A stretch of 64,000 nt of DNA from Phycisphaerales bacterium (GTDB taxonomy: Bacteria; Planctomycetota; Phycisphaerae; UBA1845), in the NCBI GenBank assembly GCA_020639115.1, contig JACKHG010000005.1, forward strand, positions 114,071 through 178,070, read 5' to 3'. The notes beneath the pieces were generated by a model. That model did no database searches. It was not told where the DNA came from and saw only the letters and a program-made list of their open reading frames with translations. Shown here one piece after another: positions 1 to 64,000 of the stretch. The translations under genes were made by a program, and so were the position numbers. How positions within the stretch are numbered: position 1 is the first letter of the stretch; each line of letters starts with the position of its first letter.

Positions 1-57
1 AGCGCCGGCGCCGCCGACCAGTCCCGCCACCAGCATGATGAGCATCGTCTTCGTCAT
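1..57 (-). CDS. partial CDS, N-terminus only (continues off left edge); hydrophobic start MTKTMLIMLVAGLVGGAGA
   Basis: ATG at 57 on the minus strand. Only 19 codons are visible, so the product is unknown. Confidence 0.25.
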   Translation of the reverse strand, partial: MTKTMLIMLVAGLVGGAGA

Positions 58-182
58 TATGATCAACCTCGCGTTCGAAGTTCAGTTGTACAGCCTTCAA
101 TGCAACAGCGTTGCATCGGTTTCGTCCCGCAGGGACGCCATGAATGCAGCCCGGCACTTCAGTGCTGGGTTTGTCCGCTCCC

Positions 183-2441
183 TCACGGTCGCGGCTCTGA
201 TTCGCGATACACCTTCACGTTGTCGAAGTACGTCTCCGGCCCGTCGCTCTTCGTCGTCGTGCCCACGCTGTACGCGTACAGCCCGGCGCTGCCCTCCCGG
301 TTCGGACACGGATCGAGCGTGTCGATCATCCAGTCCGCCGGCTCCGCGCCGTCACGCGGCCAGATCTTGCCCAAAAGCCGTGCCTGCTCCCCCTCGGGCT
401 GCACCGTGAACTTCATCGTGTACCACGTGTCCGGCTCGAACACGAACGGCACCTCCACCCGCAGCCGCGGGATCGCCGACCACGACTCCACCCGCAGCAC
501 CTTGCTCATCCCCACCGCCACGAGATCGTACCGCGCGTTCACCAGCCCCATGTCCGGCTTGATCCGCCCCTTCTTCGCTTGACTGAGCAGGTCGCATTGC
601 ACCGTGTACCCCGTCTCCAGCGGCATGGTCATGTACGTCTTCAGCCGCATGAACGGCGGCGACGGAAACTTCTTGTCCGCGATCTTGCGCAGCACCTTGC
701 TGCCGTCGTGCTCGTCGATCGTGACCTTCTTGCCGCACCCGATCCAGCCCGGTGGCACCGTGCCCGGCTTCATGTCCTCGAAATCGACGCTGATCGGCAG
801 CTTGGGAATCACCCGAACGCGTGCCTCGCCGCTGCAGTCCGGCGCCGCCACCTTGCCGCTCACCTTCCCCGCGCTGTAGGTCGCCGCGTCTGCGGCTGTG
901 AACGTCGTGCCGGACACCGAACCCGCTACGCCGCCCGCCGCCAGCTTGATCGCCCCCGCATCCGGCTGATCGCCAGAGCCTGCGGGCACCACGACGTCCG
1001 CGGTGTACTCCACGCTTTCGCCCGGGTGAACCGTGACTTCCGCCGGCCGGATGCGCAGCGTCGGCTCGAGGGCCGTCTGCGCGTCACCGTCGCCCGCCGC
1101 TGCGGCGTCGGCAACGGCTGCCGTCTTGCTGTCCCCGCTGCCCAGGCAGTACATCCCCGAGCGCACCTGGAAGTACACCCGCCCGTTCGCAATCGCCGGC
1201 GAGCCGTAGAACTCGTCCACGCCCTTCTCCGGCCGCATGGGGAATTCGTACGTGCTCAGCGACGTGCACTTGTCGCCCGCGTCCTTGAGGATATCGAAAA
1301 TCCCGGTCTGCTCGCCGACGTAGATCACGCCATCCGCGGTGATCACCGGCGACCCCTTGCCTACGCGGCCGAGGTCGTAGCTCCAGATCTTGCTGCCGTC
1401 CTTGCCGTCGAAGCAGATCAGCTCCGCATCGTTCGTCACCACGTACAGCCGGCCGTCGCGGATCGTCGGCGAACAGTAGCCCACCGTGTAGCCGTCGTTG
1501 CGCCACACCGTCCCCGACTCGGTGATGTCCCCCGTCTTCGAGCCGTCGATGCACAGCACCGAGCCCATCTTGCTGTTGCCGTAGTTCTCCTCGCTCTGCG
1601 TGACGTACACGTACTTGCCATCCACCACCGGCGAAGTGTTCAATCCGCGCTTGCTCAGCTTGTAGCCCCACACCTTTTCGCCGGTGTCCACCATCATCCC
1701 GTAGACCCAGCCGTCAGCGGCGGGCGCGATCATCATCCGCTTGCCGTCGATCACCGTCACCACCGGGCACGCGTACGTCGTGTCCAGCGGCGCTTCGCCC
1801 GGCGCGGCCCAGTAGATGACCTCGCCGGACTTCTTGTCCAGCGCCAGCCAGCGGTGCGTCGGCTTGGCCTGTGGGCCCCAGCTCGAATTGAGAAAACTGA
1901 TGATCACCTTGTCGCGATCGATGAACGGCGTGTGCAACCGGCCGCCGTACCCGCTGATCCGCCCGAACTCCTCGGTCAGCGAACGCGTCCACAGCCGCTT
2001 GCCGTCGCGGTTGTAACAGATGAACTCGCCGCCCGTCGCGTGCGTGTAGATGTTGCCCGTCTCCGGATCGGCCACCAGCGCGGTCCACCCCACGCGGTTT
2101 TCCACCATATCGGTGTGGAACACGTTGAAGCGGTCCTCCCAGATCGTCTTGCCCGTCTCGGCGTCGACGCACACCACCCGCTCCTGCAGGTTCAGCCCCG
2201 AACCCACCGGCGTGATCGTGTACACCCGGCCGTTCAGCACGATCGGCGTGGTCCGCCCGCCAATATCGTTTTTCCAAAGGAGGTTCTTGCCCTCCGGCGA
2301 CCATTCCATCACCGGCGCGTTCTCGCGGCTGAAGCCGTTCTGGTCCGGCCCGCGCCACGAAGGCCAGTCGCTGGCCAGCGCCGGCGCAGCCGCAACGCAC
2401 CCGAGAATCACCATCCATTGCCGCACGTTTCGCATCGTCAT
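183..2441 (-). CDS. secreted PQQ-like (BamB-type) beta-propeller protein with C-terminal DUF1080/LamG-like domain
   Basis: 752-aa ORF with signal peptide MTMRNVRQWMVILGCVAAAPALA. The 'DWPSWRGPDQNG' start and repeated blades are typical of this family, and the C-terminus ends ...YFDNVKVY. The antisense 851-aa ORF is R/P/A-rich and judged an artefact. Confidence 0.85.
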   Translation of the reverse strand: MTMRNVRQWMVILGCVAAAPALASDWPSWRGPDQNGFSRENAPVMEWSPEGKNLLWKNDIGGRTTPIVLNGRVYTITPVGSGLNLQERVVCVDAETGKTIWEDRFNVFHTDMVENRVGWTALVADPETGNIYTHATGGEFICYNRDGKRLWTRSLTEEFGRISGYGGRLHTPFIDRDKVIISFLNSSWGPQAKPTHRWLALDKKSGEVIYWAAPGEAPLDTTYACPVVTVIDGKRMMIAPAADGWVYGMMVDTGEKVWGYKLSKRGLNTSPVVDGKYVYVTQSEENYGNSKMGSVLCIDGSKTGDITESGTVWRNDGYTVGYCSPTIRDGRLYVVTNDAELICFDGKDGSKIWSYDLGRVGKGSPVITADGVIYVGEQTGIFDILKDAGDKCTSLSTYEFPMRPEKGVDEFYGSPAIANGRVYFQVRSGMYCLGSGDSKTAAVADAAAAGDGDAQTALEPTLRIRPAEVTVHPGESVEYTADVVVPAGSGDQPDAGAIKLAAGGVAGSVSGTTFTAADAATYSAGKVSGKVAAPDCSGEARVRVIPKLPISVDFEDMKPGTVPPGWIGCGKKVTIDEHDGSKVLRKIADKKFPSPPFMRLKTYMTMPLETGYTVQCDLLSQAKKGRIKPDMGLVNARYDLVAVGMSKVLRVESWSAIPRLRVEVPFVFEPDTWYTMKFTVQPEGEQARLLGKIWPRDGAEPADWMIDTLDPCPNREGSAGLYAYSVGTTTKSDGPETYFDNVKVYRESEPRP

Positions 2442-2453
2442 AGCGCTATCGCC

Positions 2454-3746
2454 TCACTCTTCCAACTCGCGTATCACCCGTTGAGCCTTCATCTCGAACC
2501 GCGCCAGCGTACCCGGCGCCACCGCGACCACCGGCGCGCTGAAGTGCAACAGATCGCGCACTGCCGCTGCCACGCGCCCGGTCAGCCCGTCACCGTCGGC
2601 GTCCGCTTCCGGCTCGATCTCGATCGCCAACTCGTCCATCGCGTCCCGCCGGCGCACCCGCAACCGGAACTCCGCCACCCCCGCGCACCCGCGAATGATC
2701 CCCTCCACCGCCGAGGGAAAAACGTTGTTGCCGCGAATGTACAGCATGTCGTCCACCCGGCCCGCGACGCCGCCCGCGATCCGCGCGAACGGCGTATCCC
2801 CGCCGTCCTCCGGAACCTCCAGGCGCACCCGGTCACCCGTGCGGTAGCGGATCAGCGGACTGCCCCACCGGCCCAGGTTGGTCAAAACCAATTCGCCCGC
2901 GCCGCCCTCCGCGACCGGCGCCCCGCTCGCCGGATCGATCACCTCGGCGATGAACTCGCTCTCCAGGATCCGGATGACGCCCGGCTCCGCCGTGGCCTCG
3001 AACCCCCACGCGCCGATTTCCGTCATGCCCACGTGGTCGTAGACCCGCGCCCCCCACGCCGACTCGATCAACCCGCGGATCGCCGGCACGCTCCCGCCCG
3101 GCTCACCCGCAACGATCAGCGCCCGCACGGCTGAGCCCGCCAGGTCGATGCCGTCCGCCCGCGCCCGCTCCGCCATCCGCAGCGCGTACGTCGGCGTGCA
3201 GCACACCACGCTCACCGCGTTGTCCAGGATGTAGCGCAACCGCGCCGCGGTGCTCATGCCGCCGGCGGGCAGGCACATGTTTCCCAACTCGGCTGCCGCC
3301 TCGAACGCCGCCCAGAATCCGATGAACGGACCGAACGAGAACGGAAACACGATCCGCTCGCCCACCGTCACGTCCGCGGCCCGGAAAATCTGCTGCCAGC
3401 AGCGCCGCCACCACGTCCAGCTCTCGCACGTGTCCAGCCAGCGCAGCGGCGTGCCGCTCGTGCCCGAAGTCTGGTGATAGCGCGCATAGCGCACCAGCGG
3501 ATAGGTGAGGTTGGTCCCGTACGGCGGATGCGCCGCCTGGTCGGCCTGCAGCTCCGCCCGCGTCGTCAGCGGCAGCACGCTCAGCGGATCACGCTGCGCG
3601 TCGAAGGCGATATCCCCCAGTCGCGCACGCTGGAACGGATTGCGCGCCCGAACCTCGTTCAGCATCGTGCCCAGCTTGTCCCGCTGCCGGCGCACAAGCT
3701 CGGCGCGCGACGTACAGCGCTCGGCGACGTAGGACGCAGGGGTCAT
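2454..3746 (-). CDS. phenylacetate-CoA ligase family adenylate-forming enzyme (CapK / F390-synthetase-like)
   Basis: AMP-binding motif 'TSGTSGTPLRW' and PaaK-like architecture. I place the start at MTPASYV (ATG at 3746) rather than at the ORF-track start 3833. Confidence 0.85.
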   Translation of the reverse strand: MTPASYVAERCTSRAELVRRQRDKLGTMLNEVRARNPFQRARLGDIAFDAQRDPLSVLPLTTRAELQADQAAHPPYGTNLTYPLVRYARYHQTSGTSGTPLRWLDTCESWTWWRRCWQQIFRAADVTVGERIVFPFSFGPFIGFWAAFEAAAELGNMCLPAGGMSTAARLRYILDNAVSVVCCTPTYALRMAERARADGIDLAGSAVRALIVAGEPGGSVPAIRGLIESAWGARVYDHVGMTEIGAWGFEATAEPGVIRILESEFIAEVIDPASGAPVAEGGAGELVLTNLGRWGSPLIRYRTGDRVRLEVPEDGGDTPFARIAGGVAGRVDDMLYIRGNNVFPSAVEGIIRGCAGVAEFRLRVRRRDAMDELAIEIEPEADADGDGLTGRVAAAVRDLLHFSAPVVAVAPGTLARFEMKAQRVIRELEE

Positions 3747-4003
3747 GCGCGCGGTGCAACCTCGCTGATATGGTTCGTGTCGATCGGGACCGGCGAATCC
3801 GATTCCGGTCCCGGCTGTGCCCGGAACGCCCACTTTAGCACGTCATGCCGCACCGTGCGCAGCCCCCCGCGTAAATAATTGTCGCAGCCGCCTCCGCCCC
3901 GTTGGCCCAGCCGTGACGTTGTCGTTACGATCCCCCACGCGGCGGGCCATACCATCCCCCGCACGTGGCCGATCTCCCTCGAGCGAACGACAACGGATTC
4001 ATC

Positions 4004-5287
4004 ATGCGCGTCGCGTACTTGGCAGCCGGTGCAGGAGGCATGTACTGCGGAAGCTGTCTGCGCGACAACCGCCTCGCCTCCGTGCTCATCGCCCAGGGAC
4101 GCGACGTCCACCTCTGGCCCATGTACACGCCGCTCAAGGTCGATGAACCCCGCGTCGGCGAACGCCGCGTCCGCTACGGCGGCATCAACGTCTTTCTCCA
4201 GCAGGCGTCCAGCCTGTTTACCCTTATGCCCGCCGTCATGGCGCGCATGCTCGACGCCGAAGTGCTGCTCCGCGCCGCCGGCCGCGCCGCCGGCAGCACC
4301 CGCGCCGAAAAACTCGGCCCCATGACCGTCTCCGTCCTCGCCGGCGAGGAGGGCCGCCAGAAGCGGGAACTCGACAAGCTCCTCGCGGACCTCCGCACGC
4401 TTAAGCCCGACGTCGTCAACCTGCCCAACCTCATGTTCCTCGGCCAGGCGCGACGCATCCGGCGCGAATTGAATATTCCCATCGTGTGCACGCTGAGCGG
4501 CGAGGACCTCTTCCTCGACGCCCTCCCCGAGCCCCACCGCACGCAAGCGTTCGAACTGATCGCCGAACGCAGCGCCGACGTCGACGCGTTCATCGCGGTC
4601 ACCGCGTACTTCGCCAAGCGCAGCGTCACGCACTTCGCCCTGCCCGCCGAGCGCATGCACGTCGTGCCCATGGGCATCCACGCGCACGAGTTCGCCCCCT
4701 CGGCCACGCCGCCGGCTGAGCCCTTCACCATCGGCTACTTCGCGCGAATCTGCCCGGAAAAAGGCCTCGATCGGCTCGCCCGGGCGTTCGTCGCCCTCCG
4801 CCGCGCCGGCTGCGACTGCCGCCTGAAAATCGGCGGCTACCTCGCCCGCGCCGACCGCGACTACCTCGCCCACGTGCTCCGCGAGATCCATGCAGCCGGC
4901 TTCGGCCACGACGTCGCCCACGTCGGCGAAACCGACCGCGCGGGCAAGATCGCGTTTCTTCAATCGCTCCACGTGCTCAGCGTCCCCACCGTCTATCCCG
5001 AGGCCAAGGGGTTCTACATCCTCGAAGCGCTCGCCGCCGGAACACCGGTCGTCCAGCCGCGCCACGGCTCGTTCCCCGAACTCCTCGAGGCCACCGGCGG
5101 CGGCCTGCTCTACGACCACGCGGACGAGTCCGCCCTCACCCGCGCGCTCGCGCAACTCGCCGACGACCGCGACCTGCACGCGCACCACGCGCGCACCGGA
5201 CGCGAAAACGTGGCCCGCGACTTCACCGCGGAAATCATGGCCGAACAAACCTGGACCCTGTATTCTCAACTGACCGGACGCACCTGA
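4004..5287 (+). CDS. GT4 (group 1) glycosyltransferase
   Basis: N-terminus MRVAYLAAGAGGMYCGSCLRDN and C-terminal 'E..KGFYILEALAAGTPVV' EX7E-type motif. ATG at 4004. Confidence 0.85.
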   Translation: MRVAYLAAGAGGMYCGSCLRDNRLASVLIAQGRDVHLWPMYTPLKVDEPRVGERRVRYGGINVFLQQASSLFTLMPAVMARMLDAEVLLRAAGRAAGSTRAEKLGPMTVSVLAGEEGRQKRELDKLLADLRTLKPDVVNLPNLMFLGQARRIRRELNIPIVCTLSGEDLFLDALPEPHRTQAFELIAERSADVDAFIAVTAYFAKRSVTHFALPAERMHVVPMGIHAHEFAPSATPPAEPFTIGYFARICPEKGLDRLARAFVALRRAGCDCRLKIGGYLARADRDYLAHVLREIHAAGFGHDVAHVGETDRAGKIAFLQSLHVLSVPTVYPEAKGFYILEALAAGTPVVQPRHGSFPELLEATGGGLLYDHADESALTRALAQLADDRDLHAHHARTGRENVARDFTAEIMAEQTWTLYSQLTGRT

Positions 5288-5310
5288 CGCAGCCACCAAG
5301 GAGCCGCGCC

Positions 5311-5976
5311 ATGCTCGACGCACGCGCCATCGAAAAATCTTTCGCCACCCGCAGCGGCACGCTTACCGTGCTCGCCGGCGTCACGCTCCAGCTCGAAAAC
5401 GGCGCGTCCGCCGCGATCATGGGGCCCTCCGGCTCCGGCAAGAGCACCCTGCTCAATATCCTCGGCACGCTCGAGCCGCCCACCTCCGGCGCGCTCCAGA
5501 TCGACGGCCGCGACCCGTTCACCCTCGACAACCGGGAACTTGGCGTTTTCCGCAACCGCACCGTTGGCCTGGTTTTCCAGGATCACCACCTGCTGCCCCA
5601 GTGCTCCGCGCTCGAAAACGTCCTGCTCCCCACGCTCGCCGGCGAAGCCGACCCCGCCGCCCCCCGCCGCGGCCGCGAACTGCTCGAACGCGTCGGACTC
5701 GCCGACCGCAGCGACCACCGCCCCGCGGAACTCTCCGGCGGCGAACGCCAGCGCGTCGCCATCGCCCGCGCCCTCGTCAACCGCCCGCGACTCCTCCTCG
5801 CCGACGAACCCACCGGCAACCTCGACCGCCGCACGGCTGACCGCGTCGCCGACCTGCTCGTCGAGCTCCACGCTGGCTCCGATCTCATCCTCATCGTCGT
5901 CACCCACAGCGAAACGCTCGCCGCACGCTTCGCCCAGCGCTGGGAACTCGCGGACGGCCGCCTGGAGCGCCAGTAA
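5311..5976 (+). CDS. ABC transporter ATP-binding protein (LolD/MacB-type)
   Basis: Walker A GPSGSGKST, signature LSGGERQRVAIARAL and Walker B LLLADEPTGNLD. AAGGAG RBS upstream. Confidence 0.92.
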   Translation: MLDARAIEKSFATRSGTLTVLAGVTLQLENGASAAIMGPSGSGKSTLLNILGTLEPPTSGALQIDGRDPFTLDNRELGVFRNRTVGLVFQDHHLLPQCSALENVLLPTLAGEADPAAPRRGRELLERVGLADRSDHRPAELSGGERQRVAIARALVNRPRLLLADEPTGNLDRRTADRVADLLVELHAGSDLILIVVTHSETLAARFAQRWELADGRLERQ

Positions 5977-5979
5977 CCC

Positions 5980-8900
5980 ATGAACCGCAGCCTGCTCCTG
6001 CGCCGCAGCCTCGTGTACCACTGGCGGGCCCACCTCGCCGTGACCCTCGGCGTCATCGCGGCTGGGGCCGCCCTCACCGGCGCCCTGCTCGTCGGCGACT
6101 CCATGCGCGCCAGCCTCCAGGCCAACGCCCTCGGACGCCTCGGACGCGTCGACCAGGTCGTCACCGGCCCCCGCTTCTTCCGCGAAGCCCTCGCCGACGA
6201 GCTGAACCCCTCCGTCCAGGCGCTCGCACCGATCATCATGCTCCGCGGCGGCGTCAGCCACGCCACCTCGCACGCCCGCGCCAACCAGGTCGGCATCCTC
6301 GGCGTCGACGATCGCTTCTGGGCCCTGCACGCGACCGGCCCGACCGCCGGCGAAATGCCGCGGGGCAGTAAGGCTATTCTCAACCGCGCCCTCGCCGACG
6401 AAATCGGCACCCAACTCGGCGACGCCGTCATCCTCCGCCTCGGCAAACCGCAGGACGTCTCCGTCGACACCCTGCTCGGCCGCCGCGACCAGATGACCAC
6501 CTCCGCGCGCCTCACCGTGGTCGGCATCGTTCCCGCCGAAGACCTCGGCGCGTTCGAACTCAACGTGCAGCAGCAGACCCCGCTGAACCTCTACGTGCCG
6601 CTCGAAGCGCTGCAGCGGATCCTCGATCAGCCCGGCAAGGCCAACGCCCTGCTCGTCGAGAACAAGCCTGCCGCTGGCCCGCTCGCCGACGCGCTCGCCG
6701 CCCATGTGAGCCTCGCCGACTACGGCCTCACCCTCCGCACCGACGCCCCGCAGGGCTACGCCGCGCTCGAAAGCGACGCGTTCCTCATCGCCCCCGCGTT
6801 CGAACAGGCCGCCCGGCAAGCGGCTGACGCGTGCGGCGCGAAGGCGGAATCGATCCTCGCCTACCTCGCCAACCGCATCACCGCCGGTGGGCGCTCGATC
6901 CCCTACTCCACCGTCGCCGCCATCCCGGCGGACGGCGAAACCATCACACGCCTGCGCACCCCCGACGGCGCCGCGGTCCATCTGCAACCCGGCGAAATCC
7001 TTCTCAACGCGTGGGCCGCCAGCGACCTCGCCGTCAACGCCGCCGCCCGCGTCGAACTCGCCTACTACCTCAGCGGCGCCTTCGGCCGGCTCGACGTCTC
7101 CACCAGCGCATTCACCCTCGCCGGCACCGTCGCACTCACCGGAGCAGCCGCCGACCCCGGCTTCACCCCGCCCTACCCCGGCGTCACCGACGTCCGCCAC
7201 CTCGCCGATTGGGATCCCCCCTTCCCCGTCGACCTCAAGCGCCTCCGCGACCGCGACGAACACTACTGGGACGAGTACCGCACCACCCCCAAGGCCTTCA
7301 TCACGCTCGCCGATGGCGAGAAACTCTGGGCCGCGGAGCACGAACAGCACGGCCGCACCACCAGCCTGCGCCTCTGGCCGCAGGGCGCGACCGACCTCGC
7401 CACCCTGTCAGCCGCGTTCCGCAAGGAGCTCATGAGCCGCATCACCCCGGCGGCGGCTGGCCTCGCCGTCGTCGACGTCCGCGCCGTCGCCAAGGAGGCC
7501 GGCCGCGGCTCCACCGACTTCAGCGGCCTCTTCATCGGCTTCAGCTTCTTCCTCATCATCGCCGCGATCCTCCTCGTCGCCCTGCTCTTCCGCCTGGGCG
7601 CAGAGCGCCGCGCCCACGAGATCGGCCTGCTCCTCGCCCTGGGATTTTCTCCACGCCGCGTGAGCCGCATGCTCGTCGCCGAGGGCGCGGTCAGCGCGGG
7701 AATCGGCGCCGCGCTCGGCCTGCTCGCCGGCGTCGGCTACGCGAAGTTGATGATCCTCGGACTGCGCACGTCGTGGTCCGACGCCGTCCACGCCCCATTC
7801 CTGCACTTCGCGGGCACCGCCCAGAGCTACGTGCTCGGCGCCGCAATCACCTTCTGCGTCGCGCTGCCCGCGCTGCTGTGGGGAATCCGCAACGTCCGCC
7901 GCCAGCCCGCGAGCCGCCTGCTCGCCGGCGCCGTCGAGGCCGCGACCACCCGCACCCGCCGACCCGCCCGCGGCGCCGCCCTCACCGCCTGGCTCGCCTT
8001 CGCCGCCGGACTCGCCCTCATCGCCGCAACCTTCTTCACCACCGCCGTCTCCGCCCCCCTCGCGTTCTTCGGCGGCGGGTCCGCACTGCTCGTCGCCGGC
8101 ATCGCAGCCGCCGCCACCCTGCTCGGCGCCGAAATCTGTGGGACCGGTTTTCAAACCGGTCTGCCCACCACGCACCACACCCGCGCCCTGCTCCGCCTCG
8201 GACTGCGCTCCGCCCCGCGCCACCCCGGCCGCAGCCTGCTCATCATCGCCCTGATCGCCTCCGCGACCTTCGTCACCACCGCGATCCAGGCGTTCCGCAT
8301 GGCCCCGGCTGACGACCTCACCGCCGAGCACGGCGGCACCGGCGGCTTCACCCTCATCGCCGAAGCCGCCACCCCGCTGCCCTACGACCTCAACACCCCG
8401 GCTGGCCGCGAAGACCTCAACCTCGCGCCCGAGACCCGCGACCTGCTGCAGCGCTCCACCTGCATGCCCTTCCGCCTGCGCGGCGGCGACGCCGCCAGTT
8501 GCCTCAACCTCTACAAACCGACCGAGCCGCGCATCCTCGGCGTGCCCTGCGCCATGACCCACCGCGGCGGCTTCACCTTCGCCGCCACCGAGGCCGCAAC
8601 CGCCGCGGAACGCGACAACCCCTGGACGCTGCTCGACCGCGACCTGCCCGACGGCGTCATCCCCGCGATCGGCGACGAGGCCTCCGTGATGTGGCAGCTC
8701 CACTCCGGTCTTGGCAAAACCTATACGGTCACCGACCAGTCCGGCCAGCCGCGCCGCCTCCGCTTCGTCGCCCTGCTCTCCGGCAGCATCCTCCAGGGCG
8801 AACTGCTCATCGCCGAGGACCGCTTTCGGACGCTCTTCCCCGCCGTCGCCGGACACGCGTACTTCCTCATCGAGACCCCGCCGGCGGACGCCGACCGCCT

Positions 8901-9372
8901 CAGCCACCTTCTCGAGACCGACCTGGAGCCGTACGCTTTCGACGTCACCAGCGCCCGCGAGCGTCTCGCCGACCTCTACGCCGTACAGAACACCTACCTC
9001 TCGACCTTCCAGCTCCTCGGCGGGCTCGGCGCCCTGCTCGGCTCCTTCGGCCTCATCGCGGTGATGCTCCGCAACGTCTGGGAGCGCCGCCGCGAGTACG
9101 CGCTGATGCAGGCCGTAGGCTTTTCCCAGCGGGCCCTCGTCACCGTCGTCCTCGCCGAGAACGCCGCGCTCATCCTCGGTGGACTCGCCATCGGTGTGGC
9201 CGCCGCCCTCATCGCCATCGCCCCGCGCATCGTCGCCGACGCCGCCCACGTCGCCTGGGGCCCCATGCTCCTGCTCCTCGCCGGCATGCCCCTCTTCGGC
9301 ATCTGCGCAGCCGCAGCCGTCCTCACCGCCGCCCTCCGCGCCCCCCTTCTTCCCGCCCTCCGCCGCGAGTAG
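5980..9372 (+). CDS. large FtsX-family ABC permease (two FtsX modules)
   Basis: 1130-aa ORF starting 3 nt after the ATPase stop. TM clusters are separated by large extracytoplasmic domains, as in MacB/FtsX-like permeases. Confidence 0.85.
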   Translation: MNRSLLLRRSLVYHWRAHLAVTLGVIAAGAALTGALLVGDSMRASLQANALGRLGRVDQVVTGPRFFREALADELNPSVQALAPIIMLRGGVSHATSHARANQVGILGVDDRFWALHATGPTAGEMPRGSKAILNRALADEIGTQLGDAVILRLGKPQDVSVDTLLGRRDQMTTSARLTVVGIVPAEDLGAFELNVQQQTPLNLYVPLEALQRILDQPGKANALLVENKPAAGPLADALAAHVSLADYGLTLRTDAPQGYAALESDAFLIAPAFEQAARQAADACGAKAESILAYLANRITAGGRSIPYSTVAAIPADGETITRLRTPDGAAVHLQPGEILLNAWAASDLAVNAAARVELAYYLSGAFGRLDVSTSAFTLAGTVALTGAAADPGFTPPYPGVTDVRHLADWDPPFPVDLKRLRDRDEHYWDEYRTTPKAFITLADGEKLWAAEHEQHGRTTSLRLWPQGATDLATLSAAFRKELMSRITPAAAGLAVVDVRAVAKEAGRGSTDFSGLFIGFSFFLIIAAILLVALLFRLGAERRAHEIGLLLALGFSPRRVSRMLVAEGAVSAGIGAALGLLAGVGYAKLMILGLRTSWSDAVHAPFLHFAGTAQSYVLGAAITFCVALPALLWGIRNVRRQPASRLLAGAVEAATTRTRRPARGAALTAWLAFAAGLALIAATFFTTAVSAPLAFFGGGSALLVAGIAAAATLLGAEICGTGFQTGLPTTHHTRALLRLGLRSAPRHPGRSLLIIALIASATFVTTAIQAFRMAPADDLTAEHGGTGGFTLIAEAATPLPYDLNTPAGREDLNLAPETRDLLQRSTCMPFRLRGGDAASCLNLYKPTEPRILGVPCAMTHRGGFTFAATEAATAAERDNPWTLLDRDLPDGVIPAIGDEASVMWQLHSGLGKTYTVTDQSGQPRRLRFVALLSGSILQGELLIAEDRFRTLFPAVAGHAYFLIETPPADADRLSHLLETDLEPYAFDVTSARERLADLYAVQNTYLSTFQLLGGLGALLGSFGLIAVMLRNVWERRREYALMQAVGFSQRALVTVVLAENAALILGGLAIGVAAALIAIAPRIVADAAHVAWGPMLLLLAGMPLFGICAAAAVLTAALRAPLLPALRRE

Positions 9373-9464
9373 GCCCGCCGCCGCACGTCAATGTCGTCCG
9401 CTTATCATGCGCATTTCGCCAAGCACCGCTTGCAGCCCGGAGCCGCCGCGCGGTAATCTTTCCG

Positions 9465-9662
9465 ATGATGCCGAAACCACGCGAGCCAGCGAAGTGGAAG
9501 CTCATCACCGAATACACGGTGACGCAGTACCGTTGCGGCTTGCGCGCTGGCGATCACCTCCGCATGGTTCGCGATCTGCCCATCACGAGAATTGCAACGG
9601 GGTTGGACATGTTCCCGATGGACAGAATATGGAGAGTCCGCTTCACCAGCACACAACCGTAG
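9465..9662 (+). CDS. small hypothetical protein (65 aa)
   Basis: ATG at 9465. The composition is balanced and non-low-complexity (MMPKPREPAKWKLITEYTVTQYRCGL...) and local GC is lower. No clear RBS. Confidence 0.35.
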   Translation: MMPKPREPAKWKLITEYTVTQYRCGLRAGDHLRMVRDLPITRIATGLDMFPMDRIWRVRFTSTQP

Positions 9663-9669
9663 GCTAATC

Positions 9670-10047
9670 ATGCTTCGAGTATCGTTCTACCTGGCGCTTT
9701 CGCTGTCGGCTATCATGCTCCTGAGTTGCCAAGTGAAGGACACGGCCCTTCACACACACTCCTCTGAGGTCGTGACGCAAGGGCCCACTGCTCCAGATAA
9801 TGGAGCAGATCCGTCAGCTTCTTGTGCTGGCCTGAATATGGACCACGCCATAGATATTGCGAAGGCGTACCTGGAAAAGAACAGAAACGCGGACCTGCGA
9901 GACCCTTCAACATACGAGACGGACGCGATGTGTCACGAAGGACAATGGCTCGTGACGATTTATGGGCTACCGGCACGTCCTGGTGGCCACGTACTCGTCA
10001 TCGTAGGTGTGTCCGGAGAAGTGTTGGGCATCGACGAGGGCCGGTGA
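9670..10047 (+). CDS. hypothetical lipoprotein with PepSY-like C-terminal half
   Basis: MLRVSFYLALSLSAIMLLSC lipobox. The end ...GGHVLVIVGVSGEVLGIDEGR is PepSY-like. Lies in a lower-GC islet. Confidence 0.55.
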   Translation: MLRVSFYLALSLSAIMLLSCQVKDTALHTHSSEVVTQGPTAPDNGADPSASCAGLNMDHAIDIAKAYLEKNRNADLRDPSTYETDAMCHEGQWLVTIYGLPARPGGHVLVIVGVSGEVLGIDEGR

Positions 10048-10106
10048 ATGACGGTACGTCTGGGAGCCCAACCGCAACGTCCACTCGCGGATAGAGCAGA
10101 CGTCCA

Positions 10107-10177
10107 GAGTCGTTCTGTGACTTCAAGTGGGTTGCGCGGAGGAGGCGCAAGGAAGCGCAACACGGTGAGAGCGATTC
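10107..10177. repeat. ~70-nt structured repeat, copy A (GAGTCGTT..GACTTCAA..CGGAGG..GCAAC..CGATTC)
   Basis: Shares its ends and core with copies B and C. Outer stem GAGUCG/CGAUUC and inner stem GUUGCGC (10131-37) / GCGCAAC (10155-61). Confidence 0.6.
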
Positions 10178-10223
10178 CTGACCCTTGTGATCTTCGCATT
10201 GTCCAGGCGGTCGAAGGGGTCGG

Positions 10224-10293
10224 GAGTCGTTTGTTGACTTCAATCCGTTGCCCGGAGGCGACACGAGGATGTGCAACGCCGCGAGAGCGACTC
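10224..10293. repeat. ~70-nt structured repeat, copy B
   Basis: Outer stem GAGUCG (10224-29) / CGACUC (10288-93) and inner stem GUUGC (10247-51) / GCAAC (10273-77). Conserved GACTTCAA and CCGGAGGCG. Confidence 0.6.
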
Positions 10294-10339
10294 GCGTCAC
10301 CCTTGATTGCCTCGCTGAGGAGCGGTTCGTTTGGTCACG

Positions 10340-10699
10340 ATGGAGACGTCGCCTGCAAACAGGCTGTTGAGATTAACGGTAATCATGAGGAGCAAGGGCT
10401 TCAGTCGCTGGACGATGCTGCACCTGATCGGTGTGTCCGTTACGCTTGTCGCGGGCTTCCTCTGGTTGACGTTGCCAGAGGGGATTGGAGGGACTACGGC
10501 GCCGCGGTACCGACTGATTGTAACACTGTGCGCTGCAATCGGCGGAGCCATGTTGGCACTTTACGCATGGCGACGTGTTCGCGACCGGCTGGCGGGGCAA
10601 TGCTGGAATTGCGGATACTGCTTGAAGGGAAACACGAGCGGCGTTTGTCCGGAGTGCGGTAGGCCGACAACGCCTGGGTCGAGCAAAGTTAACTCTTGA
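10340..10699 (+). CDS. small membrane protein with C-terminal zinc ribbon (CWNCGYCLKGNTSGVCPECG)
   Basis: Two predicted TM helices followed by a CxxCxYxLxGx5CPECG motif. The same motif occurs in 33884-34849, 40683-41393 and 42712-43047. The start is uncertain (TTG 10331, ATG 10340 or ATG 10385). Confidence 0.6.
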   Translation: METSPANRLLRLTVIMRSKGFSRWTMLHLIGVSVTLVAGFLWLTLPEGIGGTTAPRYRLIVTLCAAIGGAMLALYAWRRVRDRLAGQCWNCGYCLKGNTSGVCPECGRPTTPGSSKVNS

Positions 10700-10740
10700 G
10701 GAGTCGGCAGGGAGGAGGACGTGAAAAGAGAAAGAGCGCC

Positions 10741-10814
10741 GGGAGTCGTTCTTGAGACTTCAATTGATCCGCCGGAGGCGTCGCAACGACGCGCAGTGCG
10801 TGAATACGTCTCCC
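10741..10814. repeat. ~70-nt structured repeat, copy C
   Basis: GGGAGTCGTTCTTGAGACTTCAAT...CCGGAGGCG...GCAACGAC...CGTCTCCC. The terminal pairing GGGAG/CTCCC is retained. Confidence 0.55.
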
Positions 10815-10849
10815 GACGCCTTCGATCTGTCGTCGCCCGGGGGAAAGCA

Positions 10850-10977
10850 AAGGGAAAGCAAAGGGGCCGGGAAAGCAAAGGGGTCGGAAAGCAAAGGGGT
10901 CGGGAGTCGTTATTGCGTTATACCAAGGGAAAGCAAAGGGGTCGGGAGTCGTTATTGCGTTATACCAACGGTCAATA
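10850..10977. repeat. tandem repeat: GGAAAGCAAAG units plus two 42-bp units (GGGAAAGCAAAGGGGTCGGGAGTCGTTATTGCGTTATACCAA)
   Basis: Direct reading. The 42-bp unit carries the GGGGTCGGGAGTCGTT head of the 70-nt element. Confidence 0.8.
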
Positions 10978-11018
10978 AGGGGGCATACCAGGGAACTGCC
11001 TGCGCCGCGTGAGGGACA

Positions 11019-12626
11019 CTACTCCACGGCAACGTGACTACCCTTTTCGGCCACCGATCTGCGCATGAGCAGGACAAGCAACACCAGCACGATGGCCAGG
11101 GCGCCACAAATCCAGAAGACGTCGAAAAACGCCAGGGACGACGACTGCTGGGCGCGCAATCCCGCTATCGCTTCCAGGGTCATCTGCCGCGCTGCGACCG
11201 GGTCGCCGGTCTGGCCATAAAACACGGAACTGCCCTGGTGGAGTGCGTTCTGCACCTGGGCGTTTAGCACGCCAAGGTGCTCGCCGAGACGGAGCGTGTG
11301 AAACTGCTCGCGGCGTTCGTGAATGGTCTGGGCCATCGAGGTGCCGACGCTGCCGCCCTCGTTGCGCAGCAGCGCGAGGAGGCCGACAGCCGCACCCCGG
11401 AGCCTTGGCGGGATGTAGAGAAACGCAGCCACGTTGAGCGGCGCGAAGATCATGGACAAACCGGCGATCAGCACGACGCGCGGCCAGACGAAGTTCCAGG
11501 GACCAACCTGGAGATTGAGATAGGCCATCCAGAGGTTGCCGACTGCCAGAGTCAGCAGGCCCGCCGCCATCAGGTAACGCGCATCGACGCCCCGTCCAAG
11601 AAGGACCCCGACGATGAGCAACATGATGATGGCGCCGATACCGGCAGGCGAAAGGACCAGGCCGGAGGTGGTCGCGTCGTAGCGGAAGAGAGTTTGGAGC
11701 AGCGCAGGCAGACTCACGGTGTTGGCGTAGAGGACTGCAAAGGCGCAGAAAATGATGATGCAGCAGGAGCGGAAATTCCGATCGAGCAGCGTGCGGAAAT
11801 TGATCAGCGGGTTCTCATAGCGCAACTCGCGGCGGATCAGGAGTCCCGTGCAGATCATAAAAATCCCGAGCAGCGCGTGAATGCGCCAGAATGGATCGCC
11901 GAGCCAATCCCATTCCTGGCCCTTGCTGAGCATGATTTCCCAGCAGACCATGGCCGCGCTCAGGAGGCACAGGCCGACGGTGTCGAAGGGCATTGCCGAC
12001 TTACGCAACTGTTCGCGTTCAGCCCGGAGGTACTCGGGATCGTGGACGACCATATTGCACGTCCACAGGGCGAACAGGCCGATGGGCACGTTCAGGTAGA
12101 AGATCCAGCGCCAGCCGTAATTGTCGGTGACGTATCCGCCCAGCGTCGGACCAAACACCGGGGCGAGCAGCGCAGCGATGCCGAAGACCGTCATGGCGGC
12201 GCCCTGCTTCTCACGCGGAAACGTGTCGAGGAGAACGCCCTGGCTGGACGGCTGCAAGCCGCCTCCAGCGAGACCTTGGAGCACCCGCGCGGCGATGAGC
12301 ATTTCCAGATGGGTGGCCATGCCGCAGAGCGCGGAGGCGAGCGTGAAGACGGCGATCGAGAGCAAAAAATAGTTGCGGCGGCCGATGCGCGTCGCGAGCC
12401 AGCCGGAAATGGGAAGGACGATGGCGTTGGCTGCGAGGTAGCTGGTGATAACCCATTCGCTGTCGCTGAAGGGCGCGGAGAGTCCGCCCGCGATGTAGCG
12501 CAGCGCGACGTTGGCGATCGTGGTGTCGAGCACCTCCATGAAGGTGGGGATCACCACGGCGGCTGCGATGAGCCATGGACCGGTGGATCGACGCTCGAGC
12601 GGCAGATCGGCGGTCAGCGTGGTCAT
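11019..12626 (-). CDS. MFS efflux transporter, DHA2 (EmrB/QacA-like, 14 TMS)
   Basis: 535 aa with many TM segments and an 'ALRYIAGGL...' N-terminal region typical of EmrB-type pumps. Overlaps the upstream HlyD gene by 4 nt. Confidence 0.88.
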   Translation of the reverse strand: MTTLTADLPLERRSTGPWLIAAAVVIPTFMEVLDTTIANVALRYIAGGLSAPFSDSEWVITSYLAANAIVLPISGWLATRIGRRNYFLLSIAVFTLASALCGMATHLEMLIAARVLQGLAGGGLQPSSQGVLLDTFPREKQGAAMTVFGIAALLAPVFGPTLGGYVTDNYGWRWIFYLNVPIGLFALWTCNMVVHDPEYLRAEREQLRKSAMPFDTVGLCLLSAAMVCWEIMLSKGQEWDWLGDPFWRIHALLGIFMICTGLLIRRELRYENPLINFRTLLDRNFRSCCIIIFCAFAVLYANTVSLPALLQTLFRYDATTSGLVLSPAGIGAIIMLLIVGVLLGRGVDARYLMAAGLLTLAVGNLWMAYLNLQVGPWNFVWPRVVLIAGLSMIFAPLNVAAFLYIPPRLRGAAVGLLALLRNEGGSVGTSMAQTIHERREQFHTLRLGEHLGVLNAQVQNALHQGSSVFYGQTGDPVAARQMTLEAIAGLRAQQSSSLAFFDVFWICGALAIVLVLLVLLMRRSVAEKGSHVAVE

Positions 12627-14128
12627 GGATGAACCCCGACCGACGACTTGTTCGAGGCAGCGCCTGATGCGGCCGCCACTTGGGTCAGGAAAGGCTGCAA
12701 GACGTGGCCGGCGCCCTTCCCGGTCGGCTCCTGATCAAGACGAACGACCGGGGTGACCGACAAGCCGACGAAGAGAGGCCATTTCTCAGGATCGTAATCG
12801 AGCAGATCGATGCGGACCGGAAGGCGCTGAACGACTTTGACGAAATTGCCGGTGGCGTTCTCGGCGGGCAGCAGAGCGAGGGTGGAGCCGGTGCCCATGG
12901 TAAAGCCCGAGACCCGACCCTTGAATGCGTGTTTGCTGCCGTACATGTCGACTTCGATGTCCACCGGCTGGCCGATGCGGAGGCGCGCCAACTGGGTTTC
13001 CTTGAAGTTGGCGTCGACCCAGATCTCGTTCAACGAACGGACCGCCATCAAGGACTGGCCGGCGACGACGTTGTTTCCGGGGTTGACGGATCGACGCGTG
13101 ACGACGCCGTCAATCGCACTGATGACGCCGCAGTAGCGACGGTCGAGTTGGGCCTGGTCAAGTTTGCGCTGCGCCTCGGCCAGGGCCGCTTCGGCCTGTC
13201 TGATCTCGGGCGCGTTCTCCAGAAGAGCGGCAAAAATGTTGTTGATGTCACCCTTGGGATCGCGTTTGTAGAAGTCGGCGAGCATCTCCTTGGGCGTCTT
13301 GTCGAAGGAGTCCGAGACCCCGAGTTGAGCCGCCGCTTGGATCAGGTTTGCCTGTGCCTCGCGAACGGCTGAGAAGGTCTGGTCGATGTCCGGCGGCACC
13401 GTGGTCAGCGCTTCGCCGTCCTCGGGTTGGGGCAGCAGGCCGAGAGAGACGCGGATCTGGTGCACCTGTTCGAGGGTTTCGTCGACCTGCGCCTGGGCCA
13501 CGTGGAGGGCTTCGACGCGATCGTCGAATTCCTGCTTGGCGGCTTCATGGGTCTTGTAGAGCGCGGACACTCGGTCGTACTGATTCTGAGCGTTGACCAG
13601 CGTTGCATTTCGCGCTGCAAGCGTCGCGGCCTTCGATTTCAGCTCCGCGACCTGATTGTTGACGTCTTCGATGGCGCGCTGCAGACCAAAACGCAGGCTG
13701 CGGGCGTGCGCTTCGATACCTCTGACGTCGGCGCGGCGCGCGACGAGGTTCGCCCGCGCGGCATCGACCGCGGCCTGGGCGATGTGTACCTGCACATCAA
13801 ACGGCTCGGGGTCCAGTTGCACGAGCAGATCGCCCTTGTGCACGCGATTGTTGTCCTCGACGAGCACCTTGGCGACCTGGCCGGAAACACGCGGGGCGAC
13901 GAAGGTGACGTGGCTGTTGACGTAGGCATCGTCGGTGGAAACCGTGCGTGTCGCTTCGATGATCCGAGGCACGCCGAACCAGAGGGCGACCGCAAGCACG
14001 AGGAGCAGAATCACGCGTTTGAAGAAGGGACGGTAATGGGATCGCGGTGGGGACGTGGCTGGACCGGATCGATCGGACGGCCCGGACTCCCTTGTTCCGG
14101 AAACGGTCGGACTTTTTTCGTCTTCCAT
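12623..14128 (-). CDS. HlyD-family membrane fusion protein (EmrA-like)
   Basis: One N-terminal TM, long coiled coils and a beta-barrel C-terminus (..GQPVDIEVDMYG..). GGAGG RBS 6 nt before the ATG at 14128. Confidence 0.88.
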   Translation of the reverse strand: MEDEKSPTVSGTRESGPSDRSGPATSPPRSHYRPFFKRVILLLVLAVALWFGVPRIIEATRTVSTDDAYVNSHVTFVAPRVSGQVAKVLVEDNNRVHKGDLLVQLDPEPFDVQVHIAQAAVDAARANLVARRADVRGIEAHARSLRFGLQRAIEDVNNQVAELKSKAATLAARNATLVNAQNQYDRVSALYKTHEAAKQEFDDRVEALHVAQAQVDETLEQVHQIRVSLGLLPQPEDGEALTTVPPDIDQTFSAVREAQANLIQAAAQLGVSDSFDKTPKEMLADFYKRDPKGDINNIFAALLENAPEIRQAEAALAEAQRKLDQAQLDRRYCGVISAIDGVVTRRSVNPGNNVVAGQSLMAVRSLNEIWVDANFKETQLARLRIGQPVDIEVDMYGSKHAFKGRVSGFTMGTGSTLALLPAENATGNFVKVVQRLPVRIDLLDYDPEKWPLFVGLSVTPVVRLDQEPTGKGAGHVLQPFLTQVAAASGAASNKSSVGVHP

Positions 14129-14691
14129 TCGAATGCCTCCGGCGCAACGCAACGCTTGTGTTCGGGGTGGGGAGCGCTAAGCGCGTCTGCCTGGCGACCC
14201 GGTGCCAGACGATGCCGGGATGGATGATAGTCGGCCCCGCGTTTCCGACCCGTCGGTCTGCGACCCAATCGGGCGCCTCAGTCGAATCGGGCATGGGCGG
14301 CGCACGCACGGATTGCTGACCTGCCCCCGAAACCGGCACCACGACCTACGCGAGTCTGCCACACCGGCTGCCGGGGGGAGGAGCGCAGCGAGGCAGCCCG
14401 GGCGGAACAGGGGGGCGTCGACAGGAAAGGCGGGTTGGAAAGCGGTCGGAGGGACAGCAGTCGAGAATCGTCTTTGACTTCAGGAAGCGAAACGGGGCAG
14501 CGGCTAATTTTCCAGAGGAGGGAGTACGCCGTCGGGACTTTGGCAAGACGCATCCCGGCAGCGGCTTTGCCCCAGGGCTTCGCGCCCCGCGCTCTGATCG
14601 GCACACCCGCCGCAGCACCACCCGCAAGCGCGACACCGGCGCCGCACCATCACCGCCCGTGAACTCCCCGCCCGTCACTCCGGCAGGGCCC

Positions 14692-14726
14692 ATTCATCAT
14701 TCCGCATTCCGCATTCATCATTCATC
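14692..14726. repeat. heptamer array ATTCATC/ATTCCGC x5 (family R1)
   Basis: Direct reading. Near-identical arrays at 21358-21392 and 31661-31688 are all preceded by a (G/A)CA(G/C)GNCC context. Confidence 0.8.
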
Positions 14727-14831
14727 ATCCCCCCTCCCTCCCCTTGCCCCCGGGCCCGCTCGCCTCTACCCTTCATCCGCACCGTCGGGCGTGCCGGAAC
14801 AATACTGGACGACAACCTTCAGACTGCGGAG

Positions 14832-16082
14832 ATGACCATGCACTCGCTGCGGAACCGCTGCATCGTGACCACGGCCCTCGCCAGCGCCCTCACAGCCACC
14901 CTGACCCTCACCCTCGCCGCCGCACCGGCCGCCGCCGACTGGCCCAACTTCCGCGGACCCGAGTACGACGGCATCCGCCACGACGCCAACATCCAGCAAC
15001 AATGGGATAAACCCATCCCCCTCGTCTGGGATCGCGAAATCGGCTCCGCCTTCAGCTCCTTCGCCGTCGTCGGCGACCGCCTTTACACCTGCGGCACGAA
15101 GGACAAGCACCAGGTGCTCGTCTGCCTCAACGCCGCAACCGGCGCCGTCATCTGGGAAAACCCATTCGGACCCGAGTACCGCGACGAACACGGCGACGGC
15201 GCCCGCGCCACCCCCACCGTCGCCGACGGACGCGTCTACATCCTCGGCGCCCACGGCCGCCTGCTCTGCGCCGACGCCGCCACCGGCAAGGACGTCTGGA
15301 GCAAGCAGTTCAACCACGTCCCCCAGTGGGGCTACAGCGGCTCCGTCCTCGTCGAGGGCGACCTCGCCATCAGCACCGCCGGCAACGAACAGGGCACCCT
15401 CGTCGCCTTCGACCGCCGCACCGGCGAAAAACGCTGGCAGTGCGGCGAGGACCCGCCCGGCTACGCCACCCCCTACCCCTTCACCTTCAACAACCACCGC
15501 TACGTCGTTGGCTTTTCCGGTAACTCCGCCATCATCGCCGACCTCGCCACCGGCGCCCTCGCCTGGCGCCAGGAGTGGAAGACGTCCTGGGACGTCAACG
15601 CAGCCGCCCCCATTTTCCACGACGGCTACCTCTTCCTCACCTCCGGCTACCACACCGGCTGCGGACTGTACAAGCTCTCGACCTCCGGCGACGGCCTCGC
15701 CGCCGAGGAGATTTGGAAAAGCCAGGTGCTGCTCAACAAGTTCCAGTCGTGCATCCTCCACGACGGGGCCCTCTACGCCAGCGACCAGAAGTCGCTCGTC
15801 TGCGTCGACTTCCTCACCGGCAAGGAACACTGGCGCATCCGCCGCATGCCGGACGCCAGCCCCGAAAACGGCACGCTCGTCCTCGCCGACGGCGCCCTCA
15901 TCATGCTCACCGAGGACGGCCACCTGCTCATCGCCCCCGCCTCGACCGCGGGCTTCGAACCGGTGACCTCTGCGGAGATCCTCTCCGGCCGCTGCTGGAC
16001 CGTCCCCGTCCTCGACGCCGGCCGCCTCTACGCCCGCAACCTCGAACGCATGGCCTGCTTCAAGTTGAGCGCGGGAGAGTGA
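14832..16082 (+). CDS. secreted PQQ-like beta-propeller protein
   Basis: Signal peptide followed by 'ADWPNFRGPEYDG'. Repeated blade motifs (..G.VYI/..DG.LY..). Confidence 0.85.
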   Translation: MTMHSLRNRCIVTTALASALTATLTLTLAAAPAAADWPNFRGPEYDGIRHDANIQQQWDKPIPLVWDREIGSAFSSFAVVGDRLYTCGTKDKHQVLVCLNAATGAVIWENPFGPEYRDEHGDGARATPTVADGRVYILGAHGRLLCADAATGKDVWSKQFNHVPQWGYSGSVLVEGDLAISTAGNEQGTLVAFDRRTGEKRWQCGEDPPGYATPYPFTFNNHRYVVGFSGNSAIIADLATGALAWRQEWKTSWDVNAAAPIFHDGYLFLTSGYHTGCGLYKLSTSGDGLAAEEIWKSQVLLNKFQSCILHDGALYASDQKSLVCVDFLTGKEHWRIRRMPDASPENGTLVLADGALIMLTEDGHLLIAPASTAGFEPVTSAEILSGRCWTVPVLDAGRLYARNLERMACFKLSAGE

Positions 16083-16135
16083 GAAGGTGAGAAAGTGGAA
16101 AAGTGAAAAAGTGAGAAAGTGAGAAAGTGGGAACG
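16080..16135. repeat. octamer array GTGAGAAA x~7 starting at the stop codon of 14832-16082 (family R2)
   Basis: tgaGAAGGTGAGAAAGTGGAAAAGTGAAAAAGTGAGAAAGTGAGAAAGTGGGAAC. TGA triplets fall in all three frames. Confidence 0.8.
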
Positions 16136-16361
16136 TAAGCAGGCGGGTACGGCGGCGCTACCGCAAACAGCGTCTGAGGGCTCCAAACGTGAGCGTGTAA
16201 CCGCTGCGTGACCACGCTGGGGGCCGGCTTATCAGGCGCGTTACTCCCTTGCCGCGGCCGCCTGCGCCGTCCTATCATCAGCACTCGGGATTGACTGCAT
16301 CCCGGACCCGCGCCTCCATCGTATTCGGGCGTCAGCGGTCCGGCGGGGCCGGGGAACAACC

Positions 16362-17888
16362 ATGGGAACAATCCGATTCGTACGGCGCGCCGTGATCGCG
16401 GCCGCCATTGTCGCATCGCTCGCGGTTCAGTCCGTCCGCGCCGACATCAGCGAAAACCAGGTGCTCGTCGTCTACAACTCCGCGTCCGCCGACGGTACCG
16501 CCCTGCGCACGGCCTACCTCGCCGCCCATCCCGGCATCCCCACGACCAACATCCTCGACCTCAACGACGCCTCCCTGCTCGTCCCCGACCTCACCTACGC
16601 CAACTTCGTCAGCAAGCTGCGCACGCCGATCCGCAACCACCTGAACGCAACCGGCACGGCCCAAAGCATCGTCGCCATCGCGCTGCTCCGCCCCATCCCC
16701 CACCGCATCCAGGACACCGACAACCCCACGGTCGGCGATGCACCCTCCGCCGCCGTCAACGAACTCAGCGCCGGCGACGCCACCTACGCGTCCGTCGACA
16801 CCGAACTCGCCCTCCTCTGGCAGAATCTCGACACCGGCGAGGCCGGCGGAACCATGGACAGCCTCTCCGACAATATGATCGTTAACCCCTACCACACCAG
16901 CACCGTCGGCATCGACGCTTTCTCCCGCGCCAACATCACCACCGCCAAGACCTTCGCCAACCTCGGCAACGCCGCGTGGGGACTCGCCGGCTCCGGCGCT
17001 GCCCGCCTCACCGCCGGCGATATCTACCTCGTCTGCCGCGTCGACGGCACCAACCTCATCGACGCCGAGGCCCTCATCGACCGCGCCGCCGACAACCGCG
17101 TCGATCGCCGCCACGCGCGCATCCTCCTCGACGAGTACGACCTCGCCGTCCGCGCCGACCTCGACGACGACCCGCTCTTCGCCTCGAACGACCCCTTCCT
17201 CGCCGGCGACGACTACGAGGACACCCGCGACCTGCTCACCGCCGCCGGCTGGGACGTCCGCTACGACGACACCTTCAACTTCATCTCCTCCGCCGAAGAG
17301 ACCCACCCGCTCATCGCCTATACCTCCTATGGAGAAAACCACGACGTGGGCGGCGCCGGCGAGGATCCCCCCGGCGTGGGTAGCTACATCAACGGCTTCA
17401 ACTTCCTGCCCGGCGCCATCTTCAGCTCCCTCGAGTCCTTCAACGGCCGCGCCCTCAACGGACTCGGCACCGCCGCCGGCCAGGAACAGGCGGCTGACTT
17501 CATCACCGCCGGCGGCACCTTCGCAGCCGGGAACGTCTACGAACCCTTCAGCTTCAGCATCCCCGACAGCGAATTCCTCATTGGCAATATGCTCGTCGAC
17601 CACCAGACCTTCGCCGAGGCCGCCTACGCCAGCTTCCCCGCGCTGAGCTGGCAACAGATCGCCATCGGCGACCCCCTCGGACGCGTCAACCTCCTCGGCG
17701 ATCTCGACGACGACGGCGACATCGACGCCACCGACACCGCCACCCTCCTCGATTGCCTCGCCGGCCCTGGGGTACTCACCCCACCCACCAGTTGCAGCAC
17801 GACTGACTTCGCCCGCGCCGACCTCGACGCCGACGGCGACGTCGACCTGGCCGACTTTTCAATCTACCAGCCCCTGTACGGCGGTTGA
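16362..17888 (+). CDS. secreted TIGR03790-like protein with two C-terminal dockerin/EF-hand-like repeats
   Basis: Signal peptide. 'VLVVYNSASADGTALRTAYLAAHPGIP' resembles the TIGR03790 signature as I recall it. The C-terminus has GDLDDDGDIDATD and ADLDADGDVDLAD. Confidence 0.7.
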   Translation: MGTIRFVRRAVIAAAIVASLAVQSVRADISENQVLVVYNSASADGTALRTAYLAAHPGIPTTNILDLNDASLLVPDLTYANFVSKLRTPIRNHLNATGTAQSIVAIALLRPIPHRIQDTDNPTVGDAPSAAVNELSAGDATYASVDTELALLWQNLDTGEAGGTMDSLSDNMIVNPYHTSTVGIDAFSRANITTAKTFANLGNAAWGLAGSGAARLTAGDIYLVCRVDGTNLIDAEALIDRAADNRVDRRHARILLDEYDLAVRADLDDDPLFASNDPFLAGDDYEDTRDLLTAAGWDVRYDDTFNFISSAEETHPLIAYTSYGENHDVGGAGEDPPGVGSYINGFNFLPGAIFSSLESFNGRALNGLGTAAGQEQAADFITAGGTFAAGNVYEPFSFSIPDSEFLIGNMLVDHQTFAEAAYASFPALSWQQIAIGDPLGRVNLLGDLDDDGDIDATDTATLLDCLAGPGVLTPPTSCSTTDFARADLDADGDVDLADFSIYQPLYGG

Positions 17889-18116
17889 TTTACCTGCCCC
17901 TCATACCTTCACCACGACTTGACCCCCACGCCAGCTTCCCCGCGTTCTGGGCGGCTGCGCAACAGCCCCCAAGTAGCGTTTGATCGCAGTGCCGCAGCAC
18001 CTAACATGGCAGTTGAGCCATGCGTCAACCCGATACGATCGCGCCGTAGGTATTGCCGATGTTAAGTAAGCGGGCGAAACAGTAGTTCCGGGCCAAAAAG
18101 CGGAGTTCCACCTGTC

Positions 18117-21100
18117 ATGCTGAAGACCCGGCTGAGTGTCGCCATGGTCTCCCTGGTCATCCTCACCGCAGGCGCGGTGGGCTGGACCTCCTACCACTAC
18201 CTCGAAGCCGCCACCCTCCCCGGCGAACTCAAGCGCCTCGCCGCCCACGCCGAACTCGTCGGTCACGAATTCAACCACCACGTCCGCTCCTGCTGCGCCG
18301 ACGTGCTCGCCACCAGCGGGTCTGCCGCCATCGCCGGCATCGTCCGCGCCCGCGCCGCCGACGGCGTCGACCCCGAGTCCCACCTGCCCGAGTCGGCCTG
18401 GTGCGACGACCTCACCGCTCTGTTCGTCGCCGAACTGCAGGCCAAGCCGCACTACCTCCAGATGCGCCTCATCGGGATCGCCGACGGCGGCCGCGAAATC
18501 GTCCGCGTCGACCGCCCCTGGACAGCCGAACCCATCCGCATCGTTCCCCGAAGCGAACTGCAGCAAAAGGGCAACCGCGACTACTTCACCGCCGGCCTCG
18601 CCCGTGCCCGCGGCGATGTGTATGTTTCCCCAATCAACCTCAACCAGGAGCAGGGCGTCATCCAGGACCCGCCGCTGCCGGTCATGCGCGCCGCCACGCC
18701 CATCTTCAACGCGGACGGCAGCAAGTTCGGTATCCTCATCATCAACATGGACATGCACATCGTCCTGGGCGCCCTCAATCCCCTGCACGACCCCCAGGGC
18801 GCTCTCTACGTCCTCAACGACAACGGCGACTTTCTCGTTCACCCCGACGCGAACCGCACGTTCGGCTTTGACCAAAACCGGCCCCATCGGTGGCAGGATG
18901 AGTTTCCCAGCGTCGCGAGCCTGGCCGGCATCTCCTCCACGGAGGTCCGACCTTTTCGAAACAGCGCGGGCCACAAGGTCTTCGCAGCCGCCGCCGCGAC
19001 CCAACTGGCCAGTGGACCCCGGATTGTCGCGATTGAAGTCGCCCCCGAGAGCACGCTGCTGGCCCCCGCCCGGTCCATCCGTCGCGCAGCCATCTACGCC
19101 GGCCTCGCCGCCGTGATCGGCGCCCTCATCCTCGCCCTCGTCATCGCCCGCTCGCTGTCCAAACCCCTCGCCCGCATGGCCAACGCCGTCCAGAGCTTCG
19201 CCCGCGAGGAATCGCTCGACGTGCCCGTCGAGGCCTCCGGCGAAATCGGCATCCTCGCCCGCACCTTCGCCCGTATGGTCGATGACGTCTCCGACAAGAC
19301 CGCCGCCCTCCGCGCCGAAATCGAGGAACGCCGCCGCGCCGAATACGAACTCGCCCAGCACGCCGAACGCGAACGCCTCTTCATCGCCGTGGTCGAGTCG
19401 TCCGAGGACGCCATCATCGCCATGACCCTCGACGGCGTGATCACCGCCTGGAACCCCGCCGCCGAACGCCTCTTCGGCTACACCGCCCATGAGGCCATCG
19501 GCCGGGAAATCTCCATCATCGCACCCGAGAACCGCAGCGACGAACCCCTCGCCCTCCTCGACCGCATCTGGCGCGGCGAACGCATCGATCAGTTCGAAAC
19601 CGTCCGCGTCACCAAGGACGGGCGCCAGCTCGACGTTGTCCTCAGCGCCTCACCCGTTCGCTCGCCAAGCAACGAGATCATCGGCGCGTCGAAGATCATC
19701 CACGACATCACCGAACGCAAACAGGCCGAGGAACGCTTCCGCCTCGTGCTCGAGAGTTCCCCCAACTGCATCGTCGTCCTCGACCGCGCCGGCTGCATCC
19801 AGTTCGTCAACGCCGCCACCGAGCAGACCTTCGGCTACACCCGCGAGGAGATCGCCGGCCAGCACATCGAACGCCTGCTGCCCCAGTTGTCCAGCGACGA
19901 GGAACTTCCAACTGACGCGGTGACGATCGACGGCGACGCCGAACATCTCGGCCACCGCAAGAACGGCACGACCTTCCCCGTCGAATTCGCCCTGCGCCCG
20001 CTCGTCACCCCCACCGGACCGCAAGTGCTCTGCACCATCGTCGATATCACCCAACGCAAGCTCAACGAGCAGGAACGCGACCAGCTCGCCGCCCGCCTGC
20101 GCCGCTCGGAGAAAATGGAAGCCGTCGGCCAGCTCGCCGGCGGCGTCGCCCACGACTTCAACAACATCCTTACCGCCATCCTCGGCAACGCCGACTTGGC
20201 CCGGGGACTCATCAACCGGCCGGAGCAGGTCGACCACGCCGCCCTTGCCGATTACCTGCAGCAGATCGAAAAGAGCGCCACCTCAGCCGCCGACCTCACC
20301 CGCCAGCTCCTCGCCTTCGGCTCCCGCCAGGCCGCCCAGCCACGCCCGCTCAACCTCAACGACCGCGTCGCCGGCATGCAGAAGATGCTCCGCCGCCTCA
20401 TCCCCGAAAACATCCAGTTGGAATATCCCGAAAGTCCTGATCTGCCCGCGATCATGGCCGACCCCAGCCAGATCGAGCAGATCCTCGTCAACCTCGTCGT
20501 CAACGCCCGTGACGCCATGCCCGACGGCGGCACCATCCTCATCGAAACCACCACCGCCACCATCGACGAGTCCGCCACGCACCTGGACCCGGACGTCGAG
20601 CCCGGCAACTACGTCCTGCTCACCGTCAGCGACACCGGCACCGGCATGGACGAAGCGACCCAGGCCCGCCTCTTCGAACCGTTCTTCACCACCAAGCAAC
20701 GCGGCCAGGGCACCGGCCTCGGCCTCGCCACCGTCTACGGCATCGTCAAACAGGCCGAAGGCCACATCCACGTCTACAGCGAGATCGGCCACGGCTCGAC
20801 CTTCCGCGTCTACTTCCCCGCCATCGCCGCCACGGTACCCGAACCGGAAACGCCCGCGCCCGCCCCGGCACCCGAGGGCTCCGGAACCATCCTCCTCTGC
20901 GAGGACGACGAAAGCGTCCGCCTGCTCATGGAGCAACTGATCGCCGGCGCCGGCTACACCGTCATCACCGCCGGCAACGGCGAGGAAGCCCTCAACCTCG
21001 CGAAGGCCCAGCGCCGGCCCATCGACCTGCTCGTCACCGACGTCGTCATGCCCGGCATGCACGGCCGCGCCCTCGCCGAAAAACTCCGCGCCCTCCGCCC

Positions 21101-21272
21101 CGCACTCAAGGTCCTCTACGTCTCCGGCTACACCGCCAACGTCATCGCCCACCACGGCCTCATCGAAAACGAAATCGAACTCATCGAAAAACCCTTCACC
21201 CGCGCCGCCCTCCTCCAACGCATCCACCACATCCTCCACGCCACCAGCACACCCACCCCCGCCAACCCCTGA
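18117..21272 (+). CDS. hybrid sensor histidine kinase / response regulator (periplasmic sensor, HAMP, 3 PAS, HisKA, HATPase, REC)
   Basis: H-box [16 protein letters not shown]; N box [10 protein letters not shown]; G boxes DTGTGMD and GTGLGLA; REC domain [14 protein letters not shown]. Confidence 0.92.
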
Positions 21273-21357
21273 TCAAGACGCAGCGCCACGACCCAAGATT
21301 TTCCCGTAGCCCTGCCACACCCCCGTGCCCGGCACACCCGCCAAGCCGACAGGGCCG

Positions 21358-21392
21358 ATTCATCATTCATCATTCCGCATTCATCATTCATC
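21358..21392. repeat. heptamer array ATTCATC/ATTCCGC x5 (family R1)
   Basis: Direct reading. Lies about 40 nt upstream of the selB start. Confidence 0.8.
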
Positions 21393-21433
21393 TTTCCCCG
21401 CCCGCCATTGTCCCAGCCCGCCCATCCCCGATA

Positions 21434-23371
21434 ATGCCCGCAATGTCCACCACTCCCACGCATCACCTCATCCTCGGAACCGCCGGCCACATCGACCACG
21501 GCAAAACCTCCCTCGTCCGCGCCCTCACCGGCGTCGACACCGACCGCCTCCCCGAGGAAAAACGCCGCGGCCTCACCATCGAACTCGGCTTCGCCGAACT
21601 CGCCCTCGACGGCGTCACCTTCGGCGTCGTCGACGTGCCCGGCCACGAGCGCTTCGTCCGCACCATGGTCGCCGGCGCCACCGGCATCGACGTCGCCCTC
21701 CTCGTCGTCGCGGCGGACGACTCGATCATGCCCCAGACCGTCGAACACGTGGAAATCCTCGATCTGCTCGGCGTCCGCTCCGGCGTCGTCGCCGTCACCA
21801 AGTGCGACCTCGTCGACGACGAACTGGCGGAACTCGTCGCCGTCGAAACCGCCGAACTCCTCGCCCACACCCGCCTCGCCGACGCCCCCATCGTCCGCGT
21901 CTCCGCCACTACCGGCGCCGGGCTCGATACGCTCCGCCACGAACTCTGCATTGCCGCCCGCGCCGTCGAACGCCGCCGACTCGATCACCCCTTCCGCCTC
22001 TCCATCGACCGCGCGTTCTCCGTCCCCGGACGCGGAACCGTCGTCACCGGCTCCGTCCACTCCGGACAACTATCCGCCGGTGACCCCGTCGAGGTCTGGC
22101 CCGGCGGGCACGCCGCCCGCGCCCGCGAAGTCCAGACCCACCACCGCGGCGCCGACCGCGTCGAAGCCGGCCAGCGCGCCGCCATCAACCTCCAGGGCCT
22201 CGACCTCCGCGACGTCGATCGCGGCAGCGAACTGGCCGCCCCCGGCACCCTCACGCCGACCCGCTGGCTCGACGTCGAACTGCACTGCCTCGCGTCGCAC
22301 CCGCACGCCCTCCGCGCCCACGCGCGCCTGCGCCTCTGTCTCGGCACCCGCGAACTGCTCGTGCGCTGCGTCCTGCTCGACCCCACCGAACTGCTGCCCG
22401 GCCAGCGCGCCCTCGCCCAACTGCGCTGCCGCGAGGAACTCGTCGCCTCCTACGGCCAGCGCTTCATCGTCCGCGACGAGAACGCCGCCCGCACCGCCGG
22501 CGGCGGCACCGTCCTCCGCGCCGCCCGCCGCCGCATCAGCCCACGCATGACCGACGACGTCGCCGGACTGAACACCCTCCGCGACGCCGCACCCGTCGAC
22601 CGCCTCGAGGAAACCCTGCGCTACCTGGGCTCCGCCGCCCCCGACCCCGCGACGCTCGCCCTCGCCGCCCACGTCGACCAGGCAGCGCTCCCCGACCTGA
22701 CCGCACAACTCCTCGACGCCGGCCGCCTCATCGCCCTGCCCGGACTTTCCCAACCGGTCAGCGTCCGCTGGCTCGAGCGCATCCAGCGCCGCGCCGCCGC
22801 CTGGGTCGCGGCCCGCCACCAACAGCACCCCGACGAACCCGGCACCCTCCTCGACGCCTGCCTCGGCTTCCTCGAACGCCGCAGCCACCGCGCCGCCGCC
22901 CGACCCATCCTCGACCGCATGCGCGCCGCCGGAACCGTCCGCATCGTCGGCCGCTACGTCTGCCTCGCCGAGTTCGCCCCGTCCCTCTCCCACGAGGATG
23001 AACGCGTCCTCGCGGCTGTCCTCTCCGCCTGTGCCGACGCCGCATTCCAGCCCCCCTCCGTCGAGGAACTCGCCGCCCGCGTCGGCGCCAAACGCCCTCG
23101 TGTCGAAAAAGTCGTGAAAATCGCCACAGCCGTCGGCCAGCTCGTCCGCATCGACGCCGCCACCGTGCTCCACGCCGACCGCGAAGCGGAAATGCGCACC
23201 CGCACCCAGGCCCTCTTCGACGCCTCCGGCCCCTTCACCCTCTCCCAGCTCCGCGAAACGCTGGACACCTCCCGCAAGTACGCCGTACCCTTCGCCGAGT
23301 ACCTCGACCGCATCGGCTTCACCCGCCGCCAGGGCGACCAGCGCGTCGTCGTGCCTCAGGAGAAACCATGA
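21434..23371 (+). CDS. selB: selenocysteine-specific elongation factor SelB
   Basis: [16 protein letters not shown] and TKCD G-motifs, followed by a long C-terminal winged-helix extension. Overlaps selA by 4 nt. Confidence 0.9.
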
Positions 23372-24758
23372 CCACGCCAGCCCACGATCTGCTCCGCAAA
23401 CTTCCCGCCGTCGACCGCCTCCTCAGCAGCGACCGCGTCCAGGCCTGGCTCGCCACCCACCCGCGCACGCTCGTCGTCACCGCCGTCCAAGCCGCGCTCG
23501 ACGCCACACGCGGCGCCATCCGCGCCGGCGAGACCGCCGCCACCGAGGCCGCCGCGCTCCTCGACCGCGCCGAGCAGATGCTGAAAACCCAGTCGACCCC
23601 CTCCCTCCGCCGCGTGATAAACGCCACCGGCGTCGTGCTCCATACCGGCCTCGGCCGCGCCCCGCTCGCACCGGCTGCCCTGGCTGCCATCGCCGAGTGC
23701 GCCGCCGGCTACTGCAACCTCGAACTCGACCTCGACACCGGCGCCCGCGGCCGCCGCTCCGACCACGTCGCGGAACTGCTCTGCGAACGCACCGGCGCCG
23801 AGGCCGCGACCGTGGTCAACAACAACGCAGCCGCCACCCTCATCATCCTCAATACGCTCGCGCGCGGCGCCGAAGTCATTGTCTCCCGCGGCCAGCTCGT
23901 CGAAATCGGCGGCTCCTACCGCCTCCCCGAAATGATGACCGCCAGCGGTGCCGTCCTCCGCGAGGTCGGTACCACCAACCGCACACGCCTCGCCGACTAC
24001 GAACGCGCCATCGGCGAAAACACCGCCGCCCTCCTCCGCGTCCACACCAGCAATTACCGCGTGGTTGGCTTTACCCAGGACGTGCCCCTCGCCGAACTCG
24101 TCGCCCTCGGCCGCCGCACCAACCTCCCCGTCGTCGACGACCTGGGCAGCGGCGCCCTCGCCGAGCTACCCGCGGGCGCCCTCGCCGACGAACCCCACGT
24201 GCGCGCCGCGCTCGCCGCCGGCGCCGACCTCGTCTGCTTCTCCGGCGATAAATTGCTCGGCGGACCCCAGGCCGGCATCATCCTCGGCCGCCGCGACCTC
24301 GTCCGCCGCATCGAGGCCAACCCCCTTATGCGCACCTACTCGCACCGGCAAGCTCACCCTCGCCGCCCTCACCGCCACCTCCGCCTCTACCGCGACCCCT
24401 GATCAGGCCCTGCGCGAACTCCCCACGCCCGCTCTCTGCTCACCACGCCGGTCGCCGACCTCCGGACCGTCGCGCGCCCAGCTGCTGGCCGACTAGCTCC
24501 GCACCGCCGCGCTCCGACGAGATTCGCGGTCGTCCCTGACCACCTGTCGCCGGCGGCGGCCCATGCCCGCAACCTCGAAACCCGCTGCGTCGCCTGGCAA
24601 CCCGCCCGCGCCACCCTCGACGAAACCTCACCCGCCTCCGCGCACACCCCCCGGTAATCGCCCGCGCCCAGGCTCACTGCATCCCTCTTCGACGCCCGCA
24701 CCTCACCGACCAAGACCTCCTGATCCTGACCGCCGCGGTCGTCCAGCCCCACCCTTAA
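23368..24758 (+). pseudogene. selA: L-seryl-tRNA(Sec) selenium transferase SelA, 3' third broken by multiple frameshifts
   Basis: Intact up to ...SGDKLLGGPQAGIILGRRDLVRRIEANPLMR (~24335). After that, recognisable SelA segments (KLTLAALTAT / LRLYRDP / DQALRELPT / LLTTPVADLRTVAR / VAGGG / PPVIARAQ / LTDQDLLILTAAV) alternate between all three frames. Confidence 0.75.
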
Positions 24759-24838
24759 CGCCGCACAGCCCACCCCACCGCTGCACTGCAGCGTTGCCCC
24801 CACGCGCTGCCCCCCAAGCACTGACCTGCCCATCCCCT

Positions 24839-24890
24839 GTTCTCACTTCTTCACCTTTCACTTTCTCACTTTTTTCACCTTCCTACCACC
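24839..24890. repeat. octamer array TTTCTCAC-type (family R2, opposite orientation)
   Basis: ttctcacttcttcacctttcactttctcacttttttcaccttcc, read directly. Confidence 0.75.
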
Positions 24891-25130
24891 ACGTCCTGAC
24901 ACTTGCTCCCTGCATTACAATGCTCGGCCGCTGCATGGAGACCTTTATGAGCATCACGCGTCCCTCCGCCGTCGCCGTTTCAAACTAGCCCTGTTCACCT
25001 GCCTGCTCGCCGCGTTTACGATCCGTGGCGTTCCCTACATCGGCTACGACGGGCTGGATATTCACGCGCAGCTCGTCGCCGCGGACGGACATGCTCCGCT
25101 CGCCGACGCGTTCGTCAACATGATCCCAGC

Positions 25131-26564
25131 GTGCGACGGCGAGCCCTATGGCGAGAGATACCACCTACTCGTACGACGAGGCACCACGGTCTAATCGCCT
25201 ACGCTGACTTCGGATATACTGACTCGACCGGCCTCATCACCCAACGCGCACTCGAGCGCACCAGCTCGTTCCGGTCCGAAGGCGGATGCCTCTCCGGCCC
25301 CTACGTGCCCGACCCCCTCGGGCCACCCCCGACCACGCTCGACATCCTCGTGCGCACCGGCGACGCCATCGGCCGCGCCACCGTCGCGATCGCGCCCACG
25401 GACGTCCAGGGCTACAAGAACGTCGATGATATTCCCGCCATCGGCTACCTGGACATCGGTTCCGTCGCCGTGAATTTGCACCCGCAGCCGCCGGTATCCA
25501 CCCACCCGGTAATCGCCGCGGCCCGCACGCTGGCCCACGCCGACGTCGATGGCGACGGCCGCGACGACCTGCTCGTGGTGTCCGCATATCGCATCATCGT
25601 CATGCACAACGAGAACAACGGCGCGTTCGCCGATGGCCAGCAGCTCCGGACGGACGTGGAGATTGACCAGGTCCTGCCCGGCGACATCGACGACGACGGC
25701 GATATCGATCTCGTCGTAATGGGATACCCCAACTACGAGGCGGGTGGAGTTACCCTCGACACCTACACCAACACCGCGGGCACCTTCGGCAACCGCACCA
25801 CCCGCACGCTTCCCACCGATTACTGGGCCAGCGCGTACCACCTCCTCGATGTCGATGCCGATGGCGATCTCGACGTGCAGCTGGGCGCAGACGTATTTCT
25901 CAACGACGGTACCGGCCGATTCGCAGCACCGGTGCGACTGCCGCACGGTTCCGCAAGCCTCATCCTCGCCGACATCGACGGCGACAGCCGCCCCGACCGC
26001 ATCACCACCGACCGCGAAGACGACACGCCCTTCCTGCGCGTCTCGCTCAACAATGGGTTCAACGCGTTCGAATCGACGCAGGCCTACCCGATCGCTCACC
26101 AAGCTGCCGTCCTCGCGGCCAACGATGTCGACGCGGATGGCGACCTCGACGTGATCTACTGGGAAAACGGATACGACGCCGGAGGGGCGCCCCACCGGAT
26201 CGGCGTCCTCCACAACGACGGAAATGGAATCCTCAACGACCCGGTCACCTACGGTATGATTCCCGGCGCCGACGCCCTCGCGGTTGGCGACTTCGACCAG
26301 GACGGCGACGCCGATGTCGCGACCGTGATGCCCGGCAGTCCGTTCAACATCGCCATCCACCGCAACGACGGCGCCGGCCACTTCGCCGACTACTACTTCG
26401 TTCCCCTCACCCCACCGGGAACACCCACCGAAGAAGACTACCTCGCCGACGTGCTGATCGCCGACCTCGATGGAATCGCCCCCCTCGACCTGGCCGGCCT
26501 CTACAGCAACTTTGCCGCCGTCAACGAAACAATCGTCCTCCTCAACCCCACACCGCCCGACTAA
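25131..26564 (+). CDS. FG-GAP/VCBS repeat protein
   Basis: Six Ca-binding-type repeats: DVDGDGRDDLLV, DIDDDGDIDLVV, DVDADGDLDV, DIDGDSRPD, DVDADGDLDVIY and DFDQDGDADVA. The true 5' end probably lies at ~24948 (MSITRP.. and the signal-like KLALFTCLLAAFT) but is split by 2 frameshifts. Confidence 0.8.
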   Translation: MRRRALWREIPPTRTTRHHGLIAYADFGYTDSTGLITQRALERTSSFRSEGGCLSGPYVPDPLGPPPTTLDILVRTGDAIGRATVAIAPTDVQGYKNVDDIPAIGYLDIGSVAVNLHPQPPVSTHPVIAAARTLAHADVDGDGRDDLLVVSAYRIIVMHNENNGAFADGQQLRTDVEIDQVLPGDIDDDGDIDLVVMGYPNYEAGGVTLDTYTNTAGTFGNRTTRTLPTDYWASAYHLLDVDADGDLDVQLGADVFLNDGTGRFAAPVRLPHGSASLILADIDGDSRPDRITTDREDDTPFLRVSLNNGFNAFESTQAYPIAHQAAVLAANDVDADGDLDVIYWENGYDAGGAPHRIGVLHNDGNGILNDPVTYGMIPGADALAVGDFDQDGDADVATVMPGSPFNIAIHRNDGAGHFADYYFVPLTPPGTPTEEDYLADVLIADLDGIAPLDLAGLYSNFAAVNETIVLLNPTPPD

Positions 26565-26592
26565 CCGCGAGCCGCGATACGCCGCAAAATCC

Positions 26593-26622
26593 CTTTCTCA
26601 CTTTCTCACTTTCTCACTTCTC
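26593..26622. repeat. octamer array CTTTCTCA x3-4 (family R2)
   Basis: Direct reading, between convergent genes. Confidence 0.75.
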
Positions 26623-26739
26623 CCCCGCCACAGCGCCTTGAATAACCAATTGCGGTTTTAGTCATATATACCGCACCGCCAACCCAACCGCACCGGGCGC
26701 GATATGATCTGCCAAGGCGATACCATGGGCGCGCGATCG

Positions 26740-27246
26740 TCAGAACTCCACGCGTAGCATGTTCGCCTGCCCCATCCGCACGACGCACGCGATGTCCGTG
26801 CACTGCTCAAAATTCGGACCGGTCACCATGAGCCTGTCCGCAAACACCAGGATATAGCCCGCCTCGAACGCCCTCAGACCGACACCCCACCCTGGAAACT
26901 CGCGGAGCGTCGTCATCAGAGCCCTCAGCCAATCCTCAGTGAAATATCTGGCATGATACAACTCAATGTAGATGTACTGCTCATCATTGAGTTGATCATC
27001 AAGCACAAAGTACTCACAGGGATTGTCGCCCAGCTCCCATCCATCCAACGGCTCTTCAGCGTCACCTGTGATCGGAGCCTCGGCCATCGGCCCCGTCGGC
27101 CCAAACCGTCGGCAACACTTCACGACGGCGTTGCGCACCGTGTGATAGACCTGCCAGGGCAGGTGCCCGCGCGGGTACGGATTGTCGATCCTATGCGCCG
27201 TGTAGTGCTCAATGCGCGGCGAATACTTCGGTAGCCGTTCTGTCAT
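26740..27246 (-). CDS. hypothetical protein (168 aa), lower GC
   Basis: MTERLPKYSPRIEHYTAHRIDNPYPRGHLPW... has a balanced composition. It starts 4 nt after the stop of the upstream gene. I recognise no motif. Confidence 0.6.
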   Translation of the reverse strand: MTERLPKYSPRIEHYTAHRIDNPYPRGHLPWQVYHTVRNAVVKCCRRFGPTGPMAEAPITGDAEEPLDGWELGDNPCEYFVLDDQLNDEQYIYIELYHARYFTEDWLRALMTTLREFPGWGVGLRAFEAGYILVFADRLMVTGPNFEQCTDIACVVRMGQANMLRVEF

Positions 27247-27250
27247 GAGG

Positions 27251-27913
27251 TCACTGCCTACAGAAGCCCGCTGCAACCAACCGCACCGCCTGCCGCGCCA
27301 CCGCCGGACGCGGGTTCTTCACCTGCCGCTTCACGAACACCCGCACCGCCCGCTGATCACCCACGCGAGCCCACATCCCCTCCAACGCCGTCAACACGTG
27401 CCCGATCGCCACATTCCGGCACTCAGCCGTGGCATACCTCGCCCGCTCCACGCCCAACAGCGCCGGCACAATCCGCTCGGTGAGCTCCGGCTGATCGACC
27501 GCGATCCGTCCGGCACCCGCGATCGCGTTCGCCGCACTGATCAGATTGCCCTCTTGAATAACCCCCAGATACTTATCCAGCACGCCCGCGATCCGCCCAG
27601 CCTCGTCCACCGGCCCGAGCCAGCCCAGAATCTGCAGCGCATTCCACCGCACCACCTTGCTCGCACTGTCGATCAAACCGGCAATCGCCTCGAAATGCGG
27701 ATACACCCGCGCCGGATCCCGCTCGGCCGTCACCGCCAGCGCCTTGCCCGCAGCAAACCGCGCCGTACCCGCCGGCGCAGCCATCACCGCGACCGCACCT
27801 GCCACCCGCGCCCGCGGTAACATCCGCACCGCCGCCCTCTTGGATTTCTTGGAACCGACCCCCGACCTGCCGCCACCCGCCCGCTTTCGCCGCGTCGTCC
27901 GCACACCCGCCAT
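27251..27913 (-). CDS. hypothetical HEAT/ARM-like repeat protein
   Basis: Basic N-terminus followed by helical repeats (..VVRWNALQILGWLG.., ..NVAIGHVLTALEGM..). ATG at 27913. Confidence 0.55.
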   Translation of the reverse strand: MAGVRTTRRKRAGGGRSGVGSKKSKRAAVRMLPRARVAGAVAVMAAPAGTARFAAGKALAVTAERDPARVYPHFEAIAGLIDSASKVVRWNALQILGWLGPVDEAGRIAGVLDKYLGVIQEGNLISAANAIAGAGRIAVDQPELTERIVPALLGVERARYATAECRNVAIGHVLTALEGMWARVGDQRAVRVFVKRQVKNPRPAVARQAVRLVAAGFCRQ

Positions 27914-27980
27914 GACGCCACCTCGCAATGAAGTTCAGAAATGCCCCCCCATCAGCCCCCGCCACAACCGCCCCCCCAAC

Positions 27981-28087
27981 CTCAATCCCTCAATCCCTTA
28001 ATCCCTCCACTCAATCCCTCAATCCCTTAATCCCTCAATCCCTCCACTCAATCCCTCAATCCCTCCACTCAATCCCTCAATCCCTCC
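27981..28087. repeat. octamer array TCAATCCC/TTAATCCC (~11 units, with TCCAC inserts); GGGATTGA on the minus strand
   Basis: Direct reading. It begins 3 nt after the stop (28091-93) of the minus-strand kinase gene, and TGA/TAA triplets fall in all three minus-strand frames. Confidence 0.85.
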
Positions 28088-28090
28088 CCC

Positions 28091-29281
28091 TCACCTCGTC
28101 ATCCGCAACACCAACACCAGCCCCAGCACAAACCCCAGCACCCACGGCAACGCATTCAACGCCGCCACCCCCAACATCACCAGCGGATGCGCCGAAACCT
28201 CCTCCGGCTGCCCTCGCCGACCCGCCGCCGCCTCCCCGAACAACGCGTCGTACGACCACTCCCGGCACGACTCCAACTCCTCCCGCATCCGGTCCGCCGT
28301 CGAAAAACGATCCGCCGACTGCGCAGCGCACGCCCGCGCAATCACCTCCTCCAGCCGGCGCGAATCCCACTTGTCCGCCGACTCGTGCACGAACGCCGGC
28401 AACTTCGGAAACGTCGCACCCGCCGGACCCGCCAGCAACTCGTGCAGCATCCGCCCCATCGCAAACGTGTCCGCCGTCAGATCCATGCACGCGTCCGGCG
28501 GCATGTACTCCGGCGTCCCCACGTGACTTGGCGTGTCCCCCACCGTCGTGATCATTCCGATGTCGCTCAGCTTCGGCTCGCGATCCACGAAAACAATGTT
28601 CGCCGGCTTGATGTCCCGATGCGCCAGCCCCACCCGGTGCAACCGCGCCAACCCCTGCAAGAGCCGCAGCACCACCTCCACCGCCACCCCCACCGAAACC
28701 GGTTTGCCGTGGATCACCTGCCGCAACGTCAACGCCCGGTACTTCGCCGGTAACGCCTCCCGCACCGGCCGCCGCGTCACGTCGTCGTCCGCCAGATCCA
28801 TCGTGTAGTAAAGTCTTTCCCCATGGATGCCCACGTGGTACACGCGCACCAGGTTCGGATGCGGCTCCACCTGCCGGCAGTAGATCTCCAGCGCCGCCAG
28901 CTCCCGGCAGGTCACGTCCGCCTCCGACAACCGCCGCAGATCGATCACCTTCAGCGCCCGGAACACCCCCACCCGGTCACGCACCGCCCACACCGTGCCG
29001 AACGCTCCCTCCCCGCACAGATGCACGCACGTGTAATCCGGAATATCCCATTCCGCCTTCGAGACCGTCGTGCCCGCACCGACCGTCGCCCCCACCGGCG
29101 CGTCCCGCACCGCCCGCCGCAGGATCCGCGCATCGAGGTCCGCATGCTGCAGCCGCGACAGCAACTCCCGGCACAGCACGCACGCCTCCACGTGCGCCAG
29201 CAACGCGTCCGCCTGCGCATCCGCGAGCCCCCCCGCCTCCAGCGCCCGCAACTGCGCCGGCTCCGGACACGGACCCGTCAC
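28091..29281 (-). CDS. Ser/Thr protein kinase with N-terminal ZAS-type (HxxxCxxC) anti-sigma-like domain and C-terminal TM anchor
   Basis: GEGAFGTVW, ALKV, HRDIKPANI and GTPEYMPPD, with N-terminal LAHVEACVLC. The GTG at 29281 overlaps the sigma stop (GTGA). The ORF-track extension to 29788 overlaps the sigma gene and is rejected. Confidence 0.82.
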   Translation of the reverse strand: MTGPCPEPAQLRALEAGGLADAQADALLAHVEACVLCRELLSRLQHADLDARILRRAVRDAPVGATVGAGTTVSKAEWDIPDYTCVHLCGEGAFGTVWAVRDRVGVFRALKVIDLRRLSEADVTCRELAALEIYCRQVEPHPNLVRVYHVGIHGERLYYTMDLADDDVTRRPVREALPAKYRALTLRQVIHGKPVSVGVAVEVVLRLLQGLARLHRVGLAHRDIKPANIVFVDREPKLSDIGMITTVGDTPSHVGTPEYMPPDACMDLTADTFAMGRMLHELLAGPAGATFPKLPAFVHESADKWDSRRLEEVIARACAAQSADRFSTADRMREELESCREWSYDALFGEAAAGRRGQPEEVSAHPLVMLGVAALNALPWVLGFVLGLVLVLRMTR

Positions 29282-29847
29282 GCCAGCCCGTCCGTCAGCT
29301 CTGCCCACTGCTGCTTCAGCTTCGCCAGCACCCGCGACTTGGCCACGTAGATCTGATTGGCTGTCATTCCCAGCGATTCGCCGATCTCCCGCACCGACCG
29401 CTCCTCCAGCACGTACATCTCGAACGCCCGGAATGTCATCGGCGCCACCTCGTGCCGGATCCGACTCAGACAATACAACAGATGCGTCCGGTTCCACTCC
29501 CGCTCCCACGAAAGCCCCGGCTCCTCCTCCCGCTGCTGCTCCCGCGCAAAATCCACCGTCCGCGCCCGCACCTCCCGCCCGTGCTTGCGCAACTGGTCGC
29601 TCACCTTGTGCTCGATCATGCCCCGCAGCCAGCCCCGGAAGCTCACCTGCCGGCGGAAACTCTGAATCCCCGTCGCGATCGCCGTCATGCACTGCTGCGC
29701 AACGTCCTCCGACTCCTCCGGCGTCAGCCCGCGCACCACCGCGTACTTCAGCAGCATCGGCCGGTATACCCGGTCGAACTCCTCCCATGACAACGCATCT
29801 TCAGGGTTCTTGATCCGGCTGAGCAGGCTCGTCCGTGTGTCGTCCAC
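29278..29847 (-). CDS. ECF-type RNA polymerase sigma factor
   Basis: Region 2 (FRGWLRGMIEHKV) and region 4 HTH (SVREIGESLGMTANQIYVAKSRVLAKLK). GTG at 29847 with a GGGAGA RBS 5 nt upstream. Confidence 0.85.
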   Translation of the reverse strand: MDDTRTSLLSRIKNPEDALSWEEFDRVYRPMLLKYAVVRGLTPEESEDVAQQCMTAIATGIQSFRRQVSFRGWLRGMIEHKVSDQLRKHGREVRARTVDFAREQQREEEPGLSWEREWNRTHLLYCLSRIRHEVAPMTFRAFEMYVLEERSVREIGESLGMTANQIYVAKSRVLAKLKQQWAELTDGLA

Positions 29848-29892
29848 CAGAGTCTCCCGGCTGACTCGCGCGCAGATTGGTCTTTGCCTTAG

Positions 29893-29901
29893 ATTATAGC
29901 A
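29893..29901 (-). promoter_or_regulatory. extended -10 promoter element TGCTATAAT upstream of the ECF sigma gene
   Basis: The minus strand reads ...gggtgTGCTATAATcta, about 46 nt upstream of the GTG start. The -35 is weak. Confidence 0.4.
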
Positions 29902-30426
29902 CACCCGCCCGCTCCCGCCGAACCCTCAATTCCAATCCCTTTCCCGCGCAGCCAATCAGATGCGCAAGATGGGAGCGCAATATCGGAGCGGGGGGGGCAA
30001 AGCCCCCCGACACCACCGCCCGAAAACCGAGGCCCGCCCGACCCCACCCGCCCCGGCCAAAACTTTTTTTCGATTCCCGTGTAAGAAATACCGCCCGACC
30101 CGCGACTCCAGGGTGGGGTGAGCGAGACAGCCGCCAACCGGCGGCCTATTCGACTCCGCGCGTCGCGAGCGTCCGGGGCGCATACCCGACCTGCGTCCCC
30201 CGCTCCGGCGCCAACCCTGCGCGCCCGACTCCTTCCCAGCCGGCGGCGCATGCGCCAGTGCCTATCCATCAGCTCGCAACTCCTCCGCATGCGCCCGCCG
30301 GCCGGACTCCCCCCGTCAGCGGGCGATTTGCAACGCACGCAGCACCTTGGTATTATTCAACCTGGACATTTAAACCCGGCGAATAACGGGGAAGAGAGAG
30401 ATGCAACCGGAAAGGAGACAATCCCA

Positions 30427-31083
30427 ATGGCATCTCGCATCCTCTTCACCATCGCCGTCGCGTCCTTCGCCGCCACCACCCACGCCGCCACCGTCAGCAT
30501 CCAGTGGCTGACCGACACCGCGTCGCAGACCATCACGACGCCGCCCAACAGCACGGTCACCGCCCAGGTGTCGCTCGACCTGATCGCGGGCGAGTCAACT
30601 GCGGGACTCATCTCGTGGTTTACCGACACCACCCCAGACCTGGAGATCGGCCAGCAGCGCACGAGCGTTCCCGGTTGGCAGACTGGCCAATATCCCGGCG
30701 ACCTCGCCGTCGCCCAATTGGCGTTCGCTGCAGACGTCCCTCTGGAAACTAATCTGAACGGGCCGCTCAGTCTCGTCCTCGGAGAGTTCGACATCATCGT
30801 CTCCGGCTCCCCCGGCACGACGCTGCCGCTCGCGCTCGATGCCTCGGGCTCGCCCTTGGGCCTGATTGATGAGGTTGGTCAGAGCTACACCTGGGATGCC
30901 CGCTACAACACCACCGTGCCGGGCTACGTGGCCTACGGCGATTTCGGAAACCCGGGCTGGGGCCACAACATCAGCTCGGGCCATCAGCCCGACCCCAACC
31001 CCCTGTTCGTCACCGTTTCCCCCGAGCCAGCCTCTGCCCTGCTGCTCGCCTGCGGAGCACTCGCCCTCATGCGCCGACGTTGA
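30427..31083 (+). CDS. PEP-CTERM sorting-domain protein
   Basis: GGAG RBS. Signal peptide MASRILFTIAVASFAATTHA. C-terminus VSPEPASALLLACGALALMRRR. Confidence 0.82.
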   Translation: MASRILFTIAVASFAATTHAATVSIQWLTDTASQTITTPPNSTVTAQVSLDLIAGESTAGLISWFTDTTPDLEIGQQRTSVPGWQTGQYPGDLAVAQLAFAADVPLETNLNGPLSLVLGEFDIIVSGSPGTTLPLALDASGSPLGLIDEVGQSYTWDARYNTTVPGYVAYGDFGNPGWGHNISSGHQPDPNPLFVTVSPEPASALLLACGALALMRRR

Positions 31084-31144
31084 GCCCCCTCGCCCCCCCC
31101 ACGGCGCATGTCCAACCACGCTGGCGTCGGGTACAATCGCCCCC

Positions 31145-31597
31145 GCAGCGAAGCGGGCGGCGGCGATCGCTCGGTGCAGCGCAAGCTGCACCGGGAGGAA
31201 AGTCCGAACTGGACAGGGCACGGTGGTTGGTAACACCAACCCGGCGCAAGCCGCGGGAAAGTGCCACAGAAAAGATACCGCCCTCGACACGCCGCAGCCC
31301 CGACATGGTCGGGGCCGACCGCGCAGCGGGCGGTTCCGCCCAGCGGAACGCGGCGAGTCAAGGGTAAGGGTGAAATGGTGCGGTAAGAGCGCACCGCGCG
31401 ATCGGTGACGGTCGCGGCAGGGTAAACCCCACCGCCAGCAAGCCCAAGCAGCAGCCGCAGGACGGCCCGTCCATTACCGGCTGCGGGTAGGGCGCTCGAG
31501 CCGGCAGGCAACTGCCGGCCCAGATGAATGATCGCCCGCCCGGCGGTCACGCGGTCGCCGGGCGAACAGAATTCGGCTTACCCGCCCGCTTCGCTGC
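31145..31597 (+). ncRNA. rnpB: RNase P RNA, bacterial type A
   Basis: Universal elements GGAGGAAAGTCCGAAC, ACAGGGCA, GGGAAAGTGCCACAGAAA, GGGTAAGGGTGAAATGGTGCGGTAAGAGCGCACC, GGTAAACCCCAC, AGATGAATGATCGCC and ACAGAATTCGGCTTA. P1 pairing is GCAGCGAAGCGGGCGG / CCGCCCGCTTCGCTGC. Confidence 0.92.
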
Positions 31598-31660
31598 CTT
31601 GATACTCCCCCCCCCCGACAACCATGCCTGTGATCTCCCCAACCGTCGCCGGCACGCCCC

Positions 31661-31688
31661 ATTCATCATTCCGCATTCATCATTCATC
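31661..31688. repeat. heptamer array ATTCATC/ATTCCGC x4 (family R1)
   Basis: Direct reading. Overlaps the stop and last codons of the minus-strand gene 31680-32234. Confidence 0.8.
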
Positions 31689-32234
31689 ATTTAGCTTTTC
31701 CCCATCACCCGCCGCCCCCGCGTCCAACCCGACGCCGTAAATCTGCCGCACCATCTCGTCAAAATAACCCGGCACCGGCCGCAGCGTACCATCGTACGCC
31801 GCCCCCTTCCCCTTCTGCGCCAGCGCCGCCAACCGCACCGCCAGGTCCACCCGCCGGCTCGCCGTCTCCGCCCTCCGCTGCTCCGCGATGATCTTCGAAA
31901 CCCGCGTGATCTTCGCCAGCGGCAGCGCATTGACCGCACCCCGCAACGCGTCGAACAGGTCGCAGAGCACGCAGTAATACGCTCCCTGCCCCACCCGATC
32001 GCCTTCACGCGGCGCCTGGTTCAACGCACCCAGCGCATCATTCAGCACCGCCCCCACGAGCTTCAGACACGCCCGGTGCGCCTGCGTCTGCTTCAACGTC
32101 GGACCGCGGCGTGAACGCTTCTCCTCCCGCCCGGTGTGCGCCTCGCACCCCGTCGACTTCCCGTCGCCGCGCGCCGCCGTAGGACCCTGCGCCTCCTGCG
32201 CCTCGACCGGCTCCTCACTGCGTTGCCTGCTCAT
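31680..32234 (-). CDS. hypothetical protein P5 (184 aa): charged disordered N-terminus plus helical core
   Basis: MSRQRSEEPVEAQ...ACLKLVGAVLNDALGALNQ...YYCVLCDLFDALRG. ATGA overlap with the upstream gene. G3-rich codons like other minus-strand host genes here. Confidence 0.7.
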   Translation of the reverse strand: MSRQRSEEPVEAQEAQGPTAARGDGKSTGCEAHTGREEKRSRRGPTLKQTQAHRACLKLVGAVLNDALGALNQAPREGDRVGQGAYYCVLCDLFDALRGAVNALPLAKITRVSKIIAEQRRAETASRRVDLAVRLAALAQKGKGAAYDGTLRPVPGYFDEMVRQIYGVGLDAGAAGDGEKLNDE

Positions 32235-32548
32235 GGGTTCATCGCCGGATCGTCGATCAGGTGGTCCGCCAGCTCCACGCCCCGGCTCGTCAACCGGAAC
32301 CACCGCTGCCGCCACGGCGTCAACCGCTCGTCCGCCTCACGCTCCGCCACCACCCGCTGGAGATATCCCTTCTCGCACAGGTACGCCAGGTCCCGCCGGA
32401 AATACTCCCACTCCAGCGCCGGAAACAAGCCCAGCAGGCTGCGCATGAGCTGCTCAGCCGGCAACGCCGTCGGATACAGCATCTTCAGCGCCACCACCGC
32501 CTCGTTGCGGATGCTCTTGATCTCCCGCGCCGTTCGCCCGTTCGCCAT
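32231..32548 (-). CDS. hypothetical protein P4 (105 aa), winged-helix-like
   Basis: MANGRTAREIKSIRNEAVVALKMLYP...EWEYFRRDLAYLCEKGYLQRV. Its ATG shares 1 nt with the upstream stop (TGATG). Confidence 0.7.
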   Translation of the reverse strand: MANGRTAREIKSIRNEAVVALKMLYPTALPAEQLMRSLLGLFPALEWEYFRRDLAYLCEKGYLQRVVAEREADERLTPWRQRWFRLTSRGVELADHLIDDPAMNP

Positions 32549-32886
32549 CACTCCCGCTCCTTTCCCCCCGCGCCGCGCACCCGCGGCTCCCACCGCGCGT
32601 CCGCCTGCAACTCCGTCACCAGCGCCGCCATCTGCTCGATCCGGCCCCGCGCCCACATGCTCTCCCGCAACCATTCCTCCTTCGTCGCGTAGTCCCGCCG
32701 CACCTCCGTCACCTCGTCGCGCAACCGCTCCATTGTGGATTCCACAATCGCCGCCCGCGCCCCCGCCTCGGCCCGCGCCGCCCGCAACTGCTCCCGCAGG
32801 CCCTTCACGTACAGCACCAGCATCGCCAGCGGCGCCCCCGCGACGGCGGCCAGCACCCCGGCGTCGTATCCCGCGCCCGCGACCAT
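32548..32886 (-). CDS. hypothetical protein P3 (112 aa): N-terminal TM helix plus coiled coil
   Basis: MVAGAGYDAGVLAAVAGAPLAMLVLYV followed by heptad-like LREQLRAARAE...RRDYATKEEWLRE. The ATG at 32886 (or GTG at 32889) overlaps the upstream stop. Confidence 0.7.
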   Translation of the reverse strand: MVAGAGYDAGVLAAVAGAPLAMLVLYVKGLREQLRAARAEAGARAAIVESTMERLRDEVTEVRRDYATKEEWLRESMWARGRIEQMAALVTELQADARWEPRVRGAGGKERE

Positions 32887-33152
32887 CACGCCGGCCCCCG
32901 CCCCGCGAGCACCACGTCCAGCACCTGCCCCACCAGGTCCAGAAAACCCCGCACGGTCACCGCCTCGACCCGGCCTGCCGCGAGCTCCTGCCGGAAACGC
33001 TGCATCACCGCGTCGTCCGCGAGCCGCCGCACCGCCGTCTCCCGCGGCGGCCCACTTAAGACTTCCCCAATCGCGTCCTCACCGCCCGCCACGCCGGGAA
33101 CCGCTCCGTCCAACCGGCTCAACAACGCGTCCAACTCCGCCAGCGCACTCAT
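32886..33152 (-). CDS. hypothetical protein P2 (88 aa), acidic and helical
   Basis: MSALAELDALLSRLDG...VMQRFRQELAAGRVEAV. ATGA overlap with the upstream gene. Confidence 0.65.
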   Translation of the reverse strand: MSALAELDALLSRLDGAVPGVAGGEDAIGEVLSGPPRETAVRRLADDAVMQRFRQELAAGRVEAVTVRGFLDLVGQVLDVVLAGRGPA

Positions 33153-33700
33153 GACCTGCCCTCCTCCGCACTTCCCGTCACCATGCTCCGCCCGACCGCA
33201 GGCTCCGCCGCCTGCCCAGCCGCCTCACCCGCCTGCGCGTCGCGCCGCGCCTCCAACACCCGCCGCAGGTACGCCCGCGCCTCCTCGTCCAGCGCCAGAC
33301 CCTCCAGCGCAAAGCCCCGCAGATCCCGCGCCACCTCCTGCGCCAACCCCACGTTCTCCCGCGCCGCGTCGTACCGCGCCCACGCCACCCGCCGATCCGC
33401 ACGCACCCGCGCCAGCGCCGCCCCGAACGCATCCGCGTGCGCCGCCATCGCCGCGTCGTCCGCATGATCCCGACGCGTCCGCGCAACAAAGGCCGCCACC
33501 ACCGCCTGCTCGCGACCGTCATCCGCCCGCTCCAGATCCTCCCGGTACTCCGCGAGCGCCCGCCCCAACTCGCCCGCGAGCGCATCCAACGCGTCAGCCG
33601 CCGCCAGCTCCACCCGCGCCCGCCCGGCGCAGCCCAACGCTTCAGACCCCAACACACCCGCCACGACCACCGCCAACCATCTCGTCCGCCCCGTTCTCAT
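33149..33700 (-). CDS. hypothetical lipoprotein P1 (183 aa), all-helical and A/R/D/E-rich
   Basis: MRTGRTRWLAVVVAGVLGSEALGC lipobox. GGAGGG RBS 4 nt before the ATG at 33700. Confidence 0.65.
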   Translation of the reverse strand: MRTGRTRWLAVVVAGVLGSEALGCAGRARVELAAADALDALAGELGRALAEYREDLERADDGREQAVVAAFVARTRRDHADDAAMAAHADAFGAALARVRADRRVAWARYDAARENVGLAQEVARDLRGFALEGLALDEEARAYLRRVLEARRDAQAGEAAGQAAEPAVGRSMVTGSAEEGRS

Positions 33701-33883
33701 CGCACCCTCCATTCCCCGCGGGCAGCATCGCCCCCAACACGCAACAGCACCCCTACTACTTGACGGGCGCTTCACGTCTGCCACGGTCCTGCGCGAGAAA
33801 CCTCCCAAAAAACTCCGCCTCCCCCCGCTCCGCCCCGTCTGCTATCATGTCTCCCGCCCCAATGGAGCCCTCGGACCCGCAGC

Positions 33884-34849
33884 ATGCCCGCCCCCGACCC
33901 CCAATCACCCGACGCCCAAACACCCGACGCCCTGATGCCCGACGCCCCAACACCCGCAGACCAAGCCCCCGACGCCCAGGCGCCAACCACCGCGGCCGAC
34001 GGCGTGCCCGCAGACGTCCCGCCCGATCAGCTCCTCTGCCCCGCCTGCGACTACCGCCTCTACGGTCTCCGCGAACCCCGCTGCCCCGAGTGCGGTACCG
34101 CCTTCACCTGGGACGACGTCCGCTCCGCCGCACGCGCCGGCTCGGACATGTTCGAGCACCGCTTCCGCACCCAACCCCTCCGCTCCCTCCTGCGCACCTG
34201 GTACCGCGCCGCCTTCTGGCCCGAACGCGTCTGGCAGCGCCTCCGCGCCCTCAACCGCCCCGTTGCCCTCCCCCTCATCCTCTTCATCGCCCTCCAGGTC
34301 GTCGTCTTCACCCACGGCTACGAAGCCGTCGCCCGCGGAATCGAACCCGCCATGAACCACGTCAGCCGCTGGATGAGCGGCGCGCACGCCACCCCCCTTT
34401 GGGTATTCACCTACCGCATGGCCGTCGACTTCGACTTCTTCCCGCGCATGCTCGCCTGGTACGTGTTTACCCTCACGTTCATGCTCATCCTCGGCCGGTC
34501 CGCCTCCTACGCCGGCAGCTACTGGCGCCACGTCCTGCGCATCTACGCCCACGCCACCGCCTTCGCCGCCCTCTGCCCCGCCATCTGGTGCCTCCTCGAA
34601 GCCTGCGTCGACGCCAGCCTCTTCTTCCGCACGCCGGGCGCCGGCGCCCCCTTCACCCTCCCCTTCAACCCCCGCGCCTACTACTACCTCGCCCAGGGCA
34701 TCTTCGTCGTCGCCGTACTCGTCACCTGGTACCACCTCCGCATCGCCTACCGCGACTACCTCCACGTCCGCTACGCCGCCTTCGCAGCCGGCCTCGTCAT
34801 GCTCTCGGGCTACATCTTCGCCGACCTCACCCTCACCGTGATGCTGTAA
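33884..34849 (+). CDS. polytopic membrane protein with N-terminal zinc ribbon (CPACDYRLYGLREPRCPECG)
   Basis: P/A/D-rich leader, then the CxxCxYxLxGx5CPECG motif, then at least 5 TM helices. Divergent from the P1-P5 operon. Confidence 0.72.
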   Translation: MPAPDPQSPDAQTPDALMPDAPTPADQAPDAQAPTTAADGVPADVPPDQLLCPACDYRLYGLREPRCPECGTAFTWDDVRSAARAGSDMFEHRFRTQPLRSLLRTWYRAAFWPERVWQRLRALNRPVALPLILFIALQVVVFTHGYEAVARGIEPAMNHVSRWMSGAHATPLWVFTYRMAVDFDFFPRMLAWYVFTLTFMLILGRSASYAGSYWRHVLRIYAHATAFAALCPAIWCLLEACVDASLFFRTPGAGAPFTLPFNPRAYYYLAQGIFVVAVLVTWYHLRIAYRDYLHVRYAAFAAGLVMLSGYIFADLTLTVML

Positions 34850-34957
34850 CCGCCCGCGCCCCGCCCCCCGCGGAAATCCTGCGGCCTTCACCCGTCAATT
34901 TCCGATAAACACGCGTCAATCCGCGCGCCGATCGGATCGCCGCGCCAGGAGCCGTGC

Positions 34958-36187
34958 ATGCGTATCGCCGCCTTCCAACGCCGCCGCTGGCCCGCCGCCG
35001 TCAAGGCGGCTGGCTACGACTGCGTCACCCTTCCCGCGCCCCCCAACAGCGCGTACTTCCAGGCGACGCTCGACGACCTCATCGCCCACGGCCGCTACGT
35101 CCGCGACCTGCTCGAAGCCGAGCCCGTCGACCTCATCGTCGACGCCCACGGCGACGGCATGCTCTTCGTCGACGACCCGCGCGAACGCGGCCGCGACGCC
35201 CTGCTGCACCACCACCTGGGCGTCCCGCTCTTCTCGCACTTCAGCGAGACCCTGCGCATCCTGTTTCGGCGCATCGAACCCGCGCTGCTCTTCGAGATGC
35301 TCCAGAGCCCCACCTGGCACAAGGGCCTCTTCGTCCGCGCCCACGTGGCCGAGATGGCGTTTTTTGGTATTCCCAACTGCTGCTACCTGCCCCTCGCCGC
35401 CGACGACGACCTCTACCCCACGCAACCGCCCGACGTCGACCACGCCGGGCCGCTCGTCTTCTTCGCCGGGCACCAGCAGTCCCGCTACTTCGCCCACGCC
35501 GACGGCGCCGACACGCGCCTGCAGCGCAGCGGAGCGCTCGCCCTCGCCGCCGTCGCGGACGCGTCCGCGGGCAGCTTCCTCGAGGCCTACCGCTGCTACG
35601 CCCTCGGACCCGAACCGGCGCCCGACGCGCCGCCCGCGGACCGCGCCGAGTGCGCCCGCCGCTACTACGCCCACAAGCTCTTCTACACCGCGGCCCGCAA
35701 CCTCGGCACCCGCGACCGCTTCGTCGTCCGCCTCGCCCGGCAGCTCGGCGACCGCTTCCTGCTGGTCGGCGACGAGCGCTGGCAATCCCAGTACGGGCTC
35801 GAGCCCACGCCGCGCCTCGCCGACGACGACTACTACCGCCGCCTGCGCACCACCCCGCTGTGCCTCAACGTCGTCAACGGCGACAACGACACCGGCCTCA
35901 ACCTCCGCCCCTTCGAAATCACCGCTTGGGGCGGACTGTTGCTCCACTACCACCAACCCGAACTGCCCGAACTCTTCGACATCGGCGAGGAGTGCGTCTC
36001 CTTCCGCAACGAGGCGGAACTGTTCGACCGCATCCGCCACCTCGCGGAAAACCCCCGCCAGCGCGACGAAATCGCCCGCGCCGGCCAGGAACGCACCCTC
36101 CGCGAACACCTGCTCCACCACCGCCTCGCCACCATCCTCGACCAGGTATTCCAGGAGACCCGCGTTGAAAGCTGCCAGCCAAGCTGA
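34958..36187 (+). CDS. CgeB-family glycosyltransferase-like protein (DUF3880 / Glyco_trans_1_2)
   Basis: C-terminal ...FEITAWGGLLLHYHQPELPELFDIGEECVSFRNEAELFDRIRHLAENPRQRDEIARAGQERTL, typical of CgeB-like proteins. Confidence 0.72.
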   Translation: MRIAAFQRRRWPAAVKAAGYDCVTLPAPPNSAYFQATLDDLIAHGRYVRDLLEAEPVDLIVDAHGDGMLFVDDPRERGRDALLHHHLGVPLFSHFSETLRILFRRIEPALLFEMLQSPTWHKGLFVRAHVAEMAFFGIPNCCYLPLAADDDLYPTQPPDVDHAGPLVFFAGHQQSRYFAHADGADTRLQRSGALALAAVADASAGSFLEAYRCYALGPEPAPDAPPADRAECARRYYAHKLFYTAARNLGTRDRFVVRLARQLGDRFLLVGDERWQSQYGLEPTPRLADDDYYRRLRTTPLCLNVVNGDNDTGLNLRPFEITAWGGLLLHYHQPELPELFDIGEECVSFRNEAELFDRIRHLAENPRQRDEIARAGQERTLREHLLHHRLATILDQVFQETRVESCQPS

Positions 36188-36836
36188 CCGCACCTTCGAC
36201 ACCACCAACAAGTGGGAGGACTGCAAACGCCTCTGCCGCGCGCCCCGCGTCGTCCTCGACTGCGGCGCCAACCGCGGCCAGGCCGCGCGCAACCTCCGCG
36301 AGGCCTACCCCCACGCGCGCCTCTTCTGCTTCGAACCCGTCTCTTCGGTGATTCCCCACCTCGAACCGGTCGCCCGCGAGCTGAACGCCGAGATCGTCGA
36401 GGCCGCGGTGAGCAACCGCACCGGAACCGCCGAGATCAACCTCACCGAGTCGCACGAGTCCAACTCGCTGCTCGGCTTCCTCGCGGACAACAACCCCCTG
36501 GAGAAATACCACCGCGTCCGCGGCACCGAACAGGTCCGCACCTGGCGGCTCGACGACTGGTGCGCCCAAGCCGGCGTAGCCCCGGCTGAGGTGGATGTGA
36601 TCAAGCTGGACGTGCAGGGCGCCGAGCTCATGGCCCTCGACGGCGCCACCCAGATCCTCGCCCACGTCCGCGTGGTGATGCTCGAGGTCGCCTTCGTCCC
36701 CTACTACGCCGCCTGCCCCCTCGACACCGACGTCCACGCGTACATGCGCGCCCGCGGCTTCACCCGCCGGCACCTCTACGCAGCCCCCATGCCCGAAATC
36801 TGGGCCGACGCCATCTACACCCCCTCCGCGTTCTGA
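36165..36836 (+). CDS. FkbM-family methyltransferase
   Basis: VVLDCGANRGQAARNL (SAM motif I) ...VIKLDVQGAELMALDGA. The start is provisional (TTG at 36165, overlapping the end of the previous gene). Confidence 0.78.
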   Translation: MKAASQADRTFDTTNKWEDCKRLCRAPRVVLDCGANRGQAARNLREAYPHARLFCFEPVSSVIPHLEPVARELNAEIVEAAVSNRTGTAEINLTESHESNSLLGFLADNNPLEKYHRVRGTEQVRTWRLDDWCAQAGVAPAEVDVIKLDVQGAELMALDGATQILAHVRVVMLEVAFVPYYAACPLDTDVHAYMRARGFTRRHLYAAPMPEIWADAIYTPSAF

Positions 36837-36940
36837 GCGAAATGCGGCGTGCCGCTGCTCATGTGGTGTGCCCCTGCTGATGCGGTGTGCCCCTGCTCTC
36901 GAGCAGTGCCCGACATCCGGTCCGCGCAGGGCGCCGCCAA

Positions 36941-36991
36941 GCCGGAGGGTATCTGCGTTTTGCCGAATCTCGGCATTTTCACGCGTAATCC
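36941..36991 (-). repeat. ~50-nt element X, copy 1 (inverted relative to copy 2)
   Basis: The reverse complement GGATTACGCGTGAAAATGCCGAGATTCGGCAAAACGCAGATACCCTCCGGC aligns by eye with 37393-37444 and 44473-44524. Confidence 0.55.
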
Positions 36992-37172
36992 CTTGTCCTC
37001 AAAGGACTTGGTATTCGCGCCGCGAGTGCGCTCGTGTGTGCGCTGGACCGACGGCTGCGGGGCTCACACAGAGCCGCTGCGCACGCCGAGACGGCAATCA
37101 TGGATTCGGAACAGAAGAAAACAGAGAGAACGGAGAACGGCGGGTTGGGGAGTGGCGAACAGCGGGCCGGGT

Positions 37173-37214
37173 GTCGCAGGTCGCAGGTCAAAGGTCGCAG
37201 GTCTCAGGTCGGGA
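37173..37214. repeat. heptamer array GTCGCAG-type x6
   Basis: gtcgcag gtcgcag gtcaaag gtcgcag gtctcag gtcggga. This is the inverse orientation of the array at 44742-44797. Confidence 0.8.
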
Positions 37215-37392
37215 GAACCCCGAATGAACGTCGGGAGAACCGCGAATGAACGCGAACAACGCGAAGAACGGCGTTTCTTGAATGACCTCTCTCCGTGAGC
37301 TCTGCGTCCCTGCGTGAGACCGGCTGCCCGCTGCCGGGCGACTGCGCAAACTGCGCATTCGCCGCGTGAGCCCTAACTGCAGTGCGGCAGAG

Positions 37393-37444
37393 GGTTTACA
37401 GTTGAAATTGCCGATTTCCTGGCAAAGTGACATATCCCCCGGGG
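37393..37444 (+). repeat. ~50-nt element X, copy 2
   Basis: GGTTTACAGTTGAAATTGCCGATTTCCTGGCAAAGTGACATATCCCCCGGGG. Confidence 0.55.
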
Positions 37445-37695
37445 GGGCGGAGTCTGGAGGCACTCAGTCCGGAGTCCGGAGGCGCGCGGCCCGCAGGTGG
37501 CCGTGGCCGGTCCGCGGGTGGCTCAGCCGGAGACGCGGAGCCGCTGAGGCAAGTTCTCCCAAGCGAGGCAGCCGTTCTCCGTTTCCTCAGTTAACTCCTG
37601 TTCTGCATTGATCGCCACAAAGCGCGATGAATCCTCCACCAGACCACACCCACTGGGCGCCATTTCCCCTCCGCCCCAGCGAACTCCTACCGATC

Positions 37696-37737
37696 CTATT
37701 TAATAACTAAGAGTATTAGTAGATATGTAGTGGTATA
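37696..37737. other. 42-nt AT-rich patch (~26% GC) in a ~70% GC context
   Basis: ctatttaataactaagagtattagtagatatgtagtggtata, counted by hand. Confidence 0.8.
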
Positions 37738-38448
37738 CCCGGGGTAGCTGCCTGACTGCTGACGCACCGCACGTAGCACCAGCCACCCCTGCGGTAAAGT
37801 GCCGCACGCGGGGAGCTGCCGTTTTGCAGTCGCCCAGCCCCCGTGCCCGTACCAGCCGGTACGGATCACGCCATGCCAGTAGCGCCCGGCCTCCTGGACG
37901 ACCGCGGCTGGGGAGGTAAGTACGCGTTTGCTGGAATCCTGCAATCCAGCGCGTAACCCTTGCCCGAGCCCACCTTGGCGTTCGCCGCCCGCAACGTGAA
38001 CTTCGCGCTCTCGGCGATCTGCCGTCAACCGACAGCTGGCGGCCAACCGCCGGCGGTAGGCTTTTACTTTAGAGCGTGCCAGGAACAGCGAGCCCTTATA
38101 GAACACCCTCACGCCGCCGGTGTGCCGGCTCTCCGCCTGCCTGCCCAAAAACGTTGCGCCGCAAGGCCCGGGGTTGCCGGGCAGCGGCTACCCTGGGTAA
38201 TCCCGTCCATTGCGAAACCCTACTCCAACGGAGTTGCCGCGCCGTGCCCGCAGACCGCCAGCCCGCGCCGCACCGAACCCTCATGATTGTTCGACCAGGT
38301 AATCGCCCGTCAGCAGCGAGCCCGCGGACGCGCCGTGTCGCGGCAGCGGCTGCCGAGCGGGGAGATCGAAGTGCTCATCGAGGGATACCGCTGACTCCGT
38401 CGTGCACACTTCGGCACCTGATAGCTAAAGAAAAGAAGGAGGCTGAAC

Positions 38449-38655
38449 ATGCCCAGAGGCAAGCACCTCAAGGTCATCATCGCCATCGACGGATCATGCA
38501 GCGTCGATGCGCTCAACTTCACCGGGTCCGCATGCCGCGTCGCCACGCTGGAGATCACCTCCATGCTGGGCGGCGATATCACCGAACAGCACGACAGGCC
38601 CGAGGCCCGGCTGCGTGAGCGGGCCAGCCAGGCTGAGCGAGAGGGGGCACGATGA
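38449..38655 (+). CDS. small protein (68 aa), DUF2997-like by pattern
   Basis: Strong AAGGAGG RBS 6 nt upstream. MPRGKHLKVIIAIDGSCSVDALNFTGSACRVATLEITSMLGG fits the I.I..DG....v.G..G..C...T..le..LG pattern as I recall it. Confidence 0.55.
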   Translation: MPRGKHLKVIIAIDGSCSVDALNFTGSACRVATLEITSMLGGDITEQHDRPEARLRERASQAEREGAR

Positions 38656-38975
38656 CCAGGATCAGGATCGCGTCCGACGGCACGGTGCGAGGGCTGTGGA
38701 CGGACGACGTGGTCTGGCGGGCGATCGGCCAGGTCGCAGTACGTCGGGCATCGCACGTGGAATTCTCCACGCGCCGTCAGCTTTGGTACGTCCGCGACGG
38801 CCGTGTGCGCAACGCGCTTACAGCGATCGTCCAGTTCGTGCTTCGGCGGCCGTGCGGTAAGATCCTGCATTGGGCCAGCAGCCGATCGGACGCATTGGCC
38901 TGGGAGGCGGCGCACTTCGGCGTCGGCGGTCCCGGCTGGGCCCATCGTTCGCGGCAGCGCAACGCAGTGAGCTGA
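38652..38975 (+). CDS. hypothetical protein (107 aa), mobile-element-type
   Basis: ATGA overlap with the previous gene. MTRIRIASDGTVRGLWTDD...RRASHVEF...WYV. Confidence 0.5.
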   Translation: MTRIRIASDGTVRGLWTDDVVWRAIGQVAVRRASHVEFSTRRQLWYVRDGRVRNALTAIVQFVLRRPCGKILHWASSRSDALAWEAAHFGVGGPGWAHRSRQRNAVS

Positions 38976-38980
38976 CCCGC

Positions 38981-39244
38981 TTGTTTCCCACGAGACTCAA
39001 TGAAGCGTCAGGAGTCGAAGAGACGCCGCTCACGTCGAAGCAACGACAAGCCCACCTCGCTGGAGGCGGCTGCAATTGTCCTTTTTGCGGATGTCCCCAG
39101 CTCGACGGCGGACCGGTCGACGTCAACGCAGGTACTGCGGGCCAGGACATCACCCGCCTCGGCTGCAGCCGCTCCTGGCGAGACTGCTACCGGTTGGTCG
39201 AGATAGTCCTCGAACGCGAGCACGCCGGACCAGGCACGAAGTAG
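38981..39244 (+). CDS. possible small zinc-ribbon protein (87 aa, TTG start)
   Basis: In-frame TTG 6 nt after the upstream stop. ..GGCNCPFCGCPQLDGGPVDVNAGTAGQDI..W.DCYRLVEI. There is no ATG, so this is weak. Confidence 0.3.
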   Translation: MFPTRLNEASGVEETPLTSKQRQAHLAGGGCNCPFCGCPQLDGGPVDVNAGTAGQDITRLGCSRSWRDCYRLVEIVLEREHAGPGTK

Positions 39245-39689
39245 ACACGCCCCGGGCCGCCGCACGTCGTGCCCACCCGTGGGGATCGGGTTCTGATACC
39301 TGGGCGCTTCGGCCACACCAGTTCATCCCCACCATGCCCACCCTGCAGGTCGCTGGGGCCTGCCCAAGGAGAAGCGATCAGCGGCGTTCCGCCGCCCGAC
39401 CGGCAGGCCGAATCAGATCCCATCCGCTGCCGGAGATTTCTCGGTGGATTGCTACGTCATTACTACCGCGTTGCCGCGTGAGGTTCTGTCGTCGGGGCGG
39501 CTCACCCCTCCGCACAGTTCTGCTCGCCGACTGGCGACGACTCTGCTATCATGCGCGCGGTCGCGGATGGTCGGCAAAATCAACCCTGCTGCGCCGCGCG
39601 ACCACGCCTTTACGCCGCTCTCCCAAAACTCCAGACTTTGGATGGCCGGGACGTCTACATTCTGGACCCGGTCTACGTGGACCTGCACG

Positions 39690-39762
39690 GGTAAAGATAC
39701 ATGGTGGTGCCATCGAGATCACCCGAATTCGTCACGACCTTCTTCACCCGCCGGCCCAGGCC
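39690..39762 (-). pseudogene. Rhs core fragment (..GLGRRV..VVTNSGDLDGTTMYLY), truncated next to the IS
   Basis: The DNA is nearly identical to 44166-44220 of Rhs gene 43056-44507. The reading frame ends in a stop right after YLY. Confidence 0.6.
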
Positions 39763-39798
39763 TCGTTGAAGGCGAGAGGGTGGTTTGCACGCCCCCCT

Positions 39799-40642
39799 GA
39801 CTAGAACCTATCCCTTTACTTGGTTTCCCATCATGAGCTGACTATCCTACTGCATGCTTAAACTCACGGACGAGCAGTTGGATTGGCTGACGGAACGGAT
39901 TCCGGATCATCAACCCAGCCCGAAGGGCGGACGACCGGCACTCGACAAGCGTCGGGCCATGCAGGGCATTTTCTGGATCCTGGACAACGGCGCCAAATGG
40001 AAGGACCTCCCCAAACGCTTCGGATCCAAGAGTGCCGTGCACCGCTGGTTCAAACGCTGGGTCGAGGACGGCGTATTTGAAAACATCATGCGTGACGCGG
40101 GTCGGCTGGTCGAGGAGCGCGACGGCTACCGGCTCTACGAGTGCTTCATCGACGCCACGTTCAGCAAGGCCAAGGGTGGTGGTGATGGCATCGGGTGCAC
40201 ACGCGCCGGAAAAGGCGTGAAAATCATGGTTCTCGTCGATGCCCGCGGCTTGCCGGTGGCGGTCGATACAGCTTCCGCGAGCCCGCATGAGTCGCAGCTG
40301 GTGCAGCGGCTCTTCGACTTCATGCTCACCAACGACGCGCCCGAGCGCATCGTCGGCGACAAGGCCTACGACAGCGATGGGCTCGATGCAGAACTCGACG
40401 CCGCGGGGATCGAACTGATCGCGCCGCATCGCCGCGATCGCAAGAAGAAGCACAAGACCCAGGACGGCCGCAGCCTGCGCCGGTACAAGCGCCGGTGGAC
40501 TGTGGAACGCACGATCGGCTGGATTCAGCACTTCCGTCGCCTGTGCATCCGCTGGGAGAAGTCGACTCTGATGTTCCAGGGTTTTCTGCATATTGGCTGC
40601 ACGCTACTATTACTCAAAGAGGTTTTGGGATAGCTTCTAGTC
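39799..40642 (+). mobile_element. IS5-family insertion sequence (844 bp)
   Basis: Terminal inverted repeats GACTAGAACCTATCCC (39799-39814) and GGGATAGCTTCTAGTC (40627-40642) match at 15 of 16 positions and enclose one transposase ORF. Confidence 0.85.
39854..40633 (+). CDS. IS5-family DDE transposase
   Basis: MLKLTDEQLDWLTERIP...GGRPALDKRRAMQGIFWILDNGAKWKDLP..FGS...VHRWFKRW...DATF...GDKAYDS...RWTVERTIGW, the classic IS5/IS427-group sequence. Confidence 0.92.
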   Translation: MLKLTDEQLDWLTERIPDHQPSPKGGRPALDKRRAMQGIFWILDNGAKWKDLPKRFGSKSAVHRWFKRWVEDGVFENIMRDAGRLVEERDGYRLYECFIDATFSKAKGGGDGIGCTRAGKGVKIMVLVDARGLPVAVDTASASPHESQLVQRLFDFMLTNDAPERIVGDKAYDSDGLDAELDAAGIELIAPHRRDRKKKHKTQDGRSLRRYKRRWTVERTIGWIQHFRRLCIRWEKSTLMFQGFLHIGCTLLLLKEVLG

Positions 40643-40682
40643 GGAAGCCAACCGAGGTCAAACTCGTCGAAATGTCCCGCAA

Positions 40683-41393
40683 CTAATGCTCGTGCATACT
40701 CTGGCGTAGGGCAAGGGTGGAAATACTCGAGACGACAATTGTAGTAGACACAACGAGGAAGAACCCCATCGCTAGGAGGCGTAGGTTCGGCGCGAGCAGT
40801 GGAATGCCCTGAGCAACGTGCCGGCCTATTACTGCAGTTGCAACGAGGCCCCCAAGCAACGCGCCAAACGCTGTTCGATTTCTCCGTGCTCGTAATCGCC
40901 AAAATGTAGTATGCGTTGGCATAGGCCGATACAAATCTCTGCCACACTCGGGACACACGCAGCTTTGGTTCCCCAGTAGACAATAGCCACACTGACAAGT
41001 GGGCTCATTAGGTCGCGACCGAGGCCAATATCCTGTGGCGATGAGGCAGAAACCTGATAGCAGAAACGGCCATAGGGGGTAAGAGTCGATCCATCCACGA
41101 CCCTGCTCTCCAAGCCTTGGCCACCAAACTGTGCTTTCCCCATCGACCCAGCCTGCCCAAATGTGCTTGCCATTCCAACCAAAAGAACCGTGGGCAATCA
41201 TCACTCCTCCAGGAACAAGTCCCACAACAACTCCATCAGGCACTTGGACATACCCGAAGGTAATGAAAAAACTGCTGGCGAACAGCAAGCAGAGAAAGAG
41301 AAAGGCGGTAATTCGTACGACGCCCTGCGCACGGGGTTCGACATGGGTCTCTTTCCGAACGAACGAGTTCATAGATGCAACCGATCGTAGCAA
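40683..41393 (-). CDS. membrane protein with internal zinc ribbon (CQCGYCLLGNQSCVCPECG); candidate immunity partner of the upstream Rhs-CT
   Basis: Lies 93 nt downstream of Rhs cassette 41487-42740. GC is about 50%. TM helices flank the motif. Confidence 0.6.
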   Translation of the reverse strand: MLRSVASMNSFVRKETHVEPRAQGVVRITAFLFLCLLFASSFFITFGYVQVPDGVVVGLVPGGVMIAHGSFGWNGKHIWAGWVDGESTVWWPRLGEQGRGWIDSYPLWPFLLSGFCLIATGYWPRSRPNEPTCQCGYCLLGNQSCVCPECGRDLYRPMPTHTTFWRLRARRNRTAFGALLGGLVATAVIGRHVAQGIPLLAPNLRLLAMGFFLVVSTTIVVSSISTLALRQSMHEH

Positions 41394-41486
41394 TATCGAT
41401 ATTTCCTCTTGTTTCTACAAATACACCGGTTCGTCGCCCGTGCGAGACTTATTGAGTTCGGCTGTACAGTTTGTATCCATCGCAGA

Positions 41487-42740
41487 TCAGACCCCTGGAG
41501 GAAAGCTTGGTGGCGTAGCTGGAGAGGTCTTGTTTGGCGTATTGTTATCGTTGAAGCAGCTCCATGCCCCTGGACAATTCCAGCTTGTAGGGGCTGAATC
41601 CCTCCACTCGGTGCTCTCTTCGCATCCGCAAACGGTCACGTTCTTTTGCTTGCATTTGCTGTTCCTGGCAACATGTTCGGCTTGCCCATTCGTGCCTCCT
41701 GGACCATCTCTCCCCGACTGACAACTCAGGAAATTGATCGTACCGCCGTCCTTCATCTTTCCACATAATGTGCCCGCTGGAATAGTGCTGGGAGGTCGTG
41801 AGTTCCCGCACCTTACGTACCCTCCGCCGCCAGTGCAACCGTGGGCCCCAATGTCAAGTCTGTCGGCCGAGTCATCCGTTATCTTATTTAGATAATCTTG
41901 GCACTTTGCGCACTTATCGAAAGGCCAAGATTGATCGTATCCAGAGACCTGTCCGAAACCAGGCGTAGAACCTTCATCATAGAATAGGATACTTGTGTGC
42001 CCAGACCAATCGGTTCGGGCAAGTGGACTGGCTGCGGTGGCGACATACAAGTTTTGACCGTCGGCGTATCCGCTACGGGCTACGTGAGATTCGATCAGTG
42101 GATCCCTCTGCATAAAACGCTTCGCCCGCGGCGAATACTGCCGCGCCCGGTTCTGATACGACCCGATTTCCGGATCGAGCACCAGCCCTTGGTGGGCAAA
42201 GAGGTTGCTGCGGCGGCTGTGGGTGGCGGCGGGGACGCGCTGCAGCTCGGTGTCGCTGTTGAGGGTGGCAATGTAGGCGGCGATGGCCGTCTGATCGGCG
42301 CTGTCCACCACGCCGTCGGCATTGGCGTCCAGCCGGCGGCAGTCGCCGCTTGCGGCGCCAGAGCACGTGCCATTTGTCGTCACAGCGTAGTCGTCGTCGT
42401 CCACGTCGCCGTCGTCGTCGTAATCGAACGGGTGGGCCGCCACGACCGCCTCCAGCTCGCCGTACGGGCTGTACCAGTAGCGCTCGATCACCCGGCCGGT
42501 GAGGTCGGTCAGCGCGGTGACGTTCCAGTTGGCGTCCTGGGACGCGTACAGCCGGCCGAGGTCCTTCACCCTCAGGCCGACGACCTCGTCGATGTAGCGC
42601 GTGCCATGGTACACCTGCACCTCCACGTTCCCCAAGCCGTCGAAAGTGCCATGACCCCACTGAGCATTCGGTTGGCCATTGTCAGAGCTCAGAACCATAC
42701 TGCGCCAGTGGTCAGGTTTCCCGATCGATCGGCGTTCCAC
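41487..42740 (-). CDS. orphan (5'-truncated) Rhs repeat-associated core plus variable Cys-rich C-terminal domain (CT1)
   Basis: YD repeats, then ..YWYSPYGE.., then the core end FAHQGLVLDPEIGSYQNRARQYSPRAKRFMQRDPL, then a low-GC unique tail. At 417 aa it is far shorter than full-length Rhs. Confidence 0.78.
   Translation of the reverse strand: MERRSIGKPDHWRSMVLSSDNGQPNAQWGHGTFDGLGNVEVQVYHGTRYIDEVVGLRVKDLGRLYASQDANWNVTALTDLTGRVIERYWYSPYGELEAVVAAHPFDYDDDGDVDDDDYAVTTNGTCSGAASGDCRRLDANADGVVDSADQTAIAAYIATLNSDTELQRVPAATHSRRSNLFAHQGLVLDPEIGSYQNRARQYSPRAKRFMQRDPLIESHVARSGYADGQNLYVATAASPLARTDWSGHTSILFYDEGSTPGFGQVSGYDQSWPFDKCAKCQDYLNKITDDSADRLDIGAHGCTGGGGYVRCGNSRPPSTIPAGTLCGKMKDGGTINFLSCQSGRDGPGGTNGQAEHVARNSKCKQKNVTVCGCEESTEWRDSAPTSWNCPGAWSCFNDNNTPNKTSPATPPSFPPGV
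42110..42633. repeat. 524-bp Rhs-core duplication, copy 1
   Basis: Collinear with 43613-44136 at equal length and roughly 90% identity by eye. Confidence 0.8.
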
Positions 42741-43047
42741 ATTCTGGACAGATCCCGCTCACATTCCCTACCAGACTGTATTGACAAGTTTGACAGTACT
42801 GGCCGCGCGAGCACAAGTTCTTCCATCGAAGCGCTACATATACTCTACGTGAAACAAGGTATGCGATCGGGACAGCGACGAGGGGGCTAACCACCGCAGC
42901 GATATCAAAACGAACCTCCAAGCTGCCAAGTACGACAAGTGGAATGCCGACAATCAGCCAACAGCTCACTGCGAATACGATAATGGAACATGCAGCTGAC
43001 ACATGTCTCGAGAGTCGGGATTGCTTGGCTGTATCGCGTGTCGACAT
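42712..43047 (-). CDS. small membrane protein with C-terminal zinc ribbon (CQTCQYSLVGNVSGICPECG); candidate immunity partner
   Basis: Starts 9 nt after the stop of Rhs gene 43056-44507. Two TM helices. Its 3' end overlaps the annotated start of the next Rhs cassette by 29 nt. Confidence 0.62.
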   Translation of the reverse strand: MSTRDTAKQSRLSRHVSAACSIIVFAVSCWLIVGIPLVVLGSLEVRFDIAAVVSPLVAVPIAYLVSRRVYVALRWKNLCSRGQYCQTCQYSLVGNVSGICPECGTPIDRET

Positions 43048-43055
43048 AATTCAGT

Positions 43056-44507
43056 CTATTCCATGCAGCACCTATTCATAACGTCCTCCGCAGCATTAAT
43101 GCAATTCCTCCAGGGACGCCAACTTTGGTGCTCGTCCCACCACGCCATCTCCCAGCCAACGCAAGTCGCAATCTCGTTGCAGCTCATACTGTTGCAGGGC
43201 TTACCTGCACCTTGATGTGGACTACTTGATCCAGTATTCCTGACCTTCAGCGTGCGACAAGTCGTAAGCGCATTGTGAGTACATGAAAACCACCCAACGG
43301 GAAAACTGTAGCACGTAACGCCGCCACCAGGCTCGTCGGCTTCAAGCCAAGTATGTCCGACGATGAGGGTCTCAATCGCGTCTGCCCACCTTCGACACTT
43401 CCTAATGCCGCATTCGCGCCGTTGATCCGGAAGCCCATCTCCATTGACATCATCGGCATCAGATTGCTGCTGGTCCGAATTGACCGACGTAACTGAATAC
43501 GTTCTGTCATACCCATTCGCAATCCACCCATCAGATCGGCCGCTTGCAGCGACGGTGGGCTGGCTCTCGAGAGTCTGTCCCGCCTTGGTTGCTAGGGCCC
43601 AAGTATGGCGTTGCATAAACCGCTTCGCCCCGGGCGCATACTGCCGCGCCCGGTTCTGATACGACCCGATCTCCGGATCGAGCACCAGGCCCTGGTGGGC
43701 GAAGAGGTTGCCGCGACGGCTGTGGGTGGCGGCTGGCACGCGTTGCAGCTCGGTGTCGCTGTCCAGCGTGGCGAGGTACGCGGCGACGGCCGTGCGGTCG
43801 GCACCGTCCAGCACGCCGTCGGCGTTGGCGTCCAGCCGGCGGCAGTCGCCGGTGGCTGAGCCGCTGCACGTACCGTTGGTGGTCACGGCGTAATCGTCGG
43901 CGTCCACGTCGCCGTCGTCGTCGTAATCGAACGGGTGGGCCGCCACGACGGCCTCCAGCTCGCCGTACGGGCTGTACCAGTAGCGCTCGATCACCCGGCC
44001 GGTGAGGTCGGTCAGCGCGGTGACGTTCCAGTTGGCGTCCTGGGACGCGTACAGCCGGCCGAGGTCCTTCACCCTCAGGCCGACGACCTCGTCGATGTAG
44101 CGTGTGCCGTGGTACACCTGCAGCTCCACGTTCCCCGAGCCGTCCCGCGTCTCGATGATCTGCTGCCCATGGTAAAGATACACGGTGGTGCCATCGAGAT
44201 CACCCGAATTCGTCACGACCTGAGCGCTCCCGCCTTGGTCGCGTTCAGTCACCCGCCGGCCCAGGCCGCCGAGAGCGACTATCTGGATGACCACCTCCTT
44301 CACGCTCCCGCCTTGGTCGGGTTCAGCATTCAGTGTGGCTTTTGACCCACCCCAGACACTCCGTCCTCCTTTGCCTCCTTGTTCAAGCCATGCCGTTGCC
44401 GCCTCAGCGTACTCTGCGTGACGCGGACAACAGGTGCATTCCGGATGCGAGGCGCAAGCCCGGCGCCGGCAACGATTTACGGTGAGAAATGCCGGATTGG
44501 TGGCCAA
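43056..44507 (-). CDS. orphan (5'-truncated) Rhs repeat-associated core plus different Cys-rich C-terminal domain (CT2)
   Basis: Same core as 41487-42740 up to ..AKRFMQR, then a divergent tail (HTWALATKAG...NRCCME). The N-terminal ~60 aa are of doubtful coding quality. Confidence 0.75.
   Translation of the reverse strand: MATNPAFLTVNRCRRRACASHPECTCCPRHAEYAEAATAWLEQGGKGGRSVWGGSKATLNAEPDQGGSVKEVVIQIVALGGLGRRVTERDQGGSAQVVTNSGDLDGTTVYLYHGQQIIETRDGSGNVELQVYHGTRYIDEVVGLRVKDLGRLYASQDANWNVTALTDLTGRVIERYWYSPYGELEAVVAAHPFDYDDDGDVDADDYAVTTNGTCSGSATGDCRRLDANADGVLDGADRTAVAAYLATLDSDTELQRVPAATHSRRGNLFAHQGLVLDPEIGSYQNRARQYAPGAKRFMQRHTWALATKAGQTLESQPTVAASGRSDGWIANGYDRTYSVTSVNSDQQQSDADDVNGDGLPDQRRECGIRKCRRWADAIETLIVGHTWLEADEPGGGVTCYSFPVGWFSCTHNALTTCRTLKVRNTGSSSPHQGAGKPCNSMSCNEIATCVGWEMAWWDEHQSWRPWRNCINAAEDVMNRCCME
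43613..44136. repeat. 524-bp Rhs-core duplication, copy 2
   Basis: See 42110-42633. Confidence 0.8.
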
Positions 44508-44524
44508 GTGTGATATCCCCGGGG
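44473..44524 (+). repeat. ~50-nt element X, copy 3
   Basis: CGATTTACGGTGAGAAATGCCGGATTGGTGGCCAAGTGTGATATCCCCGGGG, about three-quarters identical to copy 2 by eye. Confidence 0.55.
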
Positions 44525-44525
44525 A

Positions 44526-44567
44526 AGCTATCAGCTGTCAGCGGTCAGCTTTCAGCCTTCAGCCAAC
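44526..44567. repeat. heptamer array AGCNNTC x6
   Basis: agctatc agctgtc agcggtc agctttc agccttc agccaac. Confidence 0.8.
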
Positions 44568-44741
44568 GACCGCCAGCCGCTGCGCGGCTGGGGCCCCCAC
44601 TGGCGTGGGGGTTCGGACGTGCAGCCGGAGGTGGGCAGGCTGGAGTCCGGAGGCACGGCGGGCACTGCGTGGCCCGGCCCCCCGTTGGCGTGGGGGGTTC
44701 TGAAGGACCCGGCACGGCAGGCAATAGCGGGCCCGACGGCG

Positions 44742-44797
44742 TGCGACCTTATGCCTGCGACCTTGGACCTTCGACCTGCGACCTGCGACCGTCGACC
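44742..44797. repeat. heptamer array TGCGACC-type x8 (reverse complement of the 37173 array type)
   Basis: tgcgacc ttatgcc tgcgacc ttggacc ttcgacc tgcgacc tgcgacc gtcgacc. Confidence 0.8.
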
Positions 44798-44846
44798 GGC
44801 TATCAAGAACCGCCGTTCTCCGCGTTATCTGCGTCTCTGCGGTTGT

Positions 44847-45977
44847 TCACAACAGGCTGCGCAAGGTTCTTACCACCCGGTCGACGTCCTGCTCGGTGAG
44901 GAAGGCGTGGAACGGGAGGGCGATCGTGCGGTTCGCGACCGTCTCGCAGATGGGGAAATCTCCAGCGCGGCAGCCCAGGTCCGCCTGGTAGAACGGCTGG
45001 AGGTGGATGGGCGAGAAGTAGTTGTTGCACCCGATCCCCGCGGCGCGGAGGCCCGCCATGATCTCGTCCCGCGCTCCCACCGGGTAGTCGTCCGCCAGCT
45101 TCACCACGTACACGAACCAACTCTTCGTGCTCCCCGGCGGCGTCGCCTGCTGCGTGAGCCGCGGCTCATCCTTCAGCCGCGCGTCGTACAGCGCCGCCAC
45201 GCGCGCCCGGGCGGCCAGGATTTCCGGCAGCCGCGCGACCTGCACCACGCCGATGGCGCAGTTGATGTCGGCGAGGCGGAAGTTGTAGCCGAGGCGCTCG
45301 TGCGCGAGCCAGCCAGCCGTCGCCGCGCGGCCCTGGTTGCGAATCGACCGGCAGAGCGCGGCGATCTCCGCGTCGTCGGTGACGACCATGCCGCCCTCGC
45401 CCGTCGTGATCTGCTTGTTGGGATAGAAGCCGAACACCCCCGCGTCCCCGAGCGAGCCTGCCACGGCGCCGCCCCGAGTGGCGCCGGCTGCCTCGCAGGA
45501 ATCCTCGATCACGCGCAGGTTGTGCCGGCGGGCGATGGCGCGGATGGCGTCCATATCGGGGATGATGCCGAACACGTCGACGGTGAGAATCGCCTTGGTG
45601 GCGGGCGTGATCGCCGCCTCGATCCGCGCCGGGTCCAGGCACCAGTACTGCGGATCCATGTCCACGAAAACCGGCTTGGCCCGCTCGAACAGGATGCAGT
45701 TCGCCGAGGCCACGAAGGAAAACGGCGTCGTGATCACCTCGTCGCCCGGGCCGAGCCCCATCGCCCGCACGACCATGTGCAGGGCGCTCGTGCCGCTGTT
45801 GCAGGCCACGGCGTGCTCGGTCCCGCACAGCCGGGCGAAGTCCTCCTCGAACTCGGGCACCTTGGGGCCCAGCGAGAGGTTGGGGCTGCGCAGCACCGCC
45901 ACGACAGCCTCGATTTCCTGGTCGGTGATATCCGGACGGGCGAGGGCGATTTCGCCGGGACGGGTCGAATGGCTCAT
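44847..45977 (-). CDS. DegT/DnrJ/EryC1/StrS-family PLP-dependent sugar aminotransferase
   Basis: ..GDEVITTPFSFVASANCI.. and the PLP-Lys region FGFYPNKQITTGEGGMVVTDD. Start MSHSTRPGEIALARPDI (ATG at 45977). Confidence 0.9.
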   Translation of the reverse strand: MSHSTRPGEIALARPDITDQEIEAVVAVLRSPNLSLGPKVPEFEEDFARLCGTEHAVACNSGTSALHMVVRAMGLGPGDEVITTPFSFVASANCILFERAKPVFVDMDPQYWCLDPARIEAAITPATKAILTVDVFGIIPDMDAIRAIARRHNLRVIEDSCEAAGATRGGAVAGSLGDAGVFGFYPNKQITTGEGGMVVTDDAEIAALCRSIRNQGRAATAGWLAHERLGYNFRLADINCAIGVVQVARLPEILAARARVAALYDARLKDEPRLTQQATPPGSTKSWFVYVVKLADDYPVGARDEIMAGLRAAGIGCNNYFSPIHLQPFYQADLGCRAGDFPICETVANRTIALPFHAFLTEQDVDRVVRTLRSLL

Positions 45978-46216
45978 GCGGCGGCTCACGGAGGGGTGCG
46001 GTTCAGCCGGGTCCGGCACCTGCCGATACCAGCGCTGGCAGGCGCATCTGCGCTGCGACCGATAAGGCGCACCCCGAGCGCCCTGGCGGTCGCGAAGCGG
46101 CGATGATAGGGATACGACCGGCGCGTGGCAACGGTTCGTCTTGCACGGGCCACCGCCGCTCCTATCATGGCCCGACCGTTTCGAGGAAAAAGACACCGCA
46201 CCGGGAGATCCCACAC

Positions 46217-47536
46217 GTGCTACATCGCCAGCAGATCGAGCGCATCAACGACCGTTCCTTCGTCGTCGGTATTATCGGGATGGGTTACGTCGGCCTGCCG
46301 CTGACCCGCTCGTTCTACGACGCCGGCTTCAAGTGCGTCGGCTTCGACGTGGACGAACGCAAGATCAAGATGCTCAACGCCGGCAAGAGCTACATCAAGC
46401 ACATCACCTCGGAGTTCATCGCCAAGGCGCGCAAGGAGGGCCGCTTCCGCGCGACCTCCGATTTCGCCGAGCTGAAGAAGGTGGACGCGATCATCATCTG
46501 CGTGCCCACGCCGCTCACCAAGATGCGCGAGCCGGACATGTCGTACGTGCAGAAGACGTGCGAGGTGGCTGCGAAGTACCTGCGCAAGGGGCACCTCGTT
46601 GCGCTGGAGAGCACGACCTATCCCGGCACGACGCGCGAGCTCATGCTCCCGCTGCTCGCCGCCGGCGGGCTCAAGGTGGAGCGCGACTTCTTTCTTGCGT
46701 TTTCCCCGGAGCGCGAGGACCCCGGCCGCAAGACGCACACGACCACGACGATTCCCAAGGTGGTCGGCGGTTACGGTCCGAAGAGCCTCGCCGTGGCCAA
46801 GGCGCTCTACGGCGCCGCGCTCGAGACCGTGGTGCCCGTCTCGAGCTGCGAGGTGGCGGAGGCCGCGAAGATCCTCGAAAACGTCTACCGCTGCGTGAAC
46901 ATCGCGCTGGTCAACGAGATGAAGGTGCTCTTCGACCGCATGAACATCAACGTCTGGGAGGTGATCCAGGCGGCGGCCACCAAGCCGTTCGGCTTCCAGG
47001 CCTTCTACCCCGGCCCGGGGCTCGGCGGCCACTGCATCCCCATCGATCCGTTCTACCTCACCTGGAAGGCCCGCGAGTACGGCATGAACACGCGGTTCAT
47101 CGAGCTGGCCGGCGAGATCAACACGGACATGCCCGAGTACGTGGTGCACAAGACCGCGGAGGCCCTCAACACCCACAAGAAGCCGCTGAACGGCTCGAAG
47201 GTGCTCGTGCTCGGACTCGCCTACAAGAAGGACGTGGACGACCTGCGCGAGTCGCCCTCCATCGAGATCATCGAGTTGTTGCGCGAGCGTGGCGCGAAGG
47301 TCGCCTACAACGACCCCTTCTTCAAGCAGACCCACAAGCAGCGTGAGCACGACCTGCGGATGAAGAGCACCCCGCTCACGCCCGCGTCGGTCAAGGGCTT
47401 TGACTGCGTCTTGATTGCAACCGATCACTCCTCGTACGATTATCAGTGGATCGTGGATCACGCCCAGCTCGTGGTCGACACCCGCAACGCGACGGCGGGC
47501 TGCAAGCGCGTCGCGCGCAAGGTGGTCAAGGCGTAG
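46217..47536 (+). CDS. UDP-N-acetyl-hexosamine (nucleotide-sugar) dehydrogenase (WecC/TviB/WbpA-like)
   Basis: Rossmann motif GIIGMGYVGLP and catalytic Cys region GPGLGGHCIPIDP. GTG at 46217. Confidence 0.9.
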   Translation: MLHRQQIERINDRSFVVGIIGMGYVGLPLTRSFYDAGFKCVGFDVDERKIKMLNAGKSYIKHITSEFIAKARKEGRFRATSDFAELKKVDAIIICVPTPLTKMREPDMSYVQKTCEVAAKYLRKGHLVALESTTYPGTTRELMLPLLAAGGLKVERDFFLAFSPEREDPGRKTHTTTTIPKVVGGYGPKSLAVAKALYGAALETVVPVSSCEVAEAAKILENVYRCVNIALVNEMKVLFDRMNINVWEVIQAAATKPFGFQAFYPGPGLGGHCIPIDPFYLTWKAREYGMNTRFIELAGEINTDMPEYVVHKTAEALNTHKKPLNGSKVLVLGLAYKKDVDDLRESPSIEIIELLRERGAKVAYNDPFFKQTHKQREHDLRMKSTPLTPASVKGFDCVLIATDHSSYDYQWIVDHAQLVVDTRNATAGCKRVARKVVKA

Positions 47537-47587
47537 AGGTGGTCAAGGCGTAGAGGTGGTCAAGGCGTAGAGGTGGTCAAGGCGTAG
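47520..47587. repeat. 17-bp tandem repeat x4 (AGGTGGTCAAGGCGTAG) that includes the gene's stop codon
   Basis: Four perfect copies. Copy 1 encodes the last residues (K)VVKA* of 46217-47536. Confidence 0.9.
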
Positions 47588-47616
47588 CTGCGCCGAGAGG
47601 CCCGGTCGAGGACGCA

Positions 47617-49056
47617 TTGAGTATTCACAGGTCGAGGACGCCGCGCCGGACGCTGCATGCGCTCGCCGCCGCCCTGCTGGCGGCTGCGCTGCCGGCCCCC
47701 GCGCGCGCGGCTGAGGCGGCGGATCCAGCCGACGTCGGCAGCATCAGCCTGCCCGAGACCCGCCGCGACGTGGTCCGCATGATCGACGACGGCGCCGCGT
47801 GGAGCGCCTGCGCCCGGCGGCTCGAGGCGGACCTCGCAGCCGCCACCGACCGGTCAGCGGCCCCGCCGTGTGAGGCGTTGCTCGCCAGCATCCGCCTGAA
47901 TCTCGCCGACGCATCCACGACGGGCGTCGCCGCCCCGGCGGACATCGACGCCCTGATCGCCAACCTCTCCGAGGCCCGCGTCAATCCCGGCCTGCTGATG
48001 GCGCCGCTGCAGACCATCACCTTCGAACCGCAGCTCGCCTGGACCGTGCTCGCCCAGCGGGCCATCCCCGGTGCGTCCGCGTCGGCGTACGACCTGTTCC
48101 GGCAGGGCCGCCGCGCGATCCCCGCGCTGATCGCGGCGCTGGACGATCAGCGGGCCACGCGCACGACGGTCTCCGACCTGCGGACCGGCGACGAGCCGCT
48201 GGTCTTTCGCGTGGGCGACGTGAGCCTGGCGCTGCTCCAGGCCATCACGTTGTGCCGCTTTCAGCACCCCCTCAACGGCTACAACCTGCGCGCCGCGGAT
48301 CAGCCGCTGTTTTCCCAGTGGGCCGCCGACCGGCACGCCGCCCAGAGCGCGGTCGTCCGCGACTGGTGGGACGCCACGCACGGCATGTCCGCGGACGACG
48401 CGGTGCGCTGGTTCCTCGAGCGACCCGACACGGACCGGCCCCAGCAGCTCGACACGGCCGACGCCCTGATTGCCTTGGGCCAGAGCGGCGTCGTCCGACC
48501 CTTCCTCGAGACCCGTTTCCAGAACGGCCGCCTCATCGATTACTCGATATCCCAGCGGCTCGTCCGCGCCGGCTCGCGGGCGCCGCTCGATTTCGTCCAG
48601 GAGATCATCCGCAACGGCGAGCCGACCACGGAGGAGATGGTCCGCCTCATCGCGGAGTTCGGCGAGATCGACGACTTCAAGCTGCTCCGCGACGCGGTCC
48701 TCGACCCGGCGCGGTTTTCCCAGCCGCTGAACAATCGCATGGTGACCAACCAGATGCTCTCGACCGACCGCCCCCTCGCCATCCCCGTGCTCATCGCGGT
48801 GATCGAGCGGCGTGAGGGGCCCGAATTGCCGGCCTCGGCGCTGGCGGCCTCCGGTGCGGCTATTCCCTCGCACCTGCTCCGCGCCGGCGAGTGGATCCAG
48901 GAACTGAGCGGCAAGGACTTCGGCTTCGGTGAGGACCGTTCACCCTACTTCCTCGCCCGCGCGTTCGACGACATCCTGCTCTGGTGGAAGCGTGAAGGCC
49001 AAGCCGCCTGGGACTACGACCAGAACCGCCCGCAGGCCACCAGCGGCATCCGCTGA
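47617..49056 (+). CDS. secreted hypothetical protein, HEAT/ARM-like helical repeats
   Basis: Signal peptide ..LAAALLAAALPAPARA. Contains ..IPALIAALDDQRA... No catalytic motif recognised. Confidence 0.62.
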   Translation: MSIHRSRTPRRTLHALAAALLAAALPAPARAAEAADPADVGSISLPETRRDVVRMIDDGAAWSACARRLEADLAAATDRSAAPPCEALLASIRLNLADASTTGVAAPADIDALIANLSEARVNPGLLMAPLQTITFEPQLAWTVLAQRAIPGASASAYDLFRQGRRAIPALIAALDDQRATRTTVSDLRTGDEPLVFRVGDVSLALLQAITLCRFQHPLNGYNLRAADQPLFSQWAADRHAAQSAVVRDWWDATHGMSADDAVRWFLERPDTDRPQQLDTADALIALGQSGVVRPFLETRFQNGRLIDYSISQRLVRAGSRAPLDFVQEIIRNGEPTTEEMVRLIAEFGEIDDFKLLRDAVLDPARFSQPLNNRMVTNQMLSTDRPLAIPVLIAVIERREGPELPASALAASGAAIPSHLLRAGEWIQELSGKDFGFGEDRSPYFLARAFDDILLWWKREGQAAWDYDQNRPQATSGIR

Positions 49057-49154
49057 GCGGCGTATTTCCCCCATTCAAAACGCCACGCGGCTGTGTAATC
49101 GCGAAATCCCGTCACCCCCGCTAGGCTGAGCGTCGTGAATTCGGAGCGGGATGG

Positions 49155-50318
49155 ATGAGCCCCAGGAATCGCAAGAGACCCAAGAAGCTGACGCCCCAGC
49201 AGCGCGTTGCCACGCGCGTGATCGCGGGCTTTCTGGCGGTCTGCCTGCTCGCCGGCGTCGCCGTGGCGGGCTGGGCCGGCGTGCGCATCCACCACGCCTG
49301 GACGACATCCCACTGGCCGTCGGTTATCGGCGAGGTGATCCGCTCCTCCGTACGGCAGCGCGCCGACCACACGCCCCCGGTGCACCACGGCGTGGCTGCC
49401 GGCACGTGGACCTACGAACCGGAAATCACCTACTGCTACACCGTGGAAGGTACGGAATACACCGCGAGTGGCGTTACGGCCACGCGGGTATCCACCAGCC
49501 GCTCCGCCTCCGCCGAGTCGGTCGTCGCCCGCTACCCCGTCGGCCGCCGCGTGAAGGTGCACTACAACCCGGCGGACCCGGGCGAAGCACTGCTCGAGCC
49601 CGGCCTCTCCTGGACCGCGACCGCCCCGCTGCTCTTCGCGGGCCTCGCGTTCTGCGTCGTCCCCATCGCCCTGGGGGTGCCCGTCGTGCGCCGGCTGCGC
49701 GACAGTCAGCCACGGCGCCGCCCGACTGCTGCGGGCACCGCGCCGCCCGGTCTGCCGCGTGACAGCGGCATCCGTGAACTGGAGGCGTCGCCGGCACGCG
49801 TCGTGCTCCACCTGCCCGCCGGCCGGACCGGCGTGAGCACGACCGGGTGGCTGGGAGCCATTGGCGTCGGTTTGGGCCTCTTCTACGCCGCGTTTTTCCT
49901 GCCCGATCTCTTCGTGGCGGGCGCCCGCTGGTCGCTGAGGGACATCGTTCTGACGAGTGGATTCGGCGGCGCCGGCGTTGCGGGTATTGCCCTGCTCGCC
50001 TGGTGGGTCAGGCTCAAGTACGAGTCCACGCGGCTGCAGGCCGACGCCGAGGAACTGCGCATCGAACGCCGCCTGGGTCCGCTTCGCCGCGGGCAGCGGA
50101 TCGTGCTGGCGCCCGGCGCCCGCGCGGAACTCGTGCACCATCACGACGACAACGGCGCGCCGGTCTTTGCGGTCGGCGTGGCGGGCGCGTCGCCGCAGCC
50201 GGTGCTGGGCGTCACGCTGGAGGACGCGGAGAAGACCTGGCTGGTGGACCGGCTGAACGCGCTCATCGCCCCGGAGGCCGGCCCGTGTGAATTCCCAACC
50301 GACCATCGGCCGGATTGA
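49155..50318 (+). CDS. DUF3592-domain membrane protein with extra C-terminal TM/soluble region
   Basis: WPSVIGEVIRSSV...YEPEITYCYTVEGTEYTASG...YPVGRRVKVHYNPADPGEALLE is the DUF3592 signature. Confidence 0.72.
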   Translation: MSPRNRKRPKKLTPQQRVATRVIAGFLAVCLLAGVAVAGWAGVRIHHAWTTSHWPSVIGEVIRSSVRQRADHTPPVHHGVAAGTWTYEPEITYCYTVEGTEYTASGVTATRVSTSRSASAESVVARYPVGRRVKVHYNPADPGEALLEPGLSWTATAPLLFAGLAFCVVPIALGVPVVRRLRDSQPRRRPTAAGTAPPGLPRDSGIRELEASPARVVLHLPAGRTGVSTTGWLGAIGVGLGLFYAAFFLPDLFVAGARWSLRDIVLTSGFGGAGVAGIALLAWWVRLKYESTRLQADAEELRIERRLGPLRRGQRIVLAPGARAELVHHHDDNGAPVFAVGVAGASPQPVLGVTLEDAEKTWLVDRLNALIAPEAGPCEFPTDHRPD

Positions 50319-50401
50319 GCTGGCCCACAATGGCAACGGGTCCGGCGAAGTGAGCTTCGCCGGACCCGCGTATGGGCTCTCTCTCTCGTGATTCGGTGGG
50401 C

Positions 50402-51925
50402 TCAGAAGCCGCGATGCGACGCCGTGCGCACCTTGGCCACGTCCGCGCCCTTGGGCGCGAAGAGCGTGCCCTGGCTCTGCAGGCGGACGGTGAGCAGCGC
50501 GTCGCGGGCGATCGCCTGGCGGATGTTGAACGGCACGTCGTTGCCGATCACGCCGGCGGCCAGCACGCGGGCATCGCTGCTGCGGTGCAGCACCTGGCTC
50601 GCGTCACGCAGCTTGCCGAGCGCGACGCGGTTGTCCTGCAGGTTGGTCAGGCGCGCGTCGAGCTGCTCGATCGCGCGGGCGTAGCGCTGCCGGGCGGCGG
50701 CGAGGTCGACGCGTTTCGGCGTCTCGGCGCCGGCGGCTTCCCACATCGTGTCGAGCCGCGTCTTCTCCGCGGCGAGCATCGTTTTTTCCTGCTCGAGGTC
50801 GTACTGCTCGCCGTCGAGCGAGGTATACGGCTGATCCGGTGCGGTCAGGCCCGCGGCGTAGGCCAGGGCCACGCGGCGCTCCGACAGATCGTCGAGCTGC
50901 TCGTTGACCATCGCGATCGCCGACAAGGCCGCCTGGAGCTGCCACTCGTTGTTCACGAAGGCCGCGTCGTTCTTGTAGAGGTGGTCGGTGATGTCGAGGA
51001 TGCGTTTGCGGCGCTCGTAGCGGTTGACCTCTTCCCACATGACGTTCTTGCACGCGGTCAGCTCTCGCCAGAGGCCGTCGACGATCCGCGTTTTCCAGCG
51101 GGTGGTGTCGAAGTCCGCCACGACGAGAACCTTGGTGAGCGGGTCACCCGTGCGGACGTTGGCGATGTCCGCCGAGCAGAACGCGGCGCGCGTCCGCGGA
51201 TCGATCTGCCGCTCGTCGCCCGGCAGCACCAGCACGATCGCCTCGTTGACGAACTGCTCGTACTTGGGCTCGTACTGCTTGTGCCAGTTCTCCTGCCACC
51301 ACACGGCGCGGTTGATCTTGTGCGCCAGGCGATCGAGCGCCCGCAGCTCGCGCTGGAAGCTCTTGAACGCCTCGGGATCGGTGTTGGCGCGGCCGGCCAC
51401 CTCGGCCTCGTAGGTGAGCTGCTGCTTGAGCTCGGGCACGCGGGTCTGCCACTGGTGCAGCACGTCGAGCAGCACGCTGTTCGGCGCGTTGACGGTGAGG
51501 TTGCCCTGCACGGTCGTCGCCGGATCCTGCTCCCACAGGGCGAACGTGTAGTCGCCGGGGACCAGGTCGAGATCGTTGTACGTCACGTCGTTGCCGTCGT
51601 AGGGGCCGCCCCACATCGTGACGAAGTAGCGCTCGGCGTGGGCCAGCGCGTTCATCTCGTCGTAGTTGGCGGTCGCCATCTCGGTGAACTCGACCGCCGG
51701 CGCGTTGGGATCCTGCGCCTGCGCGGTGTTTTCGCCCTGGGCGTAGGTGTCGCTCGCGTTCTGGACATCGTCCACCGGCGCCAGCGCATACCGTGCGTTG
51801 CTGGGCGGCATGGCGAAGCGCAGCGAAACGGTCGACACGCGCTCCTGCGCCTTCTGCTCGTGGCACCCGGCCAGCAGCAGAACCGCCGCAACCGAGGACA
51901 TCGTCACCGACAATCGATTCATCAC
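50402..51925 (-). CDS. hypothetical lipoprotein (507 aa)
   Basis: MMNRLSVTMSSVAAVLLLAGC lipobox. Long helical regions. No family recognised. Confidence 0.7.
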   Translation of the reverse strand: MMNRLSVTMSSVAAVLLLAGCHEQKAQERVSTVSLRFAMPPSNARYALAPVDDVQNASDTYAQGENTAQAQDPNAPAVEFTEMATANYDEMNALAHAERYFVTMWGGPYDGNDVTYNDLDLVPGDYTFALWEQDPATTVQGNLTVNAPNSVLLDVLHQWQTRVPELKQQLTYEAEVAGRANTDPEAFKSFQRELRALDRLAHKINRAVWWQENWHKQYEPKYEQFVNEAIVLVLPGDERQIDPRTRAAFCSADIANVRTGDPLTKVLVVADFDTTRWKTRIVDGLWRELTACKNVMWEEVNRYERRKRILDITDHLYKNDAAFVNNEWQLQAALSAIAMVNEQLDDLSERRVALAYAAGLTAPDQPYTSLDGEQYDLEQEKTMLAAEKTRLDTMWEAAGAETPKRVDLAAARQRYARAIEQLDARLTNLQDNRVALGKLRDASQVLHRSSDARVLAAGVIGNDVPFNIRQAIARDALLTVRLQSQGTLFAPKGADVAKVRTASHRGF

Positions 51926-52298
51926 TCAGCTCCTGATTCGGACCCGGTCGCCACGGCGACGCGCAGCGGCGAGTTGGAATGAATACGAGCCCGGCGTGAG
52001 CTCACGCCGGCTGCGCGGGGACCGCGCGGGCTACTCCGGTATTCACTATCCAATACGTCGGCGGAACGGACCACCCACGTAAACAAGTTGGCGTTCGAAT
52101 TCGGACCTGCGCTGGGGCTGGAGATTATCGGTCTTTCGGCGTGGCCGGGGGATGGATCGGCAGTCTTTGCCGCAACCGCGCCGGCGTGGATGCATATATT
52201 GTAACGTCGAACCGGGGACGAGAGCGGAATTGCGACGCCGGACGGCAGCCGGTCGAGCTTTCACGTCCGCATCCGGGCACCCCGGGAGTGCAGCCGGT

Positions 52299-52406
52299 AT
52301 GAACAATGCGCAGATCCTCGGACTGATTCTGGTGACGATCGTCGGGCTGATCGGGTTCACCGACACGTGCCTGTGGCTGACGCGCCGCGAGCGGCGGCGC
52401 GACTGA
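52299..52406 (+). CDS. possible 35-aa single-TM peptide
   Basis: MNNAQILGLILVTIVGLIGFTDTCLWLTRRERRRD with a GGGAG about 10 nt upstream. Lies 130 nt upstream of the GTPase pair. Confidence 0.35.
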   Translation: MNNAQILGLILVTIVGLIGFTDTCLWLTRRERRRD

Positions 52407-52539
52407 GCCGCGTTTGCCCCGTTTTCCACATTTCGCCTCCCGCCCGCCTCGGAAATAACCTCCGCTGCGCGTCGAACTGGAAATGCGCCGGTGCTTGGCG
52501 TACAAGCACGGCAAACCGGCGCGAACGCGGCAGGTAACG

Positions 52540-54174
52540 ATGGCCCATCACGACGATCAACTGGCGAAGTTGGCTGATCCCCACACGCGCGCCGCGCTGG
52601 GCGGCGCCGCGTTGGGCTGGTCGGTGCGCGACGCGCACGCGTGCTCTGCGCTGCGCTTCCTGCATCACGCCACCGACGCCCCCGCCGTGATCGGGCTGGT
52701 CGGCGGCGCGTCCTCGGGCAAGAGCACGATCTTCAACGCGCTGGTTGGGCGGGAGCTCAGCGCGATCAGCGCCCACGCGCACGAGACGCTCGGACCGATC
52801 GTGGCGGCGACGCCGGACGGAGTCGAGGGCGTCCGGCAGTGGATGGCGGCTGACCTGCTCTTCGCCGAGTACCGGGCGGAGGCATTCACCGAGGGTCAGC
52901 CGACGACCGGCAGCGCCGACGCAGTGCACCTCGCTGCGCACGCCGGCTCCGAACTTGCCAACGTCGTGCTCTGCGACCTGCCCGACGTCACCAGCCGGTC
53001 CGCAGCGGACGAGGGCGCTGTCACCCGCAGCCTGCTGCCTTACTTCGACGCGTTGATCGTGGTCGTGGACGAGGAACGCTGGTTCGACGCGGCGATCTTT
53101 GAGGACTTTCTGGCGACCGCGCGAAACTACGGACCGCGGGTGTTCATCGTCTTCAACCGAACGGAGCAGGCTCCGGCGCTCGGCGCGGAGGAACGCGAGC
53201 GCGTCGCGGGCGTGGCGGAGCAGAATGGGGCGTCGGGCCACTGCGTGAGCGAATTTCAGCCCGGCAGCGGGTATCGGCCCGTAACCGACGCGACGCGGCA
53301 CGCGCTGCTCGAGTGGATCCGGGCGAAAGCGCATCCGGATCGCCGCAAGGCGCTGGCCAATCACCTGGCCCAGCGGGCGAGCGCGGTCATCGCGGAGAAC
53401 GTGTCGCGGGCCGAGCGCTACGATGCGCTGCAGCGGGCTGTGCACAACGAACTCGCCCAGATTGCGCGGGACACGAGCCTCACGCTCGACCTGCTCACGC
53501 CGGACGAACGTGGTTTTCTCGGGCTCGGCCATCGGTTCGTGCCGTTGTACGACCTGGCCCGGCAGGTGGGCCGGCGGCTGGGCGGGTTGATGGGCCGCAA
53601 GGCAGCCGGCGAGGTCGAGTTCGACAAGCGGCAGGATGCGCTCGCGGAAACGCTGCGGCACAACCTGGAGATCCGCTTCGGGCGTGCGACCGCGCGGATC
53701 GACGAGCAGGTGGCAGCCAACGACTACCTGCCCGCCGCTGCCGCCTGGCAGAACCAGTGGTCGCCGCCGCCGATTGATGCGAACGAGTGGGGCCGGCGGA
53801 TTCGCGCGCACATCGACGCGTGGCGCGATGAAGCAAAGGCCCAGAGCCGCCAAGGCGACATCGCAGCCATGTCGATCGGCACGCCGCTGCTGGTCGCGGA
53901 CCTGCTCTTTCTGGGCGGTGCGGGATTTACCGTAGCGTGGGTGGCGGCGTCCGTTGCGGGTTTTCTGGGGGGCAAGGGCATCAGCCGCCTGGTGCAGCGT
54001 TCGCCGGCGTACGCGGCGTACCAGACGACGGTGCGGGCGTACCAGTCGCTGCTGCGCGAGTCGCTGGCGGAGCAGTGGGAGGCGAACCTGCAGCGCATGC
54101 CGCGCCGACACCTCAAGATGACCGATCCGATCCTGACCGCGCTGATGCACGTGTCCACCCCGGGGAGGGCGTGA
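52540..54174 (+). CDS. dynamin-like/P-loop GTPase 1 with C-terminal hydrophobic hairpin
   Basis: G1 GGASSGKST; G3-position LCDLPDV; degenerate G4 FNRTE; helical stalk; TM-like IGTPLLVADLLFLGGAGFTVAWVAASVAGFLGG. Confidence 0.78.
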   Translation: MAHHDDQLAKLADPHTRAALGGAALGWSVRDAHACSALRFLHHATDAPAVIGLVGGASSGKSTIFNALVGRELSAISAHAHETLGPIVAATPDGVEGVRQWMAADLLFAEYRAEAFTEGQPTTGSADAVHLAAHAGSELANVVLCDLPDVTSRSAADEGAVTRSLLPYFDALIVVVDEERWFDAAIFEDFLATARNYGPRVFIVFNRTEQAPALGAEERERVAGVAEQNGASGHCVSEFQPGSGYRPVTDATRHALLEWIRAKAHPDRRKALANHLAQRASAVIAENVSRAERYDALQRAVHNELAQIARDTSLTLDLLTPDERGFLGLGHRFVPLYDLARQVGRRLGGLMGRKAAGEVEFDKRQDALAETLRHNLEIRFGRATARIDEQVAANDYLPAAAAWQNQWSPPPIDANEWGRRIRAHIDAWRDEAKAQSRQGDIAAMSIGTPLLVADLLFLGGAGFTVAWVAASVAGFLGGKGISRLVQRSPAYAAYQTTVRAYQSLLRESLAEQWEANLQRMPRRHLKMTDPILTALMHVSTPGRA

Positions 54175-54175
54175 G

Positions 54176-55984
54176 ATGGCTGATATCGCCCGCCGTGAGG
54201 AACTCGCCCTGCAGCACGTCAACACCGAGCTGGCGGAGCTGCTCGACGTCGCCGCGCTGCCCATGGAGCACGGAGGCGGCCGGGCGCTGGCGGACACGCT
54301 GTGGGTCTGGGGCATCGTCGGCGGGAAGGATGTTGGGAAAAGCACATTGATCAACGCGCTCGCGGGGGGCGACGTGGTCGATCGCGGCGTGGACTACGGC
54401 GAGGGGACGTTCGCGCCGTCGGCGTACCTGACCAGCCGCGACCGGCCGGCGCTGACCGCACGATTCGCGGGGCTCGAGGAGCTGGACATCCGCTACGTGG
54501 ACGCGGCGCCCGATACGATGCGCGGACTGGTGCTGGTGGACCTGCCCGATTTCGACTCGCTCTTCACCGATCACCTGGCGGCGGTCCGGAGGATCGCCGG
54601 CGTGCTCGACGGGATCATCTGGGTCACGACGCCGAAGAAGGTGGGCGACGTGCGGGCGATCGACGAGGTTGAGCGAATTCTCAAGGCGCGGGCGAACTTC
54701 GCGTACGTGGTCAACAAGATGGACTGGCTGATCGCGCAGAGCAATCAGCCGCCGCAGGTGGAGTTGGCGCGGGCGGCGGAGGCGCTGCGCCGCCAGGTGT
54801 CGTGCTGCGATGCGGACGACGGCCGGGCGCGATCGTTCCTGGTCTCGGCGCGCTACCGCACGCACGACGACATGCTCGCGGCGATCGCCCGAAGCCGGGC
54901 GGTGGACGCAGCGCGGCTCAATGGGGAGATGGCGCAGGCGGTCGATGAGCTGCTGGGCCGTTTCACGGCGCTGCGCGAGCGGCTGACCACGGCGCCCACC
55001 AGCGACGTCGCCGAGGCGAACAAGCAGGCCAACCTCACCTTCCAGTTGCGCACGCAGGCCGAGCGGTTGCGGCAGCACTATCAGCCGGAAGCCCTGCTGG
55101 CCCGGTTGGAGCGGGCGCTGGACGAGGAGACGCTGAACGATCTGGCCGCGCGGTATTTCTCGCCGGAATACTGCGCCGCGGTGCTGCGGCGGTTGAACGG
55201 CGCCGACATGCTGTTTGCGACGTGGTCGGCGAGCCTGTTCCGGCGGAGGGTGGCGCGCTGGCCGCTGCTGGGTGCGGTCGCGTCGCCGCTGATGGCGATC
55301 GGGGCGGCGCTGGCGGGGATGCGGGCGCTGCTGCCTCGATTGGGTTCGCCCGAAGCGCCCGATCCGTTCCGCCAGGACGGGGTGGGGATTCGCGAGCGGG
55401 CGGATGGTCTGGTGGCGGCGATTCGGGCACGGCTTGCGGGCCTGTCGCCGCGGGCAGCGGCTGACCTGCCGGACGCCGACGAAATCGCTCGCACGTTCGC
55501 CGCGGACGCGCGCGGCCTGGCGGAGACGCAGCGCGAGACGATCGCCGCGACGCACATGCAACGCCGCGCGGGTGCGTTCGGCCGCATGGTGCGCGGCGCG
55601 ATCACGCTGAGCGTGCTGTTGTGGTTTCCACTGGTTCAGCCGCTCCTCGCCGCCTGGCTTGCGACGGCTGGTGCGGATGGCGTCAACGTCACGGAGAGCC
55701 TGAAACTGCTCGTGCACACGCTGTCGGGCGGCGCGGTGCTCTCGGGGCTGTGCGTGTCGCTGCTGCTGCTCGCGGCGCTCACCGGCGCGGTGTATTCCCG
55801 AGCGGTGGCGGACACCTACCGAGCGCTGGACCGGCTGCGGACGCTCGCGGACGAGGGCGGCACCGATACGCTCAATTCCGGCCTGTTGGCAGCCATCACG
55901 CAGGCGCCGCGGGCCCTGCGCAGCCGCTTGGCGGAAATCATCGAGCGGCTGGAAGCACTGGCGGACACGTCCGGAGGCGGTTGA
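54176..55984 (+). CDS. dynamin-like/P-loop GTPase 2 with C-terminal TM segments
   Basis: G1 GGKDVGKST; G3-position LVDLPDF; G4 VNKMD. Starts 1 nt after the GTPase-1 stop behind a GGGAGGG RBS. Two C-terminal TM stretches. Confidence 0.78.
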   Translation: MADIARREELALQHVNTELAELLDVAALPMEHGGGRALADTLWVWGIVGGKDVGKSTLINALAGGDVVDRGVDYGEGTFAPSAYLTSRDRPALTARFAGLEELDIRYVDAAPDTMRGLVLVDLPDFDSLFTDHLAAVRRIAGVLDGIIWVTTPKKVGDVRAIDEVERILKARANFAYVVNKMDWLIAQSNQPPQVELARAAEALRRQVSCCDADDGRARSFLVSARYRTHDDMLAAIARSRAVDAARLNGEMAQAVDELLGRFTALRERLTTAPTSDVAEANKQANLTFQLRTQAERLRQHYQPEALLARLERALDEETLNDLAARYFSPEYCAAVLRRLNGADMLFATWSASLFRRRVARWPLLGAVASPLMAIGAALAGMRALLPRLGSPEAPDPFRQDGVGIRERADGLVAAIRARLAGLSPRAAADLPDADEIARTFAADARGLAETQRETIAATHMQRRAGAFGRMVRGAITLSVLLWFPLVQPLLAAWLATAGADGVNVTESLKLLVHTLSGGAVLSGLCVSLLLLAALTGAVYSRAVADTYRALDRLRTLADEGGTDTLNSGLLAAITQAPRALRSRLAEIIERLEALADTSGGG

Positions 55985-56412
55985 TGAGAAGCGCATGGCT
56001 ACCGGTCGTCGCGGTCGGACTTCTGGCCCAGGCGGGGTGCGCGCAGAACAGCGCGACGATTCGATACAGCCAGGAGACCGGCAGGCTCTGGGGGATTCAA
56101 ACGGTCGCGTTGCACGCGAACGGCACGGTAACCTTGGTCGATGCGGAGACGGGCGACCACGGCCCGGCCCTGACGATGCTCGACCATCAGCGCCGAGCGG
56201 TCCAGCAAGTCACATTGTCCGCTGGTGACCGCTGCAGCCTCTCGGACGGCCATCACGTCAGCCTGGTCTACACGTTGCGAGGTGTCCGGAATGGACAAGC
56301 GCTCGTGCGCATCCACGAACGTACCGACACGCGAGCGATGGGCGGCATCACAAACGACGCGAGCCGCACGGTCGCGATCGACGCATACACCGAACAACCG
56401 AAGTCCGAATAG
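55984..56412 (+). CDS. small lipoprotein (142 aa)
   Basis: MRSAWLPVVAVGLLAQAGC lipobox. Its ATG shares 1 nt with the GTPase-2 stop (TGATG). Confidence 0.62.
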   Translation: MRSAWLPVVAVGLLAQAGCAQNSATIRYSQETGRLWGIQTVALHANGTVTLVDAETGDHGPALTMLDHQRRAVQQVTLSAGDRCSLSDGHHVSLVYTLRGVRNGQALVRIHERTDTRAMGGITNDASRTVAIDAYTEQPKSE

Positions 56413-56458
56413 CGCTGCTCGCGATGGACCGGATTACCGGTTGCGCGCCGAGGCGCGA

Positions 56459-58063
56459 TCACTTCTGCTCGGGGTCCGTCCATACCGACACGGCGCACCA
56501 CGCTGCCCCGGCGCGCTTCGTGCTGAAACGGCTCTCCAGCAGCGTCGTGAGCGCTTCGGCGCGGGTCGCGGCGAAAGCGGCGGTAACGGCGTTGTTGCCC
56601 GGACGCTCGTCGACCTGGGCCAGGGTCCAGGCGTCGCTGATGGAATCCCCCTTGTTGTAGCGCCCGTAGAAACGCCAACCCGAGCGATCCAGCGAAGTGT
56701 GTTCGCCATCGGTGCCGCAGATCGTACGTATGCCGCCGATGAAGCCGCTCAGCGCCCACGCGTCGAAGAGCGTGCATTTATTGGGCTCCGCCACGTACGC
56801 CATCGTGCTGCAGCCCTCGAGGAACAGGTGGCGTAGGCGGCGCTGACCGAGCGCAGTTCCGGGCGGCGGGTCGAACTTCACCCACACGTCGAGCTGGCGC
56901 CGGAACCGAAAGCGCGTCCCGACGCTGCCGCCGTGCGTGAAGACGCAGGCGACGTCGCACTGCTCGAGATCCACGTAGAACGGCGGCTCGAGCTGCGCAC
57001 ACTCAGCGAACGGGTACTCGTACTCCTTCCCGTCGGACTTTTGCCGCCGCCGCGTCTCGCGCGGCTCGCCGCCGACGAGCGGATAGCTCGCCAGGCTGCG
57101 ATGAAAGCGGACCTCCACGCCGGGATGTTCCCAACCGTGCGTGCGCGGATCCCAGTTGCCGCGCACCGCTCCGACGCCCCCGTACCGCTTCCACCAGACC
57201 CAGCACCAGTGGTGATAGTCCGTGGACCGGCGATAGTCGGCGGCGTCGACGAGGTCGCGGTGCCCTAGGTCGTAATGATCGCGGCCGAAGGGATCGGTGC
57301 GCTGCGCGACGTTGATGAACGGCTCGCCTTCGTGGGAATACGCCTGCAGTTCGAAGCGATACTCGTCGGGGTCGAAGAACGTACCCACGCGCAGGCGGCG
57401 CGGCGTTTCGCGCCAGGTGATGGCCCCCGCGTCAGATGGCGGAACCGCGAGTTCATCCACCAGCGACGTCAGACGCGGGCTCTGCACGTTGGTGTCGACG
57501 CGCACCGGCGCACGATCGGCCGAGAAGACAGCCACGAAGTAACCGCCGCCGGACAGGTCGGACAGGCGCACGAGAAAGCGACCCGCGTAACGCTCGACGG
57601 TGCCGTCGGAACGGCGGCAGAGCAGCAGGACTTCCTGCTTGACGTGCACGGGTGTGCCGTCGGCTCGCTCGACGTCAGCCAGTTCACCGGCGAGCCGCCA
57701 GGTGGTATCGATCAATTCGCTGCGGACCGCGGACGCCATTGCCGGCTTGACATTGGCGCCGGCGACGCGATGACGCTCAAGGTCCGCACCCCCGGCGGGC
57801 GAACGGGCCGGACGAAAGGTGCGGTTACCAGCGCAGTCGATGACGAGGACCCACGCATCATCCGCAACTTCAATCCAGGTCGGAGCGCGACGAAGCGTTC
57901 GAGCCGCAGATGCCTTCGATCCGACGGCGGCGACAAACCGGTCGAATTCCTCGTCGGTGCCAGCCGGCACGCCGGGCGGTGCCCCCTGCGCGACACTGAC
58001 TGCGCAGGCGCCAATGGACGCCAGGATCCAGGCAGCTCGCGTTGATCTCCGCCATCCGCACAT
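56459..58063 (-). CDS. secreted hypothetical protein; C-terminal half has a clan-CD-like His-Gly...Cys dyad
   Basis: Signal peptide. ..ACVFTHGGSVG..(35 aa)..HLFLEGCSTM, with each catalytic-type residue at the end of a hydrophobic strand. Confidence 0.65.
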   Translation of the reverse strand: MCGWRRSTRAAWILASIGACAVSVAQGAPPGVPAGTDEEFDRFVAAVGSKASAARTLRRAPTWIEVADDAWVLVIDCAGNRTFRPARSPAGGADLERHRVAGANVKPAMASAVRSELIDTTWRLAGELADVERADGTPVHVKQEVLLLCRRSDGTVERYAGRFLVRLSDLSGGGYFVAVFSADRAPVRVDTNVQSPRLTSLVDELAVPPSDAGAITWRETPRRLRVGTFFDPDEYRFELQAYSHEGEPFINVAQRTDPFGRDHYDLGHRDLVDAADYRRSTDYHHWCWVWWKRYGGVGAVRGNWDPRTHGWEHPGVEVRFHRSLASYPLVGGEPRETRRRQKSDGKEYEYPFAECAQLEPPFYVDLEQCDVACVFTHGGSVGTRFRFRRQLDVWVKFDPPPGTALGQRRLRHLFLEGCSTMAYVAEPNKCTLFDAWALSGFIGGIRTICGTDGEHTSLDRSGWRFYGRYNKGDSISDAWTLAQVDERPGNNAVTAAFAATRAEALTTLLESRFSTKRAGAAWCAVSVWTDPEQK

Positions 58064-58266
58064 ATTGAATCACCGATTCGACGAACCACGATACCCGACC
58101 CGCCAAGGCCGCAACAACCCTCAGCCGCTACAGAGGGTCAGGGGCGGCTGTGCTGCCCGCGGATGAAAAGGCAGTGGCAAATCTTGCGGTGGGCACAAGA
58201 ATAGGAATGATGCGGAAGACTGGCTGGTGCCTCGGCATCAATGCCCCAGAGAGGTGTTAAACGCCC

Positions 58267-59109
58267 GTGCGACCTTTCAAGAAGAAAAGCAGCGTGATGC
58301 GGATGACGCCAGCCGACGAGGCGGCGGCCTACGACGCCGCGCAGTGCGTCGTGGAGACGCACCGGCGGCTGGCGGGGTGGCTGCACGCGGGTCTGACGCT
58401 GGAGGCGGTGGACGCGTTCGTGGCGCAGACGCTGGAGGCGTTGGACTGCCGCTCATGCTTTCTGGGGTACCAGATTCCTCGGCATCAGCCGTTTCCGAAC
58501 CACGCGTGCCTGAGCGTCAACGCGTGCGTGGTGCACGGAACGGCGGAGGCGCACACCGCGCCGCTGCAGGCCGGGGACGTGCTGAAGATCGACATCGGCG
58601 TGCTGCACAAGGGCTGGATTGGGGATGCGGCGTGGACGTACGTGTTCGGCGCGATGAGTCCGGAGGTGAAGCGGCTGACCGATTGCGGCAAGGAGTCGAT
58701 CCGCAAGGGGCTCGAGCAGTTGCGACCGGGCAAGCGGCTGATCCATTGGGCGCGGGCGGTGCAGCGCTACGTCGAGGACCAGCAGGGGTTTTACCTGGTT
58801 CGCGGCCTCGGCGGGCACGGCTACGGCCGGGTGCTGCACGCCGCCCCGCACATCGCCAACAACGTGCCCGACCGGCCGGGCGAGTGGCCCGAGGCGCAGG
58901 CCGACATCGTCCCGGGGATGCTGCTCGCGGTCGAGCCGATGATCGCAGCCGGCACCGCGCAGGTGATGCAGCGGGGGCGGGGTTGGCCGGTGTACAGCGT
59001 GGACGGTTCGCAGACGGTGCACTACGAGCACGACGTGCTGATCACGGAGGAGGGGCACCGGTTGCTCACGGCGGGTCTCGAGGACGTGGCGGACGTGATC
59101 ACGCGGTAG
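58267..59109 (+). CDS. map: type I methionine aminopeptidase
   Basis: M24 metal-ligand regions: ..VLKIDIGVLHKGWIGDAAWTY.., ..GHGYG.., ..LAVEPMI.., ..YEHDVLIT... Confidence 0.9.
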   Translation: MRPFKKKSSVMRMTPADEAAAYDAAQCVVETHRRLAGWLHAGLTLEAVDAFVAQTLEALDCRSCFLGYQIPRHQPFPNHACLSVNACVVHGTAEAHTAPLQAGDVLKIDIGVLHKGWIGDAAWTYVFGAMSPEVKRLTDCGKESIRKGLEQLRPGKRLIHWARAVQRYVEDQQGFYLVRGLGGHGYGRVLHAAPHIANNVPDRPGEWPEAQADIVPGMLLAVEPMIAAGTAQVMQRGRGWPVYSVDGSQTVHYEHDVLITEEGHRLLTAGLEDVADVITR

Positions 59110-59207
59110 GTTGGACATTCCTCGCGATCGGTTTCATCTCGCGATCGTTTGACCGTTGGGAAATAAGTAATATCGGCGCCGGGCCGGCTTGGTGGGCGGC
59201 GCCCACC

Positions 59208-59903
59208 CTACAGCAGGCCGCGTTTGCGCATGACGGCCAGGATCATCTCGACGGTTTCATCCACCGACAGGCTGGCGAGATTGGCGACAAGGTCGAAGCG
59301 ATCGGGCGCGTCGGGCTCCTCGTGAAAATGGCTGCGGATGAAGCGGCTGCGCTGCTGCTCGATCCGCTCGATCTCGCGTGCCGCATCGATCGCGGACATG
59401 CCGGTGCGTTCGGCGAACGCCTGGGCACAGAGTGCGGGCAGCGAGACCACGCGCACGCGCAGGCCGCAGCCACGGGGCAGGACGAGGTCGGCGCCGCGGC
59501 CCAGGAAGATCGCGTGTCCGTGGCGCACGAGCGCGAGCATCGTCTCGGTGAGGCGGCGGAAGTAGTCGTTGCGGCGAAACTCCGCGGTCGTGAAGCTCAG
59601 TAGGGATTCCTCAATGAAGCTCTGGTCGCGTTCGTCGAGCGTTTCATAGATGCGCTGGCGCACGCCGTCGTCGCCGGACATGTGCAGGAGCAGTTCGCGG
59701 TCGAAGAGCGGCCAGTCGATCGCCGCCGCCAGGTGGCGGGCGACCTCGGTGCCGCCGCTGCCGACCATGCGGGAGATGGTCACGAAGGGCTGGGTGGCGG
59801 CGGACGTTTCGGGAGCGGTGATCTCCTGCTGGCGGGCGAGTTCCCAGTTGCGCATCTGGCGTTCGACGGCGGCGCTGACGGACTTGCTGCGGATGGTCGA
59901 CAT
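59208..59903 (-). CDS. cytidylate kinase-like family protein (Cytidylate_kin2 type)
   Basis: FVTISRMVGSGGTEVARHLAAAIDWPLFDRELL matches the family's N-terminal signature. Confidence 0.78.
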   Translation of the reverse strand: MSTIRSKSVSAAVERQMRNWELARQQEITAPETSAATQPFVTISRMVGSGGTEVARHLAAAIDWPLFDRELLLHMSGDDGVRQRIYETLDERDQSFIEESLLSFTTAEFRRNDYFRRLTETMLALVRHGHAIFLGRGADLVLPRGCGLRVRVVSLPALCAQAFAERTGMSAIDAAREIERIEQQRSRFIRSHFHEEPDAPDRFDLVANLASLSVDETVEMILAVMRKRGLL

Positions 59904-60366
59904 GGCTGCGGCTCCTCTCTGGGGCGCCGGAGGGGATGCCCGTGGGCGGAGTGCGCCCCAGTAATTCTAGGCGCCGTCGGGCATTCCGTTGGGGGGCGGA
60001 CAGGGCCGCGGGTCTGCGTATTTTCACGACCCGGGGCCGCCGGCAGCAGGACGGTGGGAAAACATCCGCAAGCGCCTGAGGATCGTTCCGCAGCACGGGA
60101 AGTCGCGGGGTGCGGGTGCGGGATACGCCCTGGAAGCTGGTGAAGATTCAGTGGCTGTGTACACGCGAGGCGGCTGCGGTGCAGCCCCGCACCGCCCCTG
60201 CAGGCTCGCCAGGGCGGTTTCCCGGGCTCGATGACGCCTTCGGGACCGCGGCACGCGGTTTGCAACGGAAGGAGAGGCGGATAGGGCCGTCGCCGCATGC
60301 GCCCCCTCAAGAGGCGGTGCAGCACCTGGACAAGTTTCCCGAAGTGGCTGGAGCAGGAATCGAAGG

Positions 60367-63933
<3,567 letters not shown>

Positions 63934-63945
63934 GTCGCGGTGACG

Positions 63946-63975
63946 GCGCCCCAGCCGGTATGCCGGTTGGGGCGC
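63946..63975 (+). terminator. 13-bp GC-rich hairpin 13 nt after the PFOR stop (no U-tract)
   Basis: GCGCCCCAGCCGG-tatg-CCGGTTGGGGCGC. Confidence 0.4.
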
Positions 63976-64000
63976 TGCGCGCGGCAGGCACGGAACAGGA

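Follow-up and report, generated by a model that had tools for sequence, protein, structure and literature searches.

Introduction

The closest described counterparts of the locus analyzed here lie in transposable phages. In phage Mu the gp25-gp26-gp27 block (NC_000929, 11718-12891) encodes the DUF2730 releasin Mup25, the hypothetical protein Mup26 and the small terminase Mup27; we know of no function for Mu gp26. The closest-matching phage version is gp20-gp21-gp22 of the Bacillus phage BalMu-1 (NC_030945, 11799-12922). The block is found in Mu-like phages with a G+C content of 0.26-0.61, including phages of Firmicutes and Proteobacteria. The order TM/coiled-coil gene, gp26, gp27 and large terminase (TerL) occurs in 125 of 133 phage loci, and gp26 lies between the TM/coiled-coil gene and gp27 in 125-131 of the 133. 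Mu gp25 has an N-out/C-in topology, and DUF2730 proteins have been reported only from transposable phages and prophages (PMC9239132). The sole DUF2730 activity tested is that of a releasin, i.e., the release of SAR endolysins; most DUF2730 types pair with non-SAR endolysins, and their role there is untested (PMC9239132).

Here, we analyze a five-gene operon (P1-P5) in a window, the whole 64-kb stretch of DNA under study, from a member of the Phycisphaerae. At least two, and probably three, of its genes probably derive from the Mu-like pre-terminase block. The reading that we favor, by a modest balance of probability, is that the operon is a long-resident Phycisphaerae module, the core of which is an exapted Mu-like block that is normally located directly upstream of the large terminase gene.

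Organization of the operon

The five minus-strand open reading frames proposed by an earlier sequence-only reading of this DNA are all present at the coordinates it gave (Table 1), and the overlapping junctions that it described read, on the coding strand and from P1/P2 through P4/P5, ATGA (the overlap of the P1 stop and the P2 start), GTGATG, TGATG and ATGA. The G+C content per codon position of the five genes is coding-like (GC3 0.82-0.94, GC2 0.44-0.57), and that of the long open reading frames on the opposite strand is not (GC2 0.72-0.73). G occupies 64-75% of the third positions in the five genes, as in the adjacent minus-strand genes. The frames far exceed chance open reading frames, and they are genes since homologs of all five occur in identical order in dozens of genomes and dN/dS is 0.04-0.45 across the cassette (close pairs). 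The P5 stop is separated from rnpB by 84 nt. On the opposite side, a scan for sigma-70-type promoters did not find a consensus in the divergent intergenic region upstream of P1.

Table 1. Features of the cassette and its immediate surroundings (positions in the window).
Feature	Position	Strand	Description
P1	33149-33700	minus	Lipoprotein, 183 aa; signal peptide and Cys24 lipobox
P2	32886-33152	minus	88 aa, acidic, pI 4.6, signal peptide absent
P3	32548-32886 (ATG) or 32548-32889 (GTG)	minus	Predicted bitopic membrane protein with cytoplasmic coiled coil
P4	32231-32548	minus	Predicted winged-helix protein, 105 aa
P5	31680-32234	minus	184 aa; charged disordered N-terminus, helical core, C-terminal LP..F..VRQIYG
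rnpB (RNase P RNA)	31150-31596	plus	Rfam RF00010, 269.8 bits; convergent with P5
Intergenic region, P1 to zinc-ribbon membrane gene	33701-33883		Divergent; presumed operon promoter region

Conservation and selection

The gene order of the cassette is shared by at least 80 species genomes of Phycisphaerae/Planctomycetota. Checking the conservation of that order, as the sequence-only reading had suggested, showed the same arrangement across dozens of genomes, with fewer genes in some lineages. The operon is thus not the obligate self-contained unit of five that had been described: some lineages carry P1-P4 only and others P3-P5 only. About one third of lineages have no P5 beside the core, and roughly another third have no P1/P2 (P1 was found in 56 and P2 in 57 of 89 loci); the always-present conserved core consists of P3 and P4. 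Likewise, not every overlapping junction is maintained: only the overlaps P3/P4 (41 of 80 loci) and P4/P5 (ATGA, 38 of 53 loci) are widely conserved.

Purifying selection acts on all five genes. In close pairs dN/dS is 0.04-0.11 for P4 and 0.17-0.30 for P1, and the distances of P3 and P4 co-vary (Spearman 0.71). The G+C content of the cassette follows that of its flanks (r = 0.90, n = 74), which together with the third-position G bias agrees with the host-like composition noted earlier. The cellular form of the cassette was seen only in Phycisphaerae/Planctomycetota, and P3 or P4 of the Phycisphaerae type were not found in IMG/VR. Conservation, purifying selection and host-matched composition bear out the view of a resident, maintained module as opposed to a fresh prophage scar.

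Relationship of P3, P4, and P5 to the Mu-like block

Three consecutive families of the window weakly match phrog_462, phrog_436 and phrog_426, which correspond to BalMu-1 gp20, gp21 and gp22; phrog_436 and phrog_426 also correspond to Mu gp26 and gp27. The sizes of P3, P4 and P5 (112, 105 and 184 aa) compare with 90, 105 and 184 aa in BalMu-1 and 99, 96 and 191 aa in Mu. The initial assessment that all five proteins are unrecognizable is therefore not upheld, as P3 and P4 are remote homologs of phage families and P5 is likely to be one. The resemblance to Mu-like phages, which that assessment had mentioned and set aside, is thus genuine: it reflects distant common ancestry in the case of P3 and P4, and probably also in that of P5. 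Specificity controls were non-significant.

P3 has one N-terminal TM helix, starting around residue 7 and followed by a coiled coil, and its family alignment contains the invariant motif R-D-Y-x-T-K-E-E-W-L-R-E. The predicted topology is N-out/C-in with a cytoplasmic coiled coil, because the TM helix is flanked in the family by a mean of 0.02 K/R residues before and 2.5 after it. The family of BalMu-1 gp20, phrog_462 (E 1.7e-25), is matched by 23 of 46 P3 family members, and hhalign aligned P3 with the phage TM/coiled-coil family of the phrog_462 type at 96.2% (E 2.5e-9) and with a profile seeded by Mu gp25 at 86.8% (E 4e-6). Mu gp25/DUF2730 is in turn a homolog of that phage family (99.4%). 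The two directions of a reciprocal hmmsearch reached E 1e-6 and 8e-9, and Rz, a control that also combines a TM helix with a coiled coil, was non-significant (P 0.13). PF10805 was not matched by the window P3 (E <= 1), nor does it rank among the 25 most frequent family matches of the 46 P3 family members. At the level of profiles, P3 is a remote homolog of the DUF2730/phrog_462 proteins, the family of the Mu gp25 releasin. The release of SAR endolysins, the tested DUF2730 function, has no obvious counterpart at this locus.

P4 is the most conserved member of the cassette, with 184 relatives (clusters at 90% identity); among the 120 relatives listed, all are about 105 aa long and 61-87% identical. 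The AF2 model (pLDDT 91, pTM 0.83) has the topology H-b-H-H-b-wing-b-H, and the top Foldseek matches were MarR, PadR, AspA and RTP (probability 1.0, TM 0.55-0.63), so that P4 is predicted to adopt a winged-helix fold. The best Pfam matches were HTH_DeoR and HTH_45 at E ~0.02, and the best PDB profile had an E-value of 0.5 or worse. The earlier proposal of a membrane component accompanied by a winged-helix component agrees well with the TM helix and topology of P3 and with this model.

When P4 was compared to phage gp26-like proteins, hhalign runs gave 94%, 97.0% (E 9.5e-11) and 98.3% (E 1.1e-14), and the Mu-seeded gp26 profile gave 97.9%; the alignments cover 86-98 columns at E 1e-7 to 1e-14. 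Reciprocal hmmsearch yielded E 2e-8 and 5e-13, the latter being the value for the phage HMM against P4. The only PHROG match of P4 is phrog_436 (E 0.023), to which Mu gp26 belongs (7e-43). These comparisons indicate that P4 is a remote homolog of Mu gp26 and BalMu-1 gp21 (phrog_436); we call its membership of the gp26 family remote because the window protein reaches no better than E 0.023 with the PHROG model. With 105 aa and a position between P3 and P5, P4 agrees in size and place with the family (~93-107 aa), but TerL, portal and MuF were not found in the window or in 80 loci.

P5 occupies the place of the small terminase gp27 (PF11985/phrog_426) and bears a weak resemblance to it. Its family has 309 representatives at 50% identity, many of 220-300 aa. 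An N-terminal HTH, lacking in the window P5, was seen in the seven long forms that were inspected from the loci, and the length of many other representatives would allow for one. Of 62 sub-threshold matches to a P5 HMM, 52 were gp27 open reading frames, which make up 1.3% of that database, and 2 of 41 P5 family members matched phrog_426 (E 0.038); PF11985 was not matched by any of the 41. Comparison with gp27 profiles by hhalign gave P 2e-4 to 3e-3, with P 2e-4 to 6e-4 over 117-120 collinear columns, and an HTH-only Mor/C control gave P 6e-4. Homology of P5 to gp27 is probable and unproven, and we do not regard it as established because the hhalign values are no better than those of the HTH-only control. 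The AF2 model of P5 is of low confidence (pLDDT 57.6) and the fold search was uninformative; in a word-indexed search P5 found only itself. P5 evolves fast.

P1 and P2

P1 has a predicted all-helical periplasmic domain, and its lipobox Cys is conserved without exception in the 31 members aligned. The residues preceding this Cys are mostly (L/V/A)-(A/G)-G, and the window copy reads A-L-G-C. The motifs EYH, DD.RE and DR are conserved in the family. Relatives of P1 were not found in Pfam, PHROG or PDB, and comparison by hhalign with 12 families of the Mu late region yielded P >= 0.086. The P2 family shares the motif GDAID..PR.T.V.SLRD.P.V.AFR.EL.DGLIRVDT; consistent PHROG or PDB relatives were not found, and hhalign against the Mu families gave P >= 0.11. 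For neither protein are relatives outside the lineage detectable by these comparisons, and P1 appears to be without a phage counterpart.

Genomic neighborhood

Of about 74 informative loci, 21 have a convergent rnpB gene at most 2 kb downstream of the cassette and another 3 have one within 5 kb; the Rfam RF00010 scores are 270-293 bits in the relative loci L004-L007. It thus adjoins the cassette in about a third of informative lineages, and is a conserved neighbor in one clade only, outside the module. The zinc-ribbon membrane gene is indeed divergent from the operon at the window locus, as had been pointed out, but it is not a conserved neighbor across relatives.

Phage genes were searched for in the 64-kb window and in 5 kb on each side of the cassette in 80 species genomes. 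By HMM, TerL, portal, MuF, Gam, Lys, Rz and gp24 were not found, and this includes any TerL near P5; neither Mu-region HMMs nor phage-ORF BLAST detected a terminase or portal gene, in line with what the sequence-only reading had reported for the window. The BLAST searches matched P3 and P4 only. Hallmarks of Mu-like prophages were sought with five HMMs derived from the phage loci (Mor/C, GemA, Gam, portal and MuF), and nothing significant emerged in the window or the 80 loci; the Mor/C and GemA models produced only isolated weak matches (E 0.009-0.05) to small open reading frames in two loci. Homologs of Mu-type Lys or Rz were not found in the window and loci, nor was an endolysin or SAR-type hydrolase in the operon or its conserved neighborhood. 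Ten sampled neighbor open reading frames had host-type Pfam families or no match, as did the flanks in relatives. A placement of all five proteins in known phage families inside prophages of relatives was not encountered.

A lysis cassette was considered and rejected, as endolysin and spanin do not accompany the operon, and so was a packaging machine, as large terminase and portal do not accompany it either. The operon is neither of the two because none of these four was found alongside.

Proposed role and alternative explanations

On the favored reading, the lineage-specific genes P1 and P2 were added upstream of the core in many lineages, and the direction of transfer of the core would have been from phage to host. 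We infer that P3, P4 and P5 may interact, bind DNA and serve a cellular role. In such a mechanism, P3 would be embedded in the cytoplasmic membrane, with hardly any of it exposed on the outside and the coiled coil in the cytoplasm, and would recruit P4 to the inner face of the membrane, the proportion of P4 being fixed by translational coupling. P4 could bind DNA through its basic recognition helix and wing, as could P5 where present. The outcome would be a membrane-tethered nucleoprotein complex, which P1 and P2 might couple to the envelope. As P5 or P1/P2 are each missing in about one third of lineages, the complex as drawn cannot be universal.

It is conceivable, though unlikely, that the exapted block, made up of a releasin-type membrane anchor, a winged helix of the gp26 type and a DNA binder resembling the small terminase, serves a core machine of the Phycisphaerae, which might for example tether a specific chromosomal site to the membrane during chromosome segregation or division. 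To our knowledge, this class divides without FtsZ. If so, the near-housekeeping conservation of P4 would reflect an essential role.

We attach a similarly low probability to a dispersed particle system of the GTA type, in which the cassette would be the packaging-specificity end, with TerL, portal and capsid elsewhere in the chromosome. The loci of known GTAs are scattered, the small terminase is the DNA-recognition subunit, and the pair of genes ahead of TerL in 125 of 133 Mu-like loci has its counterparts in P4 and P5; conservation and purifying selection would fit a domesticated system. However, neither the 64-kb window nor the 5 kb on each side of the cassette in 80 genomes yielded TerL, portal or MuF, a TerS apart from its TerL would be unusual, and P5 is absent beside the core in a third or so of lineages, its homology to gp27 being itself unproven.

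An anti-phage module, in which host copies of gp25-, gp26- and TerS-like proteins would poison or misdirect the initiation of packaging or the timing of lysis of infecting Mu-like phages, is as improbable in our estimate. Satellites and islands redirect packaging with TerS-like or TerS-binding proteins, and homologs of phage late proteins without the enzymes, as well as the fast evolution of P5, could be understood in this way. Against this, the composition is matched to the host, constraint on P4 is very strong (dN/dS 0.04-0.11), synteny with rnpB is stable and the flanks do not resemble a defense island; moreover, Phycisphaerae-type relatives that might be targets were not found in viral contigs.

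The membership of P3 in the wider DUF2730/phrog_462 superfamily, its N-out/C-in topology like that of the Mu gp25 releasin (PMC9239132) and the lipoprotein encoded in the operon could also point to an envelope-remodeling switch, with P3 acting like the releasin on the release or activation of a membrane-tethered cell-wall enzyme, P1/P2 as partners and P4/P5 as regulators. We rate this as quite improbable: an endolysin or SAR-type hydrolase was not found in the operon or the conserved neighborhood, most DUF2730 types are paired with non-SAR endolysins (PMC9239132), and it would not explain why the winged-helix partner is so extremely conserved.

A still smaller chance is given to a lineage-specific regulatory operon in which a membrane partner holds a winged-helix factor and the phage genes are derived captures from hosts. 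The pairing of a membrane partner with a winged-helix protein is a common regulatory design, the fold of P4 is generic and MarR/PadR-like, and the composition of the cassette is fully host-like. Yet the phage block is widespread in Mu-like phages, always in the same late-operon position, the cellular form is seen only in Phycisphaerae/Planctomycetota, and the conservation of P4 goes far beyond that of typical local regulators. Finally, the homology of P3 and P4 to phage late genes would suit a decaying, functionless prophage remnant, but this is very improbable and already contradicted by the same gene order in at least 80 species genomes, dN/dS well below 1 in all five genes, intact frames, conserved P3/P4 and P4/P5 overlaps, ameliorated G+C and the failure to find other phage genes nearby.

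Under the favored reading of a long-resident module with an exapted core, the same gp25/gp26-type pair has been retained long-term by a whole bacterial lineage, without lysis or packaging enzymes around it. A pair of the P3/P4 type would then have a function independent of endolysin or terminase, which bears on its role in Mu-like phages as well. The Phycisphaerae would have put phage late proteins to cellular use, with a lipoprotein and a small acidic protein as additions. The analysis also offers names for proteins annotated as hypothetical in Planctomycetota MAGs, covering the 184 P4 clusters (90% identity) and the 309 P5 representatives (50%).

Comparison with known systems

Like the cassette, the Mu block encodes a membrane/coiled-coil protein, a winged-helix protein of ~100 aa and a helical protein of ~185-190 aa in the same order, with tightly packed or overlapping junctions. 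In contrast to the cassette, it comes after endolysin, spanin and gp24 and ahead of large terminase and portal; identity between the two is only ~25%, and P3 and P5 fall short of PF10805 and PF11985. The resemblance to BalMu-1 is closer. Its gp21 has 105 aa, like P4, and aligns with it end to end, gp20 aligns with P3 over the TM helix and the E-R-D..Y-x-T motif, gp22 has 184 aa, like P5, and the junctions overlap too. Unlike P5, BalMu-1 gp22 is a clear member of PF11985 (E 2.9e-19), and, unlike the cassette, the BalMu-1 block belongs to a complete transposable phage, in which it has the late activator on one side and TerL, portal and MuF on the other.

P4 shares its predicted fold with MarR/PadR-type proteins, including the PadR-like centromere-binding protein AspA and the replication terminator RTP, but not membership at the sequence level. 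With GTAs and tailocins the cassette has in common that phage-derived genes are fixed in a lineage, ameliorated in composition and under purifying selection. GTAs and tailocins retain structural or enzymatic genes and form particles, whereas the cassette retains only two or three small non-enzymatic late proteins, to which a lipoprotein and a small acidic protein have been added.

Organization of the cassette and its surroundings

The five minus-strand ORFs of the cassette (P1-P5) were confirmed at the coordinates of the sequence-only reading, and its structural description holds, with coding-strand junctions of ATGA (P1/P2), GTGATG (P2/P3), TGATG (P3/P4) and ATGA (P4/P5). Codon-position G+C in the cassette is coding-like, with a GC3 of 0.82-0.94 and a GC2 of 0.44-0.57; the long ORFs on the opposite strand (GC2 0.72-0.73) were rejected as genes and are artefacts of G+C-rich sequence. 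Third positions in the cassette are 64-75% G, matching the adjacent minus-strand genes, and its composition is therefore host-like; plus-strand genes carry 56-77% C at these positions. As minus-strand genes are G-rich and plus-strand genes C-rich, the bias tracks the DNA strand and not the orientation of the genes.

Strand asymmetry is extremely strong over positions 1-37000 of the window, in comparison with 37000-64000. The plus-strand GC skew per kb is -0.13 to -0.41 over 1-10000 and 14000-37000, with a positive stretch (+0.05 to +0.21) at 10000-14000. From 37000 it is close to 0, and beyond 50000 it is for the most part slightly positive. The G+C content is mostly 0.63-0.75, apart from one dip that may represent a foreign island. 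The window contains no tRNA gene, and consensus scans for promoters and terminators gave no match.

Features of the window, in order of position; genes without coordinates are placed by their order relative to the cassette
Feature	Position	Strand	Remarks
Acido-Lenti-1 sRNA family match	123-169	-	Rfam RF01687, 44.5 bits (gathering score 37)
SelA			rnpB-side neighbour
FG-GAP protein			rnpB-side neighbour
Ser/Thr kinase	28091-29788	-	ORF overlaps that of the ECF sigma factor in a different frame
ECF sigma factor	29278-29904	-	with the kinase, just upstream of the PEP-CTERM gene
PEP-CTERM protein	30118-31083	+	PEP-CTERM-type anchor at C-terminal end (..PEPASALLLACGALALMRRR)
rnpB (RNase P RNA)	31150-31596	+	Rfam RF00010, 269.8 bits; convergent with P5, 84 nt from the P5 stop
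Short CATTCATCATT direct repeat	31660-31691		ATGA-rich on coding strand; overlaps P5 stop codon; in the 84-nt spacer leading to the rnpB 3' end
P5	31680-32234	-	NCBI H6816_05290
P4	32231-32548	-	NCBI H6816_05295
P3	32548-32889	-	
P2	32886-33152	-	
P1	33149-33700	-	
Zinc-ribbon polytopic membrane protein	33884-34849	+	divergent from cassette; weak DZR matches, E 2e-4
15-nt tandem repeats	33893-33950		at start of the zinc-ribbon gene; encode PDAxx peptide repeats
Glycosyltransferase-like protein			far-side neighbour
FkbM methyltransferase			far-side neighbour
ORF	38310-38945	-	near G+C dip; no Pfam match
ORF	39076-39804	+	near G+C dip; no Pfam match
G+C dip	40000-44000		G+C 0.52-0.61

Conservation and selection

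P4 has 184 relatives in a collection of 5.8 billion proteins. Among the 120 listed, nearly all are 104-110 aa long and share 61-87% identity with P4. Contigs of up to 584 kb carry some of these relatives, and every named one belongs to Phycisphaerae or Planctomycetota; an exact-match look-up of P4 returned only contigs shorter than 1 kb. Long contigs of relatives carry these five genes in an unchanged order, with ordinary metabolic or regulatory genes on either side.

Scanning one genome per species yielded 99 genomes with a P4 relative, from which 80 loci were fetched. When six-frame ORFs from 89 loci were searched iteratively with HMMs, P4 was detected in 89, P3 in 84, P5 in 61, P2 in 57 and P1 in 56; P3 and P4 are the invariant core of the cassette. 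Three architectures were observed: the full set P1-P5, P1-P4 without P5 (as in locus L031, where P4 is followed by a convergent tatA-like gene) and P3-P5 without P1 or P2 (as in L074 and L024, with divergent genes directly upstream of P3). In L036 (complete chromosome CP070790.1) a masked N/X run at about 5800-5950, just downstream of P4, limits statements on the presence of a P5 gene. A 1-nt overlap joins P3 and P4 in 41 of 80 loci, and P4 and P5 share the ATGA overlap in 38 of 53; the two upstream junctions, P1/P2 and P2/P3, are variable. The full Phycisphaerae-type cassette with a convergent rnpB was also encountered on a 666-kb contig labelled Alphaproteobacteria bacterium (L013, JANQQE010000021.1), a MAG that is probably mislabelled or mis-binned.

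Outside the five genes, each flanking family is common to at most 23 of 82 loci. The zinc-ribbon membrane gene was rejected as a partner of the cassette, as it is not a conserved neighbour in other genomes. Of about 74 informative loci, 21 have a convergent rnpB within 2 kb of the cassette and a further 3 have it within 5 kb. A functional link was rejected, since only about a third of lineages show the adjacency, in every case with convergent orientation, which reflects clade-level synteny; the distances of rnpB and the cassette show only a moderate correlation (Spearman 0.32-0.43), which was not counted as evidence.

For dN/dS only close genome pairs were used, because in distant genomes dS is saturated and GC3-biased. 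The values were 0.04-0.11 for P4, 0.13-0.45 for P3, 0.17-0.30 for P1, 0.17-0.34 for P2 and 0.19-0.27 for P5. In genomes with a G+C content between 0.51 and 0.71, that of the cassette follows that of its flanks (r = 0.90, n = 74, mean difference +0.013). Conservation, dN/dS and the G+C match to the flanks uphold the view of the sequence-only reading that this is a resident module, and the conservation and selection data contradict a dead prophage remnant.

Protein features and homology to the Mu late region

In P1 a signal peptide and a lipobox with an invariant Cys precede a conserved helical domain, and P2 is an acidic protein (pI 4.6) that lacks a signal peptide and contains a conserved motif. 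P3 has a single TM helix near its N-terminus; family members have on average 0.02 K/R ahead of this helix and 2.5 behind it, which places the coiled coil in the cytoplasm; its motif R-D-Y-x-T-K-E-E-W-L-R-E is nearly invariant. P4 is predicted with high confidence to form a winged helix (pLDDT 91, pTM 0.83), and its recognition helix and wing carry invariant basic residues. The model resembles MarR, PadR, AspA and RTP at a TM-score of about 0.6; Foldseek against PDB and BFVD confirmed the winged helix and did not single out gp26, and no membership in winged-helix families was found at the sequence level.

Direct Pfam and PHROG scans of six window proteins gave sub-threshold noise only, and PDB profile searches with all five families returned only coiled-coil or generic matches. 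When P4 was compared with cultured phages by tblastn, the only match, to Bacillus phage BalMu-1 (L089), spanned the protein from end to end but was insignificant; P3 had no tblastn match in cultured phages. As annotated, this BalMu-1 region consists of a late activator, gp20 ('lipoprotein', 90 aa), gp21 (105 aa), gp22 (DUF3486/Mu-gp27-like, 184 aa), the large terminase, portal and head morphogenesis genes. The Mu equivalents are gp25 (DUF2730, 99 aa), gp26 (96 aa), gp27 (191 aa) and gp28, i.e., the TM/coiled-coil, winged-helix, small terminase and large terminase (TerL) proteins.

In profile comparisons the P4 family matched BalMu-1 gp21 (94%, E 1.4e-7), five phage gp26-like proteins (97.0%, E 9.5e-11), 30 non-redundant phage sequences (98.3%, E 1.1e-14) and a Mu-seeded profile (97.9%, E 6.4e-13). 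The P3 family matched the phage TM/coiled-coil family (96.2%, E 2.5e-9) and a Mu-gp25-seeded profile (86.8%, E 4e-6). Reciprocal HMM searches were significant in both directions for P4 (2e-8 and 5e-13) and P3 (1e-6 and 8e-9). The controls were non-significant, with P >= 0.03 for off-diagonal comparisons and P 0.13 for P3 against the TM/coiled-coil spanin Rz. P3 and P4 are remote homologues of named phage families, where the earlier reading had recognised none. P1 and P2 gave no significant match to twelve Mu late-region families (hhalign P >= 0.086), and their identification as Mu spanin/gp24 was rejected.

The PHROG assignments tie these results together, as the window families lead to the three phrogs of BalMu-1 gp20, gp21 and gp22 (phrog_462, phrog_436 and phrog_426; Mu gp26 and gp27 are phrog_436 and phrog_426). 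Sub-threshold matches were obtained to phrog_462 for 23 of 46 P3 members, to phrog_436 for the window P4 (its sole PHROG match) and to phrog_426 for two P5 members. The 'lipoprotein' label of BalMu-1 gp20 (L089 5736-6008) and phrog_462 looks wrong: in gp20 an N-terminal TM helix leads into K-rich sequence and a coiled coil, and the protein is a Mu gp25/DUF2730 homologue (hhalign 99.4% between the BalMu-type and Mu-type TM/coiled-coil families), hence an N-out/C-in membrane protein of the releasin superfamily.

P5 and gp27

P5 combines a variable, charged N-terminus with a helical core and a C-terminal motif, LP..F..VRQIYG. Its family comprises 309 representatives at 50% identity, many of 220-300 aa; those long forms that were inspected have an HTH-like domain at the N-terminus, which the window P5 lacks. 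With gp27 profiles, hhalign gave P 0.003 for all P5 members, 2e-4 for seven HTH-bearing members and 5.8e-4 for 77 long forms, in collinear alignments of 117-120 columns across the HTH and core. The HTH-bearing set reached P 6e-4 against the unrelated Mor/C HTH used as a control, so that the gp27 P-values by themselves do not prove homology. As an independent line of evidence, an HMM derived largely from the core without the HTH had 62 matches below threshold among 7,375 phage ORFs; 52 of these were gp27 ORFs, which make up 1.3% of the set.

P5 did not match Pfam PF11985, a long form had no tblastn match in cultured phages, and an exact-match look-up of P5 returned nothing. A word-indexed search retrieved only P5 itself, and only 8 proteins when the P5 alignment was used. 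The AF2 model of a long relative was of low confidence (pLDDT 57.6) and its fold search uninformative. Homology of P5 to gp27 is somewhat favoured, on evidence that is positional and weak.

Proposed cellular use of a phage-type block

The order TM/coiled-coil, gp26, gp27, TerL is found in 125 of 133 phage loci, six of the others having no detected TerL and two no detected TM/coiled-coil gene. When all phage ORFs of at least 100 aa from these 133 loci were compared by BLAST with the whole window and 80 genome loci, only P4 (195 hits) and P3 (8 hits) were matched. In the same window and loci, HMMs for TerL, portal, MuF, Gam, Lys, Rz and gp24 found nothing, and those for Mor/C and GemA gave isolated matches only (E 0.009-0.05). 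Pattern scans of IMG/VR for the Phycisphaerae-type P4 and the P3 TKEEWLRE motif retrieved no relatives. By these searches of the window and 80 loci, the cassette is not a prophage.

Most simply, these Phycisphaerae would descend from an ancestor that kept a gene block of a Mu-like phage made up of a gp25-like gene, gp26 and, probably, gp27. The block would then have been put to cellular use, and a lipoprotein gene and a gene for a small acidic protein would have been added upstream in many lineages. The design of the cassette suggests a membrane-tethered DNA-binding complex, because the membrane anchor faces the cytoplasm and is translationally coupled to a strongly constrained winged helix with invariant basic residues, and because a TerS-like partner is present.

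Rival readings of the cassette, each possible though less likely, are a dispersed particle or GTA-type system, a role in phage interference, a releasin-like envelope switch, and an ordinary regulator that was later captured by phages. Experimental evidence on the family is limited to Mu gp25, which releases the SAR endolysin (PMC9239132); the cassette has no endolysin.

Compared with known systems, the families themselves (PF10805, phrog_462, phrog_436 and PF11985/phrog_426) have been described, as has the domestication of phage genes as a phenomenon; full-text literature searches revealed no earlier account of a cassette like this one. The novelty lies in a lineage-wide chromosomal version of the gp25-gp26-gp27-type block that stands alone, is maintained by selection, lacks terminase and lysis enzymes and has two added genes.

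Follow-up and report, generated by a model that had tools for sequence, protein, structure and literature searches.

The DNA analysed here (the window) comprises 64 kb of a 251-kb contig from an uncultured NCBI MAG labelled 'Phycisphaerales bacterium', and its given strand changes from C-rich to weakly G-rich. Leading strands are usually G-rich, so a switch from C-rich to G-rich has the sign of a replication origin, and a flip of this kind had been predicted between positions 36,837 and 44,846. The question is whether the locus is an origin, or whether a rearrangement, an assembly join or a boundary of the replication programme accounts for the change.

Strand composition along the window

Segmentation of G versus C along the window returned five segments, with a GC skew of -0.203 (1-9765), +0.111 (9766-14577), -0.270 (14578-36827), -0.036 (36828-49829) and +0.065 (49830-64000). 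The skew break is genuine and greatly exceeds what chance would produce. The strongest step of the segmentation, at 36,828 (gain 524, chi-square-like units), coincides with the stop codon (36834-36836) of an FkbM-type methyltransferase gene, which marks the left edge of the island described below. The switch is lopsided, both overall (-0.27 on the left versus +0.065 on the right) and at four-fold degenerate sites (-0.67 versus +0.20, with the right block taken as 50.4-68 kb), the magnitudes of the two blocks differing by about 3- to 4-fold. Genes on the plus and minus strands showed similar four-fold skew, both in the left block at 14.6-36.8 kb (-0.66 and -0.69) and in the right block at 44.8-64 kb (+0.13 and +0.10), indicating that the asymmetry is independent of gene orientation, as originally predicted. 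On the left, the top strand has an excess of A over T as well as of C over G.

The left block (1-36836) begins with a C-rich domain (1-9765, skew -0.20) encoding a BamB/PQQ-like propeller, an AMP-binding enzyme, a glycosyltransferase and an FtsX permease; its genes lie on both strands, and the top-strand four-fold skew is -0.39 to -0.60 for plus and minus genes. The main C-rich domain (14578-36827, skew -0.27) includes as core genes a hybrid histidine kinase, selB, selA, the RNase P RNA (31150-31596), a Ser/Thr kinase, a glycosyltransferase and, as the final gene of the block, the FkbM-family methyltransferase (36165-36836, plus strand). Most of the coding length of the left block sits on the presumed lagging strand. 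Between the two C-rich domains lies a 4.8-kb segment of reversed skew (9766-14577; +0.11, GC 62%). Part of it is poor in ORFs and carries tandem repeats of 17 and 42 nt; it also holds a small membrane ORF with a zinc ribbon, and genes for an MFS transporter and an HlyD-type fusion protein, the latter two with a four-fold skew of +0.24 and +0.29. The skew along the contig is thus a mosaic, as it is in other Phycisphaerae and Sedimentisphaerales loci, one of which (L046) is on a complete chromosome.

The right block (44847-64000) opens with a DegT/DnrJ/EryC1 aminotransferase gene (44847-45977, minus strand). Together with genes for a UDP-sugar dehydrogenase, a 479-aa protein and a DUF3592 protein, it forms a group of polysaccharide-type genes (44847-49829) with near-neutral to slightly negative skew (-0.06 to -0.16 at four-fold sites). 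The weakly G-rich domain that follows (49830-64000; skew +0.065, four-fold about +0.20) encodes two dynamin-like GTPases, a methionine aminopeptidase, a cytidylate-kinase-like protein and PFOR, and extends to at least 68 kb in L001. The four-fold skew climbs along the right side: it is -0.1 between 44.8 and 50.3 kb and reaches values of +0.2 to +0.46 between 52.5 and 60 kb.

Against this profile the original prediction was correct as to the existence of a step, but the right side proved to be near neutral and only then weakly G-rich. G had been expected to equal or exceed C from 44.5 kb, whereas 44.8-49.8 kb remains slightly C-rich, and the cumulative skew minimum (49,820, with the sign change at about 49.8 kb) falls inside a gene, 5 kb beyond the flagged interval that should have held it. 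The left 36.8 kb is C-rich over most of its length, as had been stated, except for the G-rich stretch at 9.77-14.58 kb, which was overlooked. The flip does coincide with an ORF-poor stretch (36.84-38.45 kb, 1.6 kb non-coding), although not the only large one, since a second was found at 9.4-11.0 kb. Base counts made by hand on seven 60-nt lines were exact for 5 and slightly off for 20001-20060 (C26/G11 instead of 28/13) and 44601-44660 (C13/G32 instead of 15/29).

A mobile island between the two blocks

The left edge of the island (36837-44846) is an ORF-poor spacer (36837-38448) carrying a 19-nt sequence repeated three times in tandem (36842-36898), a heptamer array, a 22-nt sequence repeated twice (37208-37252) and, near 37,700, an AT-rich patch of 30 nt. 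A search of this spacer for family, RNA and DnaA-box signals found none. The heptamer array belongs to an imperfect inverted repeat, of which the left arm (37104-37211, plus strand) consists of the motif GAGAACGGCGG followed by (GTCGCAG)n, and the right arm (44744-44831, minus strand) lies at the right edge of the island. The array is restricted to the left arm and 44.75-44.80 kb, with 9 matches versus 0.69 expected.

Two small overlapping ORFs (38449-38975, plus strand), the first a DUF2997 member and the second without a family, lie next to the spacer. An Rhs core-end fragment of about 76 nt (39690-39765, minus strand), the first 51 nt of which repeat 44171-44221 at 98%, adjoins the gene for an IS5-family DDE transposase (39854-40633, plus strand; DUF4096, DDE_Tnp_1; NF033580 at 206 bits versus a cut-off of 110). 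The remaining genes are all on the minus strand. An orphan Rhs C-terminal module (41487-42740), composed of an RHS repeat-associated core domain (TIGR03696, 43 bits versus a cut-off of 32.5) and a variable tip, has downstream of its tip a gene whose immunity-like membrane product ends in a zinc ribbon (40683-41393, GC 50-55%). The module has a 300-nt repeat in common with 43612-43911 (86%), within a second, 5'-truncated Rhs module (43056-44507) that retains the last part of the core and the tip (TIGR03696 at 24 bits, under the cut-off); downstream of this second tip is a small immunity-like membrane/zinc-ribbon ORF (42712-43047). Upstream of the truncated module neither a YD-repeat body nor an N-terminus was found, and 340 nt of repeats lead to the DegT gene. 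Searched against Pfam and NCBIfam, neither the Rhs tips nor the immunity-like ORFs matched a toxin or immunity family, and no RNA families were found within the island. Its low-GC patches (40.6-41.8 and 42.6-43.4 kb, 50-55% GC) correspond to Rhs toxin-tip and immunity-like coding sequence. The gene at 40683-41393, the IS5 element and the Rhs tip co-occur in two further metagenome assemblies, and in L083 a different upstream cassette is present, i.e. Rhs cassettes vary between strains. Recombination and rearrangement classically occur at Rhs elements and IS copies.

Gene order in relatives

For the left side, gene order was compared with L086 (a 293-kb JGI contig; glycosyltransferase 74% identical) and L089 (81% DNA identity). 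The window is syntenic with L086 over 28.1-36.82 kb and with L089 over 32.5-36.82 kb, and in both cases synteny stops precisely at the 3' end of the FkbM gene. Past this point the two relatives share one gene of 285-289 aa (77% identical to each other) that is not in the window, followed in the longer L086 by additional genes. The C-skew of L086 and L089 continues unbroken across the FkbM end, with four-fold means of -0.35 and -0.55, and its orientation relative to the genes agrees with that of the left block.

For the right side, the order of the genes from DegT to PFOR, and of DHODH where L001 extends the window, is shared with L088. This contig of 165 kb is distinct from L086, although both come from one sample and perhaps from one genome. 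The DegT protein is 81% identical to its L088 ortholog, the other neighbour of which is a different gene, for a 642-aa product not in the window; synteny breaks at the 3' end of DegT. Four-fold skew is +0.21 in L088 versus +0.20 in the right block, and L092, syntenic with the right-block core from 50.4 kb onward, shows -0.07. Both edges of the island are therefore synteny breakpoints, because FkbM and DegT have other neighbours in the relatives.

Explanations of the skew step

A true chromosomal origin in the ORF-poor spacer or the island (36.8-45 kb, or to 52 kb), with the two sides as two replichores, would agree with the sign of the switch, the indifference of the skew to gene orientation on either side, the A-over-T excess on the left, which is expected of a lagging-strand top strand, and the non-coding stretch at 36.84-38.45 kb. 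Other observations make it extremely improbable. The DnaA box TTATCCACA at ≤1 mismatch gave 2 matches in 64 kb (2.9 expected) and 0 in 36.8-52.4 kb; at ≤2 mismatches it formed no cluster beyond chance, the sole local excess falling in the lower-GC Rhs coding region. A Pfam scan of 40 ORFs that include all confident gene calls in the window found neither dnaA nor dnaN. The low-GC patches are coding Rhs cassettes, the skew magnitudes are unequal about an intragenic minimum, and the left block is coded mostly on the presumed lagging strand. In two relatives, moreover, the C-skew passes the FkbM end without a switch and the right block lies elsewhere. An origin at the flip was thus rejected on DnaA-box, dnaA/dnaN, magnitude, low-GC-patch and synteny evidence, even though the predicted polarity has the correct sign. 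A stable boundary of the replication programme, formed without rearrangement, would place the right block in a mixed-fork zone (diffuse or secondary initiation or termination) of weak equilibrium skew and the left block under one-directional replication. The weak skew kept in relatives of the right block despite saturated synonymous divergence, its rise along that block, and the smooth skew gradients that two Bryobacteraceae loci (L059 and L066) show at a homologous gene cluster are consistent with such a boundary. We consider it very unlikely, since the left edge is abrupt and lies without a gradient at a synteny breakpoint and mobile DNA, the two blocks are non-adjacent in a relative (separate contigs L086 and L088), the origin and terminus motifs looked for in the window were not found, and the sign of the skew is not of the terminus type. 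To our knowledge, mixed fork direction over tens of kb has not been established in bacterial chromosomes outside terminus regions.

A chimeric contig, in which two co-occurring Phycisphaerae populations (strong-skew left, weak-skew right) are fused via repeats in the IS5/Rhs island, would be the simplest account of the differing skew regimes, each of which recurs in its own relatives (L086 and L089 versus L088 and L092). Three other assemblies break in or near the region. L002 (JGI) ends at 36,463, and L083 and L084 cover the island interior only. In JGI sample 3300010349 the left block is on contigs of 2.5 and 6.8 kb, and a contig of 22 kb, which begins near 46,138, carries the right block. 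Neither junction is spanned by an independent assembly, so contiguity rests on this single contig. Strand-symmetrised tetranucleotide signatures are driven by the skew itself. In contrast, contigs from both sides share one bin in an independent TPA MAG, where they are short and their protein accessions interleave (right HRX85638 and HRX86577, left HRX86790 and HRX86791, right HRX86899, left HRX87179), and divergence from the JGI sample is alike on both sides, at about 99.8-99.9% identity. Protein identity to contigs of sample 3300028648 has a similar spread (39-86% left, 45-89% right), and polysaccharide-synthesis genes and intergenic short tandem arrays occur on both flanks. A dense cluster of one-base indels at 24.33-24.76 kb suggests a long-read assembly, the reads of which would bridge the 8-kb island. 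From the TPA MAG binning and the equal identity to the JGI sample, the two sides probably belong to one genome, and we regard a chimera as unlikely.

The alternatives named beside the origin in the original prediction, a rearrangement breakpoint at repeats and a join made in assembly, thus fit better than the origin itself, both island edges being synteny breakpoints and neither junction being bridged elsewhere. We favour, as fairly probable, a lineage-specific rearrangement at mobile DNA that joined two segments of differing skew history. Replication-associated mutation bias, suggested by the orientation-independent skew, would have produced the strong C excess on the left top strand and the weak G excess on the right. 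Recombination or transposition at repeated mobile DNA may then have broken the ancestral neighbourhoods of FkbM and DegT and joined the two gene ends. The synteny breaks at the edges are demonstrated; the event behind them may have been an inversion, a translocation or a deletion. The junction would be occupied by the mobile, hypervariable 8-kb island with its IS5 transposase, orphan and 5'-truncated Rhs modules, immunity-like genes, small ORFs and flanking inverted heptamer arrays, and the step would look like an origin only through the way in which the two blocks are oriented to each other. Partner breakpoints would lie outside the 64 kb, at the FkbM-side and DegT-side neighbours of the relatives and at the missing 5' part of rhs. 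The unequal strength of the skew is not accounted for by a recent rearrangement; it is probably an equilibrium property, since the right-block skew is about equally weak in L088, despite the saturation of synonymous sites that a protein identity of 45-89% must entail.

Comparison with known systems

A bacterial oriC combines a DnaA-box cluster with an AT-rich unwinding element at the cumulative-skew minimum. The window resembles it in the C-rich to G-rich sign and the nearby non-coding stretch, but differs in having no DnaA-box cluster, dnaA or dnaN, in its intragenic minimum beyond the flagged interval, in the asymmetric magnitudes and in a position not conserved in relatives. A simple recent inversion would not predict blocks that differ in magnitude as well as sign, or a weak regime conserved in relatives. 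Unlike typical Rhs elements, the island has no full-length rhs gene with YD repeats upstream, its array being truncated 340 nt before DegT, and its tips and immunity-like ORFs belong to no Pfam or NCBIfam toxin or immunity family. In agreement with such elements, the RHS repeat-associated core domain of each module leads into a tip that differs between the two, small ORFs lie downstream, the core ends form direct repeats, and the cassettes are strain-variable; the IS5 DDE transposase gene next to an Rhs core fragment corresponds to an IS5-family insertion sequence.

A skew step of this type is an ordinary kind of feature. Inversions, translocations, island insertions and misassemblies produce local GC-skew discontinuities, on which skew-based checks of assemblies (SkewIT, PMC7717575, for example) rely. 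The present case differs in that a single breakpoint is visible in the 64 kb of the window, and resembles them in being abrupt, independent of gene orientation and located at a synteny breakpoint with mobile DNA, with blocks that keep the skew of their former context.

Strand composition along the window

A 2-kb sliding profile of GC skew was combined with change-point segmentation of G versus C along the window, of which the GC content is about 67%. The segments obtained were 1-9765 (GC skew −0.203), 9766-14577 (+0.111), 14578-36827 (−0.270), 36828-49829 (−0.036) and 49830-64000 (+0.065). The change at 36,828 exceeded all others by a wide margin (gain of 524 in chi-square-like units); it lies on the stop codon of the gene for an FkbM-type methyltransferase (36165-36836, plus strand), that is, at a gene boundary. 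The original prediction of an origin-type flip of GC skew at 36837-44846 holds for the polarity switch itself, and its C and G counts on single lines were right or nearly right on recount, but it overlooked a 3- to 4-fold lopsidedness. The magnitudes on the two sides are unequal, being −0.27 versus +0.065 overall and −0.67 versus +0.20 at four-fold degenerate sites. The left part, described there as uniformly C-rich, contains an overlooked G-rich segment of lower GC content at 9.77-14.58 kb, and the claim that G equals or exceeds C from 44.5 kb onward does not apply to 44.8-49.8 kb, which is still slightly C-rich; the cumulative-skew minimum of the window is therefore located at 49,820.

Genes were called by GC3 and Pfam, and the skew was then taken at four-fold degenerate sites. 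Within the left block (the C-rich part up to 36,827), the four-fold skew of the top strand was −0.66 for plus-strand genes and −0.69 for minus-strand genes, a ratio of roughly five C to one G, with more A than T on the same strand. The corresponding values for the right block (44.8-64 kb) were +0.13 and +0.10, with a range of −0.06 to −0.16 at 44.8-50.3 kb and of +0.11 to +0.46 at 52.5-64 kb. After the right block was prolonged to 68 kb by L001, a near-identical JGI contig, the mean for 50.4-68 kb was +0.20. Since the four-fold skew is alike on genes of both orientations, the asymmetry is a property of the DNA strand and not of the direction of transcription. Transcription-driven skew was ruled out, because the coding-strand four-fold skew of the left block has the opposite sign for plus- and minus-strand genes.

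The G-rich segment 9766-14577 (+0.11, GC 62%) is a second skew anomaly within the left block. It contains an ORF-poor stretch with tandem repeats of 17 and 42 nt (10841-10969), a small zinc-ribbon ORF, an MFS transporter and an HlyD-type protein, and probably arose by insertion or inversion.

Four-fold skews of −0.66 to −0.8, or about five C per G, were observed in the left block and also in unrelated high-GC loci of Planctomycetota and Acidobacteriota. Two such unrelated high-GC loci, L026 and L068, in both of which the C-rich strand carries most genes, showed values of −0.6 to −0.8, indicating that the strength of the left-block skew is not unique. In two other loci, L059 and L066 (Bryobacteraceae MAGs), the overall GC skew glides from about −0.34 to +0.30 across roughly 20 kb, and in L059 the four-fold skew changes from −0.66 to +0.60 within a largely co-oriented polysaccharide gene cluster, regardless of gene orientation. 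Loci L060 and L072 showed weaker gradients than these two.

Synteny of the two blocks in relatives

The left block includes the genes for a histidine kinase (MCB9866020, 18117-21272) and, on the side of the junction, a glycosyltransferase (MCB9866035, 34958-36187), of which homologs with 81%, 74% and 73% identity were detected. The closest relative, L089, shows 81% DNA identity across the glycosyltransferase and FkbM genes. A second relative, L086 (JGI sample 3300028648, contig Ga0268299_1000132, 293 kb), is syntenic with the window from 28.1 to 36.82 kb, ending at the end of the FkbM gene. Beyond this point L086 carries genes that the window lacks, among them a 285-aa gene and those for a 736-aa glycosyltransferase, a PALP enzyme and fumarase. 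The neighbour past the FkbM gene in L089 is a 289-aa gene, 77% identical to the 285-aa gene of L086; the alternative arrangement on the left side is thus common to two relatives. The top strand of both is C-rich across and past the FkbM end, with four-fold means of −0.35 and −0.55. Left synteny stops at 36,818-36,821.

The right block extends from the DegT gene (44847-45977, minus strand) to PFOR (MCB9866054, 60367-63933) and beyond. Among GTDB species representatives, the best match to DegT showed 68% identity, in Phycisphaerae MAGs, and in the representatives with a DegT match the conserved context was only the pair of DegT and UDP-sugar dehydrogenase. A homolog of the first dynamin-like GTPase (64%) was found on L088 (Ga0268299_1000319, 165 kb), a contig from the same sample as L086. 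L088 is syntenic throughout, carrying DegT, UDP-sugar dehydrogenase, two unknown genes, a 509-aa gene, two GTPases, methionine aminopeptidase, a cytidylate-kinase-like gene, PFOR and DHODH, with identities of 45-89% to the window. Its DegT gene adjoins a different gene, of 642 aa, which is absent from the window, and the contig stops 2 kb past DegT. The four-fold skew of L088 (+0.21) is similar to that of the right block. In L092, a more distant relative (60%), the core from a 526-aa gene to DHODH is kept, and the skew is near zero. Right synteny begins at 44,850. As left synteny ends at FkbM and right synteny begins at DegT, both edges of the intervening region are synteny breakpoints.

Content of the island between the blocks

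The region of 36.84-44.85 kb between the FkbM and DegT genes is not an origin-like spacer but an island of mobile, hypervariable DNA. It starts with an ORF-poor stretch of 1.6 kb with tandem repeats (36.84-38.45 kb, GC 60-67%), followed by two small ORFs, the first of them DUF2997; next come a piece of an Rhs core end (76 nt) and an IS5-family transposase. The minus strand carries two RHS repeat-associated core modules; their C-terminal tips diverge, and downstream of each lies a small membrane/zinc-ribbon ORF. TIGR03696 scored 43 bits in 41487-42740, above its cut-off of 32.5, and 24 bits in 43056-44507, which falls short of it. The two tips part ways beyond a common 300-nt segment, and the small ORFs come next. 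This combination of core domain, variable C-terminal tip and small downstream ORF is that of Rhs orphan toxin/immunity modules. The upstream-most module is 5'-truncated, and no full-length rhs with YD repeats was found upstream of the orphans, the 340 nt from 44,507 to DegT being repeats.

Three Rhs core ends lie in direct orientation within the island, which is also bracketed by an imperfect inverted repeat (37104-37211 and 44744-44831) composed of a GAGAACGGCGG motif and a (GTCGCAG)n heptamer array. Within the window, this heptamer array is confined to the two island edges (9 matches versus 0.69 expected). An inversion of the island alone between these inverted arrays was rejected as the cause of the step, because the flanking blocks would stay unchanged.

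A zinc ribbon of the pattern CxxC...Y.L.GN....CPECG ends the proteins encoded at 10331-10699 and 33884-34849 on the plus strand and at 40683-41393 and 42712-43047 on the minus strand; the three shorter ones resemble small membrane proteins, and a homolog exists in L086. Two of these ORFs lie directly downstream of the Rhs tips, the position expected of immunity genes. Across the IS5 end, the immunity-like gene and the Rhs tip, L083, an island-interior contig from sample ERZ795053, matches the window at 99.9% identity; at its positions 1-1950 it carries a different upstream Rhs cassette from that at 42641-44507 of the window, indicating that the Rhs array varies at the strain level.

Other elements in the window

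Arrays of CATTCAT belong to a 78-nt dispersed element, present in the left block as three copies on the same strand (14656-14733, 21322-21399 and 31625-31702). Further intergenic short tandem arrays are located at 16078-16133, 26593-26619, 27980-28086 and 47520-47587, the units besides CATTCAT being AGTGAGAA, its inverse CTTTCTCA, CCTCAATC (14 copies) and a perfect 17-mer (4 copies). RNase P RNA of bacterial class A was identified at 31150-31596 (plus strand, 270 bits), and an Acido-Lenti-1 sRNA match at 123-169 (minus strand, 44.5 bits; gathering score 37). The genes selB and selA lie at 21.4-24.8 kb; the window contains neither tRNA-Sec nor any other tRNA, including one usable as an integration site. 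An Rfam search of the island with E values up to 1 gave no family.

Tests for a replication origin or terminus

The reading of the step as a chromosomal origin was examined for DnaA boxes, an unwinding element, origin-linked genes and conservation of position. With TTATCCACA at one mismatch or less, only two matches were found in the 64 kb (at 52422 and at 63278), where 2.9 would be expected, and none within 36.8-52.4 kb; TTWTNCACA gave one match. At two mismatches or less, the island contained 12 matches versus 8.9 expected, the local excess being only in the lower-GC Rhs coding sequence. Thus, no cluster of DnaA boxes beyond chance was found at any of the three stringencies. The AT-rich patch that had been taken as an origin sign corresponds to patches of 50-55% GC (40.6-41.8 and 42.6-43.4 kb), which code for Rhs tips and immunity-like proteins. 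As for an AT-rich unwinding element beside boxes, the non-coding 36.84-38.45 kb has a 30-nt AT-rich patch only, and no boxes. Neither dnaA nor dnaN was detected in Pfam scans of 40 ORFs, a set that includes all confidently called genes of the window. For a dif-like core (ATAA-N6-TTAT) there was a single weak match, at 37,703 within the AT-rich patch; the arms of this match agree by eye with those of E. coli dif at only 5-6 of 11 positions, and it was therefore rejected.

At an oriC, a reversal of similar strength on both sides is expected at the cumulative minimum of the replicon, but here the minimum of the window falls at 49,820 and the two sides differ. The position of an oriC is also expected to be conserved against flanking genes, but in L086 and L089 it is not: the C-skew carries on beyond the FkbM end, and the cluster of right-block orthologs sits on another contig. 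The two blocks thus keep their skew regimes where they are not adjacent (four-fold −0.67 versus +0.20 here, −0.35 versus +0.21 in a relative), and an origin fixed at this site would behave otherwise. Most of the coding length of the left block is on the C-rich strand, presumed to be lagging. A true chromosomal origin at this site is, accordingly, most improbable. Very unlikely as well is a non-canonical origin or initiation zone of Planctomycetota, in which the polarity would switch without DnaA boxes in or near a hypervariable island, the unequal regimes would be real on one chromosome, and a mixed-fork zone of tens of kb would adjoin.

Integrity of the junction

No independent assembly spanning either junction was found. 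In JGI sample 3300010349, the left block is present on contigs of 2.5 and 6.8 kb, of which L002 stops at 36,463, and the right block on a 22-kb contig that begins near 46,138. A search of metagenome contigs with the island immunity-like ORF yielded just two short contigs, both from the island interior. The junction 39-mer gave no exact match in viral contigs, and no exact protein matches were found for DegT (with two start choices), UDP-sugar dehydrogenase, FkbM or FtsX.

We regard a chimeric assembly join as rather unlikely. In an independent TPA MAG both sides are present on short contigs, with accessions HRX85638 and HRX86577 (right), HRX86790 and HRX86791 (left), HRX86899 (right) and HRX87179 (left); since the accessions interleave, the two sides were co-binned there. 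Either side is about 99.8-99.9% identical to the JGI sample, indicating equal micro-divergence, and the divergence from the contigs of 3300028648 is also similar for left and right. For a test of one population, co-binning and micro-divergence are proxies only. The 26 one-base indels at 24.33-24.76 kb resemble an unpolished long-read consensus, suggesting a long-read assembly, by which an island of 8 kb would normally be spanned. In strand-symmetrised tetranucleotides, the left block correlated with strongly skewed fragments of unrelated taxa at 0.70-0.81 and with the right block at 0.60-0.68; as unrelated skewed fragments outscore the right block, skew confounds this measure, which is uninformative on chimerism.

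The indel cluster itself (24327-24755) was identified, together with C/T changes, by comparison with L085, an otherwise nearly identical JGI contig. It shortens the selA ORF to 344 aa from 464 aa in the JGI call. The cluster looks like unpolished long-read consensus, or is possibly a pseudogene.

Interpretation of the skew step

We consider it fairly probable that the skew step is a lineage-specific rearrangement, with its junction in IS5/Rhs mobile DNA, by which a strongly skewed block was placed beside a weakly and oppositely skewed one. The step is abrupt, independent of gene orientation and located at a gene boundary; synteny is lost at the same coordinates; and the junction is rich in recombination-prone repeats, including the IS5 transposase, the direct Rhs core ends, the 5'-truncated rhs module and the heptamer arrays at 37.10-37.21 and 44.74-44.83 kb. 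The name Rhs stands for rearrangement hot spot, and the truncated rhs module is consistent with a break that would have occurred inside an Rhs element.

The right block is weakly skewed both here and in its nearest relative, L088. With protein identities of 45-89% between the two, equilibrium is expected at synonymous sites, and the weak skew is therefore not accounted for by a recent flip. One possibility is that strand bias truly differs between regions in this lineage, the other that the two blocks come from different genomes. A literature search on GC skew in Phycisphaerae gave nothing relevant. For studies of mutational strand asymmetry, a block of about five C per G near a weakly biased block of core genes, with the weak regime conserved in a relative, may be of interest once set against whole-genome data.

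Where strand bias is very strong, an origin-type skew step can arise from rearrangement at mobile DNA or from a misjoin, and a skew step alone should therefore not be used to place oriC in a MAG. The coordinates 36.4-37.3 and 44.4-46.2 kb are flagged for read-level validation of the contig. Skew anomalies of this kind belong to a known class, which is exploited by skew-based assembly checks (PMC7717575).

What the first reader, a model, noticed from the sequence alone, without database searches (positions are those of the whole stretch)
39690..44507. Array of orphan Rhs C-terminal toxin cassettes, each followed by a TM+zinc-ribbon gene, with a third cassette remnant next to an IS5
Two 5'-truncated Rhs genes (417 and 483 aa) share a 524-bp core at about 90% identity (42110-42633 and 43613-44136). 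They diverge exactly after the core end ..AKRFMQR(DPL) into unrelated Cys-rich, low-GC tails. Each is followed by a small low-GC membrane protein carrying CxxCxYxLxGx5CPECG (42712-43047 and 40683-41393). That is the layout of displaced or orphan Rhs toxin-immunity modules used for recombinational toxin switching. A third core fragment (39690-39762) abuts the IS5 element. No full-length Rhs gene and no VgrG, PAAR or T6SS gene is in the window. I do not recognise the candidate immunity proteins (polytopic, with a zinc ribbon) as a described immunity family.
Basis: partly seen in the sequence, partly recalled or inferred. Interest (0 to 1): 0.55.

Follow-up and report, generated by a model that had tools for sequence, protein, structure and literature searches.

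The report
Orphan Rhs toxin cassettes with zinc-ribbon membrane partners
A Phycisphaerae (Planctomycetota) genome carries two truncated spare copies of an Rhs toxin gene. Each is followed by a small membrane protein with a cytoplasmic zinc ribbon that is probably its antidote, but the same zinc-ribbon tail sits on hundreds of unrelated membrane proteins in this lineage and has never been described.

Summary
Two minus-strand ORFs (41487-42740 and 43056-44507) share a 533-bp Rhs core at 91% identity, then diverge into unrelated Cys-rich, low-GC tails. Each is followed by a polytopic membrane protein with a C4 zinc ribbon. A third stub of about 75 bp lies beyond an intact IS5.

Both ORFs correspond only to the last ~220 residues of 2,400-2,500-aa Rhs proteins found in related Phycisphaerae. 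Those proteins carry Sec signal peptides. No full-length Rhs is in the window, and none of the ten largest ORFs is a T6SS gene. The layout is a classical orphan Rhs array.

The new part is the partner gene. In related Phycisphaerae loci, 13 of 21 Rhs C-terminal (CT) ORFs are directly followed by a membrane protein carrying CxxCGYxLxGx5CPECG (P about 5e-16). This supports a toxin-immunity pairing.

The zinc ribbon is not specific to immunity, however. More than 600 metagenomic copies exist. Most lie among housekeeping genes or in tandem arrays with no toxin. The N-terminal parts are unrelated, and the motif is even fused to an MFS transporter and an RDD protein.

No Pfam, NCBIfam, PADLOC or literature match was found. 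Toxin folds remain unknown. I rate this a new variant of a known kind, of moderate interest.

The parts
43056..44507 (-). Orphan Rhs cassette 'CT2' (483-aa ORF). Residues 1-67 have no Rhs homology. Residues ~68-302 (about 43602-44306) match the last part of the Rhs shell and core, including a dockerin-like Ca-binding insert. Residues 303-483 (43056-43601) form a unique tail with 11 Cys that lacks the DPxG core end.
   Evidence: TIGR03696 at 24 bits, profile positions 13-50 only. tblastn of full-length Rhs L002/L003/L005 aligns their residues ~2053-2323 to 44306-43593. The tail has no homologue by word search or in PDB sequences. The AF2 model is unusable, pLDDT 37.5.
42712..43047 (-). Candidate immunity gene 'imm111' (111 aa). 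Both termini are predicted cytoplasmic, with 2 TM helices, a periplasmic loop of about 7 residues and a C-terminal C4 zinc ribbon (CQTCQYSLVGNVSGICPECG, nt 42736-42795). It starts 9 nt after the CT2 stop codon.
   Evidence: ORF and translation. Only sub-threshold DZR/zinc-ribbon Pfam hits. No NCBIfam or PADLOC family. Two weak homologues through the motif only. Position relative to CT2. The JGI gene caller did not call this ORF on the identical contig.
41487..42740 (-). Orphan Rhs cassette 'CT1' (417-aa ORF; the JGI gene call starts at 42635). Shared core 42109-42641. Remaining core end DPL...TDWSG at 42002-42104. Unique tail with 11 Cys at 41487-41999.
   Evidence: TIGR03696 at 43 bits, above the cut-off of 32.5, to profile end 76/76. 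tblastn of full-length Rhs. An exhaustive HMMER search of 1.84 billion representatives finds one real relative, P0004 (164 aa, 31% identity), sharing D-x-[LV]-D-I-x-x-H-G, C-Q-[AS]-G and VCGC. AF2 pLDDT is 39 and foldseek gives no hit below E = 0.001.
40683..41393 (-). Candidate immunity gene 'imm236' (236 aa from TTG; 229 aa in the JGI call, 40683-41372). About 4 TM helices, a Trp-rich predicted periplasmic loop of about 60 residues, and a zinc ribbon (CQCGYCLLGNQSCVCPECG, nt 40941-40997) in the cytoplasmic loop between TM2 and TM3.
   Evidence: No Pfam, NCBIfam or PADLOC family. tblastn similarity to other loci is limited to the zinc ribbon. The gene is called on JGI contig L154.
42109..42641 (-). 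Copy 1 of the 533-bp shared Rhs core repeat.
   Evidence: blastn: 91.4% identity over 533 bp, no gaps, to 43612-44144. Also repeat finder D1.
43612..44144 (-). Copy 2 of the 533-bp shared Rhs core repeat. This is the homology available for recombination.
39799..40642 (+). Intact IS5-family insertion sequence (transposase 39854-40633, 259 aa; 16-bp terminal inverted repeats). It separates imm236 from the third Rhs stub.
   Evidence: NF033580 at 206 bits; DUF4096 plus DDE_Tnp_1. Inverted repeats 39799-39814 and 40627-40642.
39690..39775 (-). Stub of a third Rhs cassette. It encodes ..GLGRRVKKVVTNSGDLDGTTMYLY, then diverges and stops after 5 codons. It corresponds to the segment upstream of the shared core, not to the core itself.
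   Evidence: 98% identity of 39690-39740 to 44171-44221. Translation. tblastn of full-length Rhs residues ~2063-2135 to 39762-39691.

Best explanation
What it is. This is a decaying array of displaced ('orphan') toxin/immunity modules of a Sec-exported Rhs/YD-repeat polymorphic toxin, in a Phycisphaerae (Planctomycetota) bacterium. It lies between polysaccharide-biosynthesis genes.

Shown by the sequence. Each module keeps only the last part of the Rhs shell: the TIGR03696 core, here with a dockerin-like Ca-binding insert. That is followed by a unique, short, Cys-rich C-terminal domain and, 9-95 nt later, a small low-GC polytopic inner-membrane protein. That protein's zinc ribbon is predicted to face the cytoplasm.

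Inferred by analogy with enterobacterial Rhs and CDI orphans:
- The membrane proteins are the cognate immunity proteins.
- They can be kept and expressed for protection even where the toxin fragment is silent.
- The 533-bp core could allow homologous recombination with a full-length Rhs gene elsewhere in the genome, swapping its toxin tip.

Inferred from composition and topology:
- All tails in this Rhs clade have 5-11% Cys, and the full-length relatives carry signal peptides. The toxins are therefore probably disulfide-stabilised and act on the cell envelope or membrane from the periplasmic side.
- This would explain why the partners are membrane proteins. Specificity would reside in their variable TM helices and loops.

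The zinc ribbon. It is selected at protein level, but it is not the specificity element. It is a lineage-wide cytoplasmic tail shared with hundreds of unrelated membrane proteins, and it presumably binds a common cytoplasmic partner or fixes topology or assembly.

State of the array. It is partly degenerate. CT2 has lost the DPxG processing motif, the third cassette is a stub of about 75 bp, and an IS5 has inserted.
For: Rhs core identity and truncation.

Other Phycisphaerae show the same architecture. L003 has a full-length Rhs followed by an orphan. L001, L006 and L013 have tandem orphans. Truncation points vary, as expected for remnants.

The full-length relatives have N-terminal signal-peptide-like sequences.

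All 20 CT tails from this Rhs clade are mutually unrelated beyond the core end and contain 4-11% Cys. Two of them hit extracellular-type or unknown domains, AMOP and DUF6973.

Tight synteny. A membrane gene with the zinc-ribbon motif starts within -190 to +560 nt of the stop codon of 13 of 21 Rhs-CT ORFs in Rhs-anchored loci, P about 5e-16. The same holds in metagenome loci L101 and L138. In L091 a signal peptide, a vestigial core end and a Cys-rich tail are followed 3 nt later by a zinc-ribbon gene.

Low GC and GC3 of the tails and partner genes.

Topology. A positively charged linker of about 18 residues (net charge +3.2) lies between the last TM helix and the motif.

Protein-level selection on the motif. 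Third codon positions are free, and Ser13 uses both AGY and TCN codons.

Tandem toxin-less arrays of hypervariable paralogues resemble the 'polyimmunity loci' described for polymorphic toxin systems (Zhang et al. 2012, PMC3482391). Two-TM immunity proteins have a precedent in Imm-CdiI and Imm17.
Against: No functional evidence exists. Neither toxicity nor protection was tested, and both CT domains lack any recognisable toxin fold.

Most zinc-ribbon membrane genes are not next to any toxin. The motif also occurs on an MFS transporter and an RDD protein. It therefore cannot by itself be taken as an immunity signature.

The three full-length Rhs genes examined are followed by other kinds of small genes: an N-terminally anchored protein, a lipoprotein and a WG-repeat protein. 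That is 0 of 3 against 13 of 18 for truncated copies, Fisher P = 0.04.

imm111 exposes only about 7 residues to the periplasm, so it could not bind a globular periplasmic toxin conventionally. A standard gene caller did not call it.

No pair of related toxins was found, so co-variation of toxin and partner could not be tested.

The master gene is not in the window.
Confidence: 0.6

Rival explanations
1. The zinc-ribbon membrane proteins are not immunity proteins. They belong to a large, lineage-specific set of membrane proteins that share a cytoplasmic zinc-ribbon tail with a general cellular role, such as sorting, turnover, or anchoring to a common partner. Rhs-CT cassettes simply tend to land, or be retained, next to such fast-evolving low-GC genes. 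The true immunity function, if any, lies elsewhere or is absent.
For: More than 600 metagenomic copies were found. Only about 3 of 97 evaluable genes have a toxin-like upstream ORF. Neighbours are housekeeping genes: a T2SSE ATPase, IlvD, ThiE, a Ser/Thr kinase, GH20 and a fucosidase. The motif is fused to a complete MFS_2 transporter and to an RDD protein. Two further copies in the window are not next to Rhs, at 10331-10699 and 33884-34849. Full-length Rhs genes are followed by non-zinc-ribbon genes.
Against: The positional association with Rhs-CT stop codons is far beyond chance, at 13 of 21 with P about 5e-16. Intergenic distances are as short as 3-18 nt. There is no other candidate ORF between or after the CT genes in the window. 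Toxin-less arrays of hypervariable paralogues are also what orphan immunity genes look like.
Confidence: 0.25
2. The whole array is non-functional debris. It consists of pseudogenised fragments left by past recombination and IS activity. Neither CT is ever joined to a shell or expressed, and the small ORFs persist only by chance.
For: CT2 has lost the DPxG end of the core and scores below the TIGR03696 cut-off. The third cassette is a stub of about 75 bp. An IS5 sits inside the array. No promoter-like sites above the shuffled expectation were found. imm111 was not called by the JGI gene caller. The L006 partner gene is frameshifted in its zinc ribbon.
Against: Both CT ORFs (417 and 483 aa) and both partner ORFs are uninterrupted, despite lying in a low-GC context where stop codons accumulate quickly. 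Both zinc-ribbon motifs are intact at every residue that is conserved across the family. The same cassette layout recurs intact in many genomes. A metagenome contig 99.98% identical to this region shows the locus is stable in a natural population.
Confidence: 0.12

Closest known systems
Orphan Rhs-CT/RhsI modules downstream of rhs genes in Enterobacteriaceae (E. coli, Salmonella, Dickeya), and the analogous orphan cdiA-CT/cdiI arrays. Recalled from established knowledge of these systems; also reviewed in Zhang et al. 2012, PMC3482391.
   Same: Fragments are 5'-truncated and keep only the end of the Rhs core. Tails are unrelated and of lower GC. Each tail is followed immediately by a small gene. 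The modules are arranged in tandem, an IS element lies in the array, and the shared core homology is long enough for recombination.
   Different: No T6SS, PAAR or VgrG context was found. Full-length relatives carry Sec-type signal peptides. The core has a dockerin-like Ca-binding insert of about 80 residues. Tails are short and Cys-rich rather than nucleases, deaminases or ADP-ribosyltransferases. Partner genes are membrane proteins with a zinc ribbon rather than small cytosolic proteins. The master gene is not in the window.
Two-TM immunity proteins Imm-CdiI (CdiI of E. coli EC93) and Imm17 (Zhang et al. 2012, PMC3482391)
   Same: These are small inner-membrane proteins encoded directly after a polymorphic toxin tip. 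They are proposed to act at the membrane rather than by cytosolic binding. imm111 likewise has 2 TM helices.
   Different: No sequence relationship was detected; no Pfam hit to any Imm family. The known families have no zinc ribbon. The proteins here have 1-9 TM helices and unrelated N-terminal parts.
Generic C4 zinc ribbons (Pfam DZR PF12773, DZR_2, Zn_Ribbon_1; archaeal DUF1610 micro-protein, PDB 6ydh)
   Same: CxxC...CxxC spacing and a small size. Weak sub-threshold profile matches: DZR at 18.9 bits against a cut-off of 27.3, and 6ydh at E = 0.04.
   Different: No match reaches a curated threshold. The signature here is much more specific (C-x2-C-G-Y-x-L-x-G-x4-5-C-P-E-C-G) and is always placed about 18 residues after a TM helix. 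No named family or paper with this motif was found.
Homogeneous or heterogeneous 'polyimmunity loci' of polymorphic toxin systems (Zhang et al. 2012, PMC3482391)
   Same: Tandem arrays of 3-7 paralogous small genes without an adjacent toxin, highly divergent from each other, and with lower GC3 than their neighbours.
   Different: The array members share only the 20-residue zinc-ribbon tail, not a common immunity fold. The same tail occurs on a transporter.

Membership tests
Rhs/YD-repeat polymorphic toxin, orphan C-terminal module | RHS repeat-associated core domain (TIGR03696) immediately before the variable tip | tested here: met
   CT1 scores 43 bits against a cut-off of 32.5 and matches to profile end 76/76. 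CT2 matches partially (24 bits, profile positions 13-50), but it is 91% identical in DNA to CT1 over 533 bp.
Rhs/YD-repeat polymorphic toxin, orphan C-terminal module | Conserved DPxG(L) demarcation and autoprocessing motif at the end of the core | tested here: inconclusive
   CT1 has a variant (..ARTDWSGH) aligned with DPxG(L/R/K) of its relatives. CT2 lacks DP after RFMQR and has only a degenerate counterpart (..GRSDGWIA).
Rhs/YD-repeat polymorphic toxin, orphan C-terminal module | 5' truncation: no YD-repeat shell and no N-terminal trafficking domain | tested here: met
   Full-length relatives of 2,421-2,518 aa align only by their residues ~2053-2356. No RHS_repeat Pfam hit. The first 67 codons of CT2 are non-homologous.
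Rhs/YD-repeat polymorphic toxin, orphan C-terminal module | Variable C-terminal domain that is a toxin | not testable with these tools
   The tails are unique and match no known toxin domain or fold. Toxicity needs an experiment.
Rhs/YD-repeat polymorphic toxin, orphan C-terminal module | A full-length master rhs gene in the same genome sharing the core | not testable with these tools
   None is in the 64-kb window. The source genome is not among the GTDB representatives (best hit 75% identity). Only a 4.7-kb identical metagenome contig was found.
T6SS-delivered Rhs effectors | PAAR, VgrG or T6SS genes linked, or an N-terminal PAAR domain | tested here: not met
   No such domain in the ten largest window ORFs or the flanking genes. 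Full-length relatives start with signal-peptide-like sequences.
Cognate immunity protein of a polymorphic toxin | Encoded immediately downstream of the toxin tip on the same strand | tested here: met
   imm111 starts 9 nt after the CT2 stop. imm236 starts 95-115 nt after the CT1 stop. The same position holds in 13 of 21 related Rhs-CTs.
Cognate immunity protein of a polymorphic toxin | Co-variation with the toxin domain (the same toxin type pairs with the same immunity type) | tested here: inconclusive
   No two CT tails in the 21 compared are related beyond the core end, so there are no informative pairs.
Cognate immunity protein of a polymorphic toxin | Specific neutralisation of the toxin | not testable with these tools
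   Requires co-expression or binding assays.
Described immunity families (Imm1-Imm70s, Imm-CdiI, Imm17, SUKH, SuFu) | Significant match to the family profile | tested here: not met
   Pfam and NCBIfam scans of both partner proteins give no Imm-family hit, even at E <= 1.
Pfam double zinc ribbon (DZR, PF12773) | Score at or above the gathering threshold | tested here: not met
   18.9 bits against 27.3 for imm111. No hit for imm236.

The most novel reading that the evidence does not exclude
The 20-residue motif C-x2-C-G-Y-x-L-x-G-x4-5-C-P-E-C-G is an undescribed cytoplasmic zinc-ribbon 'tail' module, enriched in Phycisphaerae. It couples many otherwise unrelated inner-membrane proteins to one common cytoplasmic partner. 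The proteins carrying it include small hypervariable proteins encoded after Rhs toxin tips, tandem arrays of such proteins, an MFS transporter and an RDD protein. If so, the Rhs-linked members would be a new modular class of immunity protein, with a variable membrane part for toxin recognition and a constant zinc ribbon for a shared downstream function such as assembly, localisation or turnover. The arrays would then be a large membrane-level defence repertoire against disulfide-rich secreted toxins.
Probability: 0.25. Interest if true: 0.7.

Novelty: new variant of a known kind. Interest (0 to 1): 0.5.

Why it matters
Orphan Rhs cassettes are textbook in Enterobacteriaceae, but Rhs biology outside T6SS-bearing Proteobacteria is barely explored.

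This locus and its relatives point to a Sec-dependent Rhs lineage in Phycisphaerae. Its tips are short, Cys-rich domains of unknown activity. Its usual partner gene is a membrane protein with a conserved cytoplasmic zinc ribbon. That combination is not in Pfam, NCBIfam, PADLOC or the searchable literature.

If the partners are immunity proteins, they would add a third, much larger and architecturally different class of membrane immunity proteins to Imm-CdiI and Imm17. They would also imply envelope-acting Rhs toxins.

Independently of toxins, the zinc-ribbon tail is an abundant, strongly conserved and completely uncharacterised feature of membrane proteins in a poorly studied phylum. It gives a concrete handle for experiments, such as cysteine mutants and partner pull-downs.

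Tried and rejected
1. Identifying the toxins. Pfam and NCBIfam found nothing in the tails. PDB sequence searches gave nothing below E = 0.7. Word-indexed homology searches gave zero hits for both tails. An exhaustive HMMER search for the CT1 tail gave one real 164-aa relative and one spurious repeat protein. Single-sequence AlphaFold models had pLDDT 37.5 and 39.1, too poor to use. Foldseek on the CT1 model gave no match below E = 0.35.

My visual impressions were that CT1 has a caspase/DUF4347-like H-G...C-Q-x-G pattern and that CT2 has a PPPDE/LRAT-like H...NC pattern. Neither could be confirmed, and neither is claimed.

2. Zinc-ribbon motif as a DNA recombination site marking cassette ends. 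Rejected: third codon positions vary freely, and Ser13 uses both AGY and TCN codons.

3. Frameshift explaining the missing DPL segment in CT2. Rejected: the other frames contain stop codons and no core-like sequence.

4. Remnant of a zinc-ribbon gene upstream of CT2. None found.

5. Fixed functional start for the 'orphans'. Rejected: truncation points differ among loci.

6. Phage origin or an anti-phage defence role. No PADLOC hit, and no relative in 2.9 million viral contigs.

7. ncRNA or tRNA integration site in the island. None found.

8. Promoter and terminator scan. Not above shuffled expectation.

9. Literature. Searches for CPECG, CGYDL-type strings, zinc ribbon plus immunity plus Rhs, and Phycisphaerae plus Rhs returned nothing relevant.

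10. The first metagenome scan, using the 16-sequence alignment, failed because no conserved stretch was long enough. It was repeated with 7 closer sequences.

Full report
**Context**

The window is 67% GC. Its closest relatives in a scan of one genome per species are all Phycisphaerae (Planctomycetota) MAGs, with at most 75% protein identity over the Rhs core.

The finding lies in a low-GC, low-GC3 island of about 8 kb, roughly 36850-44850. The island interrupts a polysaccharide-biosynthesis cluster. On one side are a glycosyltransferase (34958-36187) and an FkbM methyltransferase (36201-36836). On the other are a DegT aminotransferase (44847-46214, minus strand) and a UDP-glucose dehydrogenase (46103-47536).

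No tRNA or Rfam RNA lies in the island.

A JGI metagenome contig (Ga0116240_10034584, sample 3300010349) is 99.98% identical to window 39303-43988. The locus therefore exists as such in a natural population.

**Checking the observation**

The layout, read along the minus strand, is as follows:
- CT2, 44507-43056 (483 aa).
- imm111, 43047-42712 (111 aa).
- CT1, 42740-41487 (417 aa).
- imm236, 41393-40683 (236 aa).
- An intact IS5, 39799-40642, with 16-bp inverted repeats and a 259-aa transposase scoring 206 bits on NF033580.
- A short Rhs stub, about 39775-39690.

CT1 and CT2 share one ungapped 533-bp repeat at 91.4% identity, 42109-42641 versus 43612-44144. They are unalignable afterwards.

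TIGR03696, the RHS repeat-associated core, is found in both. CT1 scores 43 bits, above the cut-off, and matches to the end of the profile. CT2 scores 24 bits and stops at position 50 of 76.

A weak dockerin match marks an insert of about 80 residues with two DxDxDG-type loops inside the core.

Three full-length Rhs proteins from relatives were compared with the window: L002 (2,518 aa), L003 (2,421 aa) and L005 (2,480 aa). They align only through their residues ~2053-2356, at three places: CT2, CT1 and the stub. The window therefore has no shell and no master gene.

None of the ten largest ORFs is a T6SS component.

- The stub matches the segment upstream of the shared core (98% identity to 44171-44221), not the core. 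It stops 5 codons after the homology ends.
- RFMQR is where DNA identity ends, but it is not the end of the core domain. CT1 continues with DPL...GYADGQNLY...ARTDWSG, which aligns with the DPxG(L) end of its relatives. CT2 has only a degenerate remnant of that segment.
- The first 67 codons of the CT2 ORF are not Rhs-derived.
- imm236 has CxC, not CxxC, as its first cysteine pair.

**What the Rhs part is**

Related Phycisphaerae loci show the classical picture:
- A full-length gene followed by an orphan (L003).
- Tandem orphans (L001, L006 and L013).
- Truncated genes of 290-640 aa.

The 5' truncation points differ from locus to locus, as expected for recombination remnants rather than for a fixed independent gene.

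The full-length proteins begin with signal-peptide-like sequences followed by Cys-rich regions, not with PAAR. Delivery is therefore probably Sec-dependent and not through T6SS. This is an inference.

I compared 21 C-terminal tails from this clade, including L101 and L138. All are unrelated to each other beyond the first ~40 residues, which are the core end. Excluding L138, they are short and contain 4-11% cysteine. Only two hit any Pfam family: DUF6973 in L002 and AMOP in L005.

The two tails in the window are essentially unique:
- Word-based searches gave no hits.
- PDB sequence searches gave nothing.
- An exhaustive HMMER search of 1.84 billion representatives found a single 164-aa relative of the CT1 tail. 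It shares D-x-[LV]-D-I-x-x-H-G, C-Q-[AS]-G and VCGC.
- Single-sequence structure models were unusable.

The toxin activities are unknown. The Cys-richness, together with Sec export, suggests disulfide-stabilised proteins that act in the envelope. This is an inference.

**The partner genes**

imm111 has positively charged termini, two TM helices joined by about 7 residues, and a C-terminal zinc ribbon.

imm236 has about four TM helices, a Trp-rich loop of about 60 residues between TM1 and TM2, and its zinc ribbon in the loop between TM2 and TM3. In both proteins the ribbon sits on the positive (cytoplasmic) side.

Neither protein matches any Pfam, NCBIfam or PADLOC family above threshold.

*Test 1, anchored on Rhs.* The loci were retrieved only through the Rhs core. 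In the Phycisphaerae set (window plus L001-L017, 268 kb), 13 of 21 evaluable Rhs-CT ORFs have a membrane protein with C-x(1,2)-C-x-Y-x-L...C-P-E-C-G starting within -190 to +560 nt of their stop codon. Two more have it one ORF further on.

Under a null in which all 19 such genes are scattered at random, P is about 5e-16.

No such motif occurs in 769 kb from 56 loci of other taxa, mostly other Planctomycetota. The link is real and lineage-specific.

None of the three full-length genes has such a neighbour. They are followed instead by an N-terminally anchored protein, a lipoprotein and a WG-repeat protein. The Fisher test gives P = 0.04. The numbers are small and the pattern is unexplained.

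In the 80 loci kept, only L101 and L138 contain an Rhs core. There the layout is again zinc-ribbon gene, Rhs-CT, zinc-ribbon gene.

In L091 a zinc-ribbon gene starts 3 nt after an ORF made of a signal peptide, a vestigial core end (GRWITRDPL...RDAFGL) and a tail with 11.5% Cys.

Of 97 zinc-ribbon genes with enough upstream sequence:
- 28 are preceded by another zinc-ribbon gene.
- 33 are preceded by some other ORF.
- 33 have no same-strand ORF upstream.
- 3 are preceded by a Cys-rich tail.

Arrays of 3-7 paralogues occur with no room for toxins, for example L153, L082, L078 and L144. Neighbours of solitary genes and arrays are housekeeping genes.

Two more copies lie elsewhere in the window. 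One is a 2-TM gene at 10331-10699, in a second low-GC islet. The other is a polytopic protein with an N-terminal ribbon at 33884-34849.

Across 131 C-terminal-type proteins:
- The median length is 178 aa.
- There are mostly 1-4 TM helices.
- About 18 residues with net charge +3.2 separate the last TM helix from the motif.
- About 11 residues follow the motif.
- The N-terminal parts are detectably similar in only 1.7% of pairs.

Motif positions 10-18 are biased by the search pattern. However, C1, C4, Y6, L8 and the final C-G lie outside the pattern and are invariant or nearly so. The Rhs-anchored set shows the wider consensus, with GN-x-SG-x and GL-x-x-PR variants.

Codon analysis shows protein-level selection. 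Third positions are free, and Ser13 uses both AGY and TCN codons.

The same tail is fused to a complete MFS_2 transporter (L120 and L122, 209 bits) and to an RDD-family protein (L117).

No copies were found in viral contigs.

No paper containing the motif strings, or describing zinc-ribbon immunity proteins, was found. Zhang et al. 2012 list only two membrane immunity families, Imm-CdiI and Imm17, both with two TM helices and no zinc ribbon.

**Interpretation**

The Rhs reading is secure. This is an orphan array, partly decayed: CT2 lacks the DPxG end, a third cassette is reduced to about 75 bp, and an IS5 has inserted.

I think the partner genes are most likely the cognate immunity proteins, with a probability of about 0.6. 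The reasons are:
- They hold the immunity position with very short spacers, in many genomes.
- They have the same atypical composition as the toxin tips.
- Their variable parts evolve quickly.
- Toxin-less arrays resemble polyimmunity loci.
- Membrane immunity fits envelope-acting, disulfide-rich toxins.

The zinc ribbon cannot be the specificity determinant, and it is not an immunity hallmark. It is a promiscuous cytoplasmic tail of membrane proteins in this lineage, and its role is unknown.

The main rival, at about 0.25, is that these are generic membrane proteins and the synteny reflects co-localisation in variable islets. A smaller possibility, about 0.12, is that the array is inert debris.

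Recombinational toxin switching is plausible given 533 bp of 91% identity. It is untestable here because the master gene lies outside the window.

**Verdict**

I rate it a new variant of a known kind: Sec-type Rhs with a dockerin-like insert, Cys-rich tips and zinc-ribbon-tailed membrane partners. Interest is moderate, at 0.5.

Noticed in passing
L120:4603-6159 (same as L122:1716-3272); L117:208-1188: The zinc-ribbon tail CxxCGYNLTGNVSGICPECG is fused to the C-terminus of a complete MFS_2 sugar transporter (209 bits) and of an RDD-family membrane protein. The motif is therefore a promiscuous tail of membrane proteins rather than the mark of one protein family.
   Followed up: partly
window 9400-11000: A second low-GC islet holds a solitary 2-TM zinc-ribbon gene (10331-10699, CWNCGYCLKGNTSGVCPECG). 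A lipoprotein-like ORF with no Pfam hit (9592-10047) lies upstream, and two 42-bp tandem repeats (10886-10969) lie downstream. No Rhs fragment is nearby.
   Followed up: partly
window 33884-34849 (+): A polytopic membrane protein of 321 aa has the same type of zinc ribbon near its N-terminus (CPACDYRLYGLREPRCPECG). Similar proteins with an N-terminal ribbon follow Rhs-CTs in L012 and L017, and sit next to C-terminal-type genes in L088 and L118.
   Followed up: no
window 42250-42500 and 43750-44000; L001-L016: An insert of about 80 residues with two DxDxDG-type Ca-binding loops (weak dockerin match) lies inside the TIGR03696 Rhs core. It was seen only in the Phycisphaerae clade. Other Planctomycetota Rhs cores align only up to the insert. 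A separate window protein (16362-17888) has a bona fide C-terminal dockerin at 28 bits.
   Followed up: partly
L002, L003, L005 versus the truncated copies in L001-L017: The three full-length Rhs genes are followed by candidates without a zinc ribbon: an N-terminally anchored protein, a lipoprotein and a WG-repeat protein. By contrast, 13 of 18 truncated copies are followed by a zinc-ribbon membrane gene (Fisher P = 0.04). The reason is unexplained.
   Followed up: partly
L091:465-1274 and the next gene at 1277: An ORF combines a signal peptide, a vestigial Rhs core end (GRWITRDPL...RDAFGL) and a tail with 11.5% Cys. A zinc-ribbon membrane gene starts 3 nt later. This looks like a shell-less secreted version of the same toxin/partner pair.
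   Followed up: partly
window 39303-43988 = L154 (JGI Ga0116240_10034584): A metagenome contig is 99.98% identical to this stretch. Its high-coordinate end falls inside the Rhs core repeat. Its gene caller called imm236 (229 aa) and CT1 (382 aa, start at 42635) but did not call imm111.
   Followed up: yes
window 36850-39690: The rest of the island has about 1.6 kb (36850-38450) with no convincing ORF or Rfam hit. It also holds small plus-strand ORFs, including a DUF2997 gene (38449-38655) and a CPFCG-containing ORF (38870-39244). Imperfect inverted simple repeats (GCAGGTC-type) at 37161-37208 and 44754-44801 bracket the island.
   Followed up: no
window 31150-31596 (+); 123-169 (-): Bacterial RNase P class A RNA (270 bits) and an Acido-Lenti-1 sRNA match (44.5 bits against a gathering score of 37).
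   Followed up: no
window 27973-28107; 14656-14733, 21322-21399, 31625-31702: An array of 8-nt CTCAATCC-type repeats, and a 78-nt intergenic repeat family ending in CATTCATCATTC motifs, present in three copies.
   Followed up: no
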